NCBI GenBank assembly: GCA_045863295.1
Contig: BTWA01000008.1
Coordinates: 144,384 to 208,383 of the forward strand
DNA: 64,000 bases
Direction of reading: 5' to 3'
Source: Candidatus Hydrogenedentota bacterium
GTDB taxonomy: Bacteria; Hydrogenedentota; Hydrogenedentia; Hydrogenedentales; SLHB01
A model generated the notes under the pieces. That model saw only the letters and a program-made list of their open reading frames with translations. It was not told where the DNA came from and made no database searches. Shown here in pieces: positions 1 to 64,000 of this stretch; position 1 is the stretch's first letter; each line of letters begins with the position of its first letter. Both the position numbers and the translations under genes were made by a program.

Positions 1-3000
1 TCGTTCGGCGCATAGGTCTGTATGGTAAGTGCGCTGTACGCCCATTTGGAGGCCCAATCGTACGAATCCCAATCCGGCGACGCGGGATCGGCACTGTTGA
101 CAATGATGGCCTTTCGTGTCGGTGGCGCACCGACATGCACGGTGGTTGTATACGGTCCGGCTGTATTGCCGTTGCTATCCAAGGCGAAGATATCGACTTT
201 GTAAGCGCCTTCTTGGACGAACTGATCGTAGATTCCCTCGTAGCTTCCATCCGGCTGCAGCAGCATGTCCACTCGCGCACGATCAATGATGGCCATGGTG
301 GAAAAGAAAGCGCTGTAGGTTGGCGGTGTGACAATCGCCCATACACTTTCAATGCCGTCTTCGTCTTCAATATTGTCTGCCCAGATTATCGATTCGCTCA
401 CTCCGACGATGCTATGGTCGGGGTCATAGTTGCCGATGTCCGGCTCTTCCCAGTGCCTGTCAGTCCCTTTGCCAATGAAAACAGCGTTTGCGATGTCAAA
501 GTCCGCTTGCTCGTTGTCGATGTCGTTACCATTTGCGTCCATGCGCGGGTTTTGTCCGGACCATGTCATGGCTTGTTCAGCACGGTCGAACGCGGCGCCG
601 ACGGAGTCTCCGTTGAGAATCTGCATCCAAAAGAAGGTGGAAAAAGACAGCAGACCATTGGCCACAAAATTGGCGGCTTTTTCAATTCGAGTACTTGTGA
701 TAATGATCCGGCGGCCGGCATACTGCGGCAGCGACAGCGATTCCAGAAATGAGCCCGATTCGCATGCGTCATACACAATGACAAGCGTGCCGCTGATGTT
801 GTCCTGAATGGTGTTCAGCCATGTGGCCAAATCGCTCTCGGAGAGAATTTCGTTGGATTCATTCAGCCGGAATTTGCCTGGAGCGCCGTGATCAACCAGA
901 TACACCACCACGTTGTCGACGGCTTCCCCATTTACGGGCTCAATGGCTTTCTGGGTTAGCGAGAATTCAACTTCGGTATTGGTGGCCCATGCGTCGATGT
1001 CGTGCGTTGCATCTCCGTCGAGGGAGAGATTGATGACCGGCGACACGGTATAGATGGCTGTGCGCACAATGCCTTGCTGCGTCATAGCCTTAAAGGCGGA
1101 ACTGGCCGCCGAGGTGGTCGCCGACCAGAGGCGATTGCCTTCGTAGGGACCGCCGCCCAGAACCAGTACGGCGCGGTTGATATCCGGTTCGGGGAGCGGC
1201 GCTTGTGCACGCCGGTACTTTTGTACGCGGAAGTTGTTTGAATCTGCAATGTACAGGGAATGGCTGGAGTCTGTTGCCATTCCGCGCGGCGTGTCGAATT
1301 GTCCTAGATCAAAGCCGTAGGATCCAAATGCCTCGAGAAATCCGCCGTTGGCGTCAAAGCGTTGAATTCGGTGACCACCAACGTCCGATACAAAGACGGA
1401 TCCATCCGAAGTGACCGCCAGTCCCGCGGGTGCCTCGAAACGACCATACCCCGTTGTTCCTGTGGAAGAGTACCAGAGGCTACCCCAGCTAAACTCAAAA
1501 TCTCCGTTGGCGGCAATCTTAATTACGCGTCGCCGCCCCGCATCGAGTGCGTAGAAGGATCCATCGTCAAGTACGGCCACGTCGGCGAGAGCGTAAACCT
1601 GGGCCGGGCCGTAACCCACTTCACCCCATTCATCCAACAACGCTCCGGTCACGCCGTCAAATACTTCGAAACCATCGCTGTAAATGGCATAGACCGTATC
1701 GTCGGGCCCGGCTGAGACGGCGACCAATTCCCGGCTCACAGTCCACGTGTCTTGAAACGAGCCGTTTAGATCGAATCGCTGAATACAGTCGTTTCCGTTG
1801 TCGGCGGCAAACAGGTGGCCGCCTGAAGTAATAGCGACATCAACCAGCGCGTCAAACTCTCCTTCACCGGTGCCCTGAGTGCCAAAACTTGTCCAGATGC
1901 CGGAAGTGGAATCACGCCGCTGTATGCGCCAGTTTTCGCTGTCGGCAACGTACAGAGAGTTGTCTGAAGCGACGGCCACGCCGAGTGGTTTGCGGAATCT
2001 GCCCGGGAGAACGCCGCCCTTGCCCCATTCTTTCTTGAATGTGCCGTTCTCATGGTACTTTTGCACGGCTTGCGAATCGCCCAGTACATATACGGATCCG
2101 GCGGAATCCACCGTCATATCTGTAAATTGATAGCCAAACGCGTTCCACGTAAGCACGACATTGCCAGCGTTGTCCAATTTACGGATTACGCCAAGATTGT
2201 CCATAACCCATACTGATCCGTCGGCGTGCGTGGACACTGCAACAAGTGTACCTGTTGTGGGCACATTCCAACTCGAGTATGGCGCACCTACTCCGTCGAA
2301 ACGCTGAATGGCGGTTCCACTTATTACGTACACGGTGCCGTCAGGGCCGACTGCGATGTCGGTTCCCGAACCGGCCCAGTAGGCAAGGACGTCGGTCGTG
2401 TTGGCGCGGTAAATCAGGCCTCCCGCGAATATGCCGAAGCCGCTTCCGTCCGGACCGCCGGCGACGGCTGTGCCTTGCAAGTTCACGTAGCGAGTTAGGA
2501 AGGCTCCGTTTCGATCGAAAAGCCGGACATGGAACGAATCAGCCACAATTACGATGCCTTGATTCGTCACCGCGATGTCAACCGGTCCAAGAAATTCCCC
2601 TTCATCGAACCCGTATTTGCCCCAGGTGAGCAGGAATCGGCCGCTGCTGTCGGTCTTTACGACGCGGTGGTTGTCGGTGTCTGCAACGTACACGTTGCCG
2701 TCCGAGTCGACGGCGATACCTCTCGCTGACGGTGAATACGCCGTTCCACCTGTCGGGGTATCCGGCCACATACGATCGAATTCGTACAGAATGGAAGAAG
2801 GATCGATCGGACCGTACAGATTCAACGTTACGTATCCATCGCTGTTGTCGACAACAATGTAATACGTTTCACCCTGAATGGCCTGGAATCCGACAATTGT
2901 GATTCCTTGGGCAATTACCGTTAGTCCGCCCAATGCGTTCCCGGTAACGATGGAGATTAATGTGGAATACTGACTGCCATATGTATTGACTTCCACTTGC

Positions 3001-6000
3001 CCGTCGGCGGGGGCCGTCCATCGCCACCAGATGGAATCATTCCGTTGGCCGTAGACGTAGTCGGGTTCACCGTCTTCCCCGGTTGCACCTTCTGCATTGA
3101 CGACGGATTGCGCCGTTGCCCCGGAGAGCTGGATGGCATTGGCAAAGTTATCGTTGGGTGGCGGCGGCATTTCAGACCAGTTCAGCACTATGGCGCCGAC
3201 GCTGGTCCCGTAGTAGTCCTTGCTCACCCGAATGAAGTAGGTGATTCCCGACACGACATCGACAGTGACACGGCTTGCAGGCTCGGGGCGAGACGTAGAG
3301 CTTATGGGCAATTCCGTCAGTCTATCTACCGATTCTCCGGAATAGACTTCCAGAAGAGTTCCAAACTCGCTGCCTTCTGTCGTAAACGTGTACTCTCGCG
3401 TTAACGGGGCCGTCCATCGCCACCAAATAGAATAGTTGGAACTGGAGTACGTTGGTTCGTTCCATTCCGTCGTTGCACCCAGGTTGGTACTGCTGGACTG
3501 TCCATTTGATCCGGTTATGACTATGGCGTCTTCAAATAAATCGTTTACAGGCGCGTTTGCACTCGACCAGTTCAACCGAAAATTGCCTATCGCCGCATTG
3601 AAACCATCAATTGCGATAAAATAGGTGGTACCTTCCACCGCGGCAAACGTAGCCTCGCTGATTCCTACGGTGTTCGAACCTCGATTATCGTTTGCGGCGA
3701 TTTGAGTCAGGGCGTCGACAGACTCGCCGGTGTAAATCGCAAGCAGAGTGTCAAAGTTGCTGCCAGTCGTATTAAACGTGACACTAGCGCTTTCGGGAGC
3801 GGTCCACTTACGCCAGACAGAACGTCCGCCGGCATTCCCTGCGTGGTTGGGTTCGCCCGTCTCTTTAGACGCATTCAAGTTTGCGCCGGAGGTCACACCC
3901 TGTAATCCACTCACGGACGTGGCGCTCGCGAAGTCGTCGCCAGTAGACACGACAGTCAGTGCCCAATCCAAAGAGACGCCGCCTCTCGCATCGTCGTAGC
4001 CATCCACGGCAATGTAGTAGGTTTGTCCTTGCTGTGCGGTAAATGCTACTCGGCTGGTATAGTTGCTTCCAAAGTGGGCATTGTCATTTGACGCCAAGAG
4101 CGAAAGATTATCAACAGAACTGCCGGTATATACGGCAAGCAGGGTGTCAAAGTTGGTGGAGATCGTGTAGAACGAGTAATCGCCGTCGGACGGCGCAACC
4201 CAACTCCACCAGACAGAACGTCCGCCCGCATTGCCCGCGTGATCAGGCTCACCCGGTTCCTTGGTGGCGCTGTAATTCGTGGCGTATGCGTTGCCCGAAG
4301 CACCTGAGATGCCAATAGCGTCGGCGAAATTGTCGTTGGCCCTGCGCCATCGCAGCGTGGGAATACCCGATGCGCCATCGCGTCCGTCGACGGCGATGAA
4401 GTACGTTGTGCCTGTCTGGGCATCAAATGTCAATTCGCTTCTATTATTGGCGGAATTGTTTGCATTATCGTTCGACGCAATTTCGCTGAGACTATCTACG
4501 GACGCTCCTGTGTAGACTGCGAGAAGTGTGTCAAAATAGCTTCCGAATGTATCGAATAGCACCGGCATCGGCGCGCTCGGAGTCCATCGAAACCAGATGG
4601 ATCTTTCACCCGAATTCGCCGCATGGTCCGGCTCACCCGCCTGCTTGGTCGCGGATGCCGTCGACCGCGTTATACTCCCAGACTCGCCGGAGATTTCTAC
4701 CGCATCGTCGTAGTGGTCGTTGGACGGGCGCCAATTCAGATACAAGGGTGAATTGTACCAGGATGAAACCAAGTCGACAGCTATCCAGTATTCCGTGCCT
4801 GCGTTTGCGTCGAATGTTACCTCGCTTTCGTAAGATCCGTTGTACGCATTGTTGTTCGAAGTGACTGGGGTCAAAGCATCCACCGACGAGCCGGTATAGA
4901 CTGCAAGCAACGTATCGTCGTAGGTTCCAAAGGTATCGAACGTGATCCGAACCGGCGTCGCGGAAGCCCAACGCCACCAAAGCGACTTACCACCGGGATG
5001 GCCGGCATGATCGGGTTCACCGGTTTCTTTAGTCGCGTAGTAGTTGTATTGTGAAGTGTTTCCTGCACTCCCTTGCAATGGCTGTGCATTGCCAAAATCG
5101 TCATTGTAGAGCGACCAGTTCAGTGTAAAGGCGCCGCCACTCCCACTGTACCGATCAAGTGCGATGAAGTACGTCGTACCGGCCACGGCATTGAGAAAAA
5201 GACGGCTGCTGCCATATGAAGAAGCAATGGCGGACAAATCATTCACGTCGGTTCCTGTATAAACGGCCAGTAGAGTCGTGAACGTAGAACCAACGGTGTC
5301 AAATACAAACGTAGAGTCTGAAGGCGCCTCCCAACGCCACCATACCGAGCGGCCGCCGCTGTATCCCGCATGGTTGGGCTCTCCTGCTTGCTTTGTTGCC
5401 AACGCATTCGACCCAGTCGTTTGGCCCGTCGCTCCTGTAAGGCTGATGGCGTTCGCGAAGTCGTCGTTCTCCGGCGGAGTATTGGCAAACCATTTCAGCG
5501 TGATGGATCCCTGACTTGTTCCTGGGCCGTCAACGGCGATGTAGTAGGTGGTGCCAGTCGTTGCGTTGAAAATGATTTGGCTCTGCAAACCAACTGCGTC
5601 GTCGTTTGCCCCAACACTGACCAGTGAATCCAGTGCGGAGCCTGTGTAAGCGGCTAGAATCGTGTTAAAGCTGCTGCCCTCGGTATTGAAAATGCATTCA
5701 CCTGTAAACGGTGATGTCCATTTCCACCACGCAGATTGTGATCCTTCAGACCCGAAATGGAATGGCTCGCCCGCTTGCCTGGTCGCGGAGATATTGGAAC
5801 CCGAAATCTGTCCCGTGCTGCCGGTAATTTCGATGGCGTCGGCGAAGTTGTCATTTGCTGGCGGAGATTGTTGAAGCCAATTGAGGACAATGCTTCCTTG
5901 GTTCGACCCGTAGCCGTCCACCGCAATGTAATAGGTCGTACCGGATACCGCCAGAAAACTGATTGCACTTTGGGTGCCTGGGCCGCTGTCATCGTCGTTG

Positions 6001-6428
6001 TCCATAAGCGTGTAATCTTCGATGGACGTTCCGGTGTATGCGGCGAGAATGGTGTCGAAATTGCTCCCCGCGGTATCGAACACGACTAGACCGCTAGCCG
6101 GAGCGGTCCACTGCCACCAGACTGAGCGACCGCCGGTGCTGCTCCAATGGAAAGGCTCGCCCACTTCGAAGGTCGCGTTTACGTTGGTGCCGGTGGTTTG
6201 ACCGTTGCCGCCCACAAGGATCAGGGCTGCTGCAAGGTTGTCGTTTACGGGGGCTTGGGCACGCGCGATTGCACAGGAAAGCGCGGCAACAAAGACCAGC
6301 GCCAATTTCCGAAGCCAATTCAGAGATGTTGCCGCACGGAACCCGTTCCCGTACGGTGACGGGTCCGCACTTGGCTGGATTGTAGTGTCTTTACGCCTAC
6401 TGCAACCGTCGATGCGGAGTCTGGACAT
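1..6428 (-). CDS. Giant secreted multidomain protein (>2140 aa, 3' end outside window): 9 PPC-like beta repeats, NHL-repeat propellers, C13/legumain-like (clan CD) cysteine peptidase domain, start of a second C13-like domain
   Basis: Manual translation of representative segments from ATG at 6428: MSRLRIDG...KLALVFVAALSCAIARA-QAPVNDNLAAA. No stop was met in the segments read, and the ORF track has no terminated ORF in this frame. NHL motifs GIAVDSDGNVYVADTDNHRV and GMATDSSHSLYIADSNNFRVQKY. Peptidase motifs RAVLVLGGGPYEGNRLW, YLVDHG (His at 888-890) and VYDACESGSF (Cys at 762-764). Confidence 0.9.
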   Translation of the reverse strand, partial: MSRLRIDGCSRRKDTTIQPSADPSPYGNGFRAATSLNWLRKLALVFVAALSCAIARAQAPVNDNLAAALILVGGNGQTTGTNVNATFEVGEPFHWSSTGGRSVWWQWTAPASGLVVFDTAGSNFDTILAAYTGTSIEDYTLMDNDDDSGPGTQSAISFLAVSGTTYYIAVDGYGSNQGSIVLNWLQQSPPANDNFADAIEITGSTGQISGSNISATRQAGEPFHFGSEGSQSAWWKWTSPFTGECIFNTEGSSFNTILAAYTGSALDSLVSVGANDDAVGLQSQIIFNATTGTTYYIAVDGPGTSQGSITLKWFANTPPENDDFANAISLTGATGQTTGSNALATKQAGEPNHAGYSGGRSVWWRWEAPSDSTFVFDTVGSTFTTLLAVYTGTDVNDLSAIASSYGSSRLFLNAVAGTTYFIALDRYSGSGGAFTLNWSLYNDDFGNAQPLQGSAGNTSQYNYYATKETGEPDHAGHPGGKSLWWRWASATPVRITFDTFGTYDDTLLAVYTGSSVDALTPVTSNNNAYNGSYESEVTFDANAGTEYWIAVDLVSSWYNSPLYLNWRPSNDHYDDAVEISGESGSITRSTASATKQAGEPDHAANSGERSIWFRWTPSAPMPVLFDTFGSYFDTLLAVYTGASVDSLSEIASNDNANNSANNRSELTFDAQTGTTYFIAVDGRDGASGIPTLRWRRANDNFADAIGISGASGNAYATNYSATKEPGEPDHAGNAGGRSVWWSWVAPSDGDYSFYTISTNFDTLLAVYTGSSVDNLSLLASNDNAHFGSNYTSRVAFTAQQGQTYYIAVDGYDDARGGVSLDWALTVVSTGDDFASATSVSGLQGVTSGANLNASKETGEPNHAGNAGGRSVWRKWTAPESASVTFNTTGSNFDTLLAIYTGESVDALTQIAANDNRGSNTVGISEATFAAVEGTTYFIAIDGFNAAIGNFRLNWSSANAPVNDLFEDAIVITGSNGQSSSTNLGATTEWNEPTYSSSNYSIWWRWTAPLTREYTFTTEGSEFGTLLEVYSGESVDRLTELPISSTSRPEPASRVTVDVVSGITYFIRVSKDYYGTSVGAIVLNWSEMPPPPNDNFANAIQLSGATAQSVVNAEGATGEDGEPDYVYGQRNDSIWWRWTAPADGQVEVNTYGSQYSTLISIVTGNALGGLTVIAQGITIVGFQAIQGETYYIVVDNSDGYVTLNLYGPIDPSSILYEFDRMWPDTPTGGTAYSPSARGIAVDSDGNVYVADTDNHRVVKTDSSGRFLLTWGKYGFDEGEFLGPVDIAVTNQGIVIVADSFHVRLFDRNGAFLTRYVNLQGTAVAGGPDGSGFGIFAGGLIYRANTTDVLAYWAGSGTDIAVGPDGTVYVISGTAIQRFDGVGAPYSSWNVPTTGTLVAVSTHADGSVWVMDNLGVIRKLDNAGNVVLTWNAFGYQFTDMTVDSAGSVYVLGDSQAVQKYHENGTFKKEWGKGGVLPGRFRKPLGVAVASDNSLYVADSENWRIQRRDSTSGIWTSFGTQGTGEGEFDALVDVAITSGGHLFAADNGNDCIQRFDLNGSFQDTWTVSRELVAVSAGPDDTVYAIYSDGFEVFDGVTGALLDEWGEVGYGPAQVYALADVAVLDDGSFYALDAGRRRVIKIAANGDFEFSWGSLWYSSTGTTGYGRFEAPAGLAVTSDGSVFVSDVGGHRIQRFDANGGFLEAFGSYGFDLGQFDTPRGMATDSSHSLYIADSNNFRVQKYRRAQAPLPEPDINRAVLVLGGGPYEGNRLWSATTSAASSAFKAMTQQGIVRTAIYTVSPVINLSLDGDATHDIDAWATNTEVEFSLTQKAIEPVNGEAVDNVVVYLVDHGAPGKFRLNESNEILSESDLATWLNTIQDNISGTLVIVYDACESGSFLESLSLPQYAGRRIIITSTRIEKAANFVANGLLSFSTFFWMQILNGDSVGAAFDRAEQAMTWSGQNPRMDANGNDIDNEQADFDIANAVFIGKGTDRHWEEPDIGNYDPDHSIVGVSESIIWADNIEDEDGIESVWAIVTPPTYSAFFSTMAIIDRARVDMLLQPDGSYEGIYDQFVQEGAYKVDIFALDSNGNTAGPYTTTVHVGAPPTRKAIIVNSADPASPDWDSYDWASKWAYSALTIQTYAPN
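2820..6255 (-). repeat. Nine tandem intragenic ~125-aa repeats (PxNDxFAxA...SVWWxWTAP...FDTxLAxYTG...YYIAVDG), PPC-like
   Basis: Units begin near 6252, 5865, 5477, 5110, 4728, 4343, 3945, 3552 and 3168, a period of about 370-400 bp. They are diverged at DNA level and the last unit is degenerate. Confidence 0.85.
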
Positions 6429-6527
6429 GTCTTACCTGACTTCCCTTCTCCCCACGACGATATATTGCCTATGGTTCATTCGGTTTTCGCCGCACCTTGG
6501 CAAATCTCGAATGTCGAAAATCTAACG

Positions 6528-6745
6528 ATCGGGATGTTTGCTGCTGATGCCGTCAGCCCGCGAACATCCCGATTGTGTACACCCGCTGTGGGTGCAAAAC
6601 GTGTCATGCTCTCTTAAGTGGAGAGTATGGCTGTACCAATCCTGAGCCCGCGCCGCGTCAAATTCGCCGCATGAATCCATCCTTTCCGCTGTCTCCCAGC
6701 CCCGCATTTCTCACCGCGCCAGCGAACGGCGCAGTGAGAAACGGG
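6528..6745 (-). other. Long structured 5' leader with four stem-loops
   Basis: Inverted repeats at 6707-6741 (14 bp), 6603-6631 (11 bp), 6578-6596 (7 bp) and 6528-6573 (11-bp perfect base plus inner stem). They lie between the sigma54 promoter and the ATG at 6428. Confidence 0.55.
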
Positions 6746-6790
6746 AACTCACCCCAAGGCCCCATCCCGGCCAAGTGCTGAGTAGTAAAG

Positions 6791-6806
6791 GCAATTGGCG
6801 TGCCAA
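6791..6806 (-). promoter_or_regulatory. sigma54 (-24/-12) promoter of the giant peptidase gene
   Basis: Minus strand TTGGCACGCCAATTGC, an exact match to TGGCAC-N5-TTGC. Intergenic and correctly oriented. Confidence 0.85.
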
Positions 6807-6899
6807 TCGGCAGGAAATCTCGACACATTCATAAGTCATTGCCCCTATTTTGGTTACAAAAAGCCAAGATGTATGCCAACCTGCAATCTCATGTGAACC

Positions 6900-6937
6900 T
6901 GTTCAGTTTCTGGACTGGATGTGTTCAACTATTGAAC
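6900..6937. promoter_or_regulatory. Tandem palindromic upstream activator sites (putative bEBP enhancer)
   Basis: TGTTCAGTTTCTGGAC and TGTTCAACTATTGAAC, 22 bp apart, 95 bp upstream of the sigma54 box. The same motif and spacing recur at 11214-11251. Confidence 0.75.
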
Positions 6938-7024
6938 TTTTTGGGTCTGAGGTATAGGAAATGGGCAGGAAGACCACACTATTTGCTCGAACTCCTCACC
7001 GTAGAACTAACAACCGCTGTGTGG

Positions 7025-10000
7025 TCACGTGGGTAAGGGAATTCCAATCCAGGTGGCCGATGTGAGCCGTTTTATCCACCCGAAAGTGCCCCTGTTGTTT
7101 CCGGCCCAGACCGGAACGGCGCGTAAGAGAAGTTCGTTCAAGCGGTCGATTGGTATTTGACCAAAACCGGCGCACGCGAGTGACTCTTGAAGTCCTGGCA
7201 GATCTTCTTTAGTCCAGTTGGGACTGCCTTCGCGCGAAAATGCGCGCGAAATCTCGTCGGGCGTGGCCAACCGGTCACGAGAAAGTGTGATACTGGCCGG
7301 CACGTGGCATTCAAAGAAGGTATTCAAGAGCGTTTCGGCACGTTCAAGCGGCATGCGGGCGGCAAGCGTGTAGTCCATTTGCCACAGTCGCAATCTTCCT
7401 GAAGTCGAACCTGCCACGGCGTGACTTCCGTTGCGGGTAAAGCAAACGGAGGTTTGGGGATCTCCCGGCGCGTTAAATACGGCGGTCATTTTCCCGGTAC
7501 GTGCGTCCCAAATGCGGATATCTCCACCTTCCTCCGCGGCGACTGCGTACTTGGAATCGTAGCTCAGGGCGAGTTTGTTGACATTGCCGGTTTCACCTTC
7601 GAACACGCGAGCACATGCCCATGTGCACAGATTCCAAAGGCGCAGGTCGGCCTGCTGACTCCATAGATGCCCACCGGCGGACATCATGTACCGGCCATCT
7701 CCGCTGATTGAAAGCGATCGGATTTTACCCTTGCCACCCGACAATACGCGCACGCAGTCTCCGGTGGCAGGCGAGTACACGCGGATGGCGCCGTCGGAAC
7801 AGCCCACGAGGAGGTACTTGCCGTCGGGCGTCCAGACCAGGCAGTCGGACTCGACCGATGTGCTTGTGATGGCAATGAGGCATTGCGATGTAGCGAGATC
7901 CCAGATGCACAAGTCAATTCCACCGATGGCGGCAAACCGCGGATCGGGACTCATGCAAATCGCTTCAATCTGTGCCAACGCCGAGTTGCCGGCTATCGTC
8001 CTGATGCGACGCCCGGATCTTAGCTCCCACAGGCGCACGGTTCCATCCGAGCTTCCGGAAAGGAGAAAGCGCCCGTTGGATGCAGAACACAAGCAGGTTA
8101 TGCGATCGGAATGCCCGTGTAATTCCACGATCATACGTTGCTCAAGCACATCCCAAACCGCGATTTTTCCGTCTTCACCACCGGTCGCCAGAATACGTCC
8201 ATCCCCTACCGTGGCCATGCTGGTAATGGCGCCTGCGTGTTGTTCGAGGTCCGCATACTCCCAGCACCCCACGGAATCAAGGCGTGGAAGTTTGGTGTAG
8301 AGTTCGGTCCAGACACGCATGGCTGAATTGTTTCGTTCGTACCCTTTGACTTCGCGTGCCAGCCTGGCCTCTTGCCAAGCGCGTTCCCACTCCGAATCAG
8401 CCATGGCTGATTTGACATTCGCAAGGTGTTTTTCAAAGGTAACCTGATTGGTAATGGCATCTTCGCTGCTAACGGCATGGGAAAGCATTAGCGGGGCAGG
8501 TCGAGGGTTAAGGTCTTTGGATACGCGCCAAGAGAACAGGTTTCCGGACTCGTCGCCCGAAAGGGCATACATGCCCTTTATGCACAGGTCAACGCTCGTA
8601 ACGGGATCCTTGTGCCCCTCTAACGTGCAAAGGCAACGGCCGCTGCTTGTTTCCCATAGGCGTAATGCGCCGTCCGCCGATCCTGAGACCAATACTCGTG
8701 CATCAATGGAAAGGGCAATACTTTTGACGGGTTTCTGTCCGTATTGGAATGTCCTGACACATTCGACGGTATTGAGATCCCATAGTTTTATTTGACCGTC
8801 CACACCGGACGAAGCGAGATATCGCCCGGAAGCGCACACCGACAAACCAGTTACATGGCATTCGTGCGCCAAAAAGGAAAGTGTGGTTTCTTCGGACTTC
8901 AGATCCCAGATTCGGACACTTCCGTCAATACTGCCTGAGATCACGATTCCCAATTCAGGTTGAAATGACATGCAATTCACGGATCCTCGATGACCGCGGA
9001 GTACAGTGGCTCCGGAGACGCCTTCCACCCGCCAAAACCGCAATGCCGCGTCTTCGTGGCCCGAGACTATTATGTTTCTCGTTGTGGACAAGGCGACACA
9101 CGAAACCGTGCCGCCTTTGCCGTCCATGTCGCGAATGCATTCAGCGCGGCCAATATCCCACAGGCGTACCGTGCCATCGACGCAACCAGACAAGGCCACA
9201 GTACCGTGCCTGGACAGATAGACGGACGCAACGGACTTTCGGTGACCTTTGAGCTTTCGCACACAATTTCCGGTCTTCAAATCCCACAGCTTGACGGTAT
9301 TGTCTTTGCTTCCCGAAAGCGCATACCGGCCGTTTCGACTGATTCGCGCACTGCTGACGCCGTCACGGTGCGCGGCGATAATTCGCTGTAATCCGCGACC
9401 TTCGTCTTTTGCGGCCTCCCAGGTTTCACGCAAATACCGTGAGGCTTCGTCGTGAGATTCTCCTGTACTCTTGAATTCGCTCAACGCCGACGAGTAGTCT
9501 CCGCGTTCCGCATGAATCATCGGCAGGACTTTGTTGACCAGTTGCCGGCCATTTTCCGAGTTTCGGACGGGATGTAGCAGATCGATCAGGTCGGTATCGG
9601 AGATTGCGCCCTTGCGCCATCGTAGTAGCCCCAGGTTGTATGTGGATTCCGCGTGCCCAGGAGCGACAAGCAAGGCTTTTTTCCACTGTTCAATGGCCTT
9701 GTCGTGTTTGCCTAGGTCCATTAGGGAGACGGCCCTGTTATTCATTCCGGTCGGAGGGTGAGTTACATCCGGGGGTTGAGCTAGCGGAAAGGCCTCATCC
9801 GCGACATCCTGGTACAATTCCTTCAGTGCCTCTGCAGGCTCCAGTATGCTTGCTGGCCTGCTTCGTACTTCGTCCTGACAACAGTGCCAGAGGACTTCAA
9901 ACAGTCTTGCCGGGACAAGTGGAAGCAATGGGCCCGGTCGCTGACCCCGAATGCATTTTTCAATTGCCGTGCGGCCATCCGGCCCGTGCTTCCACATACG

Positions 10001-10855
10001 AGCGCCGCACAACATTTCGAATACGCACAATGCCCAACTCCAAATATCCGTTGCAGGAGTAAGGGGATGAACTAGCGCTTGTTCCGGGGAACAGTATCCG
10101 GGGGACATGCCGTAAATGGACATTTCCGCACTGTCGGTCTGGCTTTCCATTTCCTCCAGTTGGGAGAACGCTTTCGCAAGGCCAAAGTCAGTGACCTTGG
10201 CGGCGCCTTCTTTGGTGAGCAATACGTTACCGGGCTTGACATCAGCATGTATCAAGCCCTTTTTGTGTGCAAACGAGAGCCCCCAAGCGAGCTGAATGGC
10301 AATGCGCAATATGCGCGCGAGGCAATCCGGACTCTCATAGAGCGATTTCGAGCGGACCGCCTGTTGCAGCGTGCCTCCTGGAACCAGTTCGGCAAAAATA
10401 CGGGGCACACCGCCAAGTACGCGAACGTAGTAGCAGGTGGCCACTTGTGGATGCAGCCCGAGGTGGACCCAGTGCTCGCATTCGTGTTTGAACGCGCGCG
10501 ACCGGTGTTTGTCTTTAAAGAAGCTTGCAAGTGGACTCTTTACTGCCAGCATGGTATCCCACTGGCGATGATAGACGGCATAGACCTGTCCCATTCCCCC
10601 TTTGCCAAGAACATCCCTGACTTCATAGGTATTCAGGATCAAATCTCCAACTTGCCACTCCACCTGACAGTCGAGAGGAGGGTCCGGAGAGCTTGGTTGC
10701 ATGGGACAGGAGCCGTGTACAACTGTATCCGCCACGGCTTCGTTCAATGGAAACGCATGGCCACATTGCGCACAGTTACCGCCCTTCTGAGGACCGCCCT
10801 CGGCGTCTGAAGCGGCGTAACCGCACGTTGGACAGGATTGGACCGGCTTGTTCAC
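7025..10855 (-). CDS. Ser/Thr protein kinase with N-terminal Zn ribbon, TPR and two WD40 propellers
   Basis: CPTC..CAQC; LGKGGMGQVY, AVK, HADVKPGN, DFG; TPR segment NNRAVSLMDLG; about 14 WD40 repeats (GH...WD). Start is probably GTG at 10855; the ORF is open to 11029. Confidence 0.92.
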   Translation of the reverse strand: MNKPVQSCPTCGYAASDAEGGPQKGGNCAQCGHAFPLNEAVADTVVHGSCPMQPSSPDPPLDCQVEWQVGDLILNTYEVRDVLGKGGMGQVYAVYHRQWDTMLAVKSPLASFFKDKHRSRAFKHECEHWVHLGLHPQVATCYYVRVLGGVPRIFAELVPGGTLQQAVRSKSLYESPDCLARILRIAIQLAWGLSFAHKKGLIHADVKPGNVLLTKEGAAKVTDFGLAKAFSQLEEMESQTDSAEMSIYGMSPGYCSPEQALVHPLTPATDIWSWALCVFEMLCGARMWKHGPDGRTAIEKCIRGQRPGPLLPLVPARLFEVLWHCCQDEVRSRPASILEPAEALKELYQDVADEAFPLAQPPDVTHPPTGMNNRAVSLMDLGKHDKAIEQWKKALLVAPGHAESTYNLGLLRWRKGAISDTDLIDLLHPVRNSENGRQLVNKVLPMIHAERGDYSSALSEFKSTGESHDEASRYLRETWEAAKDEGRGLQRIIAAHRDGVSSARISRNGRYALSGSKDNTVKLWDLKTGNCVRKLKGHRKSVASVYLSRHGTVALSGCVDGTVRLWDIGRAECIRDMDGKGGTVSCVALSTTRNIIVSGHEDAALRFWRVEGVSGATVLRGHRGSVNCMSFQPELGIVISGSIDGSVRIWDLKSEETTLSFLAHECHVTGLSVCASGRYLASSGVDGQIKLWDLNTVECVRTFQYGQKPVKSIALSIDARVLVSGSADGALRLWETSSGRCLCTLEGHKDPVTSVDLCIKGMYALSGDESGNLFSWRVSKDLNPRPAPLMLSHAVSSEDAITNQVTFEKHLANVKSAMADSEWERAWQEARLAREVKGYERNNSAMRVWTELYTKLPRLDSVGCWEYADLEQHAGAITSMATVGDGRILATGGEDGKIAVWDVLEQRMIVELHGHSDRITCLCSASNGRFLLSGSSDGTVRLWELRSGRRIRTIAGNSALAQIEAICMSPDPRFAAIGGIDLCIWDLATSQCLIAITSTSVESDCLVWTPDGKYLLVGCSDGAIRVYSPATGDCVRVLSGGKGKIRSLSISGDGRYMMSAGGHLWSQQADLRLWNLCTWACARVFEGETGNVNKLALSYDSKYAVAAEEGGDIRIWDARTGKMTAVFNAPGDPQTSVCFTRNGSHAVAGSTSGRLRLWQMDYTLAARMPLERAETLLNTFFECHVPASITLSRDRLATPDEISRAFSREGSPNWTKEDLPGLQESLACAGFGQIPIDRLNELLLRAVPVWAGNNRGTFGWIKRLTSATWIGIPLPT

Positions 10856-11010
10856 GCAGAATTCCCGCACCGATACGCGCCGTCGGGCCGGATACTGGGA
10901 TTGCGAAGTAACCTCTGCCTGTACAGAATCAAGGCCCGTGGGATGTTGGGCTGAGCCTGTTTGGATTCTTCCACGGTCACCGACGGGTATGGCTGCCAAG
11001 CTGCCGTCAA
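10852..11010 (-). CDS. Putative 52-aa leader ORF translationally coupled to the kinase
   Basis: AGGGAGG SD 7 nt before TTG at 11010. Translation MTAAWQPYPSVTVEESKQAQPNIPRALILYRQRLLRNPSIRPDGAYRCGNSA. Its TGA overlaps the kinase GTG (GTGA). Confidence 0.4.
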   Translation of the reverse strand: MTAAWQPYPSVTVEESKQAQPNIPRALILYRQRLLRNPSIRPDGAYRCGNSA

Positions 11011-11104
11011 AACGAATCCTCCCTATCACTTCTCAGCACGAATTAGGTCCACTTGAGATGGACGCCGTCTGGCGCACGACGGAAACCAATAGGCACAAGA
11101 AAGG

Positions 11105-11120
11105 GCAAATCCCGTGCCAA
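11105..11120 (-). promoter_or_regulatory. sigma54 (-24/-12) promoter of the kinase-WD40 gene
   Basis: Minus strand TTGGCACGGGATTTGC, an exact TGGCAC-N5-TTGC match. Confidence 0.85.
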
Positions 11121-11213
11121 TTCGGCCGATTGAGTCGTCACACTGTAAGTGCTTTTCAGTACAGAGCTTATCGCTTATAATGCCTATTGGCCTAAATGCA
11201 TTTATAGTAGTGC

Positions 11214-11251
11214 TGTTCACTTTCTGAACACTTCATGTCCAATAAATGGAC
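11214..11251. promoter_or_regulatory. Tandem palindromic upstream activator sites (putative bEBP enhancer)
   Basis: TGTTCACTTTCTGAAC and TGTCCAATAAATGGAC, 22 bp apart, 95 bp upstream of the sigma54 box. Confidence 0.75.
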
Positions 11252-11429
11252 GTGGAAGCGGTGTTCCATGCGCCCGCCGCACTCTTTAACTATGTGCGCT
11301 AATCGTGACGCCTGAACCCACAGCAACCGACGTCCACGAAGTGAATGGATCTGAATTGTCACGCCAAGAGCTCTTAATTCTCCAGTTGACAACTCGTCTC
11401 GATTCCACATTTTTTGTATAGTACTGCCC

Positions 11430-13619
11430 ATGGTGGTCAAAACTGGTGTAGACGGGCGAATCGGAAAGTACCGTATCGTTCGCGAACTGGGCCACGGCGG
11501 CATGGGGGTCGTTTACCTGTCGCAAGACGAGGATCTGGGCCGGCCTGTCGCGATCAAAGTGCTGCACTCGTCGATGAGCCTTGATCCGGACTTTCGCGGC
11601 CGCTTCCGTCAAGAGGCGCGGACGATCGCTTCTCTTGTCCATCCGCATATCGTACGTATTCATTCCTTTCTAGAAATCGACGATGTAATGGTAATCGAGA
11701 GCGAGTTCGTCGAGGGGGGGTCGTTAGCGGACGTAATGACGCAACGTGGCGTCACACCACATCAAGTGGCGCGGTTTGGCGTTGAGATGCTGGAAGCGTT
11801 GATATGTTGTCATGACTTGGGAATCGTTCATCGAGATGTGAAGCCGACTAATATATTGCTCGATAGGTACGGCAGGGCCTTGCTTGCGGATTTCGGCCTT
11901 GCAAAGATCTATTTCGATCACTTGGCGCAAGCCAACAAGAGTTCAAGCACGAGTCGACTTTTTCTTGGAACACCCCGTTATGCGGCTCCCGAAGCCTGGG
12001 ACGGTACGGAACCTTCTCCGTTGTGGGATTTGTATTCCCTGGGCATGGTTATGTACGAGGCAATCTCGGGACACTGTCCTTACGATGCTTCATCGCCGTT
12101 CGCCTTATTGAAGCAAATCATGGAGCGCAAGCCGGACCCGCTGCGGGAGGTGGCGCCACACGTATCGGTCGAACTGGGCGACTTGGTCGATTCCATGGTA
12201 TCGCGAGATCCGGCAAACAGGCCACAAACCGCTAGAGCGGCGCTTGAGACTTTGCGAAACACTCAAGAATATGGATCCGCACCCACGTCAAGTTCACCGA
12301 CGATTGTCCAGCCGAGGCCGCTCCGGCCGAGCACCATCGTGACGGCCGCGCACCGCGTGAGCGCAGCCTGGAAGCGGAATGCAACAGTGATTAGTGTGCT
12401 GTTGTTCGCTGCGCTTTGCCTGGCTGTTTCCATTCAGTTACGGTTGAAACCAGGAATGGATATGGGAGCCGACAAGCTGCCGCCTCCCGACTATCAGATC
12501 GATCTCGTACGAACAGGCATTCCAGAAGAAGAAAGCATTAACGCGTTTGCGCTTGGGCCGGCCTCTCAGTGGTTGGTCTTGGATTCGCTCGACCACGAGA
12601 CATTGGCCGCGCGATCCGGAAATTGGCTATTTAAGTTCGAGCCAGGGGGCAAACTTACCGCGGTTGTAATGGCAGACGAAGAATCGCTGTGCCGCCTTGA
12701 GGCATCTGAAGATACCGATCAAGCCGTCAAATTAGACGGCTTCTGGGCCGATTATCAGGGTCTTGCGGGGGCCGTGTACCGGCATGGGACGGCTTCCGGT
12801 ACCGGCCGCTGGAACGGGGATAGAACGTCATTCACCGCTCGGCTGGAATTCACCAACGAGCAAGATAACTCGAGGTGGGAAGAAGTATTGACCGGAACTG
12901 TCTCGCCAACTTGGACTGATACGGCGTTTCTGCTCCGCATGGAGGAACAACCCAATACCCACGCCTTGATCTACAATGAACTTGTGCCAAGGGGCAAGGA
13001 GTGGGCCGAACATCTGGAGCAATTGTTGCCCGCGATGTCCGGTATGCGCACTCAGGTTGCGATCTCGGCGGCAAACAGGCCTGACTTTCATCCAAACGGC
13101 ATGTTGGACGAAGTGTATTGGAATATGGAATCTCGAGCCCGCGACGGAGGAGTGCTTGCCGGTTATCCAATGAATGGCGCGTCGCACTTGATATTGCGAT
13201 TTGGCAATGACGGTGTCTATATTGCCGCCTATTGCCGCACAGGCGAAGGCGTGAAGTCTGAGTTTGAATGCCAGTTGACTGCGCGATATCGAGTATTCAT
13301 GGATCGCCAGCCGCGCGTGACGTTATTTCACAACTCCGACGGCGAGTCCCTGGTGGAACTGATGCCCGAGGGAGGACCTGTGGGAGACTCAGAATCCTGG
13401 GCACTTGGCGATGCCTATCATGACGGAGTCTGGACGGTCGAAGGATTCGTCGCCTACTCTATACTTGGGCTGACCGGGCCGCCCGAATCCGGCCATCGTA
13501 TTCGGACGAATGCCGTTATTCGCGCAGGCAAGGCATCGGACATTAAGGTGCCTGTGGCGCTTTGGGGTTACCCCGCGGTCGACCGCATAGAGCATGGCGC
13601 TATTATCGTCGTCCAATAA
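11430..13619 (+). CDS. Membrane-anchored Hanks-type Ser/Thr kinase with extracytoplasmic region ending in a CBM9/DOMON-like domain
   Basis: LGHGGMGVVY, VAIK, HRDVKPTN, DFG, GTPRYAAPE. TM helix VISVLLFAALCLAVSI. C-terminal NGMLDEVYW...NDGVYIA...WTVEGFVAYSILG pattern; the CBM9 call is tentative. Confidence 0.9.
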   Translation: MVVKTGVDGRIGKYRIVRELGHGGMGVVYLSQDEDLGRPVAIKVLHSSMSLDPDFRGRFRQEARTIASLVHPHIVRIHSFLEIDDVMVIESEFVEGGSLADVMTQRGVTPHQVARFGVEMLEALICCHDLGIVHRDVKPTNILLDRYGRALLADFGLAKIYFDHLAQANKSSSTSRLFLGTPRYAAPEAWDGTEPSPLWDLYSLGMVMYEAISGHCPYDASSPFALLKQIMERKPDPLREVAPHVSVELGDLVDSMVSRDPANRPQTARAALETLRNTQEYGSAPTSSSPTIVQPRPLRPSTIVTAAHRVSAAWKRNATVISVLLFAALCLAVSIQLRLKPGMDMGADKLPPPDYQIDLVRTGIPEEESINAFALGPASQWLVLDSLDHETLAARSGNWLFKFEPGGKLTAVVMADEESLCRLEASEDTDQAVKLDGFWADYQGLAGAVYRHGTASGTGRWNGDRTSFTARLEFTNEQDNSRWEEVLTGTVSPTWTDTAFLLRMEEQPNTHALIYNELVPRGKEWAEHLEQLLPAMSGMRTQVAISAANRPDFHPNGMLDEVYWNMESRARDGGVLAGYPMNGASHLILRFGNDGVYIAAYCRTGEGVKSEFECQLTARYRVFMDRQPRVTLFHNSDGESLVELMPEGGPVGDSESWALGDAYHDGVWTVEGFVAYSILGLTGPPESGHRIRTNAVIRAGKASDIKVPVALWGYPAVDRIEHGAIIVVQ

Positions 13620-13633
13620 GGACAACGGGGAGA

Positions 13634-15460
13634 GTGGCGTTGTACCAACTCACCGCACTAGCGGGCTTGACAAAAGGTGCGTCGTGGCAAATCACGGCCA
13701 AGCCCCTCGTCATTGGCAGAGACAACACGTGTGACATTTCGCTAGCGGATCCTTTGGTATCACGCCGGCATTGCGAACTCTCACTGGTCGGCGATTCGCC
13801 TTTCCTGCGGGATCTCAATAGCAGCAATACAACGCTGGTCAATGGTACGCCGACCAAAAGCGGCCTGCTTACTCTTGGCGATCAAATATGCATAGGCAAA
13901 GTCGTCTTTCTTGTAACGCAGCCGAACACTGTCCATTCGGCTGTTCCTGGACAGTTGGTCGAAGAGCAGACACAGACGCTTTCAGAGGCGGACGTTGTTT
14001 ACTTTGGAGATTCTAGCCGTCTTCGCCAGGTGCAAGGACCGCATACCATTGAGGATATGGTACTGCTGATCCGGCTTAACCGGACATTTAGTGAATGCGA
14101 CTCCGTTCCCTGCCTGATCCGGATGTTGGATCAATCGCTGAGAGAGCGTTTTTCCCCGCAACTATGCTGGATCATGACGCAAGAGGGCAGTTCTGGCGTG
14201 CGCACGCTTCATCCGACGCACACGTATTCGAATCAAAGTGAGAGTATTCCTGAGCATTTGATTGAACTTGTAATGCAGAGCCGTCAGGGATTGTTGGCTC
14301 CAAAGCGAATTCATCGCAAAAACGCAGTCGCATATCAGTTTTTCCTCGCCTCCCCCATCATCTGGCAGGATCAGATCACCGGCATAATCGTATTGATGTC
14401 GGATTCCCTTCATCGCATATATGACGAATCGGATTTGGAATTTCTCGTTGGCGTTACTCGAAGCATCGCCCCGGTCTTTCGTGCGCTCGAAAAGCGGGAA
14501 GAGTTGATGCGTGAAAACGAACGGCTTCAGGTGTCGCTTCATCATTCACTGGCGATCATTGGCAAGAGCAGCGCGCTCACCTCTGTTCGCACGCTGGCTT
14601 CGAAAGTCGCGCCTACGAACCAACCTGTTCTCATCGTTGGCGAGACCGGCACGGGCAAAGAACTGCTTGCACACATGATCCACAACTTGTCGCCCCGGTA
14701 TGATCGGGCGTTTGCCGTCGTGAATTGCGCAGCCATTCCGCGCGATTTGTTTGAAAGCCAATTCTTTGGACACGAGAAGGGATCGTTCACTGGTGCCGGG
14801 GCGCGCCACATAGGACTACTGGAGGAAAGCGATCAAGGCACCCTGTTTCTGGACGAAGTGGGCGACTTAAGTCTCGACAATCAGGCGAGAATCCTTCGCG
14901 CAGTGGAGACCGGGGTCTTTCGGCGGGTCGGCGGGAAGGAAGATATCCAATGCGACTTCCGGTTGATATCCGCGACCAACAAGAATCTTGACGAAGCGAC
15001 AAGAACTGGGTCGTTTCGCCCTGACTTGTACCATCGGTTGCGCGGCATCGAAATCAAGATACCGCCGTTGCGGGAACGCGCAGGGGATGTGCCGTTGCTT
15101 GTAGAACATTTTCTTGAGGAAGCGCGTGCGCGATTTTGCGGTGGGATCCAAGGCTTCTCCCGCGAATCAATGGAGAACCTGTGCAGCCGCGAGTGGCGTG
15201 GCAACGTGCGCGAACTTAAACAGACCGTCTTTTCGGCTGCCATTCTGGCCGATGGCCCGTTGATTGAAGTCGAACACCTGAATGTTTCCGACAAGTGGAC
15301 GGCCGACGACACGGTCCCATTAACCTTGGACGAAGCGGAAAAGCTGCACATTTCGCGCGTACTGGAAGTATGCAAGGGAAACGTCGTCGAGGCGGCCAAT
15401 CTTTTGAAAGTGAGCCGGACAACCCTTTACTCGAAGATGGACAAATATGGGTTGCGTTAA
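13634..15460 (+). CDS. sigma54-dependent enhancer-binding activator with FHA and GAF domains
   Basis: FHA motifs IGR, VSRRH, SSNTTLVNG; GAF region; AAA+ GETGTGKE, GSFTGA, LFLDEVG; Fis-type HTH VSRTTLYSKM. GTG start at 13634 after GGGGAG. Confidence 0.93.
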   Translation: MALYQLTALAGLTKGASWQITAKPLVIGRDNTCDISLADPLVSRRHCELSLVGDSPFLRDLNSSNTTLVNGTPTKSGLLTLGDQICIGKVVFLVTQPNTVHSAVPGQLVEEQTQTLSEADVVYFGDSSRLRQVQGPHTIEDMVLLIRLNRTFSECDSVPCLIRMLDQSLRERFSPQLCWIMTQEGSSGVRTLHPTHTYSNQSESIPEHLIELVMQSRQGLLAPKRIHRKNAVAYQFFLASPIIWQDQITGIIVLMSDSLHRIYDESDLEFLVGVTRSIAPVFRALEKREELMRENERLQVSLHHSLAIIGKSSALTSVRTLASKVAPTNQPVLIVGETGTGKELLAHMIHNLSPRYDRAFAVVNCAAIPRDLFESQFFGHEKGSFTGAGARHIGLLEESDQGTLFLDEVGDLSLDNQARILRAVETGVFRRVGGKEDIQCDFRLISATNKNLDEATRTGSFRPDLYHRLRGIEIKIPPLRERAGDVPLLVEHFLEEARARFCGGIQGFSRESMENLCSREWRGNVRELKQTVFSAAILADGPLIEVEHLNVSDKWTADDTVPLTLDEAEKLHISRVLEVCKGNVVEAANLLKVSRTTLYSKMDKYGLR

Positions 15461-15564
15461 CGCCCGAGTGTCGTGGCAGATGGCTTGTTCGCGCACCGGC
15501 CGGATGACTAAGTCGTAGTCTTGTCGCGCCTGTGCAAAGGAATCGCGGGAATTGAGGTGAATGC

Positions 15565-17745
15565 ATGCTCTTTCTGGAATGGCGTTCGGTCTACTCCGTT
15601 TCTGGTGCAATCCTTTTTCTGGGTTCCGCGCTCTGTTTCCAGCCCACAATAGCCCTTGCGCAAACGATACCGCCTGAATGGCAGAATCTTCATTCCGAGC
15701 CCATGGGCCTGAAGCATTGCGGTGACTTTGTCTACTTCAGCGCGGACGACGGAGTCCACGGCCGTGAACCATGGCGCACCGATGGGACGCCGGAGGGAAC
15801 GGTGATGATCGCCGATCTGCAATTGGGAAGTGAGGGTTCCAACCCCGAGAATTTCGTCGAAGCTGGCCGTTGGACGGTTTTTCTGGCCACCCGCGATTCG
15901 GCCCCCCTACTCTGGGTAACAGACGGGACGCCTGGAAACATATACACTGTGGAAGGCGAACCAGGCAGGGCAATTTGGTGTGAGCATGTGATTGGCGCTC
16001 CATTTGGAGTCCTGGGCCATGAAGTGTACTTTCCCTCCCGAAATAACTCTGTTCAGATGTCAATGTGGATATTCGATTTGAATTCCAGGTCTCTTCGCAG
16101 ATTTGAGAAGCCTTCCTTTCTACCAACCCAACTCGACTATCCAAAATACTTTGAATCGGCCGAAGATCGTATCTATTACGTATGGGGCCGCAATGACTAC
16201 CACGAAGGCCAACTCTTCACGCTGAATTCCGGTGGTGACCAAGTTTTGCTGACGTCGTCACTCGGGCCTAACGTTCGGTGCGTGTTGACGTGCGTGGGAG
16301 ATCGTCTCTATTTCGCGGCAAGCACCCCTGAAACTGGCATCGAAGTCTGGACTTGCGACGGAACGCCTTCGTCGACCCGTATCCTTCAGGATATTAATCC
16401 CGGACCCGGCGAAGCGCTTAGCGTCGTTCACCCCTACGGCGCAGCCTTGGGAGATTTACTTGTATTCAGAGCGAACGACGGCATTCATGGAGACGAAATA
16501 TGGGTGACCAACGGCACAAGCTCGGGGACGTTTATGCTTCGCGATGTGAACCCAGGATCTGGGTCTTCCAATTGCGGCATGCTGACGACCGTTGGAAGAC
16601 TCTGTTATTTTCAGGCCAACGATGGCATTTCGGGCGCGGAGTTATGGACGACCGACGGTACGCCGGAGGGTACGCGGCTGGTGAAAGATGTTTTCCCTGG
16701 GCCGCGCGGCAGCAATCCGTTCGGGTTGCTGGGTATTGGCGACAAACTATACTTTTCCGCGGAGGATCATCTTCGAGGAGGCGAGCTGTGGCAAAGCGAC
16801 GGTACCGCTGACGGAACCATGCCGGTGATCGATCTGGCGCCTGGAATTCAAGGAGGCTGGGCCAAACACAAGGCAGTGCTCAACGGCAAGATCCTTTTTG
16901 GGGCGGGCAATCCTTCTTATGGAGTCGAACTATGGTCCAGCGATGGCACAAGCCAGGGAACAACGATACTGAAGGACATTTGGCCCGTTCGCGGCCCAAA
17001 CCCATCTTCCAACCCAGACAAACTTATATCAGTCGGGAATCGGCTCTTCTTTGTCGTTAACGATGCAACTCATGGTGCGGAACTTTGGCAGAGCGATGGA
17101 ACCCACGAAGGCACGGGGCTGGTAAAGGACATCTTTCCTGGAGCTACAAGTTCCAGCCCGTCGCACTTCTGCGCATTTGAAGGACTACTCTACTTCCAAG
17201 CGGATGACGGTTCCCATGGAAGCGAATTGTGGTGCAGCGATGGCACCGACAAGGGCACACGTCTGTGCGTGGACTTACGTGAAGGCAGGGATTCCGCCAA
17301 TCCGCATTCCATTACCTCCGTTGGCGAACGACTTGCCTTTGTGGCGAATGATGGAGTCAGCGGATATGAGTTGTATCGATATCCCCCGGTAAACCTGTTC
17401 GATCGGCTACTGGTCAAGGACATTCGCGCCGGTAACGACGGATCCAACCCGAAGAATCTCACGGTTCATCAGGGTAAGCTGTATTTTGTCGCGGATGACG
17501 GTATTCATGGTCAGGAACTTTGGGTCAGCAATCTTGAACCGAGCGGAACCCATATCGTGCGAGACTTACTCCCACGGCCAAAAATGCAGAGCCAAGCGCA
17601 AGCGAGTACCATTCACTTAGACTCAGGATCCGCGGTTTTGAATAATTCTTTGTTTCTACTGGGAGACCAAGACGGTGCCCTGCCCGTGATCCTATCCCTC
17701 AAATCAAATGTCATGGAGACGTATACGGTCGGCGAAAATGAGTAA
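15565..17745 (+). CDS. Secreted ELWxxDGT-repeat protein
   Basis: Signal peptide and about 11 HGxELWxSDGT-type repeats. Confidence 0.9.
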   Translation: MLFLEWRSVYSVSGAILFLGSALCFQPTIALAQTIPPEWQNLHSEPMGLKHCGDFVYFSADDGVHGREPWRTDGTPEGTVMIADLQLGSEGSNPENFVEAGRWTVFLATRDSAPLLWVTDGTPGNIYTVEGEPGRAIWCEHVIGAPFGVLGHEVYFPSRNNSVQMSMWIFDLNSRSLRRFEKPSFLPTQLDYPKYFESAEDRIYYVWGRNDYHEGQLFTLNSGGDQVLLTSSLGPNVRCVLTCVGDRLYFAASTPETGIEVWTCDGTPSSTRILQDINPGPGEALSVVHPYGAALGDLLVFRANDGIHGDEIWVTNGTSSGTFMLRDVNPGSGSSNCGMLTTVGRLCYFQANDGISGAELWTTDGTPEGTRLVKDVFPGPRGSNPFGLLGIGDKLYFSAEDHLRGGELWQSDGTADGTMPVIDLAPGIQGGWAKHKAVLNGKILFGAGNPSYGVELWSSDGTSQGTTILKDIWPVRGPNPSSNPDKLISVGNRLFFVVNDATHGAELWQSDGTHEGTGLVKDIFPGATSSSPSHFCAFEGLLYFQADDGSHGSELWCSDGTDKGTRLCVDLREGRDSANPHSITSVGERLAFVANDGVSGYELYRYPPVNLFDRLLVKDIRAGNDGSNPKNLTVHQGKLYFVADDGIHGQELWVSNLEPSGTHIVRDLLPRPKMQSQAQASTIHLDSGSAVLNNSLFLLGDQDGALPVILSLKSNVMETYTVGENE

Positions 17746-17828
17746 GACGCGGCCGAAAGGCGCCTCACCGATGCTTAGACGCACTCGGCCCGCAAAGGCG
17801 AAGTCTCATACGAGAATGAAACCCGGCT

Positions 17829-18188
17829 TCAAAACCCCAGGCCCATGGCATCGAGTATTCGCGAGGCCAGCAACTCCGAAGTAAACGGTTTGACAACATA
17901 GTTGGCCGCGCCCATCTTTACCGCGCGCACGATATTGTGTTTCTCGCCTTCGGTAGTGACCATCACCACCGGTATTTGCCTGAAACGTTCGTCGTTTTGA
18001 ATAGCCTCTAGAGTCTGAAAGCCGTCCATTACTGGCATGTTCACATCCAACAAGATGAGTTGAATCTGCTCATAGGCATCCTGGAGCAGATCTAGTGCTT
18101 CTCTGCCATTGGCCGCTTCCATCAACTCATAGCCGAGAGCCTCGACGGTGCCTCCCACTATCTGTCGCATCACCGCGGAATCGTCAAC
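17829..18188 (-). pseudogene. CheY-like receiver protein, probably 5'-truncated
   Basis: Homology starts abruptly at VDDSAVMR. It retains LLDVNMP, VTT and VKPF, but the first beta strand is missing and there is no SD or ATG upstream (only a TTG giving TSNPQTC). Confidence 0.6.
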
Positions 18189-18378
18189 ACAAGTTTGGGG
18201 ATTTGATGTCAATTCACAGGGCGAATTGGTATCATGGGAACCTACTAGTATTTGTCATGCATTTGGTAATCGGCTGTACCCACCCATTGTTGGGCGGGTT
18301 TTTCATTTAGACGCGAGATTCGGACACGACCATCGCCTGCCGCGTGGTTGCGCCGGGAATTCCAAATGGGAGGTAACT

Positions 18379-18855
18379 ATGTCGGCGGAGTATGTGGTCC
18401 CGTTTCTGGCCAGCGCCAGGGAAGTGTTTCGGACGATGATTGCGACGGAGATTTCAAACGGTGAACCCCGGCTGGAATCGACCGTCGAAGGATCCAATGT
18501 CATTCTGGCAATTATCGGCATGAGCGGAGAACTTCGCGGCGCTGTTGCTGTCGCGTTTCCATACACGACTGCAATCAATATCGCCAATCAAGTCCTGGGT
18601 ACCACCAAGACTGACGTAGACGCGGATGTGGTGGATGCGGTAGCCGAAGTGACCAACATGATCGCGGGCGGCGCAAAGGCCCAGTTGTCACGCGTGGACG
18701 GCCCTCCAGTTCAGTTGGGGTTGCCGGTGGTAATTCGCGATACGCATGCGAGCCTGGACAATCTCTCGCGGTCGAAATGGGTCGTTATGCCATTCTCGAG
18801 TGGAATGGGTGAATTCACAGTACATGTAAGTTTTGAAAACCGGATTTCGAAGTAG
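18379..18855 (+). CDS. cheX: Chemotaxis phosphatase CheX
   Basis: GGAGG SD; IIGMSGELRG and DAVAEVTNMIAG (E-x2-N) motifs. Confidence 0.9.
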   Translation: MSAEYVVPFLASAREVFRTMIATEISNGEPRLESTVEGSNVILAIIGMSGELRGAVAVAFPYTTAINIANQVLGTTKTDVDADVVDAVAEVTNMIAGGAKAQLSRVDGPPVQLGLPVVIRDTHASLDNLSRSKWVVMPFSSGMGEFTVHVSFENRISK

Positions 18856-18892
18856 CTGAATTCCGTTTGCGAAGCAGTCAAGGGGGAAGAAA

Positions 18893-19252
18893 ATGCGTGC
18901 ATTGGTAGTAGATGATTCGGCGGTCATGCGCAAAGTTTTAATCGGAGCATTGAGCCGAGCGGGAATTTCCGAAGTAGATCAAGCGGGGAATGGTCGAGAA
19001 GCCGTGGATGCCGTGGGCAAAGGCGCGTATGACATTATTTTGATGGACTGGAACATGCCCGAAATGCCGGGTATCGATGCGGTCAAAGCTATTCGCACGT
19101 CCGGGGTGAGCACCCCCATTGTAATGGTTACAACCGAAGCCGAAAAAGGCCGCGTCGTTGAGGCGATCCGATCCGGCGCGCAGAATTATGTAATTAAGCC
19201 GTTCGATCCAGAAACTATCGTGGGCAAGATCCGGGATGTTTTGGGAAAGTAA
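18893..19252 (+). CDS. cheY: CheY-like single-domain response regulator
   Basis: MRALVVDDS, LMDWNMP, VTTE, IKPF; follows cheX. Confidence 0.88.
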   Translation: MRALVVDDSAVMRKVLIGALSRAGISEVDQAGNGREAVDAVGKGAYDIILMDWNMPEMPGIDAVKAIRTSGVSTPIVMVTTEAEKGRVVEAIRSGAQNYVIKPFDPETIVGKIRDVLGK

Positions 19253-19260
19253 CCCAACGA

Positions 19261-22200
19261 TTACGCCTCATGGTTAGACGCTAGGTTAAGGCGGGTAGTC
19301 TCCGCCCGGACGCGGTCACCCCTCGTAGCGACGAAGTAGAGCACTGGCAGGATAAAGAGCGTAAGTACCGTACAACTGACGACGCCGCCGATTACGACCG
19401 TGGCCAGGGGCCGCTGCACTTCAGCACCGACACCTGTGGATAATGCCATGGGCAGAAATCCCAGGGCGTCGGTTATCGAAGTGGCCAACACCGGGCGCAA
19501 CCGTTGTTTGGCGCCTTCGATCGCGGCGTCACGCAGGTCCAACCCCTGACTTCGATAAGACCGTATGGCCGCGATCATAACCTGGCCATCCAGAACCGCG
19601 ATTCCAGTCAGCGCGATAAAACCGATCGCGGCACTGACGCTGAATGGAATTCCGCGCGCATACAAACAGAGCACACCTCCAACTGCAGCAAATGGAATGC
19701 CGCTGTATACGATGAGCACATCTTTCAGGTTATTAAGACTCACATACAGGAGAAGAAACACGAGGATAAGCGCGGCCGGCACCACGGTCATCAGCCGTCT
19801 TTGGGCCTGGCTCAAGTGCTCAAACTGGCCGCCCCAATTGATCAGGTACCCTTCAGGAAGTTCAATTTCGCGGTCGATTCGCTCCTGAGCTTCGGCCACA
19901 TACGAAAGCACATCGCGATCACGCACATTGGTCTGAACACGAATTAGCCGTCGCCCCCATTCCCTGTTAATATTGGCAATCCCTTCGGTCTCGGTTACTT
20001 GAGCCACTTCGTGCAACGGCAGGGCCATACCGCCGCCCGCCGGCACCAACGTCTGCTCAAGTGACGTGCGGCTTCGCCGAAGTTCCTCGGGGAGGGTAAC
20101 CGCGAGTGGAAATTTCCTCTGGCCTTCGACTACCTCGCCCACCTGTTTCGCACCCAATGCCTCAACAAATGACAGAACGGTCTCGTTTTCAATCCCAAGC
20201 CGAGACGTTGCGGCCTTATTCACGGTTACCTGGAGGGTCGGCTGGCCGGAAATCTGATCCACTGAGATATCGGCCGACCCGTTTATTCCGGTGAGGATTT
20301 GTTGTACTTGGTTGCCAAGTCTTGTCAATTCATCGAAGTTGTCGCCAATGATCTTTATTCCGATATCTGACCGGATGCCGGCCGACAGTTCGTTCATCCG
20401 CAATTCGATGGGTTGGGAGAAAACCACGTTCTGACCCGGCAGATCCCGCAACACGGTTTCGATTGCCGATACGAGTTCCGTTTGATTCGATGCCTTTTTC
20501 CAGTCGTCGCGGGGACGCAGCGTGACAAACATATCGGTCAGTTCGATCCCCATGGGGTCCGTTGCCACCTCAGCCGTTCCAATGCGAGCCCAGACCCGGT
20601 CGATCTCGTCTGGAAACGCTTCGAGTAACAGACGTTCCATGCGCGTGTTGTAGGCGATCGACTCCTCGAGCGCGATGCCCGGAAGCCGGATCACATTCAT
20701 CACCAGCGCCCCTTCGCTGAGCTTTGGCAGGAATTCGCCCCCAAGGCGCTGTGCGACCGCTATGGTCAACGCGATCAACACGATGACCGCGCCAAGCGCT
20801 ACACCGCGTATTGAGAATGTACCGCTGAGCAACGCGGCATAAAGACGTGTGAAGAAGGCCATAATCCGTCCGTCTTGCTGACCCCGCGCATTCCCCAAGG
20901 CGAAAAACGCGAATATGGGAGACAGGAATAGCGCCAGCACCAATGCGCCGATCAACGCGAGAATAAACGTGTAGGCCATAGGCCGGAACATCTTTCCCTC
21001 GGCGCCTTCCAATGTGAGAATGGGCAGGAAGACTATCAGTATAATCCCCATGCCGAACAAGATGGGACGAAATACCTGGCCAGCCGATCCGGCTATGGCG
21101 TCAATACGCTCATCCACCGACAGCGTACGCCCAAGCGAGAGCCGCTGCTCCCTTAAGGCACGGAGGTTTGCGTCTGTCATGATGACTGACCCATCGACCA
21201 GAATTCCGAAGTCAATTGCGCCAAGACTAAGCAGACTGGCGGCGATCGCTGTATTGTACATTCCATATATGGCGAACAACATCGACATTGGAATCGTAAT
21301 AGCGACGGCCAAGCCTGCACGCAGACTTCCCATCAGAAAAAACAGAACCAACACGACGAGTATGGCGCCGGACACCAAATTGTGCCGTACCGTGCCGATG
21401 ACATGTCCAATCAGTTCGGTTCGGTCATAGACAATGTCGACTTGTATATCGCCGGGCAACGCGCCACTCGCGCGATGGAGCGCCTCGCGCAACCCTTTGG
21501 CGACTTCAGCGCTGTTTGCTCCCAACAGCATATAGCCCAGGCCCATCACCACTTCGCCACGGCCTTGTGCCGTCACCGCGCCGTGACGAATGGCGCTGCC
21601 AATAACCACGTCGGCCACATCGTGAATGTGAATGGGAACGCCGTCATTCGTCTGAATGACAATGCTTTGAATATCCTCCACTCCGGCCACGCGGCCAATG
21701 CCGTGGATTAGGGAGGCTTGACCGCTTTCGACCAACATGCCCCCACCCACGTTTTGGTTACTTCGCTCCAGTGCCTCGACCACATTCGTCAATGCAAGTC
21801 CATATTCGACGAGCTTTGCAGGCTGCACGACCACATGGTATTGGCGCTCATGGCCGCCCCAAGCGTTGATCTCCGCAACTCCCGGAACCTTGATAAGCTC
21901 GGGTTTCAATACCCAATCGTGCAACGTCCGGATTTCTTCTATCGTGCGGCCCTGGTCCTCTGAACTTAGTGTGTATACGAAAATCTCTCCCAGCCCGGTC
22001 GAGATAGGTCCGAGACTCGGCGGCTCAATGCCCTCGGGCAATTCCACGGTACCAAGCCTCTCCAGGATGAATTGCCGAGCATCGTAAATATCGGTGTCAT
22101 CCGTAAATACAGCCACCACCTGCGACAAGCCGAATTTGGATACGGAGCGAACTTCCACAAGGCCGGGCAAGCCACCGAGGGAAAGCTCTACCGGCAATGT

Positions 22201-22416
22201 AATTTGCTGCTCTATCTCTTCGCCGTTCAGTGCCGGGGCTACGGTATTGATTTGCGCTTGTACATTGGACGTATCCGGAAACGCATCGACCGGAACCCGT
22301 GGCAAAGCCCAGACACCCAGGGCCATGCAAATGGCGGTCAATGCCAGCACCAGCCAGCGGTGCTGTAAGACCGTCCGCGTCAACCGCACCAGCGACGAGT
22401 CGTTCAACTCAGTCAT
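19261..22416 (-). CDS. czcA: CusA/CzcA family heavy-metal efflux RND transporter
   Basis: VDAFPD, AIDFGILVDG, RLRPVLAT, GAEVQRPLATVVIGG; about 1050 aa. Confidence 0.92.
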   Translation of the reverse strand: MTELNDSSLVRLTRTVLQHRWLVLALTAICMALGVWALPRVPVDAFPDTSNVQAQINTVAPALNGEEIEQQITLPVELSLGGLPGLVEVRSVSKFGLSQVVAVFTDDTDIYDARQFILERLGTVELPEGIEPPSLGPISTGLGEIFVYTLSSEDQGRTIEEIRTLHDWVLKPELIKVPGVAEINAWGGHERQYHVVVQPAKLVEYGLALTNVVEALERSNQNVGGGMLVESGQASLIHGIGRVAGVEDIQSIVIQTNDGVPIHIHDVADVVIGSAIRHGAVTAQGRGEVVMGLGYMLLGANSAEVAKGLREALHRASGALPGDIQVDIVYDRTELIGHVIGTVRHNLVSGAILVVLVLFFLMGSLRAGLAVAITIPMSMLFAIYGMYNTAIAASLLSLGAIDFGILVDGSVIMTDANLRALREQRLSLGRTLSVDERIDAIAGSAGQVFRPILFGMGIILIVFLPILTLEGAEGKMFRPMAYTFILALIGALVLALFLSPIFAFFALGNARGQQDGRIMAFFTRLYAALLSGTFSIRGVALGAVIVLIALTIAVAQRLGGEFLPKLSEGALVMNVIRLPGIALEESIAYNTRMERLLLEAFPDEIDRVWARIGTAEVATDPMGIELTDMFVTLRPRDDWKKASNQTELVSAIETVLRDLPGQNVVFSQPIELRMNELSAGIRSDIGIKIIGDNFDELTRLGNQVQQILTGINGSADISVDQISGQPTLQVTVNKAATSRLGIENETVLSFVEALGAKQVGEVVEGQRKFPLAVTLPEELRRSRTSLEQTLVPAGGGMALPLHEVAQVTETEGIANINREWGRRLIRVQTNVRDRDVLSYVAEAQERIDREIELPEGYLINWGGQFEHLSQAQRRLMTVVPAALILVFLLLYVSLNNLKDVLIVYSGIPFAAVGGVLCLYARGIPFSVSAAIGFIALTGIAVLDGQVMIAAIRSYRSQGLDLRDAAIEGAKQRLRPVLATSITDALGFLPMALSTGVGAEVQRPLATVVIGGVVSCTVLTLFILPVLYFVATRGDRVRAETTRLNLASNHEA

Positions 22417-23950
22417 GGGTGCACCCCGCACCCAGACGCGACTTCAAAAACTCCGACTTGACGGCAAAGCTCTGAGCGACTACGACGGGCTCTTCCGGAG
22501 ACAAGCCCTCGACTATCTCCACTTCGGTTCCGTCCTCGCGACCGAGATTAACTCGTCTCACGTCGAACAAATCGGCCGCCATCTGTACGAAGACAAATGG
22601 CTTGCCGTCATACCGCTGAACAGCCTCTTTAGGAAGTCGCACGCCCTGACGCAATACCGACTCTTTAAATATTGCGGTGCCAAACATGCCGGATCTAAGC
22701 AGACCACCGGGGTTGTCAACCAGGGCGCGGGCTTCCAACGTGCGGTTGCCTTCGTTGAGAGAGGGAGACACCCAATCGATTTTACCTTCGATTGCAATGC
22801 CGGGAAGTTCCTCAAACCTTACTTCAAATCCGGAACCAACTCGCACAGAAGCCATCAGTGCCTTGGGCACTGATAAATTGAGCGCCATTCGGCTCAGGTC
22901 CGCAATGGTGAGTATGCTTTCCTCGCGGCCCACCGCCTCGCCGCTAATGGCATGCCATTCAATTACGGTACCGCTGAACGGAGCACGCAAGGTAATGGTC
23001 GTTCCGGTATCGCGCCTTGATTGGATGGCCTTTAACTGGTCTTCAGTTATGCCCACGTCCAAAAGCCGTTGCCGTGCGGTAAATTCGGCGGTCTCGGCCT
23101 TGCGCTTCGCCGCGAGCGCGTTTTGATACTCCTGCTCGGTGGCGATGCCTTTTTCGCGCATCGACTTCTCTCGTTGGAGCGTGTTCTCCGCAAGGGCAAC
23201 GTCCGCTAATGCAGTCAGGTAGGCATCTTTCGCATCTGCCAGTGCCGGAGCGGCGATCTGCACCAGTGGCTGCCCCTTTTCGACGGCCGCGCCAAGTTCA
23301 ACATCCACTTGCCGTATTACACCTTCAATGAGCGGAGTAAGGTGAGCGATGCGCTTGGGATCGAAATCGATCCGGCAAAGGGCGGTGGCGCCTTCCGCAC
23401 TGGAAGAAGCGCTTTGCCCGGGAACGGCGACAAGACCCGCCAGCTCAGCGGAAACCGCCGATGGCATTCGGAGTTTCAAGCCCTCGCCCGGCTGCAACTC
23501 AACAGCTCGCTGCGGCTGACAGATGGCACAATCCAACTCCAACACACCATGCTCGGGGCACATTTCGCCCGCTCCATGCGCGTGATCGTGGCTGTCTTCA
23601 CCATGTTCATGGCCATGTCCCTCCTCGGCGTGCTTGTCTTCACTCTTCACGGACGTTGACGAAGTGGATCCGGGCTCCTGCGCGCTTTCCTTGTCCATGG
23701 TTGCCTGTGGCACCGTGCAACATGCATCGACCGGAGCCGTCTGCGGGACTTGGGCCACTCCCTGCGCATTGGGAGTGGCTACGTCTTCATCCTCATGGGC
23801 ATGGCCTTCGTGCGGTTCCGTCTCTGATGCCACGGCAGCTTCCAGATCGCCTGCGGGCCATGGCGCGCCGGCCAAAACGGCAACGGCAACCATTGCGCCT
23901 GCACAAAGGCCCGCATAGTTCAAGAGAGACAATGCCTTACTCTTGCTCAT
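22409..23950 (-). CDS. czcB: CzcB-type RND membrane fusion protein with His/Cys-rich N-terminus
   Basis: MFP core (LRAPFSG, NPGGLLRSGMF); HGHEHGEDSHDHAH and CPEHGVLELDCAIC; overlaps czcA start. Confidence 0.88.
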   Translation of the reverse strand: MSKSKALSLLNYAGLCAGAMVAVAVLAGAPWPAGDLEAAVASETEPHEGHAHEDEDVATPNAQGVAQVPQTAPVDACCTVPQATMDKESAQEPGSTSSTSVKSEDKHAEEGHGHEHGEDSHDHAHGAGEMCPEHGVLELDCAICQPQRAVELQPGEGLKLRMPSAVSAELAGLVAVPGQSASSSAEGATALCRIDFDPKRIAHLTPLIEGVIRQVDVELGAAVEKGQPLVQIAAPALADAKDAYLTALADVALAENTLQREKSMREKGIATEQEYQNALAAKRKAETAEFTARQRLLDVGITEDQLKAIQSRRDTGTTITLRAPFSGTVIEWHAISGEAVGREESILTIADLSRMALNLSVPKALMASVRVGSGFEVRFEELPGIAIEGKIDWVSPSLNEGNRTLEARALVDNPGGLLRSGMFGTAIFKESVLRQGVRLPKEAVQRYDGKPFVFVQMAADLFDVRRVNLGREDGTEVEIVEGLSPEEPVVVAQSFAVKSEFLKSRLGAGCTHD

Positions 23951-25493
23951 GGTTGGTATCCTCCATTTCAAACGGTGTCGCGCCGTCCGGCGCGGTTAGG
24001 TCGAGTCCGCTCAGGAAGTACAACTGAATAAGTTCCGCCTGATACCGGGCCGTTGCATCCAACAAATCAAGTCTTAACTCAATTACTTCACGCTCGGCAT
24101 CCAGGAGTTCGAATATGCGGTAGCGGCCGGCATCGTAACCCTCTTTGACAAGACGGTATGTCTTCTCCGCATTCGGCAATATGGATCCTGCGAGTGATTC
24201 GGTTTCGGCGAAAGCCGCGGAGGCAGTTGCATGGGCACCGCTTATCCGGCTACCCACATCCATCTGAGCCTGCCGTTGCTCTGCGTACGCTTTACTGACA
24301 CGGCTCTCGGCCGCGCGAATCGAACCTTGGTTGCGATTGAAAATGGGGAGTTCTATGGCTGCGTCAATCACGATGCTCCAGTCCGTACCGCGGTCGGAGG
24401 ATACACGGCCTCGCGTATAATCTAGGCTTGATCCATCCCACGACGCTTCCCATGAAGCGCGCGAACGCAAGGGTTGGGCGCGCAGTCCTATGCCGAGCGT
24501 GAGATCGGGAATCCGTTTGGAGCGTTCCAGCCGGTGGATTGCCTCACGTCGCGCGATTTCCGTTTGCCATCGTGCAATATCCGGATTTCGCTCTGCTGAT
24601 TCTCGCAGTTCCAGTAACGATGGCAAGGGCGGCCGTTCTTCAACAACGCCCATCGCACGATGAAAATCGGGCGTCTCGGCGCCCCATTGCAGTGACAGTG
24701 CACTTCGCACCGCATCCAGCCGGCGTGCAGCCTGGTCCACCTCCAGTAAGACGAGGTCGCGAACAGACTCCGCGCGCATCAAGTCGATACTGGCGGCGCG
24801 TCCGCCGTCCACTTCAATTCCCACGTGATCACAGGCAGCGATGGCAATCCGGGACAATTCGGTCCAATAAGAGTGGGCTGCCTGGGCGGCAATTACATCG
24901 TTGAACAGGATTGCCGTTTCCGCAATGACCGAGGCCCGCGCCGCTTCGAAGTCCCATCGCGCCAAATCACGATCCAACTCCGCTACGCGAACTCGCTTGG
25001 CTCGTTTGCCGCCCAGTTCAAACGCCTGGCTCACACGCAAGGTAAAGAGCGCCTCACGAAAGCCGGATGCCGGCCCTTCCTCATTCGATCTGGTCATCCC
25101 GGGTGTGATTGCAGGCAGATTCAACGTCGTTGAATTCGGATCGCCTCCATTGCCTGGAATGGGCAAATCCAGTGATTCCGTCCCCAATCCAATTGTCGAG
25201 GCCGTGGCGCGCGAAACCGGCCCTTCGCTCAAGCGAAACTCTTCAATTTCAATGCTGACCATCGGATTTGGGCGCAACCCGGCTTGCAGCACTTCTCCGT
25301 CACGCGCCCGCGTTTCCCAGTCGAATGCTTCAAGTCTGGGGCTGAATTCCAACGCACGACGCAACGCCTCGTCGATCGACAGTTCAACAGACGAATCGGA
25401 ATTGACTGCGGCGGGTGTGTTGTCAGCCATAGCGGACAGCGATACAAGCATCGCCAACACATACACCGGCAGCGACTTGGAAACAGAGCACAC
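23937..25493 (-). CDS. czcC: CzcC/TolC family outer membrane factor
   Basis: QAGLRPNP, FELGGKR, LPIFNRNQG; GTG start 9 nt after AGGAGG. Confidence 0.88.
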   Translation of the reverse strand: MCSVSKSLPVYVLAMLVSLSAMADNTPAAVNSDSSVELSIDEALRRALEFSPRLEAFDWETRARDGEVLQAGLRPNPMVSIEIEEFRLSEGPVSRATASTIGLGTESLDLPIPGNGGDPNSTTLNLPAITPGMTRSNEEGPASGFREALFTLRVSQAFELGGKRAKRVRVAELDRDLARWDFEAARASVIAETAILFNDVIAAQAAHSYWTELSRIAIAACDHVGIEVDGGRAASIDLMRAESVRDLVLLEVDQAARRLDAVRSALSLQWGAETPDFHRAMGVVEERPPLPSLLELRESAERNPDIARWQTEIARREAIHRLERSKRIPDLTLGIGLRAQPLRSRASWEASWDGSSLDYTRGRVSSDRGTDWSIVIDAAIELPIFNRNQGSIRAAESRVSKAYAEQRQAQMDVGSRISGAHATASAAFAETESLAGSILPNAEKTYRLVKEGYDAGRYRIFELLDAEREVIELRLDLLDATARYQAELIQLYFLSGLDLTAPDGATPFEMEDTNHEQE

Positions 25494-25575
25494 GCGTGCA
25501 TTCCTCCTGAACACAGAATCGGGGTCAAGACACGATGCGGCAGCCGGGAAGCGAAGTCCCGGCAAGAGGAGGAAT

Positions 25576-26019
25576 CTAGCGTCGAAGTACGGAGAGTTGC
25601 GCGAGAGAAAGAGTGTGTACCAGGGGTCGCGGATAGGCTGATTCAAGTGGCACGATAGAAGGATCTGAGGACGTAGCAGCCACAGCCCACGCAGAAGCAA
25701 CAGGCACTGCGGAACGGTATTCGAATTTCTTGGCCGTTACCGCCTTTGAGGCGATACCGCAATCCAGCGAAAGTGGAATATCCAGGCAGGTGTCGCATGA
25801 CGACGGCAATTGGCTATCGAGCATCTGCACGGCAACGGCCGCATCAGATTCCTCGCCAGAATCGCATCCCGAGCATGTGCCATCTTCGGCCATGCGCTCC
25901 AGATTCAATACGCCGTCCGGCTCGATGCACAACACCGTGCTCGAACCCTCCGAACACGGCAGCAGGAGCGCCGTGGCCATCATGGCTATCACCAACATAA
26001 TGTGAACAAAACGGTTCAT
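25576..26019 (-). CDS. Small Cys-rich exported protein heading the czc operon
   Basis: MNRFVHIMLVIAMM signal/TM; VLCIEPDG, CSGC, CDTCLDIP; same strand as and immediately upstream of czcC. Confidence 0.7.
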   Translation of the reverse strand: MNRFVHIMLVIAMMATALLLPCSEGSSTVLCIEPDGVLNLERMAEDGTCSGCDSGEESDAAVAVQMLDSQLPSSCDTCLDIPLSLDCGIASKAVTAKKFEYRSAVPVASAWAVAATSSDPSIVPLESAYPRPLVHTLSLAQLSVLRR

Positions 26020-26266
26020 GAAGTCACCAGTTGCCTCAGCGGGAGAATAGCGGAATATCTGGCGGGCGGTCAAGAGGCCAAACCACAAATCGATTGTTGA
26101 TACTGATTTGCGACTCTCACTTCACCGGCAAAAGACTGCAAACATAGATTGTGCCATTGTGATTGAGACAATGAGAATGTAAAACCGCGTTTTGCCAGAA
26201 CGTCGTATGAACTAGGCGCCTTTCATAGCTTCTAATTCATACTAGCCCCCGCTCATTGACAAGTGC

Positions 26267-29200
26267 CTATGCTTCGCAGTCCACCGTCAGTTCGTGGATG
26301 GACCACCAGAGACCGTCACTGCCTTTCTGCACAATGCGAACAAACCGGCCGTTGCGGGGCTCAAAGCTGATTTCGGTGATGGGACCACCGCCATCGCCCG
26401 CGGCCGCGGGGGTCGTGCCGCCCTCCGCGCTGTTAGACACATAGACTTCGTATTTGCGCGGATAATCGCCATTCGATCCGGTCGTGTCCAACCGTATACA
26501 CCGCACCCGGCGTTCCCAGCCCAAATCCACCTGGAACCACTGGCCGTCTCTTTGCGATTCACTTGTGGACCAACGCGTATTGGGGTCATGGTCGATGGCA
26601 TTGCCTGCTTCGCCCGCATTGGCCGACGCCGTAACGGCCATCGTCACATTGTTCAGTGCATCGGCGACCAGTTCCGCCTCCGCCTTCACGGCCTCATTCG
26701 CAAGGTAGGGCTTTACGATTTCAATCACGCTGGGATGACGTACTTCCTTCAATCCGGAAAGCGCAAGCTTGATGTCGTCTGGGGACGATGCCAAGTCCAA
26801 CGCCAACTTATATAAGGCGGCAGATTCCTCCGCGGACCTGTCGGAAGGACGCTTCAACAATTCGATATAGCCCCGCAATGCGGTTCGTTTCAACTCGTCG
26901 CTGCTATCTGACCTGGCAACAGTCTCCAGGCAGGAGAGCGGCGCCGGTGTGGGCCACGCGGCCATCGAACGCACTGCCGCGACCTTCACGTTGGCGTCGG
27001 TGCATTCAAGGGCCGACCGAACCGGCACAAGCGCCTGATCGGTACCAATTCCACTCAAGGAGGTGAGGAACGCAATTCGCGCTTCAGGAAGAAGATCTTC
27101 GCGTGCCAATGCCGCAGCCACCGGCTCCGCGCGCACGGTCGCATTGGAATTGCGGTTTGCAGCGGCGACAATGGCGTGGCCCGCGGCTTCCCGCGCGTTC
27201 GCGGCGGTGGCCGTAGCGAGCAACTCCACGAGGGCAGGCACATGTTCCGGCTTTGCCAGCGTCGAAAGTGCTTCAAACACAGCCGCGCTTGTCGCTGGAT
27301 CGCCGTTCTTGGCCGCGCCCAGCAACGCGGGGACAGCGGTGGTTGAATTACGGCGCGCCAGACTCTGAGCTAGTTCCACACGTGCCAAAGGCGTACCTTG
27401 AGTCAATTGCGCGGCCATGGCCTCTTCCACCCCGTCCGCATTCAGGCGGTCAAGGCTGGCCCGCGCCGCTTCCGCGGTAGGGCGATCTTCGGACGCGGCA
27501 CACTCGGCAAGCAGCGGAACGACCGACCCATCGCCTATCTTCCCCAAAGCCTCAATCGACGTCAGTCTCAATTCAACGTCTTCCGATTTTGTCATTTCCA
27601 CGAAATTCGAAAACACATTGGGCGTGCCGTGGTCTCCCAATGCGCGTATGACCGAAGCCTGCGCATCGGGCTGGAGTCCAGACAACAAAGTGGCGTATTG
27701 GGATATATCTCCGGGTAGCGCGGCAAGTGCGGCTCCGCCCAGACGGCGCATCTCCGGATCCTGTGCTGTCAACAGTTTGGGAACCCATTCTTCCGCCTGC
27801 GCCGGATTCACTCGCATGAGCCCTTCAAACGCGGCGATTCGAATATGGGCGGGTGTGGAGTCGAGGGAACTCGTAAAATAATCTTCAAACAGTTTCTGAG
27901 CGACCGCCTGATTGCCATCCTCGGCAAACCGGTTTGCGATGGCGAGAAGCGCTTCGTGCGCCTGCTGTTTCAGTTCGTCGGGCGTATTCGTCAATGCGGC
28001 CTTCAACGCACGTAATGCGTCGCTGCCTCCGATCTTTGACAGCGCCGCCATGGCCGCGCCCGCTACTTCATCCGGTTTTGCATCCAGATAATGAATGAGC
28101 GCCTTCACGGCCGCGGGGTCGCGCCGTTCGCCCAGCGAATTAATGATGCCCGCCCGGGCAAGGCCGGCACACTTGGGTAGCGCCTCAATCAGCGCCGTTG
28201 TAGCCTCGGGCGAAGGGTTCCGCTCTAGTCCGTATCGAGCCACATCGCTAAGTGTGTCGTCGTGGAGAAGCTTCGCCAACGAAGGTACCGATGCAGCCGT
28301 ACCAATGCGAAAAAGCTCTTTGGCCGCCACATCTTTCGCGGCAAAGGATGCATCCGATCCCAGTATCTCCGCGATGTTGTCTTCCAGCTTGGCGCGTACC
28401 GGCTCGTTCTTCGCATACTCGCTTACTGTATCACGCAGTGCAACAACATCGGCTTCTGGCTTGCCTATGTCCCAGCTTGCAACCGCGTCCACAAGGCTTT
28501 CGACGGCTCTCAGTTGCGCTTCAGACCGCGCCTTTTCAAAGTACTCGGGCGGCAACTGCGCGCTGGGCATGGTATCCGCTTCGAGATCGCCAAGCGCAAA
28601 TTGAAGGCCGTCAAGATAGTACCGCGTGATTGTCGGATCCCAGTAGATATGCTCATTATGACCGAGCGAGCAATAATAAACGCGCCCCTTGTCATATGCG
28701 CGCACCCACGAAACGGCAAAATCGCCGTCGGTCCGCTTGATGCCCTTCTTCGTCATATCGGTCTTGTCGGTGTTCAAGGTGAGCAGAATCCGCAGCTTGT
28801 CGCGCGAATACGGCTCTTTCAATTGATAGATCTCGTCAATCACCACGTAGTCGCGATTGTGAAACACTTCAACCAGCGGATGTCCGGGATCGTCGATGCG
28901 CACGGTGACCGTATCGCCGGCGCCCCATGGATGGCCGTCGAAGTAGCCGCCCATCATGTCGCCGTATGACGCCCAATCGTAAAAGCAGTCCGTCGCTGCA
29001 TGAATGCCCGCAATCCCCTTTCCGGCGGCGACAAAGTCGAGTAGATTTTGTTGAAGCACCTTGTCCTCAAACAGGGTCATCGTCGTGTTCAACATCAGAA
29101 CGCCATCGAACTGATCGAGGAAATCCTTTTTGAACGCGTTGGGATTGTCTGTGATATACGCCGAGTAGGCGCCTGTCTGTTCACCCATCGTCTTGATGCT

Positions 29201-29482
29201 GTACGAACCAATTTCAATGGACTTGTGCCGGAATCCCGCCGTCTTGGTGAACACAAGCAGCTTGCGCGGCTGTTTGGGTTGCACACGCGCCTCCGTCGGA
29301 ATGGCCATTTTTACCTTTTCAATCTGATCCGCCGGCACCATTTCGTGAACAGGTATCTCGGAAACCGTCTCAGGCGGCGGCGGTGGCGGCGTCTGCTCCT
29401 GGCCGAGTGCCTGCGAACCCCCCAAACCAATGTTGAGAACTGCGATAAACCAGGCCGTATGGAAGAATCCGAATCGTTTCAT
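26267..29482 (-). CDS. ThuA-like domain + HEAT repeats + C-terminal F5/8 type C (discoidin) protein
   Basis: Signal peptide; GFRHKSI, GIHAATD, YCSLGH (ThuA); Ala/Leu-rich HEAT repeats; AIDHDPNTRWST, WFQVDLG, WWSIHEL. Confidence 0.9.
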   Translation of the reverse strand: MKRFGFFHTAWFIAVLNIGLGGSQALGQEQTPPPPPPETVSEIPVHEMVPADQIEKVKMAIPTEARVQPKQPRKLLVFTKTAGFRHKSIEIGSYSIKTMGEQTGAYSAYITDNPNAFKKDFLDQFDGVLMLNTTMTLFEDKVLQQNLLDFVAAGKGIAGIHAATDCFYDWASYGDMMGGYFDGHPWGAGDTVTVRIDDPGHPLVEVFHNRDYVVIDEIYQLKEPYSRDKLRILLTLNTDKTDMTKKGIKRTDGDFAVSWVRAYDKGRVYYCSLGHNEHIYWDPTITRYYLDGLQFALGDLEADTMPSAQLPPEYFEKARSEAQLRAVESLVDAVASWDIGKPEADVVALRDTVSEYAKNEPVRAKLEDNIAEILGSDASFAAKDVAAKELFRIGTAASVPSLAKLLHDDTLSDVARYGLERNPSPEATTALIEALPKCAGLARAGIINSLGERRDPAAVKALIHYLDAKPDEVAGAAMAALSKIGGSDALRALKAALTNTPDELKQQAHEALLAIANRFAEDGNQAVAQKLFEDYFTSSLDSTPAHIRIAAFEGLMRVNPAQAEEWVPKLLTAQDPEMRRLGGAALAALPGDISQYATLLSGLQPDAQASVIRALGDHGTPNVFSNFVEMTKSEDVELRLTSIEALGKIGDGSVVPLLAECAASEDRPTAEAARASLDRLNADGVEEAMAAQLTQGTPLARVELAQSLARRNSTTAVPALLGAAKNGDPATSAAVFEALSTLAKPEHVPALVELLATATAANAREAAGHAIVAAANRNSNATVRAEPVAAALAREDLLPEARIAFLTSLSGIGTDQALVPVRSALECTDANVKVAAVRSMAAWPTPAPLSCLETVARSDSSDELKRTALRGYIELLKRPSDRSAEESAALYKLALDLASSPDDIKLALSGLKEVRHPSVIEIVKPYLANEAVKAEAELVADALNNVTMAVTASANAGEAGNAIDHDPNTRWSTSESQRDGQWFQVDLGWERRVRCIRLDTTGSNGDYPRKYEVYVSNSAEGGTTPAAAGDGGGPITEISFEPRNGRFVRIVQKGSDGLWWSIHELTVDCEA

Positions 29483-29506
29483 GATATTTGTTTCCTCTGT
29501 TGTCGC

Positions 29507-30843
29507 TTAAATGCGCCAAGGGCTTCGCATTGGGCGTTGAAGCAGACGGTTCGCATCATCATCGCCGTCAAACTGCTCGGTGACCGGATCCCATTGAAGC
29601 GCACGTTTAAGCCAGTAGCATATGTTGCCAATGTGGCAGACCGTCGCCGAACGATGACCAATTTCAATGTCGCAAATGGGTTTGCGGCGGGTTTTAATGC
29701 ATTCCAACCAGTTCTCATGATGCCCCGGACTGTCGTAGAGGTGGATCTCTCCAGGGCCAATGACCTCTTGGGCAATTTCGGCCGGCTCCGTCTCAAACCA
29801 GCCTCTATTCACCCGCACCTTTCCCTGGTCACCGATAAACTCGACGCCAGCATTGCCAAAAGCCCCGCCGTGATACATGACAACGCCGTTGTCGTATTTG
29901 TACGTCAAGTAAGGGTAGTCCTGACCATCCGGGGGATGGACTTCACATGGGCCGCTCCCGTCCCTATCAAGGCCCCACTGCGCAATATCGAAATGATGAG
30001 CACCCCAGTCCGTCATCATGCCCCCGGCGTAGTCGCGATAGCTCCGCCAGTTTGGCCAACCTTCGTAGGTGTGCGGCGGAGCGATGTCGGAATGATAGGG
30101 CCGGTAGGGCGCCGGCCCCAACCAGAAGTTCCAATCGAGTCCCTCCGGCACGGGTTCTTCCGGCAAATAACAGTCGACTGGCGGTCCGCCCACATTCACG
30201 TGAATGGTATGCAACTTGCCAATGCGGCCATTGCGAACCAGTTCGCATGCGATGCGGAATTCCCGGGACGATCGCTGCTGGCTGCCGGTCTGAAATACCC
30301 GGCCATAGTGGCGCGCCGCAGTGCGCATCGCCTTCCCTTCATTAATTGTGCGCGCAAGCGGCTTCTCCGAATACACGTCCTTGCCGTTTCGCATGGCCTC
30401 GATGGCCACAAGTGAATGCCAATGGTTGGGCGTTGCATTAACGACCGCATCGATATCCTGACGCGCGCACAGGTCGCGAAAGTCAGAGTACGCGTCAATC
30501 CCTTCGTAACCGGCGTCCTTACCGAACGTCTCGGTATACGCATCGATTGCGCGCTGCTTTTGAATACCAAGCCGGACAGACTCCACATCGCAGAGGGCAA
30601 CCACCTGCACTTCCCGGTTGGACAGGAAACTGCCATGATGCCCCCCCATCATCTTCCCCATGCCAACCAGCCCGAGGGTAATGCGATCACTGGGGGCTGT
30701 ATGCCCATCGGCCCCCAAGGCCGACGCGGGAATGATGTATGGAAATCCGGCAACCCCGGCCAGAGCGGCCGCGCCTTGTTTGAGAAAGGTCCGGCGCGTT
30801 TGGCGGCGGGTCGACCCCTAGAGGCGTAACGTGGCAAATCCAT
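29507..30843 (-). CDS. Tat-exported Gfo/Idh/MocA oxidoreductase with a frameshift near the 5' end
   Basis: GLVGMG, ATPNHWH, YSEKP, GSQQRS, DWGAHH. The AGGAG SD and ATG at 30843 are one base out of frame with the TRRTFLK Tat motif; the break maps to the C4 run at 30815-30818. Confidence 0.85.
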
Positions 30844-31254
30844 CGCGGCTGACTCCTGTTGCGAGCGACGGCACGGGGAGGTCGCGGACGCCGCCTGTTC
30901 TCTGGCCCAAGGTTGCGAACGACTTTACTCGGTCAGCCGGTCGGGTACAAGCTTGGCTTAGCGTCGGAAGATTCCGTTTCCCCTTCTATGCGCATGGGGA
31001 GGTAGTGATTACTATCTGCTCAGCACAACCATATAACCATATGAATTGATTGGGCTTAATAGAGATCGCCCATTCAGGCGCCAGTATTTGAGATCCCCAC
31101 AAATCCGGGATTTGACTTCGCGGGGAATCAGGCGGGATAATTTGAGTCTGTGTGCGGAGCGGGTTCCCGCTTGGCGTGAATAAACCCCGATGAGCTTCGT
31201 CTATCATTCGACGGACAACCGCGAAACGTGTTTTCGCGAATTTCAGGAGGAAGT

Positions 31255-31932
31255 ATGAAGCGTTTGCGTTGGACAGTGAATGCGGCCTTGGCGGGCGCGG
31301 CGGCATTCGGTTTTGGTTACGCCCTACCGGTGATTGCTCAGGATGAGGCAGAGGTTAAGATTGAGTTGCCGGCGCCCGTGTTTGGCGGCACCCCGTTGGA
31401 CTACTTCAGCGACAATCTCGAAGAACGTTCCTACAAGCCCCGGGAACCCTTCAAAGCGCCTGCCGGCACGGAGTTGCTTTCCAAGGGCAAGCCGGTCACC
31501 TGCAGCACGCAGACGAACTTTGGCAAGCTGGAACAGATTACCGATGGTGACAAGGAAGCCTACGACAGCAGCCTGGTTGAAGTGAAGAAGGGTGCTCAAT
31601 GGGTTCAAATTGACCTTGGCAAGACCGCGGAAGTTCACGGCGTCGTCGTATGGCACTACCATGCGGCAGAGCGCGTGTACTTTGACACTATCGTCAAGGT
31701 ATCGGACGACCCCAATTTCGAGAAAGACGCCACGACGATTTACAATAACGATCACGACAATTCAGCAGGTCTTGGCGTGGGCGAAGACAAGGAATACATT
31801 GAAACGTACGAAGGCCGCCTGATTAAGGGCAAAGCCGCCAAAGGCCGCTATGTACGCTTGTACACGAATGGCAACACAACCGACGATGCCAACCACTACC
31901 TCGAAGTGGAAGTGTTCGGCAAGCCGCTGTAA
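31255..31932 (+). CDS. Secreted discoidin/F5/8C-like protein (paralog 1)
   Basis: AGGAGG SD, signal peptide, QITDGDK, QWVQIDLG, GRYVRLY, EVEVFG. Confidence 0.85.
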   Translation: MKRLRWTVNAALAGAAAFGFGYALPVIAQDEAEVKIELPAPVFGGTPLDYFSDNLEERSYKPREPFKAPAGTELLSKGKPVTCSTQTNFGKLEQITDGDKEAYDSSLVEVKKGAQWVQIDLGKTAEVHGVVVWHYHAAERVYFDTIVKVSDDPNFEKDATTIYNNDHDNSAGLGVGEDKEYIETYEGRLIKGKAAKGRYVRLYTNGNTTDDANHYLEVEVFGKPL

Positions 31933-31953
31933 TCGAATACAGTAAGCGCCACG

Positions 31954-31994
31954 AGCCCTGCGCCGGATTCGCCCGGCGCGGGGCTTTTTGTTTT
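31954..31994 (+). terminator. Rho-independent terminator
   Basis: AGCCCTGCGCCGG-loop-CCGGCGCGGGGCT followed by a T tract, just after the stop at 31932. Confidence 0.85.
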
Positions 31995-32074
31995 CGGGCA
32001 ACGGCGTTGGGGAACGGGTGTAAGATACATGGTGGCAAGTCATCGACACTGAATCGCCGGGAGAGCCAAAATCG

Positions 32075-32533
32075 ATGGATTGGCTAAAGAGCCCTCGTGC
32101 CATTGTGGTTGTGGCGCTGGTCCTGATTATCGCCGTGCCCACGTTGATATGGCGGACTGAGGCAAGGCGGGCCAAACCTGAATTTGTCAGCGCTGTCAAC
32201 GCGGGCCAGGTGCATAATGTCCCCATAGGCCTCAAGGAGAAAACGTGGACAAGCGCGGAAACCGCCACTGTACAGCTGAAAAAGGTCCCCATTGGCCGGG
32301 GCAGGCGGCAGGCACTTGCACGGTTGTTTAACCCTGGGGTCGTCGTGCCGGGCGACAATTTCGACATGCAGGCAACTATGATGGATAATGAGACCGGAAT
32401 TCGGCATGTGTTCGGAAGAATGCGAACGGATCCACACCACTGGATTTGGTACGGCATACATCCGGACTCCATGGAGTTGCATATTCGGTTGCGGCAGGAA
32501 GAAGTTGAAGCGATAAAAAGCCTGAGTAAGTAA
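32075..32533 (+). CDS. Hypothetical membrane-anchored protein
   Basis: GGAG SD, N-terminal TM helix; ends 14 bp before the next gene. Confidence 0.7.
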   Translation: MDWLKSPRAIVVVALVLIIAVPTLIWRTEARRAKPEFVSAVNAGQVHNVPIGLKEKTWTSAETATVQLKKVPIGRGRRQALARLFNPGVVVPGDNFDMQATMMDNETGIRHVFGRMRTDPHHWIWYGIHPDSMELHIRLRQEEVEAIKSLSK

Positions 32534-32547
32534 CGGAGGTTACCCCT

Positions 32548-33201
32548 ATGAAGCGCAGAATAGTGGTGGGTATGGTGTCCGCTGTCCTTGCCGTTTTAGG
32601 CTATGCAGATGAAAAGGTGGAAGTTGCGATTGATCTGCCCGATCCGGTTATTGGGGGCACACCGCTTTCCTACGAAAACGAGAATCTCGAACCCCCGGAC
32701 TTCAAACTACGCGAGCCGTTCATGGCCCCGGATGGCACGGCGTTAGTGTCAAAAGGCGCACCCGTCACCGCCAGCACAAAACCTTCTTTCGGCACATTGG
32801 AACAAATTACGGATGGCGACAAGGAGGCTGTAAATGGAAACCTAGTGGGTCTAAAGAAAGGCCCTCAGTGGGTTCAGCTCGATTTGGGTAAGACTATCGA
32901 AATGTACGGTATTCTGATTTGGCACTTTCATGAGTATGAGCGCGTGTATTTCGATGTGGTTGTGCAAATATCGGACGATCCAACGTTCGAAAAGTCAGTG
33001 TCCACCGTTTATAACAGCGACAACGACAATTCAGCGGGACTGGGCGAGGGAAAAGACAAACTGTACATCGAAAAGTTTGAAGGCAGGTTGATCAAACTGG
33101 ACGGAACAAAAGGCCGGTATGTCCGGCTTTATTCCAATGGAAACACCACCGACGACGACAACCATTATCTCGAGGTAGAAGTATATGGCAAGGCGCCATG
33201 A
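32548..33201 (+). CDS. Secreted discoidin/F5/8C-like protein (paralog 2)
   Basis: GGAGG SD; colinear with 31255-31932 (GGTPL, EQITDGDKEA, NGNTTDDxNHYLEVEV). Confidence 0.85.
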   Translation: MKRRIVVGMVSAVLAVLGYADEKVEVAIDLPDPVIGGTPLSYENENLEPPDFKLREPFMAPDGTALVSKGAPVTASTKPSFGTLEQITDGDKEAVNGNLVGLKKGPQWVQLDLGKTIEMYGILIWHFHEYERVYFDVVVQISDDPTFEKSVSTVYNSDNDNSAGLGEGKDKLYIEKFEGRLIKLDGTKGRYVRLYSNGNTTDDDNHYLEVEVYGKAP

Positions 33202-33264
33202 CATCACGTTCTATGACTTGGAGGTGAAACCGGGGTCCAGCCGGCAATACGTCTCCCTACCCAT

Positions 33265-34839
33265 ATGAAAAGCGCTGCCTTCTGGATAACAATGAGTGCA
33301 ATGGTAGTTGTCGCCGCTGCATTTCGTCTTGTAGACCTGAACGGGAAGCCCATGCACGGGGACGAAGCCAATCAGGCATACAAGGCTGGAGTGCTCTACG
33401 ATACCGGCGTGTATGAATACGATCCGCATGAGCACCACGGCCCCACCCTCTACTTTGGCACGTTGCCATTCTTGAAGTATGCGGGCAACAGCAGCGTCGA
33501 TGCCGACGCGCAAACGTATCGAGTGTTGCCCGCACTGTTCGGTATCGGCTTGGTTGCGATTCTAGTCCTCCTCAAAGACGCCATTGGCCCATGGCCCGCC
33601 GTCTGGTCTGCGGCACTGACCGCGATGTCCCCCGCACTCACGTACTACAGCCGGTACTACATCCAGGAAGTGCTTCTCGTGTTCTTCACACTCATGGCGT
33701 TGGCCTCGGCATGGCGGTATTGCCATAGGCCGAACTGGGGCTGGGCCGTATTGACGGGAGTCGCCGTGGGCCTGATGCACGCCACCAAGGAAACATGCCT
33801 GCTGTCGTTTGCCGCAATGGCTGGAGGCGCGGCTATGACCTGGGTGTGGGGTCGAGCGGTCCGTTCACGTGGGCAAAGTGAGCAGACACGGCAAGGCGAC
33901 GAAAGAAGGCCGCCCCTGGCGCTATCGCACGTAACCGCGGCAGGCCTGGCTGCCGTTTTGGTATCTGTACTCTTGTTCACGTCGTTCTTCACGCACGCAC
34001 GAGGTCCGCTGGATTCCGTCTTGACCTATGCCACCTACCTCAATCGCGCCGGCGGCGAAGGCAGCGCTGCCCTCCATGACAAACCCTGGTATTACTACCT
34101 TCAACTGCTGGCATTCACAAAGAGAGCGCCCGGGCCATGGTGGAGCGAAGGTCTCATACTCACGCTTGCGGTGACCGGATCCGTCGCCACGCTTTGCAAG
34201 CGGGGCGACTACCCAGCGCTGAAATTCCAGCGGCTTCTCGTTTTCTACACCATTCTGCTGACCGCCGCCTATTGCCTGATCGCGTATAAGACGCCGTGGT
34301 CAATGCTCAGCTTCTATCACGGGATGATTCTCCTTGCTGGAATCGGCGCGGCAACGCTGGCCGGCCTGTTCAAACACCGCATGGCGCAGGCCATCGTCGT
34401 GCTGTTCATCGGGTCCGGAGTAGTACAACTCGGGGCGCAAAACTATCGTGCCAGTTTTGAGTACGCGGCGGATGTCCGCAATCCATATGTCTACGCGCAC
34501 ACGTCAACGGCCTTCATGCGGTTACCTCAGCGCATGCTCGATCTGGCTGCGGTCCATTCGAATGGCACGCGAATGCGAATTCTTGTCATCGCCGCCAATA
34601 ATGACTACTGGCCGCTTCCCTGGTATCTGCGCGCATTTGAGAACACAGGCTACTTCGGCGAGATGCCTCAGGCGTTGGATGCGGATGTGATTATTGCGTC
34701 TCCTCCTTTTAACGTGGATATCGGCAGAATGGCAGGGGATGAATATCAATCTGAAGTGCACGGATTGCGGCCTAAGGTATTGCTACAGGTTTTTATACGC
34801 CGGCCGCTGTGGAATGCATTTATGGAGACTCGGAAATAA
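33265..34839 (+). CDS. GT-C fold membrane glycosyltransferase, TIGR03663/Agl23-like
   Basis: PMHGDEA, YDPHEHHGP, YYSRYYIQE, ATKE, YKTPW, YWPLPWYLR; multiple TM helices. Confidence 0.82.
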   Translation: MKSAAFWITMSAMVVVAAAFRLVDLNGKPMHGDEANQAYKAGVLYDTGVYEYDPHEHHGPTLYFGTLPFLKYAGNSSVDADAQTYRVLPALFGIGLVAILVLLKDAIGPWPAVWSAALTAMSPALTYYSRYYIQEVLLVFFTLMALASAWRYCHRPNWGWAVLTGVAVGLMHATKETCLLSFAAMAGGAAMTWVWGRAVRSRGQSEQTRQGDERRPPLALSHVTAAGLAAVLVSVLLFTSFFTHARGPLDSVLTYATYLNRAGGEGSAALHDKPWYYYLQLLAFTKRAPGPWWSEGLILTLAVTGSVATLCKRGDYPALKFQRLLVFYTILLTAAYCLIAYKTPWSMLSFYHGMILLAGIGAATLAGLFKHRMAQAIVVLFIGSGVVQLGAQNYRASFEYAADVRNPYVYAHTSTAFMRLPQRMLDLAAVHSNGTRMRILVIAANNDYWPLPWYLRAFENTGYFGEMPQALDADVIIASPPFNVDIGRMAGDEYQSEVHGLRPKVLLQVFIRRPLWNAFMETRK

Positions 34840-34840
34840 T

Positions 34841-36951
<2,111 letters not shown>

Positions 36952-37013
36952 TCAACTGATATTCTTCATCTCTCGCCTTGGCGAAAAACCTCAAGGAAAT
37001 GGAGTACAACCCC

Positions 37014-37580
37014 ATGTCAATGCCCGTAAAGTTTATTTCCACGGAAATTCCAGCTGTTCTGGAAGTGCACTGTGGAGTCGCGGGCGATGATCGTGGGTTC
37101 TTTTCTGAAATCTATTCCGAGAAGACGTGGACCGAAGTCGGATACGCAATGAGATTCGTCCAGGACAACATCAGCCAATCCGTCAAGGGCACGCTTCGCG
37201 GACTTCACTATCAGAACAAACCCCATGCACAAGGAAAACTGATTCGCGTCATGCGGGGCTCCATATACGACGTTGCGGTGGACATTCGGAAGGGATCGCC
37301 CACGTTTGGCAAATGGGTAGGCCGTGAAATGTCGGCAAAAAATAAAATGGCGATGTGGGTGCCCGAAGGGTTTGCTCACGGCTTTATCGCACTCGAAGAT
37401 GAGACGCTCATCATGTACAAATGCACGGACTTCTATGCGCCGCAATCCCAGCATACCATTCTCTGGAATGACCCCAAAGTCAATATTCAGTGGCCCATGG
37501 AACCGCTTGTTTTGTCGGAGAAAGACGCTGTGGCCCCAGTTCTGGACGAGGCGGACTATAATTTCGTTTACAGCGCGTGA
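37014..37580 (+). CDS. rfbC: dTDP-4-dehydrorhamnose 3,5-epimerase
   Basis: DDRGFF, VQDN, LRGLHYQ, VDIRKGSPTFG, GFAHGF. Confidence 0.93.
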   Translation: MSMPVKFISTEIPAVLEVHCGVAGDDRGFFSEIYSEKTWTEVGYAMRFVQDNISQSVKGTLRGLHYQNKPHAQGKLIRVMRGSIYDVAVDIRKGSPTFGKWVGREMSAKNKMAMWVPEGFAHGFIALEDETLIMYKCTDFYAPQSQHTILWNDPKVNIQWPMEPLVLSEKDAVAPVLDEADYNFVYSA

Positions 37581-38509
37581 TCGCCGTACCACGCCACTGT
37601 CCGGCGCAAACCTTCTTGCAGATCAACCGGGGGTTGGTAGCCCAAGGCACGTCGTGCTTTCTCAATGGACGCCATCGAATGCATGACCTCGCCCAATCTG
37701 GGCGCTCGATATTCAATCGGCATGCCGGCTCCCGTTAGCTTCTGCAACGTCTCCACCAATTCGTTTACGGTAATCCCACCCCCGCACCCCACATTGTACA
37801 CGCAACCAGCTGCTTCAATAGGCGCTTCACAAGCCCGCAGATTGGCATGCACCACATTGTCCACATATGTAAAATCGCGGGACTGCGTGCCGTCGCCAAA
37901 TACAATGGGCGAGCGGCCTTCCCGCATCGCCAGAATGAATTTGGGGATCGCTGCCGCGTAGGCGGAACCGGGATCCTGGCGCGGCCCAAACACATTGAAG
38001 TAGCGCAACGAAATGGTCTCAAGGCCGTAAAGCCGGAAAAATGTCGATGCGTACATTTCCGCGGCGGCCTTGGTGATGGCATATGGAGACAGTGGATTCA
38101 GCGGCAAATCCTCCGACTTCGGCAATACGGGCGTATCGCCGTATACGGATGAAGACGATGCCAGCACCACGCGTTTGACACCGGCATCTCTCGCAGCAAC
38201 CAGTACGTTTAGGGTCCCCACTACGTTTGCCTGATTCGAAGCAACGGGGTCGGAAACGGATCGCGGCACGGACGGCAATGCGGCCTCATGCAGCACGTAG
38301 TCCGCATCCTTGCATGCGCGGGCACACAGAATAGGATCAGTTATTGATCCCTGCATGACAGTCAAATCGCCGTTCAGATGCGATATGTTTTCCAGCCGCC
38401 CGGTGGAACAATCGTCCAACACCACGACGGTCCCGCCTCGTTCGAGGATGGCCTCGACAAGATTCGACCCGATGAAGCCAGCGCCGCCGGTAACGGTAAA
38501 ACGAGTCAT
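37568..38509 (-). CDS. UDP-GlcNAc/Glc 4-epimerase (WbpP-like SDR)
   Basis: TGGAGFIGS, HEAALPSVPRS, YAITK, RYFNVFGPRQDP. Confidence 0.88.
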   Translation of the reverse strand: MTRFTVTGGAGFIGSNLVEAILERGGTVVVLDDCSTGRLENISHLNGDLTVMQGSITDPILCARACKDADYVLHEAALPSVPRSVSDPVASNQANVVGTLNVLVAARDAGVKRVVLASSSSVYGDTPVLPKSEDLPLNPLSPYAITKAAAEMYASTFFRLYGLETISLRYFNVFGPRQDPGSAYAAAIPKFILAMREGRSPIVFGDGTQSRDFTYVDNVVHANLRACEAPIEAAGCVYNVGCGGGITVNELVETLQKLTGAGMPIEYRAPRLGEVMHSMASIEKARRALGYQPPVDLQEGLRRTVAWYGDHAL

Positions 38510-38561
38510 GCAATTCCCTCAGGTCTATACTGGTACTGAATCCCAAGCTCCATGACGCACG

Positions 38562-39515
38562 TCATCCCATGGTTGCCTTGTACCAATCGACAAACCGGGC
38601 AATTCCCTCGTCCATATCTACTTGCGGATTGTACCCCAAAAGTCTCCGGGCCTTGTCGACATTGGCATAGGTAATCGCCACGTCCCCGGGCTGCATTGGC
38701 TGACTGTCAATTACCGCTTCTTTGCCCACATGTTTGGATATCAGCCGGATCAGATGCCGCAATGAGGTCGTGGTACTTTCTCCCAAATTAAAAATCTCGT
38801 AACGAAACGGCGTGTCGACGGCCCGAATCACGCCGTCAATGCAATCGTCAATGTAGGTATAATCCCGCTGCGTCGATCCGTCGCCAAACATGGGCACGGG
38901 CCGCCCTTCGTGGATAAGCCGCGTAAAATGGTGAATAGCCATGTCCGGCCGCTGCCGCGGGCCGTACACGGTGAAGAATCGCAGCATCGCGACATTCATG
39001 CCGTACGTGTGGCTGTAGACATGACCCATCAGTTCGTTCATCCGCTTGGTGGCGGCATAGGGGCTGATGGGCTGACTCACATCCTGGCCTTCGTCGAAGG
39101 GCACGCAAGTAAGCGCTCCGTATACGGAACTGCTCGACGCCCAGACCAAATGAGAAGGCGGAAAACGCCGGCAAGCGTCCAATACGTGTTGCGATCCCAC
39201 AACATTTACCCTGTGATACAGATTGGGGTCCTGCAACGACGGTCGTACGCCCGCCCGGGCGGCCAAATGAACTACCACATCCGGTTTGGCCGTTTCGAAT
39301 ACGCGAAGCACCATGGACTCATCGCAGATGTCGCCCTCGATGAGTTGAAAACGTGGATTCGCCTGCGCTGAAATTATATTTCGACGCTTTAGGGCAGGGT
39401 CGTAGTAATCATTGAACTCGTCAATCCCAACCACGGCATCGCCGCGATCCAGAAGCCGATCCGCCAGCGAAGACCCAATGAATCCGGCCACCCCGGTTAT
39501 AAGTATACGCTTCAT
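38562..39515 (-). CDS. UDP-glucuronate 4-epimerase-like SDR
   Basis: HLAARAGVRPS, YAATK, RFFTVYGPRQRPDMA. Confidence 0.88.
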   Translation of the reverse strand: MKRILITGVAGFIGSSLADRLLDRGDAVVGIDEFNDYYDPALKRRNIISAQANPRFQLIEGDICDESMVLRVFETAKPDVVVHLAARAGVRPSLQDPNLYHRVNVVGSQHVLDACRRFPPSHLVWASSSSVYGALTCVPFDEGQDVSQPISPYAATKRMNELMGHVYSHTYGMNVAMLRFFTVYGPRQRPDMAIHHFTRLIHEGRPVPMFGDGSTQRDYTYIDDCIDGVIRAVDTPFRYEIFNLGESTTTSLRHLIRLISKHVGKEAVIDSQPMQPGDVAITYANVDKARRLLGYNPQVDMDEGIARFVDWYKATMG

Positions 39516-39707
39516 CTATTTTGCCCCACGCAGGTCCGAAAGTCGCATAGTCTAACGAATGCAGACCCTCAGTTCGAGGAATCCAACCCGTAGACCATTC
39601 GAATCGATTTTTCCGACTGGACGGTGTACGAGCATGCCACTTTGCATCGCGCTCGTGTCAAGTCTAGAATCGAACCTGGTAAACCGTGAAGGCAGGGAGC
39701 AAAGCGA

Positions 39708-40673
39708 ATGCGGGTATTGGTAACCGGAGCGGGTGGTTTCATCGGCCACCATCTGGTAAACGAGTTGAAAAAGCGCGGACACTGGGTGCGTGGCGTCGAC
39801 ATCAAAGCACCGGAGTTCGAGACTTCGCCGGCCGACGAATTCGAATTGCTCGACCTGCGAAAAGCCGACAATTGTCTGGTCGCCACCCGTGGCGGTCTGG
39901 ATCGCATTTACCACCTTGCGTCGGACATGGGCGGCATCGCTTTCATCGAGAACTTCAAGGCGCAAATCATGCGCAACAATACACTCATCAACATGCACAT
40001 TATCGAAGCCGCCCGGCTGAACGGCGCCGGACGGTTCCTTTTCTCTTCCAGTGCGTGTGTATACCCCGGCTATAAACAAAAGGAAGCCGACGTCACTCCG
40101 TTAAAGGAATCCGATGCCTATCCCGCCGATCCCGAAGATGGATACGGATGGGAGAAGCTCTTCATGGAGCGGCAATGCCGGCATTACCGGCAAGACTACG
40201 GCCTTGAAACCCGCATCGTGCGGTTTCACAACATCTACGGCCCGTTGGGCACCTATGACGGCGGCCGCGAGAAATCGCCCGCCGCGGTCTGCCGAAAAGT
40301 CGCGCAGGCGCACGACGGCGGCGAAATTGAAATCTGGGGAGACGGCGAACAGACACGAAGTTACTGCTATATTGACGATTGCATCGAAGGAATCATCCGC
40401 CTCATGGAATCCGATCACCTCGACCCACTTAACATCGGCACCGACCGGCTTGTCACCATCAACCAACTCGTGGACATTGTCTCTGCCATCGCCGGCAAGA
40501 CCCTGCGCAAACGCCACGAATTGGACCGTCCATTGGGTGTGCGCGGCCGCAATAGCGACAATTCACTTGTCAGATATGTGCTGAAATGGGAGCCGCAAGT
40601 CAGCCTCGAAGACGGGTTAAGGAACACATACGAGTGGATTGGAACGGAGCTCGAAAAAGCTGCGCGCATCTAA
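39708..40673 (+). CDS. GDP-mannose 3,5-epimerase-like SDR
   Basis: LASDMGG, SSACVYP, YGWEKL, GGREKSPAA, GVRGRNSDN. Confidence 0.88.
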   Translation: MRVLVTGAGGFIGHHLVNELKKRGHWVRGVDIKAPEFETSPADEFELLDLRKADNCLVATRGGLDRIYHLASDMGGIAFIENFKAQIMRNNTLINMHIIEAARLNGAGRFLFSSSACVYPGYKQKEADVTPLKESDAYPADPEDGYGWEKLFMERQCRHYRQDYGLETRIVRFHNIYGPLGTYDGGREKSPAAVCRKVAQAHDGGEIEIWGDGEQTRSYCYIDDCIEGIIRLMESDHLDPLNIGTDRLVTINQLVDIVSAIAGKTLRKRHELDRPLGVRGRNSDNSLVRYVLKWEPQVSLEDGLRNTYEWIGTELEKAARI

Positions 40674-40819
40674 ACGGGTGTTTGATTCAGCACAATGCCG
40701 CTGCCCCTCGGACGTGAACCCGGGGTACACGCTCGACCACGCCACGTGCCGCCGCAATCGACAGACGAAAGCGGTTAACAATTCGTCTACAATGCATTCG
40801 CCTGTTTGTCGATCGTGCT

Positions 40820-42889
40820 TTACGATCCCAAGTCGATGGGCGCCCCTCCGGGACCTGACAAACGAGCCATGAAATTCCAACCCCCTGCTCCCTGGCTGAT
40901 TCGCAGCAAGATGGTATTGACACCTTCCTTGAGCTCAACGTTCACGACATCCTGATCGAGCGCGGCACCCCGGTCCACGTTGTTGTCATGAACCATCTTT
41001 CCATTCACCCAGGCACGCACTCCGTCGTCCGAACCAATTCGAAGTTGCGCGGCTTGAGCCTTGGCCGATGGCACTTCGGCATAGGCATATGCAAACGATC
41101 GATCGCGTTGTCCAATTGTTCCAATGAGATCGACCAGCGCCATGGAGTTGTCCGCATTCACGGACTTCCATGCAAGCACAACATCCGCTGATTTGATCTC
41201 CTTGGCCAAGTCTACCGAGGGCTCGCCGATAAACGCCTTATCCCAATCGGCCTGCTCTGCCCAATCAAACGGTCCGATCACTTTCCATTCCCGAATAAAA
41301 CCCATTGCGGCCTGGGCAGCGGCGTTGTTCTGCATGGTCTGCAACTGCGCCGTAATTTGCTGCAACAGTTCCGGCGTCGGTTCGAGTTGCGTTGCCAGTT
41401 GAAGTGCTTCGACGGCCTTGTCGCCCTGTTCTTCCTTCGCAAGCACGCCGGAAATGGCTAACAAGGCCGGAATCGATGTTGCTTTCAGCCCGGCATCGCT
41501 GCTCGCCGCCTTGACGAGGTCGTACGCCCCACTGACAGGAAACTGCGTGATCCCCTGCAGCGCCTGCGACTTCTGATCCGGAGTCGCGGCCAGTTCGAAA
41601 GCGGTCTTATACACTTGACCCGCGCCGCCCGCATTGCCCATTCTACCCATCGATTGAGCAAGCTTGATGATCGTCTCAATGGAAACCGCCTTGGCATCCC
41701 CTTCTGCCTTCTGCGCTGCTTCAATCAATGCGGGCATCGCCTCGATCCGGCCGGCAGCGATCAGACCGGCCTGCGCCGTGTCATGCAGCGTTGGCTCGGA
41801 GTTTCCCAACTCGGTCAGCAACACGCCAATCAACGGTTCGTCCTGCCGGCGGGCACACATCTCCAATATACGAATTTTTGACGTGTGCGATAGTCCCGGG
41901 TAGGCGGCGGCAATAGCCACAGCCCCGGCATGACCTCTCATGGATTCCAGGGACGGCGTCAACGCGTCCTCCAATTCGGGATTGTCGGTTGCCGCCTGAA
42001 CCAGCACCGGCACTTCCCGCTCGTCGCCATACTTTCCCAGTCCCATCATCGCCCCTGCCTTAACAACGGGGTTAGGCGCATTCGCAAGCAAATCATGGTA
42101 GACGTTCATGGCCACTTGGTGTCTGCCGCCTTTGATCACAATGGCCGCCGTCAACTTTAACAAGGCGTCGTACGCCTCAAACGACGTCTTGTCGATCGCC
42201 TGCGCAATAACAGCTTTGTAGTCGCCGATAAGAGCCGCGTCGCCAGTCCACGCCGTGGCTCGAATCGCCGAGGATCGGACAGCGGGGTCGCTGTGGGTAT
42301 ATAGCGCGCGTATGCCGGGTAGGCTGTCGTAGTCGCGGAGTTTCTCCAACGAATCAAGCACGCTGTACACGAGCGAAGCGTCGTCCGATCGTAGCGCCTC
42401 GCGCAGAACTCCCCGAGCCTCCGTGGTGCCGGCAAGAAATAGTGTATCGCGCACGCGTTCACGGATGGCAATGTCGTTAAGCAATGTACCCAAAGGCCGC
42501 ATGTCGAACCCTTCGGGCGCAACGATAGCCAGCAATTCCAGCACCGTTACCGTAACAAACTCGGGTTTACCCACACCGAGTTCCGCCATCAATGCAGTGG
42601 CTATCTGAGATCGCTCGCCGGTAGGGGCGCCGGGCTTGGCCGCCTCATTGCAGATGTCTTCCAGCACCCGCTTGGCAGACCAGGAGATGCGCGGTTCCGC
42701 ATTCGACAACAACGGCAAGAGGAGCGGCACCGGCGTCGCACCTTCCCGTGGCAATAATTGGCGGGCACGAACTTGTGCGGGCGTATCCGGCTGCTGCAAA
42801 TCAGAAACCAGGTTTTGGACCGCGTCCGCACCGGCCAACGCTACCAACGCCAGCGATGTAAAAGCAGTGAAAACGATGTGCCTGAACAT
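40820..42889 (-). CDS. Secreted HEAT-repeat protein with C-terminal beta-sandwich (PA14/CBM-like)
   Basis: Signal peptide, Ala/Leu-rich repeats, C-terminal WKVIGPF...GSDDGVRAWVNG...GGWNF. Confidence 0.82.
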   Translation of the reverse strand: MFRHIVFTAFTSLALVALAGADAVQNLVSDLQQPDTPAQVRARQLLPREGATPVPLLLPLLSNAEPRISWSAKRVLEDICNEAAKPGAPTGERSQIATALMAELGVGKPEFVTVTVLELLAIVAPEGFDMRPLGTLLNDIAIRERVRDTLFLAGTTEARGVLREALRSDDASLVYSVLDSLEKLRDYDSLPGIRALYTHSDPAVRSSAIRATAWTGDAALIGDYKAVIAQAIDKTSFEAYDALLKLTAAIVIKGGRHQVAMNVYHDLLANAPNPVVKAGAMMGLGKYGDEREVPVLVQAATDNPELEDALTPSLESMRGHAGAVAIAAAYPGLSHTSKIRILEMCARRQDEPLIGVLLTELGNSEPTLHDTAQAGLIAAGRIEAMPALIEAAQKAEGDAKAVSIETIIKLAQSMGRMGNAGGAGQVYKTAFELAATPDQKSQALQGITQFPVSGAYDLVKAASSDAGLKATSIPALLAISGVLAKEEQGDKAVEALQLATQLEPTPELLQQITAQLQTMQNNAAAQAAMGFIREWKVIGPFDWAEQADWDKAFIGEPSVDLAKEIKSADVVLAWKSVNADNSMALVDLIGTIGQRDRSFAYAYAEVPSAKAQAAQLRIGSDDGVRAWVNGKMVHDNNVDRGAALDQDVVNVELKEGVNTILLRISQGAGGWNFMARLSGPGGAPIDLGS

Positions 42890-42909
42890 GACTTTTCCCC
42901 TTTCCCGGA

Positions 42910-44178
42910 CTACAGATGCCACGGCGCGCGATACGGCCGGGTCAGGTAACGGTTTGCAGCGTCATCGCCAATGAACTTCTCGGCTTCGCCGTCCCAATTC
43001 AGCTTGCGGCGCGTTTTCAGTGCGATGCCGGCAAGCAGCACGCAAGCCGTGGATCGAAATCCCTGTTCGATATCTGCGGCGGGCTTCTTGCGATGCCGCA
43101 CGCAATCGAAGAAATTGTTGTGATGATCGTCGTTTGCCCAGGAAAGCTCCGGGGGCCCCACCCACTCGGTCTGGCCGCTCTTGTCGATTACTTCATAGGA
43201 AATCCGGTTCACACGCACGATCCCGTCCGTTCCGTTGAACTGAATTCCATAGTCGCGGTTGCCGTGGAGGCTGTTGTGCCGCTGTTCCCACGTCACTGTG
43301 CACCCTTCATACTCCATAATGGCTTCGATGGTCTCGTAATTCTCGCCCCCGGTATTGCCGCGATACTGACCGCCCACCGCCTGAATGTTCAGCGGCCGGT
43401 CTTTCCGGATGCCCCAGTGCACGATGTCCATCAAGTGAATGCCCCAATTCGTCAACTGACCGCCGCGCGCGTAGTCGTGCCACCCCATGAATCCGCCGAA
43501 TCGCTGCGGGCTGAACGGCACCTTGGGTGCGGGGCCAAGCCACAGGTCCCAATCCAGCCCGGTCGGAATCGGAGCCGGAGACTCGCCCACGCCCCATCCA
43601 TTGGCCCCAATCCACGCGCCAGCCGTGGTCACTTGGCCAATCCTTCCGCTGTGCACGATTTCAATGGCCTTTTGAAACACCGGCATGGAGCGTTGCTGCG
43701 TGCCGGCCTGAACCACGCGGCCGTAACGGCGGGCTGTGTCCACCATATGCCGGCCTTCCTCAATTGTGGTGCACACCGGCTTTTCCACGTAGACGTCTTT
43801 CCCAGCCTCGCATCCGAGAATGGCAAGCAACGGATGCCAATGATCCGGCGTGGCCACAAATATCGCGTCGATGTCGTCGCGGGAAAGCAGCATCCGGAAA
43901 TCCTGAAAACCGTCCGGCGTTGCCCCTGTGGCGTTGCTGATGATCTCGCGAGCGCGCCGGTAACGCGGCACGTACACGTCGCAAACCGCCGCGACCGTGC
44001 AGTTCGGATTCTTGGCCAGCGCCTCCAAGTGGCGGCTGCCCATGCCGCCGCAGCCTATAAACCCAACGCGCACTTTGTCGCTGGGCGCCACAGCCCAACT
44101 ATGTCTCGGTGCGAACGCGGCGAACCCTGCCACTGAGGCAAGGCCCGCCTGCAAAAAAGAACGACGGTTGGAAATCAT
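42910..44178 (-). CDS. Tat-exported Gfo/Idh/MocA oxidoreductase
   Basis: NRRSFLQ, GFIGCGGMG, ATPDHWH, YVEKP, GTQQRS. Confidence 0.92.
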   Translation of the reverse strand: MISNRRSFLQAGLASVAGFAAFAPRHSWAVAPSDKVRVGFIGCGGMGSRHLEALAKNPNCTVAAVCDVYVPRYRRAREIISNATGATPDGFQDFRMLLSRDDIDAIFVATPDHWHPLLAILGCEAGKDVYVEKPVCTTIEEGRHMVDTARRYGRVVQAGTQQRSMPVFQKAIEIVHSGRIGQVTTAGAWIGANGWGVGESPAPIPTGLDWDLWLGPAPKVPFSPQRFGGFMGWHDYARGGQLTNWGIHLMDIVHWGIRKDRPLNIQAVGGQYRGNTGGENYETIEAIMEYEGCTVTWEQRHNSLHGNRDYGIQFNGTDGIVRVNRISYEVIDKSGQTEWVGPPELSWANDDHHNNFFDCVRHRKKPAADIEQGFRSTACVLLAGIALKTRRKLNWDGEAEKFIGDDAANRYLTRPYRAPWHL

Positions 44179-44371
44179 GGTTGCTTCCTTCCCAATGCCC
44201 GGGTTGTCTGAGAGTATGCAAACGCAACCGTTATACTCCGTACGCCCTGATATCCTCAATAATTTGAAGCACTGCGGGGCTTTGGAGTATTCATGGCGAG
44301 TGCGCCGGGCGCGGAATGGTGCGCGCGAATGACGGCGAATCAACCCGCTCAGGCGGATCGGAGGTTGGGGT

Positions 44372-45382
44372 ATGGTGCGCAGATCATATTGGATCCTGGG
44401 TTTCATGTGCGCGTTGGCGAGTGCCGGTGCATGGGCCGCGGACGACGACGGCGTCATGGGCAATTGGGAAGGCAAATTCGCCGATGCCGATTGGGCAGTG
44501 CAACCGCTCCGGGCAAAGATTGTCGGGGAAGGCTCCAACACATGGCGCGCCATCTTCTACGTGGGATCGGATGCGGGTGCGCATGCCAAAGTCGAAGTGC
44601 CCGGCATCCGAAAGGGTGAAAAAGATATTCAATTTAGCGGTGACGTGGATCTGGGGAAAGACTTTGGAGGCAAATTTACACTCGAAGGCAGCCTTACCGG
44701 AGAGGGTGTGATTGCAGGTACACTCAAATCCAAGGCAAAAACGATTCCATTTACGCTTAGCCGCGTCTTCTTGAAGTCGCCCACCGAAGGGGCTACGCCT
44801 CCCGAAGGCGCTGTTGTTCTCATGGATGGAACCGACCAAGACTTTGAACGCTGGCATCCCGTATCCCGGTGGCAACGCAAGGGTCCCGGTCGCATTGGTC
44901 TCGCGGGCGGCAGCTATGTGTCCAAGGCGGAATTCGGAAGTTGCCAGATTCACGTCGAGTTCATTACGCCATACATGCCGGGCGAACGAGGCCAAGCCCG
45001 CGGCAACAGCGGCGTCTACGTCCAGGGCCGATACGAAGTCCAAGTGCTCGACAATTTCGGATGGGATCCCGCCGACAACCTGTGCGGCGGCATTTATAAA
45101 ATGGCCGTGCCGATAGCCGACGCGGTGTTTCCTCCGCTCTCCGTGCAGACGTACGATATCACGTTTCACGCGCCGAAGTTTGACGCCACAGGCAAGAAGA
45201 CACAGAACGCAAAACTTCACGTGGTACACAATGGGGTGGTCATTCACGACAATTTGGAACTGCCCAATGGCACACCTGGCGGCGTGAGCGATCAGGAGGC
45301 AGCCACAGGCCCTCTGCTGTTTCAGGATCACGGGGATGAGGTCGCATACCAGAATGTGTGGGTAAAACCAATTGAGGATTGA
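44372..45382 (+). CDS. DUF1080 (3-keto-disaccharide hydrolase-like) secreted protein
   Basis: HVEF, RGNSGVY, YEVQVLD, FQDHG. Confidence 0.88.
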   Translation: MVRRSYWILGFMCALASAGAWAADDDGVMGNWEGKFADADWAVQPLRAKIVGEGSNTWRAIFYVGSDAGAHAKVEVPGIRKGEKDIQFSGDVDLGKDFGGKFTLEGSLTGEGVIAGTLKSKAKTIPFTLSRVFLKSPTEGATPPEGAVVLMDGTDQDFERWHPVSRWQRKGPGRIGLAGGSYVSKAEFGSCQIHVEFITPYMPGERGQARGNSGVYVQGRYEVQVLDNFGWDPADNLCGGIYKMAVPIADAVFPPLSVQTYDITFHAPKFDATGKKTQNAKLHVVHNGVVIHDNLELPNGTPGGVSDQEAATGPLLFQDHGDEVAYQNVWVKPIED

Positions 45383-45534
45383 CCGCACCCGAAATGCCTT
45401 GCGGGCGATCCTCGATTGATTGGGTTGAATTGAAACTCGGCCGCCAACCTCCCCTTGTATCCGGCGGCGGCTTCGGCAGCCGTCGCCGGATCGGGTGTCA
45501 TAAACCAGGTTCCGCACGCCGTTGGGAGAATTCC

Positions 45535-46317
45535 ATGGGTGTTCGTTTGGGCATGCTGATCATTCTGCTGGCGGCCGGGGCTCATTCCGTCGAAATTGTG
45601 GTTCACCGCGGAGCCAACGAATATGCTCCTGAAAACACCATGGCGGCGGGTAAAAAGTGCGTGGAGTTCGGGGCCGACTACGTCGAGGTCGACGTTCGGA
45701 CCAGTGCCGATGGCGTCTTTTACATCATGCACGACAATGATATCGCCCGAACAACCGACGGCGAAGGCTTCCTTCACAAAATGACGGCCGCGCAGCTCGA
45801 CACACTGGATGCCGGTTCCTGGTTTAGCGATCAATTCAAGGGAGAACCCGTACCACGCCTGGATGCTTACCTCGATTGGGCTAAAGGCAAGATCAAGATC
45901 TATTTCGATGTAAAGGCGGCGGATATACCCGCGCTGGTCGCGCTGGTTCGCAAAAAGGATTTTGAGAATGACTGTTTCTTCTGGTTCGGCATCCCGATGC
46001 AAGCCCGAAAATTTCGAGAGATTGCCCCCGACCTCGCTTTGAAAATAAATGCAAATACTCCGGAGGAAGTGCGCAAGGCCAAATCCGAATACAATTGCCA
46101 GATCATCGAGTGCGGCGTGAACGACATCACGCCGGAATTGAAAGAAGTATGCGGGGAACTGAACATTAAGATCATGGTCCGCGCCGGCGAAAAGGATGAA
46201 GCAGTCTTTCGAGAAATAATCAAGCGCGAGGCCGATATGGTAAATTTGGATCATCCGGATGTCTTTAAGAGACTATCCGGCGAACCTAGCCCTGCTAATG
46301 AGGCTGCGGTACCGTGA
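45535..46317 (+). CDS. Glycerophosphodiester phosphodiesterase family protein
   Basis: HRG, PENT, EVDVR, HD. Confidence 0.9.
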   Translation: MGVRLGMLIILLAAGAHSVEIVVHRGANEYAPENTMAAGKKCVEFGADYVEVDVRTSADGVFYIMHDNDIARTTDGEGFLHKMTAAQLDTLDAGSWFSDQFKGEPVPRLDAYLDWAKGKIKIYFDVKAADIPALVALVRKKDFENDCFFWFGIPMQARKFREIAPDLALKINANTPEEVRKAKSEYNCQIIECGVNDITPELKEVCGELNIKIMVRAGEKDEAVFREIIKREADMVNLDHPDVFKRLSGEPSPANEAAVP

Positions 46318-47033
46318 ATGATCCCCGACTGTCGGTGATCATCCCGGCATACAACGAAGCGGACCGAATAGGCAGCACATTGACAGCCTATCTCGCTTAT
46401 TTGAACAAACAAAGCTATCGGTTCGAAATTATCGTCGTCGACGACGGAAGCAAAGATGGCACGACGGACGTTGTACGGAATTCATTTCCCGGCGTCCAGG
46501 TCATCGGATACTATCCGAATCGCGGCAAAGGTCATGCCGTGCGGACGGGTCTGCAGGCGGCCGCGGGAGCCTTCAGGTTGTTTTCGGATGCAGACGCGTC
46601 AACTCCCATCGAAGAAATCGAGAAGTTCTGGCCCTGTTTCGAGCGCGGAGCCGAGGTTGTTATTGGCTCACGTTCTCTTCCTGAATCCGATGTGGAGGTG
46701 CACCAGGCATGGTATCGCGAAGGCATGGGCCGAGTGTTCAATGCCATGGTGCGTGCATTGCGATTGTCCGACTTCACGGACACGCAGTGCGGTTTCAAGG
46801 CGTTTACGGCAAATGCTTGCGAGGTCATTTTGCCCAGGCAGACTATCGATGGCTTTGCATTCGATGCCGAAATGCTGTACATCGCTTCGAAACATAACCT
46901 GCGAATCGAGCAAGTGCCCGTCCACTGGATTAACAGCCCCAAGTCTCGGGTAAACCCAATTACCGATTCCTCGGCCATGATTGGTGAAATTGTGGGAATC
47001 CGGGTTAGGGATTGGCGCGGCGCGTACGACTGA
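46314..47033 (+). CDS. GT2 polyprenyl/dolichyl-phosphate glucosyltransferase (Alg5/DPG-like)
   Basis: IIPAYNE, VDDGS, NRGKG, DAD, DTQCGFK, FDAE. Confidence 0.9.
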   Translation: MNDPRLSVIIPAYNEADRIGSTLTAYLAYLNKQSYRFEIIVVDDGSKDGTTDVVRNSFPGVQVIGYYPNRGKGHAVRTGLQAAAGAFRLFSDADASTPIEEIEKFWPCFERGAEVVIGSRSLPESDVEVHQAWYREGMGRVFNAMVRALRLSDFTDTQCGFKAFTANACEVILPRQTIDGFAFDAEMLYIASKHNLRIEQVPVHWINSPKSRVNPITDSSAMIGEIVGIRVRDWRGAYD

Positions 47034-47364
47034 AGCCATTTACTGGCCACCGTACCGACCCAGTATCTTTCGTACTAGCTCGAAGCGATACTCTCCCGGC
47101 ACTATTCACACTGCACGCACGGGACCAATTGCGTGGATTTCGGACACTATCCGCAAGTCGTTCCGACAAAGCATCGACCATGATCCGTTTCCTGTTTGTC
47201 CTACATGTTGCGTACTTCAGATTCATCACCCAGTCGGCCGATAGGGTTCCAATTCCCACCTGAATCCTGCAACTGAATCCTGTCGCAACCGACAGCCGGG
47301 ATACCCGGACACAAGGCACCATTAAGGAAGAAGAGTTATAAGAAAGAAGATTGAGGTTGCCGCC

Positions 47365-48318
47365 ATGGATGCGCGTCTTTTTCGACGATTGCGATGGCCG
47401 CTGCTGGTCGCCTCCGCAATGTTGGTCATCGCAGGGGCGGGTTGCCCCGCCACTACCCCCGCGGAAAGGGAATCAATGCAGTATCAGGACGAAACGCGCA
47501 CTTACATACTGCATGTTTCGCCGCAGTACACCGGCAAAAAATCAGTTCCACTGGTCATCGCGTTGCATGGAATGCCGCTGACAGGCGATGACATGCAGCG
47601 ACGATCTGGATTCGACGCAGTGGCCGATCGGAATGGATTCATCGTATGCTATCCCGATGGGCTCAACTTCATGTGGAACAGCAATCCACTGGTGCCGGAG
47701 TCGGCCGAATTGCCGGATGATGTGGGCTTTCTATGCGCCCTCATTGACGAACTATGCTCTGAGTACGCCATCGACGAGAGGCGTGTTTTCATTGTCGGAA
47801 TGTCCAACGGCGGCATGATGGCGTACCGGCTCGCATGCGAAGCGGGCGATCGACTTGCCGGCGTAGCATGCGTCATTTCGACCTTTCCGCTCGACTATGA
47901 TTCCTATTGCACACCTCAAGGGCCTGTGCCAATCCTGTTAATGCTGGGAACCGAGGACCCCATCTTTCCGTGGAATGGAGGATATGACATGTTCGGCAAC
48001 ATCTGTTACCAATCGGTGGACGAAACGGTGGCCTACTGGATCGACAACAATAACGCCAAAAGAACTCCCGACGTGGAAGTCTTTGCCGATGTCAACTCGA
48101 ACGACGGCGCCACAGTCTGCCGATTGACGTATCAAGCCCGTTGGAAGGGCGCATCCGTCGTCCTGTATCGAGTCGACAACGGCGGCCACACTTGGCCCGG
48201 ATGCGCTGCAATACCCCTTGAGAAATGGCTCGGCGTAGGCAATACGTGCCAAGACATCAACGCTACGGAAGAAGTCTGGAGATTCTTCAGCAGCGCCCAT
48301 TGCCGCCCTCGCCGGTAA
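47365..48318 (+). CDS. LpqC/PHB-depolymerase-like alpha/beta hydrolase, probable lipoprotein
   Basis: Lipobox-like AGC, PLVIALHG, GMSNGG, GGHTWPG. Confidence 0.85.
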   Translation: MDARLFRRLRWPLLVASAMLVIAGAGCPATTPAERESMQYQDETRTYILHVSPQYTGKKSVPLVIALHGMPLTGDDMQRRSGFDAVADRNGFIVCYPDGLNFMWNSNPLVPESAELPDDVGFLCALIDELCSEYAIDERRVFIVGMSNGGMMAYRLACEAGDRLAGVACVISTFPLDYDSYCTPQGPVPILLMLGTEDPIFPWNGGYDMFGNICYQSVDETVAYWIDNNNAKRTPDVEVFADVNSNDGATVCRLTYQARWKGASVVLYRVDNGGHTWPGCAAIPLEKWLGVGNTCQDINATEEVWRFFSSAHCRPRR

Positions 48319-48330
48319 TCCAATCGTACG

Positions 48331-50301
48331 TCATGATTCGCTGGAAGTCGCAGGCCGGTCAAACTCGACGAGAAACCCCCGGATCATTTCCGCCTGCGGA
48401 TGCTGCGGATTCAATTCCAGGGTCGCCTTAAAATGGGGAACTGCATGGGCCTCCCTGCCGGTTGTGGCGTAGGCGGCCCCAAGATTGAATTCGATATCCA
48501 CATCATTAAGAATCGACGTTCGAGCCACTTCCAAGCGACGAATCGCGGAGTCTGCGTCGCCGCTGCGTAGCGCGATGATGCCCAGAGCTTTGTTTGCCCG
48601 GCCATTGCCAGGTTGAGTGGCCAGTACGCTCTCGAAGTGCGGCACCGCCTCTGCATACTGCCCTGCGTCATCCAGGGCGGTGGCCAGGTTAAGATGCGCG
48701 GAAATGTGATTGGGATCGCTGAGCAAAGCGCTTTTGTACTGCTCAATCGACTCTTCTACCCGGCCCATCGCGCGATACACATTACCGATATTGACCAGAA
48801 TGTCCGGGTCGCCGGGTCTCGCTTCCAACCCCCGCTCGCCAAACGCGAGCGCTTTATCCAATTCGCCCAATTCCGTGTACGCGATCACCAGATTGGCCAT
48901 CGGGTCCGCGAAGTCAGGGGCCATGACCACCGCCGACTCCAGATTGACTATGGCCCCGTCAATGTCGCCCCGCTCCAATTGCGCCTGTCCAAGGTTGGCT
49001 CGCGCAATGGGATTGTCCACCGTCACAGCGAGCGCCCTCTCCCAAAGCCTGATACTGTCCCGCCAATGCCCGGCCTGCACTTTCGACACAAGCACAAGCA
49101 GAACGAACACCGGAACGAATATGCCCAGGGCGGCACGATCGGCGCGCTTGAAGGCCCTTTGCGTAAAATCCGGCAGTCCGCATGCCACGATGACGCACAA
49201 CCCCACCAGCGGAAGATAGACAAACCGATCGGCCCGCGCAAAGCTGCCTATCTGAACAAAGCCGATCACAGGTACAAGTGCGATGAGAAACCACAACCAA
49301 CCCGCGACTAAGTAAGGAGCCCGTCTGCGCAACGCAAAGGCCGCGGCCGTGATTACGATTAAAACGGCGAGCGCCAGAATTCCTTGCAGCATAGTAAGTG
49401 TACCGCCGGGATGGGGGTAATACGCGGATAGCCCTGTGGGCCAAAAAAATTTCTGCACGTAAACAACATACGATACCAGCGCATTGAGTATGCGTTCAGC
49501 CAGCGGAAACTCCGCTACGCTACGCACTGCACCGCCCGATTTCTGCGCGAAAAAAGTAATTACTGCGACAGCCATGGACAACATAAAAAATGGGGTCTTC
49601 TCCAGGAAAAAAAGCATCCACTGCCGCCGTTCATCCGGCGCGTCCCAGCGTTTGAGCGGCCAGTAGTCCACCAGAATGAGTAACACCGGAAGCGTCACCG
49701 CCATGGGTTTGGCCATAAGCGCAAAGGCAAACAACACTAGACTCGATACATAGGCGCTCCAGGATCTGGACTTGGCGTACAGACCGTAAGTAAGCATGGT
49801 GAACATGACGAACACCAGACACATGGTGTCCTTGCGACTGGAGACCCACAGTACCGGTTCAATTACAAGCGGATGAACACCCAGAATCAACACCGCTCCC
49901 ATGGAGGCAAGCCTTGGCACGCCCGCAAACGTGAGACACAGATATAGAACCGCTATTGCCACTACATGGAGCAAGATTCCGGTTGCCCGGTGCATGCGTG
50001 CATTCATCCCGAACAGGTGCACATCCAACATGTGGCTGGTGGTCGCCAATGGGTTCCAACCTGCATTCTGGACCGTTGTAAGGGCAGTCCATATTCCGGC
50101 AAGGGTCAAACCATTCAACACGGTTGGATTCTGGGTGACATATACATTGTCATCGTAATTCAAGAACTCATTGCCACGGTGATCAATGACAAACAGCCAA
50201 AGCGCAAAAAGAACCCCACCCAAAAGTAATGCCGCCGAGACGTGCCGACGTAGTACCGATTGGAAATCGGAGCGGGTTTGTTGGTCTGAATCCTTTGACA
50301 T
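48331..50301 (-). CDS. TMTC-like membrane protein O-glycosyltransferase with C-terminal TPRs
   Basis: NYDD, HPLVIEPVLWVSSRKD, AKPMAVTLP, ADRFVYLP, TPR repeats. Confidence 0.85.
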   Translation of the reverse strand: MSKDSDQQTRSDFQSVLRRHVSAALLLGGVLFALWLFVIDHRGNEFLNYDDNVYVTQNPTVLNGLTLAGIWTALTTVQNAGWNPLATTSHMLDVHLFGMNARMHRATGILLHVVAIAVLYLCLTFAGVPRLASMGAVLILGVHPLVIEPVLWVSSRKDTMCLVFVMFTMLTYGLYAKSRSWSAYVSSLVLFAFALMAKPMAVTLPVLLILVDYWPLKRWDAPDERRQWMLFFLEKTPFFMLSMAVAVITFFAQKSGGAVRSVAEFPLAERILNALVSYVVYVQKFFWPTGLSAYYPHPGGTLTMLQGILALAVLIVITAAAFALRRRAPYLVAGWLWFLIALVPVIGFVQIGSFARADRFVYLPLVGLCVIVACGLPDFTQRAFKRADRAALGIFVPVFVLLVLVSKVQAGHWRDSIRLWERALAVTVDNPIARANLGQAQLERGDIDGAIVNLESAVVMAPDFADPMANLVIAYTELGELDKALAFGERGLEARPGDPDILVNIGNVYRAMGRVEESIEQYKSALLSDPNHISAHLNLATALDDAGQYAEAVPHFESVLATQPGNGRANKALGIIALRSGDADSAIRRLEVARTSILNDVDIEFNLGAAYATTGREAHAVPHFKATLELNPQHPQAEMIRGFLVEFDRPATSSES

Positions 50302-50492
50302 TGGCAACTTCTCATTTCCCGATTGCGCCGTCGCATGCAAACGCGATCAACCCTCGCACCGTGGTCAAGACCCATCACGGACCTTTCGGTGCGACCGGCC
50401 GTGGATTATGTGTCACGAGTTTCGTGTTATACAATACCAGCCTTTACGGGCCGGGCGATTCAAACTAGGCAAACTCTATCGGAGTAAACCCA

Positions 50493-51839
50493 TTGGACAT
50501 TGTGTATCTGATACTTGGGACTGTTGTACTGATCCTGGGCGCGGAGGTCCTTGTGCGAGGGGCCGCCCAACTAGCGGTATTGGCGAAGATCTCTCCGCTT
50601 ATCGTAGGCCTCACGGTAGTCGCTTTCGGCACCAGCGCGCCGGAACTCGCCGTGAGCGTCATGGCCGGTTGGAGCGGCAACGCGGATGTGGCGCTAGGAA
50701 ACGTGGTCGGCAGCAATATATTCAACATTTTGTTGATCCTGGGCGTCGCAGCCGTGATAACTCCGCTAACCATTAACCAGCAGCTTATTCGTCTCGACGT
50801 CCCCATCATGATTGGCTCGTGCGCGTTGACATGGCTGTTGGGCCTGGACGGCAGTATCAGCCGCCTCGACGGAACTTTTCTCTTTGCCCTGGTTATTCTT
50901 TATACGGGCTTTCTCGTGTATCACGGCCGCAAGCAAGGCGCTGCCGAAACAGGAGAAATCGAGGACGAAGTCGCTGAACTGACGGCCAAGCACATGAATC
51001 CGTTTCTGGCAGTTGTCTGTGTCGCGGTTGGCCTGGCCCTGCTCGTGCTCGGATCGCGATGGCTCGTTTTCGCCGCCGTGTCCATCGCCGAATCCCTCGG
51101 CGTCAGTCAACTAATCATAGGCCTTACCATCGTCGCTGCGGGCACATCCTTGCCCGAAGTGGCCACGTCAGTCATGGCGAGCCTTCGAGGTCACCGCGAC
51201 ATCGCGGTGGGCAATGTGGTTGGCAGTTCTATATTCAACATCCTGGCTGTACTCGGGCTATCGTCGGCCATATCGCCTTCCGGCGTCGTCGTGGCGGGAG
51301 AGGCCCTGACATTCGACATTCCCATCATGGTGGCCGTGTCGCTAGCATGCCTTCCCGTTTTCATATCAGGTTCCTCCATGAGCCGTTTTGAAGGCGCGCT
51401 CTTCCTTTTCTATTACGCAAGCTACATGACGCTGCTGGTCCTGGAAGCGATGGGCAATAACCTGATTGGCCATATCACAAACGTGTACGCGTTCGGGCTT
51501 CTGCCTGCCACGGGCGTTGTGCTGATGGGGTCGCTGGTGCTCTCCGAAAAGCGCATGGAGAAGTGGATTGTGGAATTGCCGTCCACCGTTCAGTCCGTCG
51601 CATGGACCACCATACTTCACACAAGAAAGGTCATCGTTTTCGTAATCGGCGCCACGGTGCTCGTGGGAGGACTGGCGCTTCTTGTCTTGCCCGGCCCTGC
51701 GTTCATCGTCATTCCCGTCGGTCTGGCGATCCTTGCCACCGAGTTTGTCTGGGCACGTACTTTGCTCATACGGATTCAGAACAAAATCAAAGAGTCCGCC
51801 GCGTATGTAACAGGCAAGAGTCAGGGCGGCGATTCATGA
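50493..51839 (+). CDS. Ca2+/Na+ antiporter (YrbG-like) fused to a PGPGW-type domain
   Basis: GTSAPE/GSNIFN and GTSLPE/GSSIFN repeats; C-terminal LPGPAF...LAILATEFVWAR. Confidence 0.88.
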   Translation: MDIVYLILGTVVLILGAEVLVRGAAQLAVLAKISPLIVGLTVVAFGTSAPELAVSVMAGWSGNADVALGNVVGSNIFNILLILGVAAVITPLTINQQLIRLDVPIMIGSCALTWLLGLDGSISRLDGTFLFALVILYTGFLVYHGRKQGAAETGEIEDEVAELTAKHMNPFLAVVCVAVGLALLVLGSRWLVFAAVSIAESLGVSQLIIGLTIVAAGTSLPEVATSVMASLRGHRDIAVGNVVGSSIFNILAVLGLSSAISPSGVVVAGEALTFDIPIMVAVSLACLPVFISGSSMSRFEGALFLFYYASYMTLLVLEAMGNNLIGHITNVYAFGLLPATGVVLMGSLVLSEKRMEKWIVELPSTVQSVAWTTILHTRKVIVFVIGATVLVGGLALLVLPGPAFIVIPVGLAILATEFVWARTLLIRIQNKIKESAAYVTGKSQGGDS

Positions 51840-53126
51840 CGCCATGGATTTCAGCTGCTCGATGCATATGTCGGTGAATATTCGCGATGCCTCTTCTTCA
51901 AACGGCGGCATCGAGCACAATTTGGGCACGACCACCGCGGCGTATTCATTGTCATCGTATGCCCTGGGGTCTGTCAGATAGCCGATGAAATCTTCGCAGT
52001 ACCCCACAACCAACGTGTTGGGGAATGGCGAAGCGTGTCGAATCTTCAAACCGTAGTAGCTGTACAGTTCCGAGGGGTGAAACAGCATTCCCAATTCGCC
52101 CAATTGCACCGTGGACACCGCGGCTTTGTACGACTCAGGCGGACTGGTCCAGGTGGATACCTCCGCATACCATGCCTTGGCAAATCCTTCGTCCACCCAG
52201 ATCCCTTTGGTACACTCTTCCGGATGGGCCTTGTAGAACGCAATTTCATCGCGTAGCCGTTGTACGTCAAACGGGATTTCGATCTCACGGGTCTGCACGC
52301 GGATCTCGTCTATCCGTACCATTTCACCGTGGGTGGCCGCATGATGCAGTGCAGGCAGAATCGCCGTGGCCGTGGGTCTGGCTTCGCCAATCCATTTGCT
52401 GCCGTCTCCCGGATTCACATCGCCAATATGGCCTTGCAAAAAGCCGGGATTGGGCGCACCGCTCGCCTGAATTCCTTCGGCGACCAGCGCCGGCCAATCG
52501 GGTCCCGCCAATTCGTCCTGATAACAGACCGGGTGAGCGCAGAAGTGGTACCACAGGATCGGGGTCTTATTGTCCGCGCGTTGAAAGAATAGTGCATGCA
52601 GCATTGTGTCCAGCCAGCGGTCCGAGTCCGTTGCGTTTGCATCAAACGCTTCGTCGGTTTTCCAGACCTTTGAGGTGCGATTGAAGTTCCCGCCCTTCAC
52701 ACGGTCGGCGCCGATGTAGCAGTCGGCTTCCGAGAGGTCGGCGACAGCCTGCTTCAAAGCCTCGATGCACTTGGCTTCAACAGACGCCATGTAGTCCGGT
52801 GAGATCGCGCCCCACTGGCGCAACGCGCGAAACGTAGGCATGCCGTGGGTGTGGGTCGCGCACACCCGCACGTGCGCAGCGGGAATGCCGGACTCGGCCT
52901 CGGCCCGCTGTTGCACGCGCCGGCTGAACTCGGGCGACACGGCCAACATATCGAGTTGGAGTATAGCCAGCGCCGATTCGTTCACCTTCAAAACCAGGGC
53001 CCGCACAAAGGCCGGTTTTCGGGCGCCGGCCACGCGACGCTCCCGGCCCAGCGGCTTGTGGAATCCGGCCAGTTCAATGCCCAAAGGCGGCGTTATATCG
53101 ACAATTCCTTCACCGGCAAGAAGCAT
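51834..53126 (-). CDS. Neutral/alkaline ceramidase N-terminal domain protein
   Basis: DITPP, CATHTH, AHP, QGHIGDVNP. Confidence 0.78.
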   Translation of the reverse strand: MLLAGEGIVDITPPLGIELAGFHKPLGRERRVAGARKPAFVRALVLKVNESALAILQLDMLAVSPEFSRRVQQRAEAESGIPAAHVRVCATHTHGMPTFRALRQWGAISPDYMASVEAKCIEALKQAVADLSEADCYIGADRVKGGNFNRTSKVWKTDEAFDANATDSDRWLDTMLHALFFQRADNKTPILWYHFCAHPVCYQDELAGPDWPALVAEGIQASGAPNPGFLQGHIGDVNPGDGSKWIGEARPTATAILPALHHAATHGEMVRIDEIRVQTREIEIPFDVQRLRDEIAFYKAHPEECTKGIWVDEGFAKAWYAEVSTWTSPPESYKAAVSTVQLGELGMLFHPSELYSYYGLKIRHASPFPNTLVVGYCEDFIGYLTDPRAYDDNEYAAVVVPKLCSMPPFEEEASRIFTDICIEQLKSMAS

Positions 53127-53206
53127 GGGGGTGCCTCCTCGTTGCAGCTACACCATTACATCAAGATACAGGACGTTGCCGACATCGGCGGACGGAAATC
53201 TAATTA

Positions 53207-54577
53207 TCACTTTTGCCTGACCGCCAAATGCGGGTGATCGAATTCTTCCACCGGGAGCCCGGGCCACATTTCGCGGATGTGCCGGATGACGGTGTCCGCC
53301 ATCACATCTTCGACATCTTCGGACCAGCCGACCGGGCTGGCGTATTGAGTGCGCAACGTACCGGCCTGATAGGAATCCTGACGCACCAGTTCGCGTGAGG
53401 GGATATAGAGATTGTGCTCGCCGAAGTACGCGTTGACCATTATAGGGTGATACACGCGAAAAGCGTCCTTGATACGCATGCCGATGGGCGCTACCACCTC
53501 GCCCTGCAGGCACACGAATGCAAGCCCCCCGATTTTCGCAATCAATGCCTCTTCATACCGGCACGGATATTTGCGGCCGTCTCCGATGTCGTCCACCATA
53601 AACCCGTCGTCCGTACAAACGAGTTCGTCCAAACGTTTGGGGAACGATTTGCCCGTTTCGTAGTAGTCGTTCAACACGCGAATCCAGTTGTTACCGCGAT
53701 CCGGGTGCGGATACGGCACGCGCAGCGGCCCCTTGGCGAGGGTCTGCATCAGCTTGGCGACTTCCGCCCGCGGCAGCGGATCTCCCAGGGGAAGCGAGAT
53801 GATCTCGAACCGGCTCTCCATGGGTCCGGTGACGTCAATCATGGGACCATACAAAACATTTGAAACCTCGCCAGCGAGGCCATTGGCATACTCGATGGCC
53901 TTTTCCGTGGGCGTGCCGCCGGGCGTGATTTCCACTGGAAATTGATTGCCGCCGCAGGCATCTGCGTACAAAGCCACGCATCCCGGAAACTGTTCTTCCA
54001 GGGTCTCGCATGCGTATCCGGGATGCCCGGGTTCGATGACATGCGACGCCCCCAGCAGCGGGTGCACCGGATGATTGAACACCACGGCGACCAAATCGCC
54101 GCCTTTCGACACCCGGAGGACTTGCACTTCCGTATCCAATCCACAGTTGCCGACGCAGCGTATCCACGGGAAGTCGCCCACGCCGTAAGACAGCGTGACC
54201 GGCCCTTGCGCGTCTGCAATGGCCTCCTGTATCGAGTCAAACAGCGAATCCGCAAGCCACCGGCCGTAGCCAAAATTGTCGTGGGCAATCTGAATCGGAG
54301 CGTTGTGATTGTGCGTGGCGAGCAAAGCCAGGTGGGACGGTTTGATCCCAAGTTCGGTTTCGCACCGTTCTCTCAGGATGGGCGTGGCCACGTCGAGACA
54401 ATTCAGGTCGTAGGAAGCGATCACGAAGCGGGAATCGCCGTCCGTCAGGACGAGCACGCGCGCCGAAATGGGGTGCGCAATTCCTTCGGAAGCCATGCCA
54501 AACACTTGGGTTCCGTGATAGCCCTGCTTGGGCGTAATGTCGCGTTTAGCCGTGCCTGCTTTGAGAACGGTAGCCAT
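53207..54577 (-). CDS. Neutral/alkaline ceramidase N-terminal domain protein (second paralog)
   Basis: DITP, ATHNHNAP, HP, GGNQ. Confidence 0.75.
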   Translation of the reverse strand: MATVLKAGTAKRDITPKQGYHGTQVFGMASEGIAHPISARVLVLTDGDSRFVIASYDLNCLDVATPILRERCETELGIKPSHLALLATHNHNAPIQIAHDNFGYGRWLADSLFDSIQEAIADAQGPVTLSYGVGDFPWIRCVGNCGLDTEVQVLRVSKGGDLVAVVFNHPVHPLLGASHVIEPGHPGYACETLEEQFPGCVALYADACGGNQFPVEITPGGTPTEKAIEYANGLAGEVSNVLYGPMIDVTGPMESRFEIISLPLGDPLPRAEVAKLMQTLAKGPLRVPYPHPDRGNNWIRVLNDYYETGKSFPKRLDELVCTDDGFMVDDIGDGRKYPCRYEEALIAKIGGLAFVCLQGEVVAPIGMRIKDAFRVYHPIMVNAYFGEHNLYIPSRELVRQDSYQAGTLRTQYASPVGWSEDVEDVMADTVIRHIREMWPGLPVEEFDHPHLAVRQK

Positions 54578-54760
54578 GCATTGTCCTCTGAGAGTATTTG
54601 CCAGGGCGCCGATTTTCGCAGATTGTCAGTCACCCACACAACCACGGCGCGCCCCTTTTGTTTCCAACGTTCACGCCAAGTACCATACGCGGGATCCGGC
54701 GCGGCACGGTTTCCGCGCAGGGTACATTTCGGCGATACGAATGCATCGGGGGACATGTCC

Positions 54761-55780
54761 ATGCGCGTACTTGTTCTCGGCGGCACGGGTCTAATCAGCA
54801 CCGCCATTGTGAAGCGATTGATCGAAAAGGGGCACGACCCTGTCCTGTTCAACCGGGGCATCTCCGCCCGCCGATTCCGGCACGAGGTCGAAACGATAGC
54901 TGGAGATCGGTCCGACTTCACCGCGTTTGCCAAAGCCATGCGGTCAGTCAAGGCGGATGCGGTGATAGACATGATTACCTTTGACGCCAAGACGGCGGCT
55001 CACAACGTTCGCGTGTTCAGGGATCGCGTGAAGCATTTTATTTTTTGCAGCACGGTCTGTGTCTACGGCGGGCCGCTCACGCAGGTGCCCGCCGATGAAT
55101 CAGAACCGCACCGCCCAGTTTCGGAATACGGACTGAACAAAAGCAAGGCAGAGGCTGTCTATCTCAACGCGTTTCAAGAATCCTGCTTCCCGGTTACCAT
55201 GATGCGCCCCTCCCACTGCTACGGGCCCGGCCAGCCGCTGCTGGACATCTGGGGCTATAACCCGAGCCTTGTGACGCGCATACGGAAGGGCAAGCCGATC
55301 CTCGTGCCCGGCGACGGTCAGGGCCTGTGGCAGCCGGGATACGTCGGCGACATGGCCAAGGGGTTTGTGGGCGCGCTGGGCCGCGAGGCCACCTTGGGCA
55401 AGGCGTACAACATTGTTGGCGATGAAATCATGACGTGGCGCGAATTCCACGAGCGCATGGCCAAGGCGATCGGTTGCGAGGCCAAAATTGTGCCGTTGAC
55501 CACGCCGCAAATAATCGCGGGATCGCCCAGGAGCGCAAGCGGCATGCTCGCGGAGATTTTCCAATTCCATGCTGCCTACACGAGCGCGGCCATTAAACGG
55601 GACATCCCGGAGTATCGTAATCTGCTGTCCTGGGAAGAAGGCGTCAAACGCACGGTGGCATGGATGGACGAGACCAAAGTGCATAAGCCGGCAAACCTCT
55701 ATCCCTGGGTGGACTCCCTTGCCGCAGCCGCAAAAAAATTCACATCCGCCATCGCCTCCACCTCCCGCCGAAAAGCGTAG
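54761..55780 (+). CDS. NAD-dependent epimerase/dehydratase family SDR
   Basis: MRVLVLGGTGLIS, YGLNK. The long upstream extension in the ORF track is antisense to the ceramidase gene. Confidence 0.88.
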   Translation: MRVLVLGGTGLISTAIVKRLIEKGHDPVLFNRGISARRFRHEVETIAGDRSDFTAFAKAMRSVKADAVIDMITFDAKTAAHNVRVFRDRVKHFIFCSTVCVYGGPLTQVPADESEPHRPVSEYGLNKSKAEAVYLNAFQESCFPVTMMRPSHCYGPGQPLLDIWGYNPSLVTRIRKGKPILVPGDGQGLWQPGYVGDMAKGFVGALGREATLGKAYNIVGDEIMTWREFHERMAKAIGCEAKIVPLTTPQIIAGSPRSASGMLAEIFQFHAAYTSAAIKRDIPEYRNLLSWEEGVKRTVAWMDETKVHKPANLYPWVDSLAAAAKKFTSAIASTSRRKA

Positions 55781-55797
55781 TCCGGCATGTCCAATCG

Positions 55798-55840
55798 GGA
55801 ATCGTGCGAAAAGACGATCGCACGATTCCTATCCTTGCTT
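55798..55840 (+). terminator. Stem-loop after the SDR gene, possible terminator
   Basis: Perfect 12-bp stem GGAATCGTGCGA/TCGCACGATTCC with only a weak T tail. Confidence 0.5.
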
Positions 55841-56270
55841 ATAGTTTAGTGCCAGCGCGTTGCATTCCTCGCTGCGAAACGCATGCGACGCGGGTGTTAC
55901 CGTTCGGGTGCATTTGCAGGGGGGAGGCGAGCCACTATGTCGATACAAGGGGACTAGGGCTGAAATCGTCGTAACTCCTTGTTTCAGGGTGTCACCCATG
56001 GCTATTCCTTTGTTGGGGTGTCGCCGCACCAAGGCGATGCGCCGAAGGGACTAAGGAGACAAATAGGACGACACGAACAAAAGATGGGTCAAATGAAATA
56101 TTCGGGATAGCCGGAGTTGAAGGTGTGAATGCCGGTACTCATTTGCGGAGAATTTGGGGGCGATTGCGCTGGGGAGAGGGGTGGCTTATAATGGGAATAT
56201 GGAGTGCCGGGCATAGGCGCGGGCTGGTCGGATACGCACGGGGTGTCCCCCCTGCGAAAGCGAGGGCTGC

Positions 56271-57644
56271 ATGTACAGGATAGACGCTGAGAAGCCGGTT
56301 CATTTTTGCGACGGGCTGAGCCGACGGGATTTTCTGCATGCGGGGGCGTTGGCAGCCATGGGGCTGACCATGCCGGGGTTTATGCAGCTTCAGGCGCACG
56401 GGGCGGTGGACAAGTCGAAGGAAATGAACTGTATCTTCCTGTTCCTCGTCGGCGGTCCGAGCCAGTTGGATACATTCGACATGAAGCCGGACGCGCCGGC
56501 GGAGATCCGGGGACCGTACAAACCCATCAAAACCAACAATCCCGATATACAAATTTCGGAAATATTTCCCAAAGTCGCGAAGCACGCGGACAAGTTCTCG
56601 ATCATTCGCACATTGAATCACAAAGCGGCAGCGGTGCATGACACGGGCCACCAGATGATGCAGACGGGCCGCTTGTATCAAAACGGGCTGGAACAACCGC
56701 ATGCGGGATGCGTTCTGGGGTATTTGAAGGGCACGCAGAACGACATGCCGGCGCACGTGTTGATGCCGCGGCCAATTGGCAATACGGGCGGCAACATGCC
56801 GCATGGGCAGAGCGCGGGATTTCTTGGAAAGAGTTTCGATCCGTTTATCTTGAACGACGAACCGGACAAGGCCGATTTCAAGGTGCCGGATCTACTGCCG
56901 CCGGATTACATTTCGGCGCACCGGTTGGATCGGCGTCAGAAGCTGCGGGAAGTGGTGGATCAATCCGTGAAGCAGTTGGAGGCCAATCCGGACGCGCGCT
57001 TGTTGGATGAGAACTTCCATCAGGCCTACACACTGATGTCGTCGGCGACGGCGCGTGAGGCATTCGATTTATCGCAGGAGCCGGAGGTGGTACGCGCGGC
57101 GTACGGCCAGAACAAGTTTGGGCAAAGTTGCTTGCTTGCTCGGCGGCTGATCGAGCGGGGCGTCCGGTTTGTCACGGTGAATATGTTTGAGACGGTGTTT
57201 AACGAGATTACGTGGGACATCCACGGGTCGGCGCCGTTCAGCCCGATCGAGTGCTACACGAACCAGGTCGGGCCGATGTTTGATTTTGCATACAGTTCGC
57301 TGTTGGAAGATTTGAAGCAGCGAGGCATGTTGGAGAACACGCTGATTGTGGCCATGGGCGAATTCGGGCGTACGCCGAAGATCAATCCGGCCGGCGGCCG
57401 CGATCACTGGCCGCAGACGTGGTCCATACTGATGGCGGGCGGCGGCATTCAGGGCGGCCGCGTGGTGGGCAAGACGGATGCGATTGGCGGGTATCCGGTG
57501 GAGCGGCCGGTGAGTCCGGCGGAAGTGATCGCCACGGTATACCATTGCCTCGGCATCGATATTGAGACGGATTTGCAGGGCCCGGGTACCCGGCCGATTC
57601 CGGTGGTCGATTACGGCACAAAGCCGATTTTCGAGTTGATATAA
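56271..57644 (+). CDS. DUF1501 family protein (Tat motif)
   Basis: SRRDFL, GGPSQLDTFDMKP, LLARRLIERGV, WDIH, GEFGRTP, RDHW. Confidence 0.92.
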   Translation: MYRIDAEKPVHFCDGLSRRDFLHAGALAAMGLTMPGFMQLQAHGAVDKSKEMNCIFLFLVGGPSQLDTFDMKPDAPAEIRGPYKPIKTNNPDIQISEIFPKVAKHADKFSIIRTLNHKAAAVHDTGHQMMQTGRLYQNGLEQPHAGCVLGYLKGTQNDMPAHVLMPRPIGNTGGNMPHGQSAGFLGKSFDPFILNDEPDKADFKVPDLLPPDYISAHRLDRRQKLREVVDQSVKQLEANPDARLLDENFHQAYTLMSSATAREAFDLSQEPEVVRAAYGQNKFGQSCLLARRLIERGVRFVTVNMFETVFNEITWDIHGSAPFSPIECYTNQVGPMFDFAYSSLLEDLKQRGMLENTLIVAMGEFGRTPKINPAGGRDHWPQTWSILMAGGGIQGGRVVGKTDAIGGYPVERPVSPAEVIATVYHCLGIDIETDLQGPGTRPIPVVDYGTKPIFELI

Positions 57645-57650
57645 GACATC

Positions 57651-57686
57651 GTGAAGCGCCGGGATTTCCGGCGCTTCGCCGTTTTT
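57651..57686 (+). terminator. Intra-operonic terminator/stabiliser hairpin
   Basis: GAAGCGCCGG-GATTT-CCGGCGCTTC followed by TTTTT. Confidence 0.7.
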
Positions 57687-57706
57687 GTGGTCAGGGAGCG
57701 TTAGTC

Positions 57707-60133
57707 ATGCGGTCGTTCACGCTATTGCTGTTTCTAGCCGGGGTTTTCGCGCATGCGGAATTGCGCGTTTTGCCGGGCGATATCCGGCTGAATTACCAGG
57801 GCGCAACGCACCAACTTGTGGTGGGCGAATTTTCTGGTGATCGGTGGCGAAGCGACTTAACGGCGCAAGCGGCATTCACGTCGTCCAACCCGGCTGTGGT
57901 GACAGTGGACGCGTCCGGCACGTTGCACGCCGCAGGCAATGGCGTATCCACCGTTACCGCCAGCGTCGGCACTGAACTGGCCACGATTCAGGTGACCGTC
58001 GCCGGAGCGGATGTGCCGGTGCGGTGGAGTTTTGCCAATCACATTCAACCAATTCTTTTTAAGATGGGCTGCAACACGGGCGCGTGCCACGGGGCGCAAG
58101 CGGGCAAGAACGGTTTTCGACTTTCGCTGCGGGGTTACGACCACGACTGGGACCACAAGGCGTTAACGCGCCAAGCCAATGGGCGACGCATTTCGCTGGC
58201 GGAACCTCGGGAGAGCCTCATTTTGTTAAAGGCAACGGCGTCCGTGACGCACGAGGGGGGCGAACGGTTTCCAGTGGAGTCGGAACCCTATACGGTGCTC
58301 CGTCAGTGGATCGAGGACGGCGCCCAACCGGTGAGTCCTGATGATCGGAAGCTGGAACGAATTGAAGTCTTCCCGAAGACCGCTACACTCGCACCGAATG
58401 CCGCGCAGCAGATCCTTGTGCAGGCGCATTATGACGACGGTTCGTATGAGGACGTGACTCGCTGGGTCAAATTTGGCACAAGCGACGACACGGTTGCGCT
58501 GGTGGATGATTTGGGCAAGGTCACGGTAATCGGATCGGGCGTCTCGTCGATCACGGTGTATTTCAACAGCAAGGTGGCGTCCGCTTCGCTGACCATTCCG
58601 CACGCGGTGGATGCACCGGAGGCGCTGTTTGCGAATGCGGCGAGCTACGGGTTTGTGGACGAGTTGATCTTAAAGCAGTTGCGCAATCTGCGGATTGCGC
58701 CGGCCGCCATCGCGCCGGACGAGGTGTTTATCCGCCGGGCGTATCTTGATTGTCTTGGCATCCTACCCACGCCCGAGGAGGCGCAAGCATTTATTGCGGA
58801 TACAAACCCGGCGAAACGCAAGACGTTGGTGAAATCGCTGCTTGACCGGCCCGAGTTTGTGGATTACTGGTCGTACAAATGGTCTGAGTTGTTGCTGGTG
58901 TCTTCACGCAACCTTCCCAAGCGCGAAGAAATGACCGCGTTGTATCAGTTCATCCGCGAAAACGTCGCCGCGAATACGCCATGGGATGAATTCGTGCGCA
59001 AAATAGTGACTGCCAAGGGGAGTACGCTGGAAAACGGGGCGGCCAACTATTTTGTCATGCACAAGCAGCCGGACGACCTTACGGAGACTACGTCGCAGGC
59101 CTTTCTGGGTATGTCGATCACATGTGCACGCTGCCATAACCATCCCTTGGAAAAGTGGACCCAGGACGATTATTTCGGGATGGCGAATTTGCTAGCGCGC
59201 GTGACGCTGAAGAACGGCAAGCGGGGCACGGATACGGTGGTATTGCCGGCGGCTTCCGGGGATATCATTCACCCGCGTCTGGGGCGCCCCGTGGAGCCCA
59301 AGCCGCTGGACGGCGAGGCGATCCCGCTGCAGCAGGCGGGCGATCGGCGCGAATATCTTGCGGCGTGGCTGACGTCGCCTGAGAATCCGTATTTCACGAA
59401 GGCATTCGTGAACCGGGTCTGGACCAACTTCATGGGCCGCGGTCTGGTTGCACCCGAAGACGATTTGAGGCTTACGAACCCGCCCACGAATGCACTGCTG
59501 TTCGACATGCTGGCGCGGGACACGAAAGAATACGGATTCGATCTCAAGCATTTGATCTACACGATCATGACTTCGGCAGCCTATCAGCGGTCTTCACAAC
59601 CGGCGAATCCCGCGATCCAGGATGACAAACACTATTCCCAATATGTTGCGCGACGCCTGAGCGCGGAGGTCATACTCGATGCCTATTCCCAGGCCACGGG
59701 CGTGCCCACCGAGTTCAGCGGTTACCCCAGCGGATTCCGCGCTTTGCAGTTACCGGATTCGCAGGTGGCTTCGTATTTCCTTGCGGCCTTCGGTCGACCG
59801 CAGCGTAATCAGACGTGTTCGTGCGAACGGACGGACGATTCCAGCGTGGCGCAGACGCTCCATGTGGCCAACGGGGACACGCTGAACGGCAAGCTGCAAA
59901 GTGATAAGGCCTTTCTCACCGAATTGGCCAATCAGAAGATAGGCGACGATGCGGCGATCACGGCAATGTATTGGCGGGCATATTCTCGCGCGCCGTTGCC
60001 CGATGAGCTTGCGCAATCCAAGGCGATCCTCTCGGAATCGCCCGCGGACGGCGATTCCGCGGAGCGGCGGATGGCGCTGGAAGACATGATGTGGGCGCTG
60101 CTTTCGAGCAAGGAATTCCTGTTCAACCATTAA
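57707..60133 (+). CDS. DUF1549/DUF1553 (PSD1-type) protein with Ig-like (Big2) domains
   Basis: CNTGACHG, FIRRAYLD, CARCHNHP, VNRVW, CSCER, EFLFNH. Confidence 0.92.
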   Translation: MRSFTLLLFLAGVFAHAELRVLPGDIRLNYQGATHQLVVGEFSGDRWRSDLTAQAAFTSSNPAVVTVDASGTLHAAGNGVSTVTASVGTELATIQVTVAGADVPVRWSFANHIQPILFKMGCNTGACHGAQAGKNGFRLSLRGYDHDWDHKALTRQANGRRISLAEPRESLILLKATASVTHEGGERFPVESEPYTVLRQWIEDGAQPVSPDDRKLERIEVFPKTATLAPNAAQQILVQAHYDDGSYEDVTRWVKFGTSDDTVALVDDLGKVTVIGSGVSSITVYFNSKVASASLTIPHAVDAPEALFANAASYGFVDELILKQLRNLRIAPAAIAPDEVFIRRAYLDCLGILPTPEEAQAFIADTNPAKRKTLVKSLLDRPEFVDYWSYKWSELLLVSSRNLPKREEMTALYQFIRENVAANTPWDEFVRKIVTAKGSTLENGAANYFVMHKQPDDLTETTSQAFLGMSITCARCHNHPLEKWTQDDYFGMANLLARVTLKNGKRGTDTVVLPAASGDIIHPRLGRPVEPKPLDGEAIPLQQAGDRREYLAAWLTSPENPYFTKAFVNRVWTNFMGRGLVAPEDDLRLTNPPTNALLFDMLARDTKEYGFDLKHLIYTIMTSAAYQRSSQPANPAIQDDKHYSQYVARRLSAEVILDAYSQATGVPTEFSGYPSGFRALQLPDSQVASYFLAAFGRPQRNQTCSCERTDDSSVAQTLHVANGDTLNGKLQSDKAFLTELANQKIGDDAAITAMYWRAYSRAPLPDELAQSKAILSESPADGDSAERRMALEDMMWALLSSKEFLFNH

Positions 60134-60185
60134 TGGCGGACCCAATTTTCGTGAATGCGCACCGGCATCCTATAGGGAGTTTGAC

Positions 60186-63100
60186 GTGATTCGACTGGAA
60201 CGAGTACTACGGCGGTTCTTCGCGATCTCCGTGACGGTTTGCGCGGCGTCGGCGTTCGCGGACGACATCGTTTTCGAGCGCGATATTGCTCCAATCTTCG
60301 CGAAGGCTTGCGCGGGGTGCCACTCTCCCAAGTCGGAGACACTTAAAGGCAAGCTGGATGTGACGTCGGTCGAGTTGCTTTTGAAGGGCGGTGAATCGGG
60401 TCCGGCGATCGTTCCAGGCAAGCCGGGCGAAAGTTATCTGATTGCGTTGATAGAGCAGACTGAAGAGCCCGTGATGCCACCGAAGAAGAACGGCAATCCG
60501 CTTGCGCCGGATCAAATTGCATTGATTCGCAAGTGGATCGAGCAAGGGGCCAAGGGCGATGGCAGCGCCATTCCCGTGACTGGGATACCGGCGGATACGC
60601 CGCCCCAGGATATCACGCCCGAAGCGGAGGCCTCGCCGTCGCCTGCTTCGATCAGCGCGGCGGCATTCTCACCGGTATTGGGGGATTCACTGCTTGCGTT
60701 GGGGACGCTACACGATGTCATTCTCTACCGCGTGATGGATGGTGGAAAGCGAGTCGAGCGGAAGTCCGTATTGGCCGGACACGCTGAAATGGTTCGGACC
60801 CTCGCCTTCTCGCCCGATGGCGCGTTGTTGGCCGCGGCGGGCGGGCGGCCGGGCCGCAGTGGTGAGATTAAGGTATGGAACGTGTCTACGGGAGAACTCG
60901 TCCGCACGATTGAGGGACACGACGACAATATCCTCGATATTGCGTTCAGCCCTGACGGATCCAGACTTGCTTCCGCGAGTTACGACAAGACGATTGGCGT
61001 GTGGGAGGTGGCATCCGGGGCGCAGGTGCACGCATTGAAGCATCATGTGGACGCCGTGTACAGCGTGGCTTTCAGCCCCGACGGAACGCGCATTGCCTCT
61101 GGCGCGGGCGATCGCACGGTGAAGATATGGGACGCCGCCACCGGCGTGATGCAGATGACACTGGCCGATTCGTTGGATGCCGTCTATGCCGTGGCGTTTT
61201 CGCCGAATGGCAAACATCTGGCTGCCGCTGGCGCGGACAAGATGATTCGCGTGTGGTATCTTGGTTCGTCCGACGTGATCTTGCAGTCGTCGCTTTCGAG
61301 CGGCATTCTGGCGGGATCCACGTTCGCGCACAATGCGGCGATTTTGCAACTGCTCTATTCACCCGACGGCACGAAGATATTTACGACTTCGGAAGATAAG
61401 CACATCAAGATCTGGAACTCCGACACCCTCACGGAAATTGCGGGCATGGAGGAGCAGTCGGATTGGGTGCCGGCGCTTGCGATCAACGGCGATGGTTCGC
61501 TATTGGCGGCAGGCCGGTACGATTCCACAAGCGGCCTGTACACGGTAGAGGGCGGCCAATTGATCGCCGCTCGCGAAGCCGGCACGGATTTTCATGCTCC
61601 AAAAACGGCGATGAAAGAAGGAAAACTAGCGGCACTGGATGTAGGCGCCGTCATTGTGCGCGCGACCGTGCCGCCGTCGCTGCAATCCCTCAGTCCCGAT
61701 CGGTGGCATCGTGGTTCGGAAGTCGAAGTGACGATTGAGGGCAAAAACCTTGCGGAGGCGGTGCCCTTGGCCAGCCATCCCGGGATTGTACCGACAGTGG
61801 TTGAGGTTATAGAGCATCCCGAACCTGACCTTGAGGAACTAGCGAAGCAGCCGCGCGGCACCGGAGCGGCGATTATCGACAATGCGCGGCCGTATACGGT
61901 CAAGCTGAAGTTGGCCATCGCGGCCGATACCCCGACGGGCCGGCACGAGATCCTTTTTCGCACGCCCATTGGAGTGACCAATGGAGCCGGCATTACGGTA
62001 ATTCTCCAGCCGGATACCGGCGAGACGGAGCCCAATAATACCGCGGAGGAAGCAGCGGCAATAGCGTGGCCCAAAGTAATCATAGGGCAGATCAATCCGT
62101 CGGGCGACGTGGATCGTTTCAAATTAGAGGCGAAGGCCGGGGACGAAGTAGTGTTGGCGGTAACGGATTCCGGGTTAAACACGTCGCTTCGCGTGTTCGA
62201 TGCCGACGGCGGCATGATTGCCGACAGCAAGACATTTGGCGACTTACGGAACAATAAGGCGGCTTTCCGTGCCGAAAAAGACGGCGTCTATGTCGTAGAG
62301 TTGGCTGACAATGAATTGCGCGCTGGGCTGGGCTACCGGTTGCATGTCGGCCAGTTTCCTGTTGTCACCGAGTACTGGCCGCTGGGTGTGCGGGCCGGGG
62401 TCAAGCAGACGGTGCAAGTGAAGGGGTTCAATTTGCCGTCGGACACGCTGGAAGTGGAGCCGGCCGCGGAGTTGGCCTATGGCGCCAGCGTTGGCCTGCC
62501 CATCTCGGGGGTGCCGGGAAGCCCGGTGGAACTTCCGGCGATTGCCGTGGGGCCCTATGAGGAATCGCTTGAGCAACAAGACAACAATTCTCCTGCCACA
62601 GCGCAGGCCGTTGGTTTCCCGTACACGGTGAACGGCGTCATCGAGTCAGCGGGCGACGCCGATTGCTACCGGTTTCCTGCGACGAAGGGCCAGACGATTC
62701 TGATTGAAACGATGGCGTCGCGTTTGGGATCTCCGCTGGACTCGTTCGTTGAAATCGTGGATTCCGAAGGCAATCCGGTACAGCGTGCCGTCGCGCGGTG
62801 CGTGGCCGAAACGTATTTGGTGTTGTCGAACCGCGATTCCAAATCCGGTGGCCTTCGGATGGACAGTTGGTCTGATTTCCGGATCAACGACGAGGTCATG
62901 GTCGGCAATGAGATTATCCGGCTGTCGCGTTTGCCGGACTACCCGGACGAAGACGTGGGGTTTGCCACATATCCGAATGGGCAGCGCATAGGTCTGTACG
63001 GCACGACGCCGCAACATCAGGCGGTGAACGCGAAGGTATATCGTGTTGAGATTCATCCGCCGGAAGCGCAATTTGCGCCGAATGGAAAGCCGGTTGTTCC

Positions 63101-63953
63101 CATATATTGGCGTAACGACGACGGTTTTTTTGGGGAAGGCGATGCGTCCGGAGATTCACTTTTGGAGTTTATCGCGCCTGAGGACGGCGAGTACACCGTA
63201 CGTTTGAAGGATGCAAGCGAAGGCGGCGGACCGGACTATGGGTATCGTTTGACGCTTCGAGCCCCCGCGCCTGACTTTGAATTCTTTCCAGGATTGTTTC
63301 GCATCAACATCGCCCCCGGCAGCCGCATTCCTCTGGATGTGCGAGTGCGGCGGGAAGAGGGGTTCAATGAGCCGGTGAAGATATCGGTACACGATTTGCC
63401 GGAAGGCATTTCCATCGAATCCGACACGGTGCTCGCGGGCGAGGAACGGGTTAAGCTCGCAGTCGTGGCATCGCCAGAGGCGAAATCTACACCACTGGAT
63501 GCAACCTTTCGAGTCACGGCCGAGACCACCATCAACGGTCAAAGCGTGATGAAGGAATCGCGTATTGGCGCGATCACGGTGAGCGCGAAACAGCCCGATC
63601 TCATTGTAAACAACGGAGTGCCTGCATTAACGATAAAGCCGGGCGAGTCCGGCGTCATCGCGGTTTCGCTGGATCGGTTCAACGGTTTCACCAGCCGGTC
63701 TCCCATCGATGTCTTGAATCTTCCCTTTGGCGTGAGGGTGCTGGATACCGGACTCAACGGCATACTGGTGCGCGAAGGCGAGACGGAAAGGCGAATGGAA
63801 TTGTACGTGGAGCCGTGGGTGAAGCCTATGACACGGAATATCTACATTCAATCCACCATCGAGACGCCGTCATCGGCCAGTCCCGTATTTATCGGGGACG
63901 CCATCGCGTTGACCATTACTGAGGCCGGCGATCCGAAGGTTGCGGCAAACTAG
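60186..63953 (+). CDS. Planctomycete-type cytochrome c + WD40 + PPC-domain protein
   Basis: CAGCH...MPP...WIEQGA; about 7 WD40 repeats; ETEPNN, GDVDRF, SRLGSPLDS. Confidence 0.9.
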   Translation: MIRLERVLRRFFAISVTVCAASAFADDIVFERDIAPIFAKACAGCHSPKSETLKGKLDVTSVELLLKGGESGPAIVPGKPGESYLIALIEQTEEPVMPPKKNGNPLAPDQIALIRKWIEQGAKGDGSAIPVTGIPADTPPQDITPEAEASPSPASISAAAFSPVLGDSLLALGTLHDVILYRVMDGGKRVERKSVLAGHAEMVRTLAFSPDGALLAAAGGRPGRSGEIKVWNVSTGELVRTIEGHDDNILDIAFSPDGSRLASASYDKTIGVWEVASGAQVHALKHHVDAVYSVAFSPDGTRIASGAGDRTVKIWDAATGVMQMTLADSLDAVYAVAFSPNGKHLAAAGADKMIRVWYLGSSDVILQSSLSSGILAGSTFAHNAAILQLLYSPDGTKIFTTSEDKHIKIWNSDTLTEIAGMEEQSDWVPALAINGDGSLLAAGRYDSTSGLYTVEGGQLIAAREAGTDFHAPKTAMKEGKLAALDVGAVIVRATVPPSLQSLSPDRWHRGSEVEVTIEGKNLAEAVPLASHPGIVPTVVEVIEHPEPDLEELAKQPRGTGAAIIDNARPYTVKLKLAIAADTPTGRHEILFRTPIGVTNGAGITVILQPDTGETEPNNTAEEAAAIAWPKVIIGQINPSGDVDRFKLEAKAGDEVVLAVTDSGLNTSLRVFDADGGMIADSKTFGDLRNNKAAFRAEKDGVYVVELADNELRAGLGYRLHVGQFPVVTEYWPLGVRAGVKQTVQVKGFNLPSDTLEVEPAAELAYGASVGLPISGVPGSPVELPAIAVGPYEESLEQQDNNSPATAQAVGFPYTVNGVIESAGDADCYRFPATKGQTILIETMASRLGSPLDSFVEIVDSEGNPVQRAVARCVAETYLVLSNRDSKSGGLRMDSWSDFRINDEVMVGNEIIRLSRLPDYPDEDVGFATYPNGQRIGLYGTTPQHQAVNAKVYRVEIHPPEAQFAPNGKPVVPIYWRNDDGFFGEGDASGDSLLEFIAPEDGEYTVRLKDASEGGGPDYGYRLTLRAPAPDFEFFPGLFRINIAPGSRIPLDVRVRREEGFNEPVKISVHDLPEGISIESDTVLAGEERVKLAVVASPEAKSTPLDATFRVTAETTINGQSVMKESRIGAITVSAKQPDLIVNNGVPALTIKPGESGVIAVSLDRFNGFTSRSPIDVLNLPFGVRVLDTGLNGILVREGETERRMELYVEPWVKPMTRNIYIQSTIETPSSASPVFIGDAIALTITEAGDPKVAAN

Positions 63954-64000
63954 ACAATTTTAACTTTTTATACCTACGACACAGTGCCGAAAGTAACCTG

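Follow-up and report, generated by a model that had tools for sequence, protein, structure and literature searches.

We propose that an enhancer-binding protein (EBP) of the FHA type, encoded in the 64,000-nt stretch of DNA analysed here (the window), runs a sigma54-dependent regulon, a reading to which we give somewhat better than an even chance. This sigma54 switch is apparently driven by a eukaryote-like protein kinase, not by a two-component system, and its candidate enhancer sites are readable from the sequence, recurring at about five promoters of the host genome (P1 and P2 in the window and one on each of contigs C7, C18 and C28). The type of switch, with an FHA-containing activator, is already known from Myxococcus; the putative motif and the target set are new.

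Firstly, we compared P1 and P2, both read on the minus strand. Each carries the exact TTGGCAC-N5-TTGC reported in the initial annotation: the sigma54 -24/-12 box of P1 (TTGGCAC-GCCAA-TTGC) occupies 6791..6806 and that of P2 (TTGGCAC-GGGAT-TTGC) 11105..11120. The P1 start site, placed from the position of the -12 box, is predicted at ~6779, and that of P2 is expected near 11093. Paired dyads, given here without strand and with their letters quoted on the plus strand, lie upstream of both boxes: TGTTCA-GTTTC-TGGAC(T) (proximal, 6900..6916, centre about -129) and TGTTCA-ACTAT-TGAAC(T) (distal, 6922..6938, centre about -151) in P1, TGTTCA-CTTTC-TGAACA (proximal, 11214..11230) and TGTCCA-ATAAA-TGGAC(G) (distal, 11236..11252) in P2. 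All element offsets are the same in the two promoters, and the claimed geometry was found at both: the proximal dyad starts 109 nt from the box's left edge, 95 nt separate its core from the T of TGG and the dyads are spaced by 22 nt. Since the distal dyad of P2 lies 179-216 nt upstream of the ATG of the divergently oriented kinase gene, it could also serve that operon. Over 167 aligned positions, the named elements are identical at 35 of 38 and the remainder at 40 of 129 (31%, with 25.5% expected from composition); the two promoters indeed share little sequence otherwise. TAAGT, a further element claimed for both promoters, does sit at the same offset, its distance to the box's left edge being 41 nt (6832-6836 in P1 and 11146..11150 in P2, minus strand, ACTTA in promoter orientation for P2), but the shared offset is not significant alone, since 1321 of 20000 shuffles yield a same-offset run of 5, and a fixed-position element is thus unsupported. 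The TAAGT of P1 is contained in the 10-mer ATGACTTATG (6830..6839, minus strand), which has five copies in the genome, one in P1 and another in the C18 promoter, where it is flanked by the dyads on one side and the box on the other; it may serve in DNA bending or be bound by a co-factor. The predicted P1 leader (351 nt, 6429..6779, minus strand), running from the start site to the ATG at 6428, is strongly structured (MFE -135.8 kcal/mol, z -3.0; 2 of 100 shuffles fold equally well) and has no match in Rfam.

Secondly, we scanned the 6.3-Mb host genome (G000) for dyad pairs at spacings of 15 to 40, mismatches being counted in total per pair. Perfect GTYCA-N5-TGRAC sites number 35. At one mismatch or fewer, four pairs were found at spacing 22 and none at any of the 25 remaining ones; at two or fewer, there were six at spacing 22 and 0-2 elsewhere. 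The exact TGGCAC-N5-TTGC occurs 39 times, compared with 17 for the reversed control and 12-22 for other spacer lengths. In this genome-wide scan, which the initial annotation had proposed, the same tandem dyads recur at other putative sigma54 promoters: the spacing-22 pairs point to further candidates on C7 (pair-to-box gap of 107 nt), C18 (98 nt) and C28, where the box is weak (TGGTAC-N5-CTGC, gap 66). The genome also contains rpoN. Allowing one mismatch or fewer, we also looked for the tandem pattern in 133 genomes of the order; it was found four times in G000, twice in G040 and once each in G041, G079, G104 and G032, and the control pattern was absent from all 133. P1 and P2 are only 4.3 kb apart, so that a local duplication is conceivable and their common architecture could be left over from promoter duplication, or be a chance likeness, with no regulatory meaning. 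We regard this as highly improbable: outside the elements, sequence identity is of background level, the arrangement recurs on three more contigs and in further genomes, and neither the control pattern nor, in the host genome, the other spacings gave a single pair at one mismatch or fewer. The shared architecture of P1 and P2 is not a chance effect.

Thirdly, we examined the EBP (608 aa; 13634..15460, plus strand). The protein matches FHA, GAF, Sigma54_activat and HTH_8, arranged FHA - GAF - AAA+ - HTH_8, and its AAA+ domain contains the motifs GETGTGKE, LFLDEVG and GSFTGA; a search for Response_reg gave no match. The description of an FHA-GAF-AAA+(GSFTGA)-HTH activator without receiver is therefore upheld, with a GAF match that is marginal (24.4 bits against a cut-off of 22.4), and the protein carries all the sequence hallmarks of a sigma54 enhancer-binding protein. 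The phosphothreonine-binding residues of the FHA domain (GR, SRRH, N) are invariant across 22 homologues; the genome has 11 FHA matches. A start at 13562 was replaced by a probable one near 13634, 15-21 nt past the stop codon of the receptor kinase gene, a gap which suggests that the two genes form one co-translated operon. Another gene, 105 nt downstream of the EBP gene and possibly part of the same operon, encodes a 726-aa protein of ELWxxDGT repeats whose N-terminal region carries a hydrophobic segment (15565..17745, plus strand). Among the 7134 proteins passing E 1e-50, no EBP homologue exceeds 46% identity, hence no close orthologue is available for footprinting.

We infer that this EBP is the protein that occupies the dyads. 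The genome encodes 25 sigma54-type AAA+ genes, and that of the window is the only one with a dyad pair no more than 10 kb away: two pairs are at 3.3 and 7.6 kb from it, and the second-closest activator gene is 28 kb distant. The dyads could instead be bound by a different sigma54 activator (24 others are encoded), a repressor or a co-regulator, the FHA-type EBP then acting elsewhere. In line with this, the HTH_8 recognition helices are too similar among paralogues for specificity to be read from them, three of the five candidate promoters lie at a great distance from the EBP gene and the presence of the motif does not track the EBP tree (see below). Nevertheless, the fixed distance of 95-110 nt to the sigma54 boxes, the tandem two-turn spacing typical of EBP sites, the lack of any other activator gene within 10 kb of a pair and the pairs that independently adjoin homologues of the EBP in G040 (two loci), G041, G035, G009 and G032 make another occupant improbable.

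The predicted targets in the window are two large genes on the minus strand. P1 precedes a gene of 3941 codons, of which the window holds the 5' part (3..6428); an end inside the window was rejected, as the gene runs past the window start to G000:C8:138986. Its product contains PPC, NHL propellers, a C13-type (clan CD) peptidase region and CarboxypepD_reg, and begins with a signal-peptide-like N-terminus and ends in a hydrophobic helix and then a basic tail. The His/Cys dyad of the peptidase region (DHG...DACESG) is intact, in agreement with the giant secreted clan CD protease first described. P2 precedes the gene of a 1334-aa kinase-WD40 protein (7025..11029), in which a Pkinase domain (residues 135-392, with HAD replacing HRD) is accompanied by a TPR-like stretch and ~14 WD40 repeats; no transmembrane helix was predicted. 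The set of outputs is probably larger than the two genes originally named: the C18 promoter probably drives an operon encoding a third kinase (kinase-TPR), a CsgG-like and a FadL-like protein. At C7, an ORF search revealed nothing convincing for ~1 kb.

We then turned to related genomes. In G040, from another family of the same order, the gene of an EBP homologue with 41% identity and a Pkinase+WD40 gene (1450 aa) are divergently oriented (G040:C118), and the intergenic region contains a dyad pair with 22-bp spacing, a 95-nt gap and GGGTAC-N5-TTGC; the module is thus conserved in another family. The gap is 107 nt at the second pair of G040, and 110 nt at the G041:C127 pair, upstream of a sigma54 box. 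In G041, a degenerate pair with TGGCCC-N5-CTGC is located 1.2 kb upstream of the EBP homologue. A kinase-WD40 gene lies 3.4 kb upstream of that homologue, and neither dyads nor a sigma54 box were found in the region preceding this kinase gene. The G040 and G041 homologues fall within the clade of the window EBP (support 96/97). The expected conservation of the motif beside EBP homologues, evident at G040:C118, did not extend to the genomes of two other clade members (G033b and G063), which lack a tandem pair at one mismatch or fewer. Moreover, motif-adjacent loci are not clustered on the 22-protein tree (5 changes; 277 of 500 shuffles as low), so the motif is no marker of a single clade; the wider family has it in common, or else the label is noisy. 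Around 21 EBP homologues, we counted 7 perfect dyads in 352 kb, with ~1.9 expected at the rate of the host genome.

The kinase most likely to address the EBP is encoded just upstream of it. The adjacent divergent operon does encode a transmembrane Ser/Thr kinase, identified by domain and motif matches: a 729-aa receptor-type Hanks kinase (11430..13619, plus strand) with a Pkinase domain at residues 14-268 and a single predicted transmembrane helix at 319-337. It looks active, judging from its VAIK, HRDVKPTN, DFG and APE motifs. Its 390-aa ectodomain matched no family in a Pfam search and gave a weak CBM9-like lead. The EBP might sit on the dyads and yet read phosphothreonine written by a different kinase, the leading candidate being the kinase-WD40 protein, itself an EBP target, which would create a positive feedback loop, or else another of the ~29 Hanks kinases; in that case, the receptor kinase would be an addition peculiar to the lineage. 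The genome offers 30 Pkinase matches, the recurrent neighbour in the EBP clade is a kinase-WD40 gene (three of five members: G000, G040 and G041) and not a kinase with this ectodomain, and ectodomain homologues occur at only 2 of 21 loci (L037 and L039). However, the short gap between the receptor kinase and EBP genes speaks for a common operon, and the kinase-WD40 proteins are only 23% identical and may not be equivalent, since those of G040 and G041 have a transmembrane helix and that of the window does not. We therefore consider a different input kinase rather unlikely. Of the complete kinase-FHA-sigma54 circuit initially envisaged, rpoN, the EBP hallmarks and the recurring motif were all recovered, but a kinase lies within ~9 kb of the EBP homologue at only 6 of 21 loci.

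With the receptor kinase as input, the favoured mechanism would run as follows. The co-transcribed single-pass kinase, the most likely writer, would phosphorylate threonine, and the FHA domain, replacing receiver control, would read this mark; phosphothreonine binding would turn the EBP on, and the GAF domain may supply a second input. EBP dimers would bind the two 17-bp dyads, TGTYCA-N5-TGRACA, via the Fis-type HTH, 22 bp (two helical turns) apart. Through its GSFTGA loop, the AAA+ ring would touch the closed sigma54-RNA polymerase at TTGGCAC-N5-TTGC, and ATP hydrolysis would open the promoter. The outputs would be the secreted clan CD peptidase protein and the kinase-WD40 protein, probably the C18 operon, and the genes served by the C7 and C28 promoters.

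This arrangement resembles that of NtrC at glnAp2, where tandem 17-bp dyads lie upstream of a -24/-12 promoter. Both systems have a Fis-type HTH, a 6-N5-6 dyad, an AAA+ ring with a GAFTGA-type loop and two sites on one helix face more than 100 nt upstream, but the input here is a phosphothreonine reader in place of an aspartyl-phosphate receiver, and the half-site, TGTYCA, is unlike that of NtrC. The EBP is not NtrC, as it scored 278 bits against a cut-off of 558.6 with the NtrC equivalog model; NifA was likewise rejected (282.7 bits against 528.85). As in GAF-containing EBPs of the NifA/FhlA type, GAF precedes AAA+, with an additional FHA domain here. The NifA site also begins with TGT and ends with ACA, but as TGT-N10-ACA, compared with TGT-N11-ACA here. 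FHA-domain EBPs were reportedly described in Myxococcus xanthus by Jelsbak, Givskov and Kaiser in 2005 (PNAS 102:3010); as here, an N-terminal FHA module replaces the receiver domain of a sigma54 activator, implying control by Ser/Thr phosphorylation. The present case differs in its lineage (an uncultured sludge bacterium, probably of Candidatus Hydrogenedentes), in the GAF domain between FHA and AAA+, in a gene co-transcribed with a receptor-type kinase, in predicted targets that include kinases and in a candidate enhancer motif readable from the sequence. The in-silico survey of sigma54 EBPs in Pirellula sp. strain 1 by Studholme and Dixon in 2004 is said to include FHA-containing ones; that bacterium, from another phylum, is likewise environmental and kinase-rich, with many EBPs, some maybe FHA-linked, and we know of no comparable motif, regulon or synteny from that survey. 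For Nla28 of M. xanthus, a response regulator with the 8-bp half-site CT(C/G)CG(C/G)AG, tandem half-sites precede sigma54 promoters, and EMSA and reporter assays back the regulon (PMC9765219), whereas the regulon presented here is computational throughout; the two are alike in being defined by tandem short half-sites and in having other regulators among their targets, in a cascade.

We read two sigma54-type promoters on the minus strand of the window, P1 upstream of a giant gene and P2 upstream of a gene for a kinase-WD40 protein. Each carries an exact box (TTGGCAC-GCCAA-TTGC at 6806..6791 in P1, TTGGCAC-GGGAT-TTGC at 11120..11105 in P2) and two palindromes of the form TGTYCA-N5-TGRAC, hereafter dyads, which lie at 6900-6915 and 6922-6937 in P1 and at 11214-11229 and 11236-11251 in P2. 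The geometry is identical, with a dyad spacing of 22 nt and 95 nt from the proximal dyad core to the T of TGG; both promoters are as the initial annotation had described them. With the predicted +1 set 12 nt below the -12 GC (6779 for P1, 11093 for P2), both promoters have their dyads centred near -129 and -151. Over 167 aligned positions, 35 of the 38 that belong to the named elements are identical between P1 and P2, while outside the elements identity is 40/129 (31%, for an expected 25.5%). This near-background value indicates that P1 and P2 have elements in common, not sequence, and agrees with the claim that they share little overall likeness. A TAAGT element had also been pointed out; it does stand at the same offset in both promoters, but it is not significant alone, since a same-offset run of five also arises in 1321 of 20000 shuffles. 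Exact -24/-12 boxes with tandem dyads at a 95-nt gap are the make-up of promoters of the class served by sigma54 activators (EBPs), and the predicted function of an EBP at P1 and P2, judged from sequence, would be ATP-dependent open-complex formation.

Further features were noted in the same region. The 10-mer ATGACTTATG is present in five copies in the genome (G000), two of them between dyads and -24 box, in P1 (6830-6839) and in a promoter on contig C18 (G000:C18:44450); it is found reversed between dyad and box in a promoter of the relative G032 (L037, G032:C212), and its ACTTA core occurs in P2 and in the relative G041. The distance of the element to the box is not constant (23-34 nt). It may be the site of a bending protein or a co-factor; genes of the HU/IHF family number three in G000. 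A sigma70-like TTTTCA-17-TATAAT (10/12 match) lies between the P2 box and dyads at 11153-11181 (+), facing the operon of the receptor kinase and the activator. A sigma70 scan of 6300-17900 returned six sites for 7.4 expected, no excess over shuffles, and therefore gives no evidence in this matter; if the site is real, its start site would lie just upstream of the bound activator. Sequencing runs with matching DNA came from bioreactor and sludge metagenomes, and no RNA run was among those listed as matching. Over 6300-11500, the fragments from four DNA runs were all identical, with zero differences, and hence allowed no micro-evolutionary footprinting, and Rfam gave 0 matches at E up to 1.

The check proposed in the initial annotation, a genome-wide scan for dyad pairs, was carried out on 6.34 Mb in 88 contigs. 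The genome contains 35 perfect GTYCA-N5-TGRAC sites and 800 with one mismatch. Pairs with at most one mismatch in total occur four times at spacing 22 and never at any other spacing from 15 to 40; allowing two mismatches gives six at spacing 22 versus 0-2 at the others. The exact box TGGCAC-N5-TTGC is present 39 times (17 for the reversed control, 12-22 for other spacer lengths), and the 424 boxes counted when one mismatch is allowed have six perfect dyads within 150 nt upstream of them, versus about 0.35 expected at the genome rate. Three more tandem pairs beyond those of P1 and P2 were found in this way: C7:7568 (one mismatch), 107 nt upstream of TGGCACAAAGATTGC; C18:44532 (two mismatches), 98 nt upstream of TGGCACTCGCGTTGC; and C28:28224 (one mismatch), 66 nt upstream of a weak TGGTAC-N5-CTGC. 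A sixth pair, C73:5791 (two mismatches), was judged to be due to chance. Three genes lie under the C18 promoter: one for an 875-aa Pkinase protein that also has TPR and a membrane helix, one whose product matches Glucodextran_B/CsgG, and one for an outer-membrane protein of the FadL/TodX type. The C28 pair is followed by genes for two unknown proteins and for a membrane protein resembling YfhO. Behind the C7 promoter comes about 1 kb without a convincing ORF (L022 7738-8880), which could be a long leader or hold a non-coding RNA or a small protein; sugar-nucleotide genes of the RmlD and dehydratase types come next. From these target genes, the outputs of the candidate regulon look like cell-surface functions plus two further kinases.

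A lone perfect dyad, TGTTCAGTAATTGAACA, was seen about 10 kb before the start of the window (G000:C8:134089-134207; L026 8090-8207), 87 nt upstream of ATTGGCGCGCCGATTGCTCC, whose box TGGCGC-N5-TTGC is at C8:134103. Boxes much like this one (TTGGCGCGCC-NN-TTGCTC) stand 170-230 nt downstream of activator homologues in G002, G063 and G065. Alignment of the region 3' of the C8:134103 promoter with similar promoters beside homologues revealed nothing informative.

The activator of the window (~13634-15460, plus strand; start most likely at 13634/13640, 15-21 nt after the kinase stop codon) has the build of an EBP. Its sigma54-interaction AAA+ domain (PF00158, E 2.5e-62, residues 332-498 of the TTG-start frame) carries the Walker A/B motifs GETGTGKE and LFLDEVG, an AAA lid, and a sigma54-contacting loop, GSFTGA, that is one conservative change away from GAFTGA and whose T, G and A are invariant in 22 homologues. 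It is flanked by an N-terminal FHA domain (PF00498, E 1.4e-17) and a C-terminal Fis-type HTH (PF02954, HTH_8, E 6.8e-12). The phosphothreonine-binding residues of the FHA domain (Gly-Arg, Ser-x-x-His and Asn; G28, R29, S43, R44, H46, N65, N70) are invariant in our alignment A2. Response_reg is not among the nine Pfam families found. The architecture put forward from the sequence, FHA-GAF-AAA+-HTH without a receiver, is recovered, the GAF domain as a marginal match only (PF01590, 24.4 bits for a cut-off of 22.4, E 4.7e-5); GAF_2 or GAF is in the precomputed Pfam lists of many homologues and absent from that of the window protein. The activator scores below the NifA (TIGR01817, 282.7 for a cut-off of 528.85) and NtrC (TIGR01818, 278 for 558.6) equivalogs, and under the curated cut-offs of every other named equivalog. 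The genome also possesses rpoN, without which the proposed circuit would fall: Sigma54_DBD matches with 214.7 bits at G000:C34:27722-28195, in a 485-aa open frame. G000 has 25 sigma54-type AAA+ genes (E 1e-20 or better), among which the window activator is the only one within 10 kb of any pair, with 3.3 and 7.6 kb to the two closest; none of the others comes nearer to a pair than 28 kb. FHA is apparently present in three of the 25 (on C8, C3 and C23). HTH recognition helices, compared across activators to link the motif to a subfamily, were too conserved to inform. The second FHA-GAF activator of G000, on C3 (L025, G000:C3:5000-23000), is 41% identical and has a Pkinase gene immediately downstream; no GTYCA-N5-TGRAC lies within 9 kb of it, so it probably uses another motif.

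The collections contain no close relative of the organism, and homologues of the activator are distant. The best in 54 same-family genomes reaches 38% identity, over the N-terminal half, the best in 41 relatives of the order 45-46%, and the best among the 7134 proteins of a large protein library that pass E 1e-50 46%; a Hydrogenedentales record matches along its full length at 43% identity, and we infer the lineage to be Candidatus Hydrogenedentes. The best 120 database matches listed for the protein all carry generic annotation only. In 352 kb around 21 homologues (up to 9 kb on each side), we counted seven perfect dyads versus about 1.9 expected, and in G040 (two loci), G035, G009 and G032 the dyad sites immediately adjoin the activator gene and precede sigma54-like boxes. 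The best example is provided by G040:C118, a locus in another family of the order, where a homologue of 41% identity is divergent to a 1450-aa Pkinase + WD40 gene. The intergenic region contains GTCCAGATTCTGGAC and GTCCGAATTCTGGAC, 22 bp apart, with a 95-nt gap to GGGTAC-GAGAA-TTGC, which is the geometry of P1 and P2; this pair is 77 nt from the activator start codon, and a second perfect pair, 7 kb off, is separated from TTGGCAT-N5-TTGC by 107 nt. A maximum-likelihood tree of 22 homologues places the window protein with G040a, G041, G033b and G063 (support 96/97). Conservation of the motif beside activator homologues, a check suggested in the initial annotation, is seen at G040:C118; the clade members G033b and G063 have no tandem pair at up to one mismatch. 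On the tree, motif-bearing loci do not cluster (5 changes; 277 of 500 shuffles are as low). In G041, TGGCCC-N5-CTGC and a degenerate pair (spacing 23) are found 1.2 kb upstream of the activator, and a 1453-aa kinase-WD40 gene with no dyads in front is found 3.4 kb upstream of it; another part of the G041 genome has a clean pair with a box. Between the degenerate pair with its box and the activator lies an 80-aa ORF (L046 7879-8121, G041:C2), whose C-terminus looks Fis-type-HTH-like by eye and which has no Pfam match. Identity between the kinase-WD40 proteins is just 23%, and a membrane helix is present in those of G040 and G041 but absent from that of the window.

Across the order, the tandem pattern with at most one mismatch is found in 6 of 133 genomes (four times in G000, twice in G040, once in each of four others), versus 0 of 133 for the control. 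A search for related loci with the 22-protein alignment returned mostly generic AAA+ proteins; the full query length was covered in only 3 of the 79 loci kept, and these three (L069, L070, L077) have neither a pair nor a perfect dyad. No EBP homologue was found near the tandem pairs of G079, G104 and G032:C464 on the fetched contig pieces. At G032:C464 (L067 9946-10005), three CGTTCA-N5-TG(A/C)A(T/C) sites follow each other at exact 22-bp steps; the 13.8-kb piece contains no activator homologue, and these sites may be a simple repeat, not an enhancer.

The giant gene downstream of P1 (3..6428, minus strand, the start of a 3941-aa gene running past the window) encodes PPC, NHL and CarboxypepD_reg domains and a C13-type region. 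This region matches PF01650 (39.2 bits for a cut-off of 22.8, profile positions 103-171 only) and contains VDHG and DACESG, which we take to be the His-Gly and Ala-Cys catalytic dyad motifs of peptidase C13 and clan CD. Together with a signal-peptide-like N-terminus, this supports the earlier proposal that the putative output is a giant secreted clan CD protease. The protein ends with a hydrophobic helix and a basic tail, RNRRLSR (L148 187-366, minus strand, outside the window), which resembles an exosortase-type C-terminal sorting signal; the sole match there is a weak one to NCBIfam 'midcut-by-XrtH' (17 bits for a cut-off of 45). The predicted 351-nt leader of the gene (6429-6779, minus strand) is unusually structured: it folds with an MFE of -135.8 kcal/mol (z -3.0; 2 of 100 shuffles fold equally well), contains, some 40 nt past the expected start site, a perfect 16-bp hairpin, and has no Rfam family. 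The kinase-WD40 gene downstream of P2 (7025..11029, minus strand) encodes 1334 aa with Pkinase and WD40 and no predicted membrane helix. Directly after the activator gene, at 15565-17745 (+), lies a gene for a 726-aa ELWxxDGT-repeat protein (TIGR04534, E 1.4e-170) with an N-terminal hydrophobic segment; the gene at the same position in G040 shows no similarity to it and is unrelated.

From established EBP biology and the geometry seen here, we propose that two activator dimers would bind on the same DNA face, two helical turns apart, and would nucleate an AAA+ ring able to reach the sigma54-polymerase about 100 nt away and to open the promoter. The FHA domain would serve as the control input: given its invariant phosphothreonine-binding residues and the lack of a receiver domain, control of the activator by Ser/Thr phosphorylation is the natural reading of the sequence. 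The first candidate writer of the phospho-mark is the co-transcribed receptor kinase (11430..13619, plus strand), a 729-aa Hanks kinase with VAIK, HRD, DFG and APE motifs and one helix (319-337). Its 390-aa ectodomain belongs to no family; the Atlas gives a CBM9-like lead only (scores 0.84, TM ~0.45), below the tool's own bars. This active-looking kinase is immediately upstream of the activator, and such adjacency, with a kinase domain or ectodomain near the homologue, is seen in only 6 of the 21 homologue loci. A modelled complex of kinase residues 1-330 with FHA residues 1-125 scored 0.27, for a mark of 0.32, and gave no verdict. The main alternative writer is the kinase-WD40 protein, because this neighbour is conserved within the clade. 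The P2 dyads are also 179-216 nt upstream of the kinase-activator operon, a position that makes its autoregulation possible. A further reading, which we consider rather unlikely, takes the conserved core to be not receptor kinase and EBP but a self-reinforcing pair, the FHA-EBP and a divergent kinase-WD40 gene under the EBP's own tandem sites. The kinase-WD40 protein would phosphorylate the FHA ligand, and the resulting bistable transcriptional kinase cascade would commit the cell to a surface-remodelling state, whose set would comprise the giant clan CD peptidase protein, the CsgG-like secretion protein, the FadL-like outer-membrane protein, the sugar-nucleotide genes and the kinase-TPR protein. 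Were it true, Candidatus Hydrogenedentes would possess a native commitment device of a eukaryote-like type.

The locus with its receptor kinase and activator provides a motif, TGTYCA-N5-TGRACA doubled at 22 bp, with a fixed geometry, and adds to it about five candidate promoters within a single genome as well as an independent copy, in synteny, from another family. Together these make a Ser/Thr-kinase-to-sigma54 route testable by heterologous reconstitution despite the organism being uncultured, and offer a first view of regulatory wiring in wastewater Candidatus Hydrogenedentes. Kinase-rich environmental bacteria commonly have FHA-type sigma54 activators; FHA-containing EBPs were reportedly noted in Pirellula in 2004 and named in Myxococcus in 2005. 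To our knowledge, the DNA sites, targets and partner kinases of these activators are almost uncharacterised. The term 'FHA' does not appear in the main text of a 2025 comparative paper on sigma54 regulons, and a literature search, supplements aside, found no paper on FHA-EBPs in Hydrogenedentes. Work on Nla28 documents tandem sites for an EBP regulon (PMC9765219), to which the tandem dyads described here can be likened. With the Myxococcus, Pirellula and Nla28 precedents, the kind of switch is already known; new here are the motif and the lineage, as well as an FHA-GAF form whose gene is co-transcribed with that of a receptor kinase, a candidate regulon that includes two more kinases, and a conserved module in which the activator gene and a kinase-WD40 gene are divergent.
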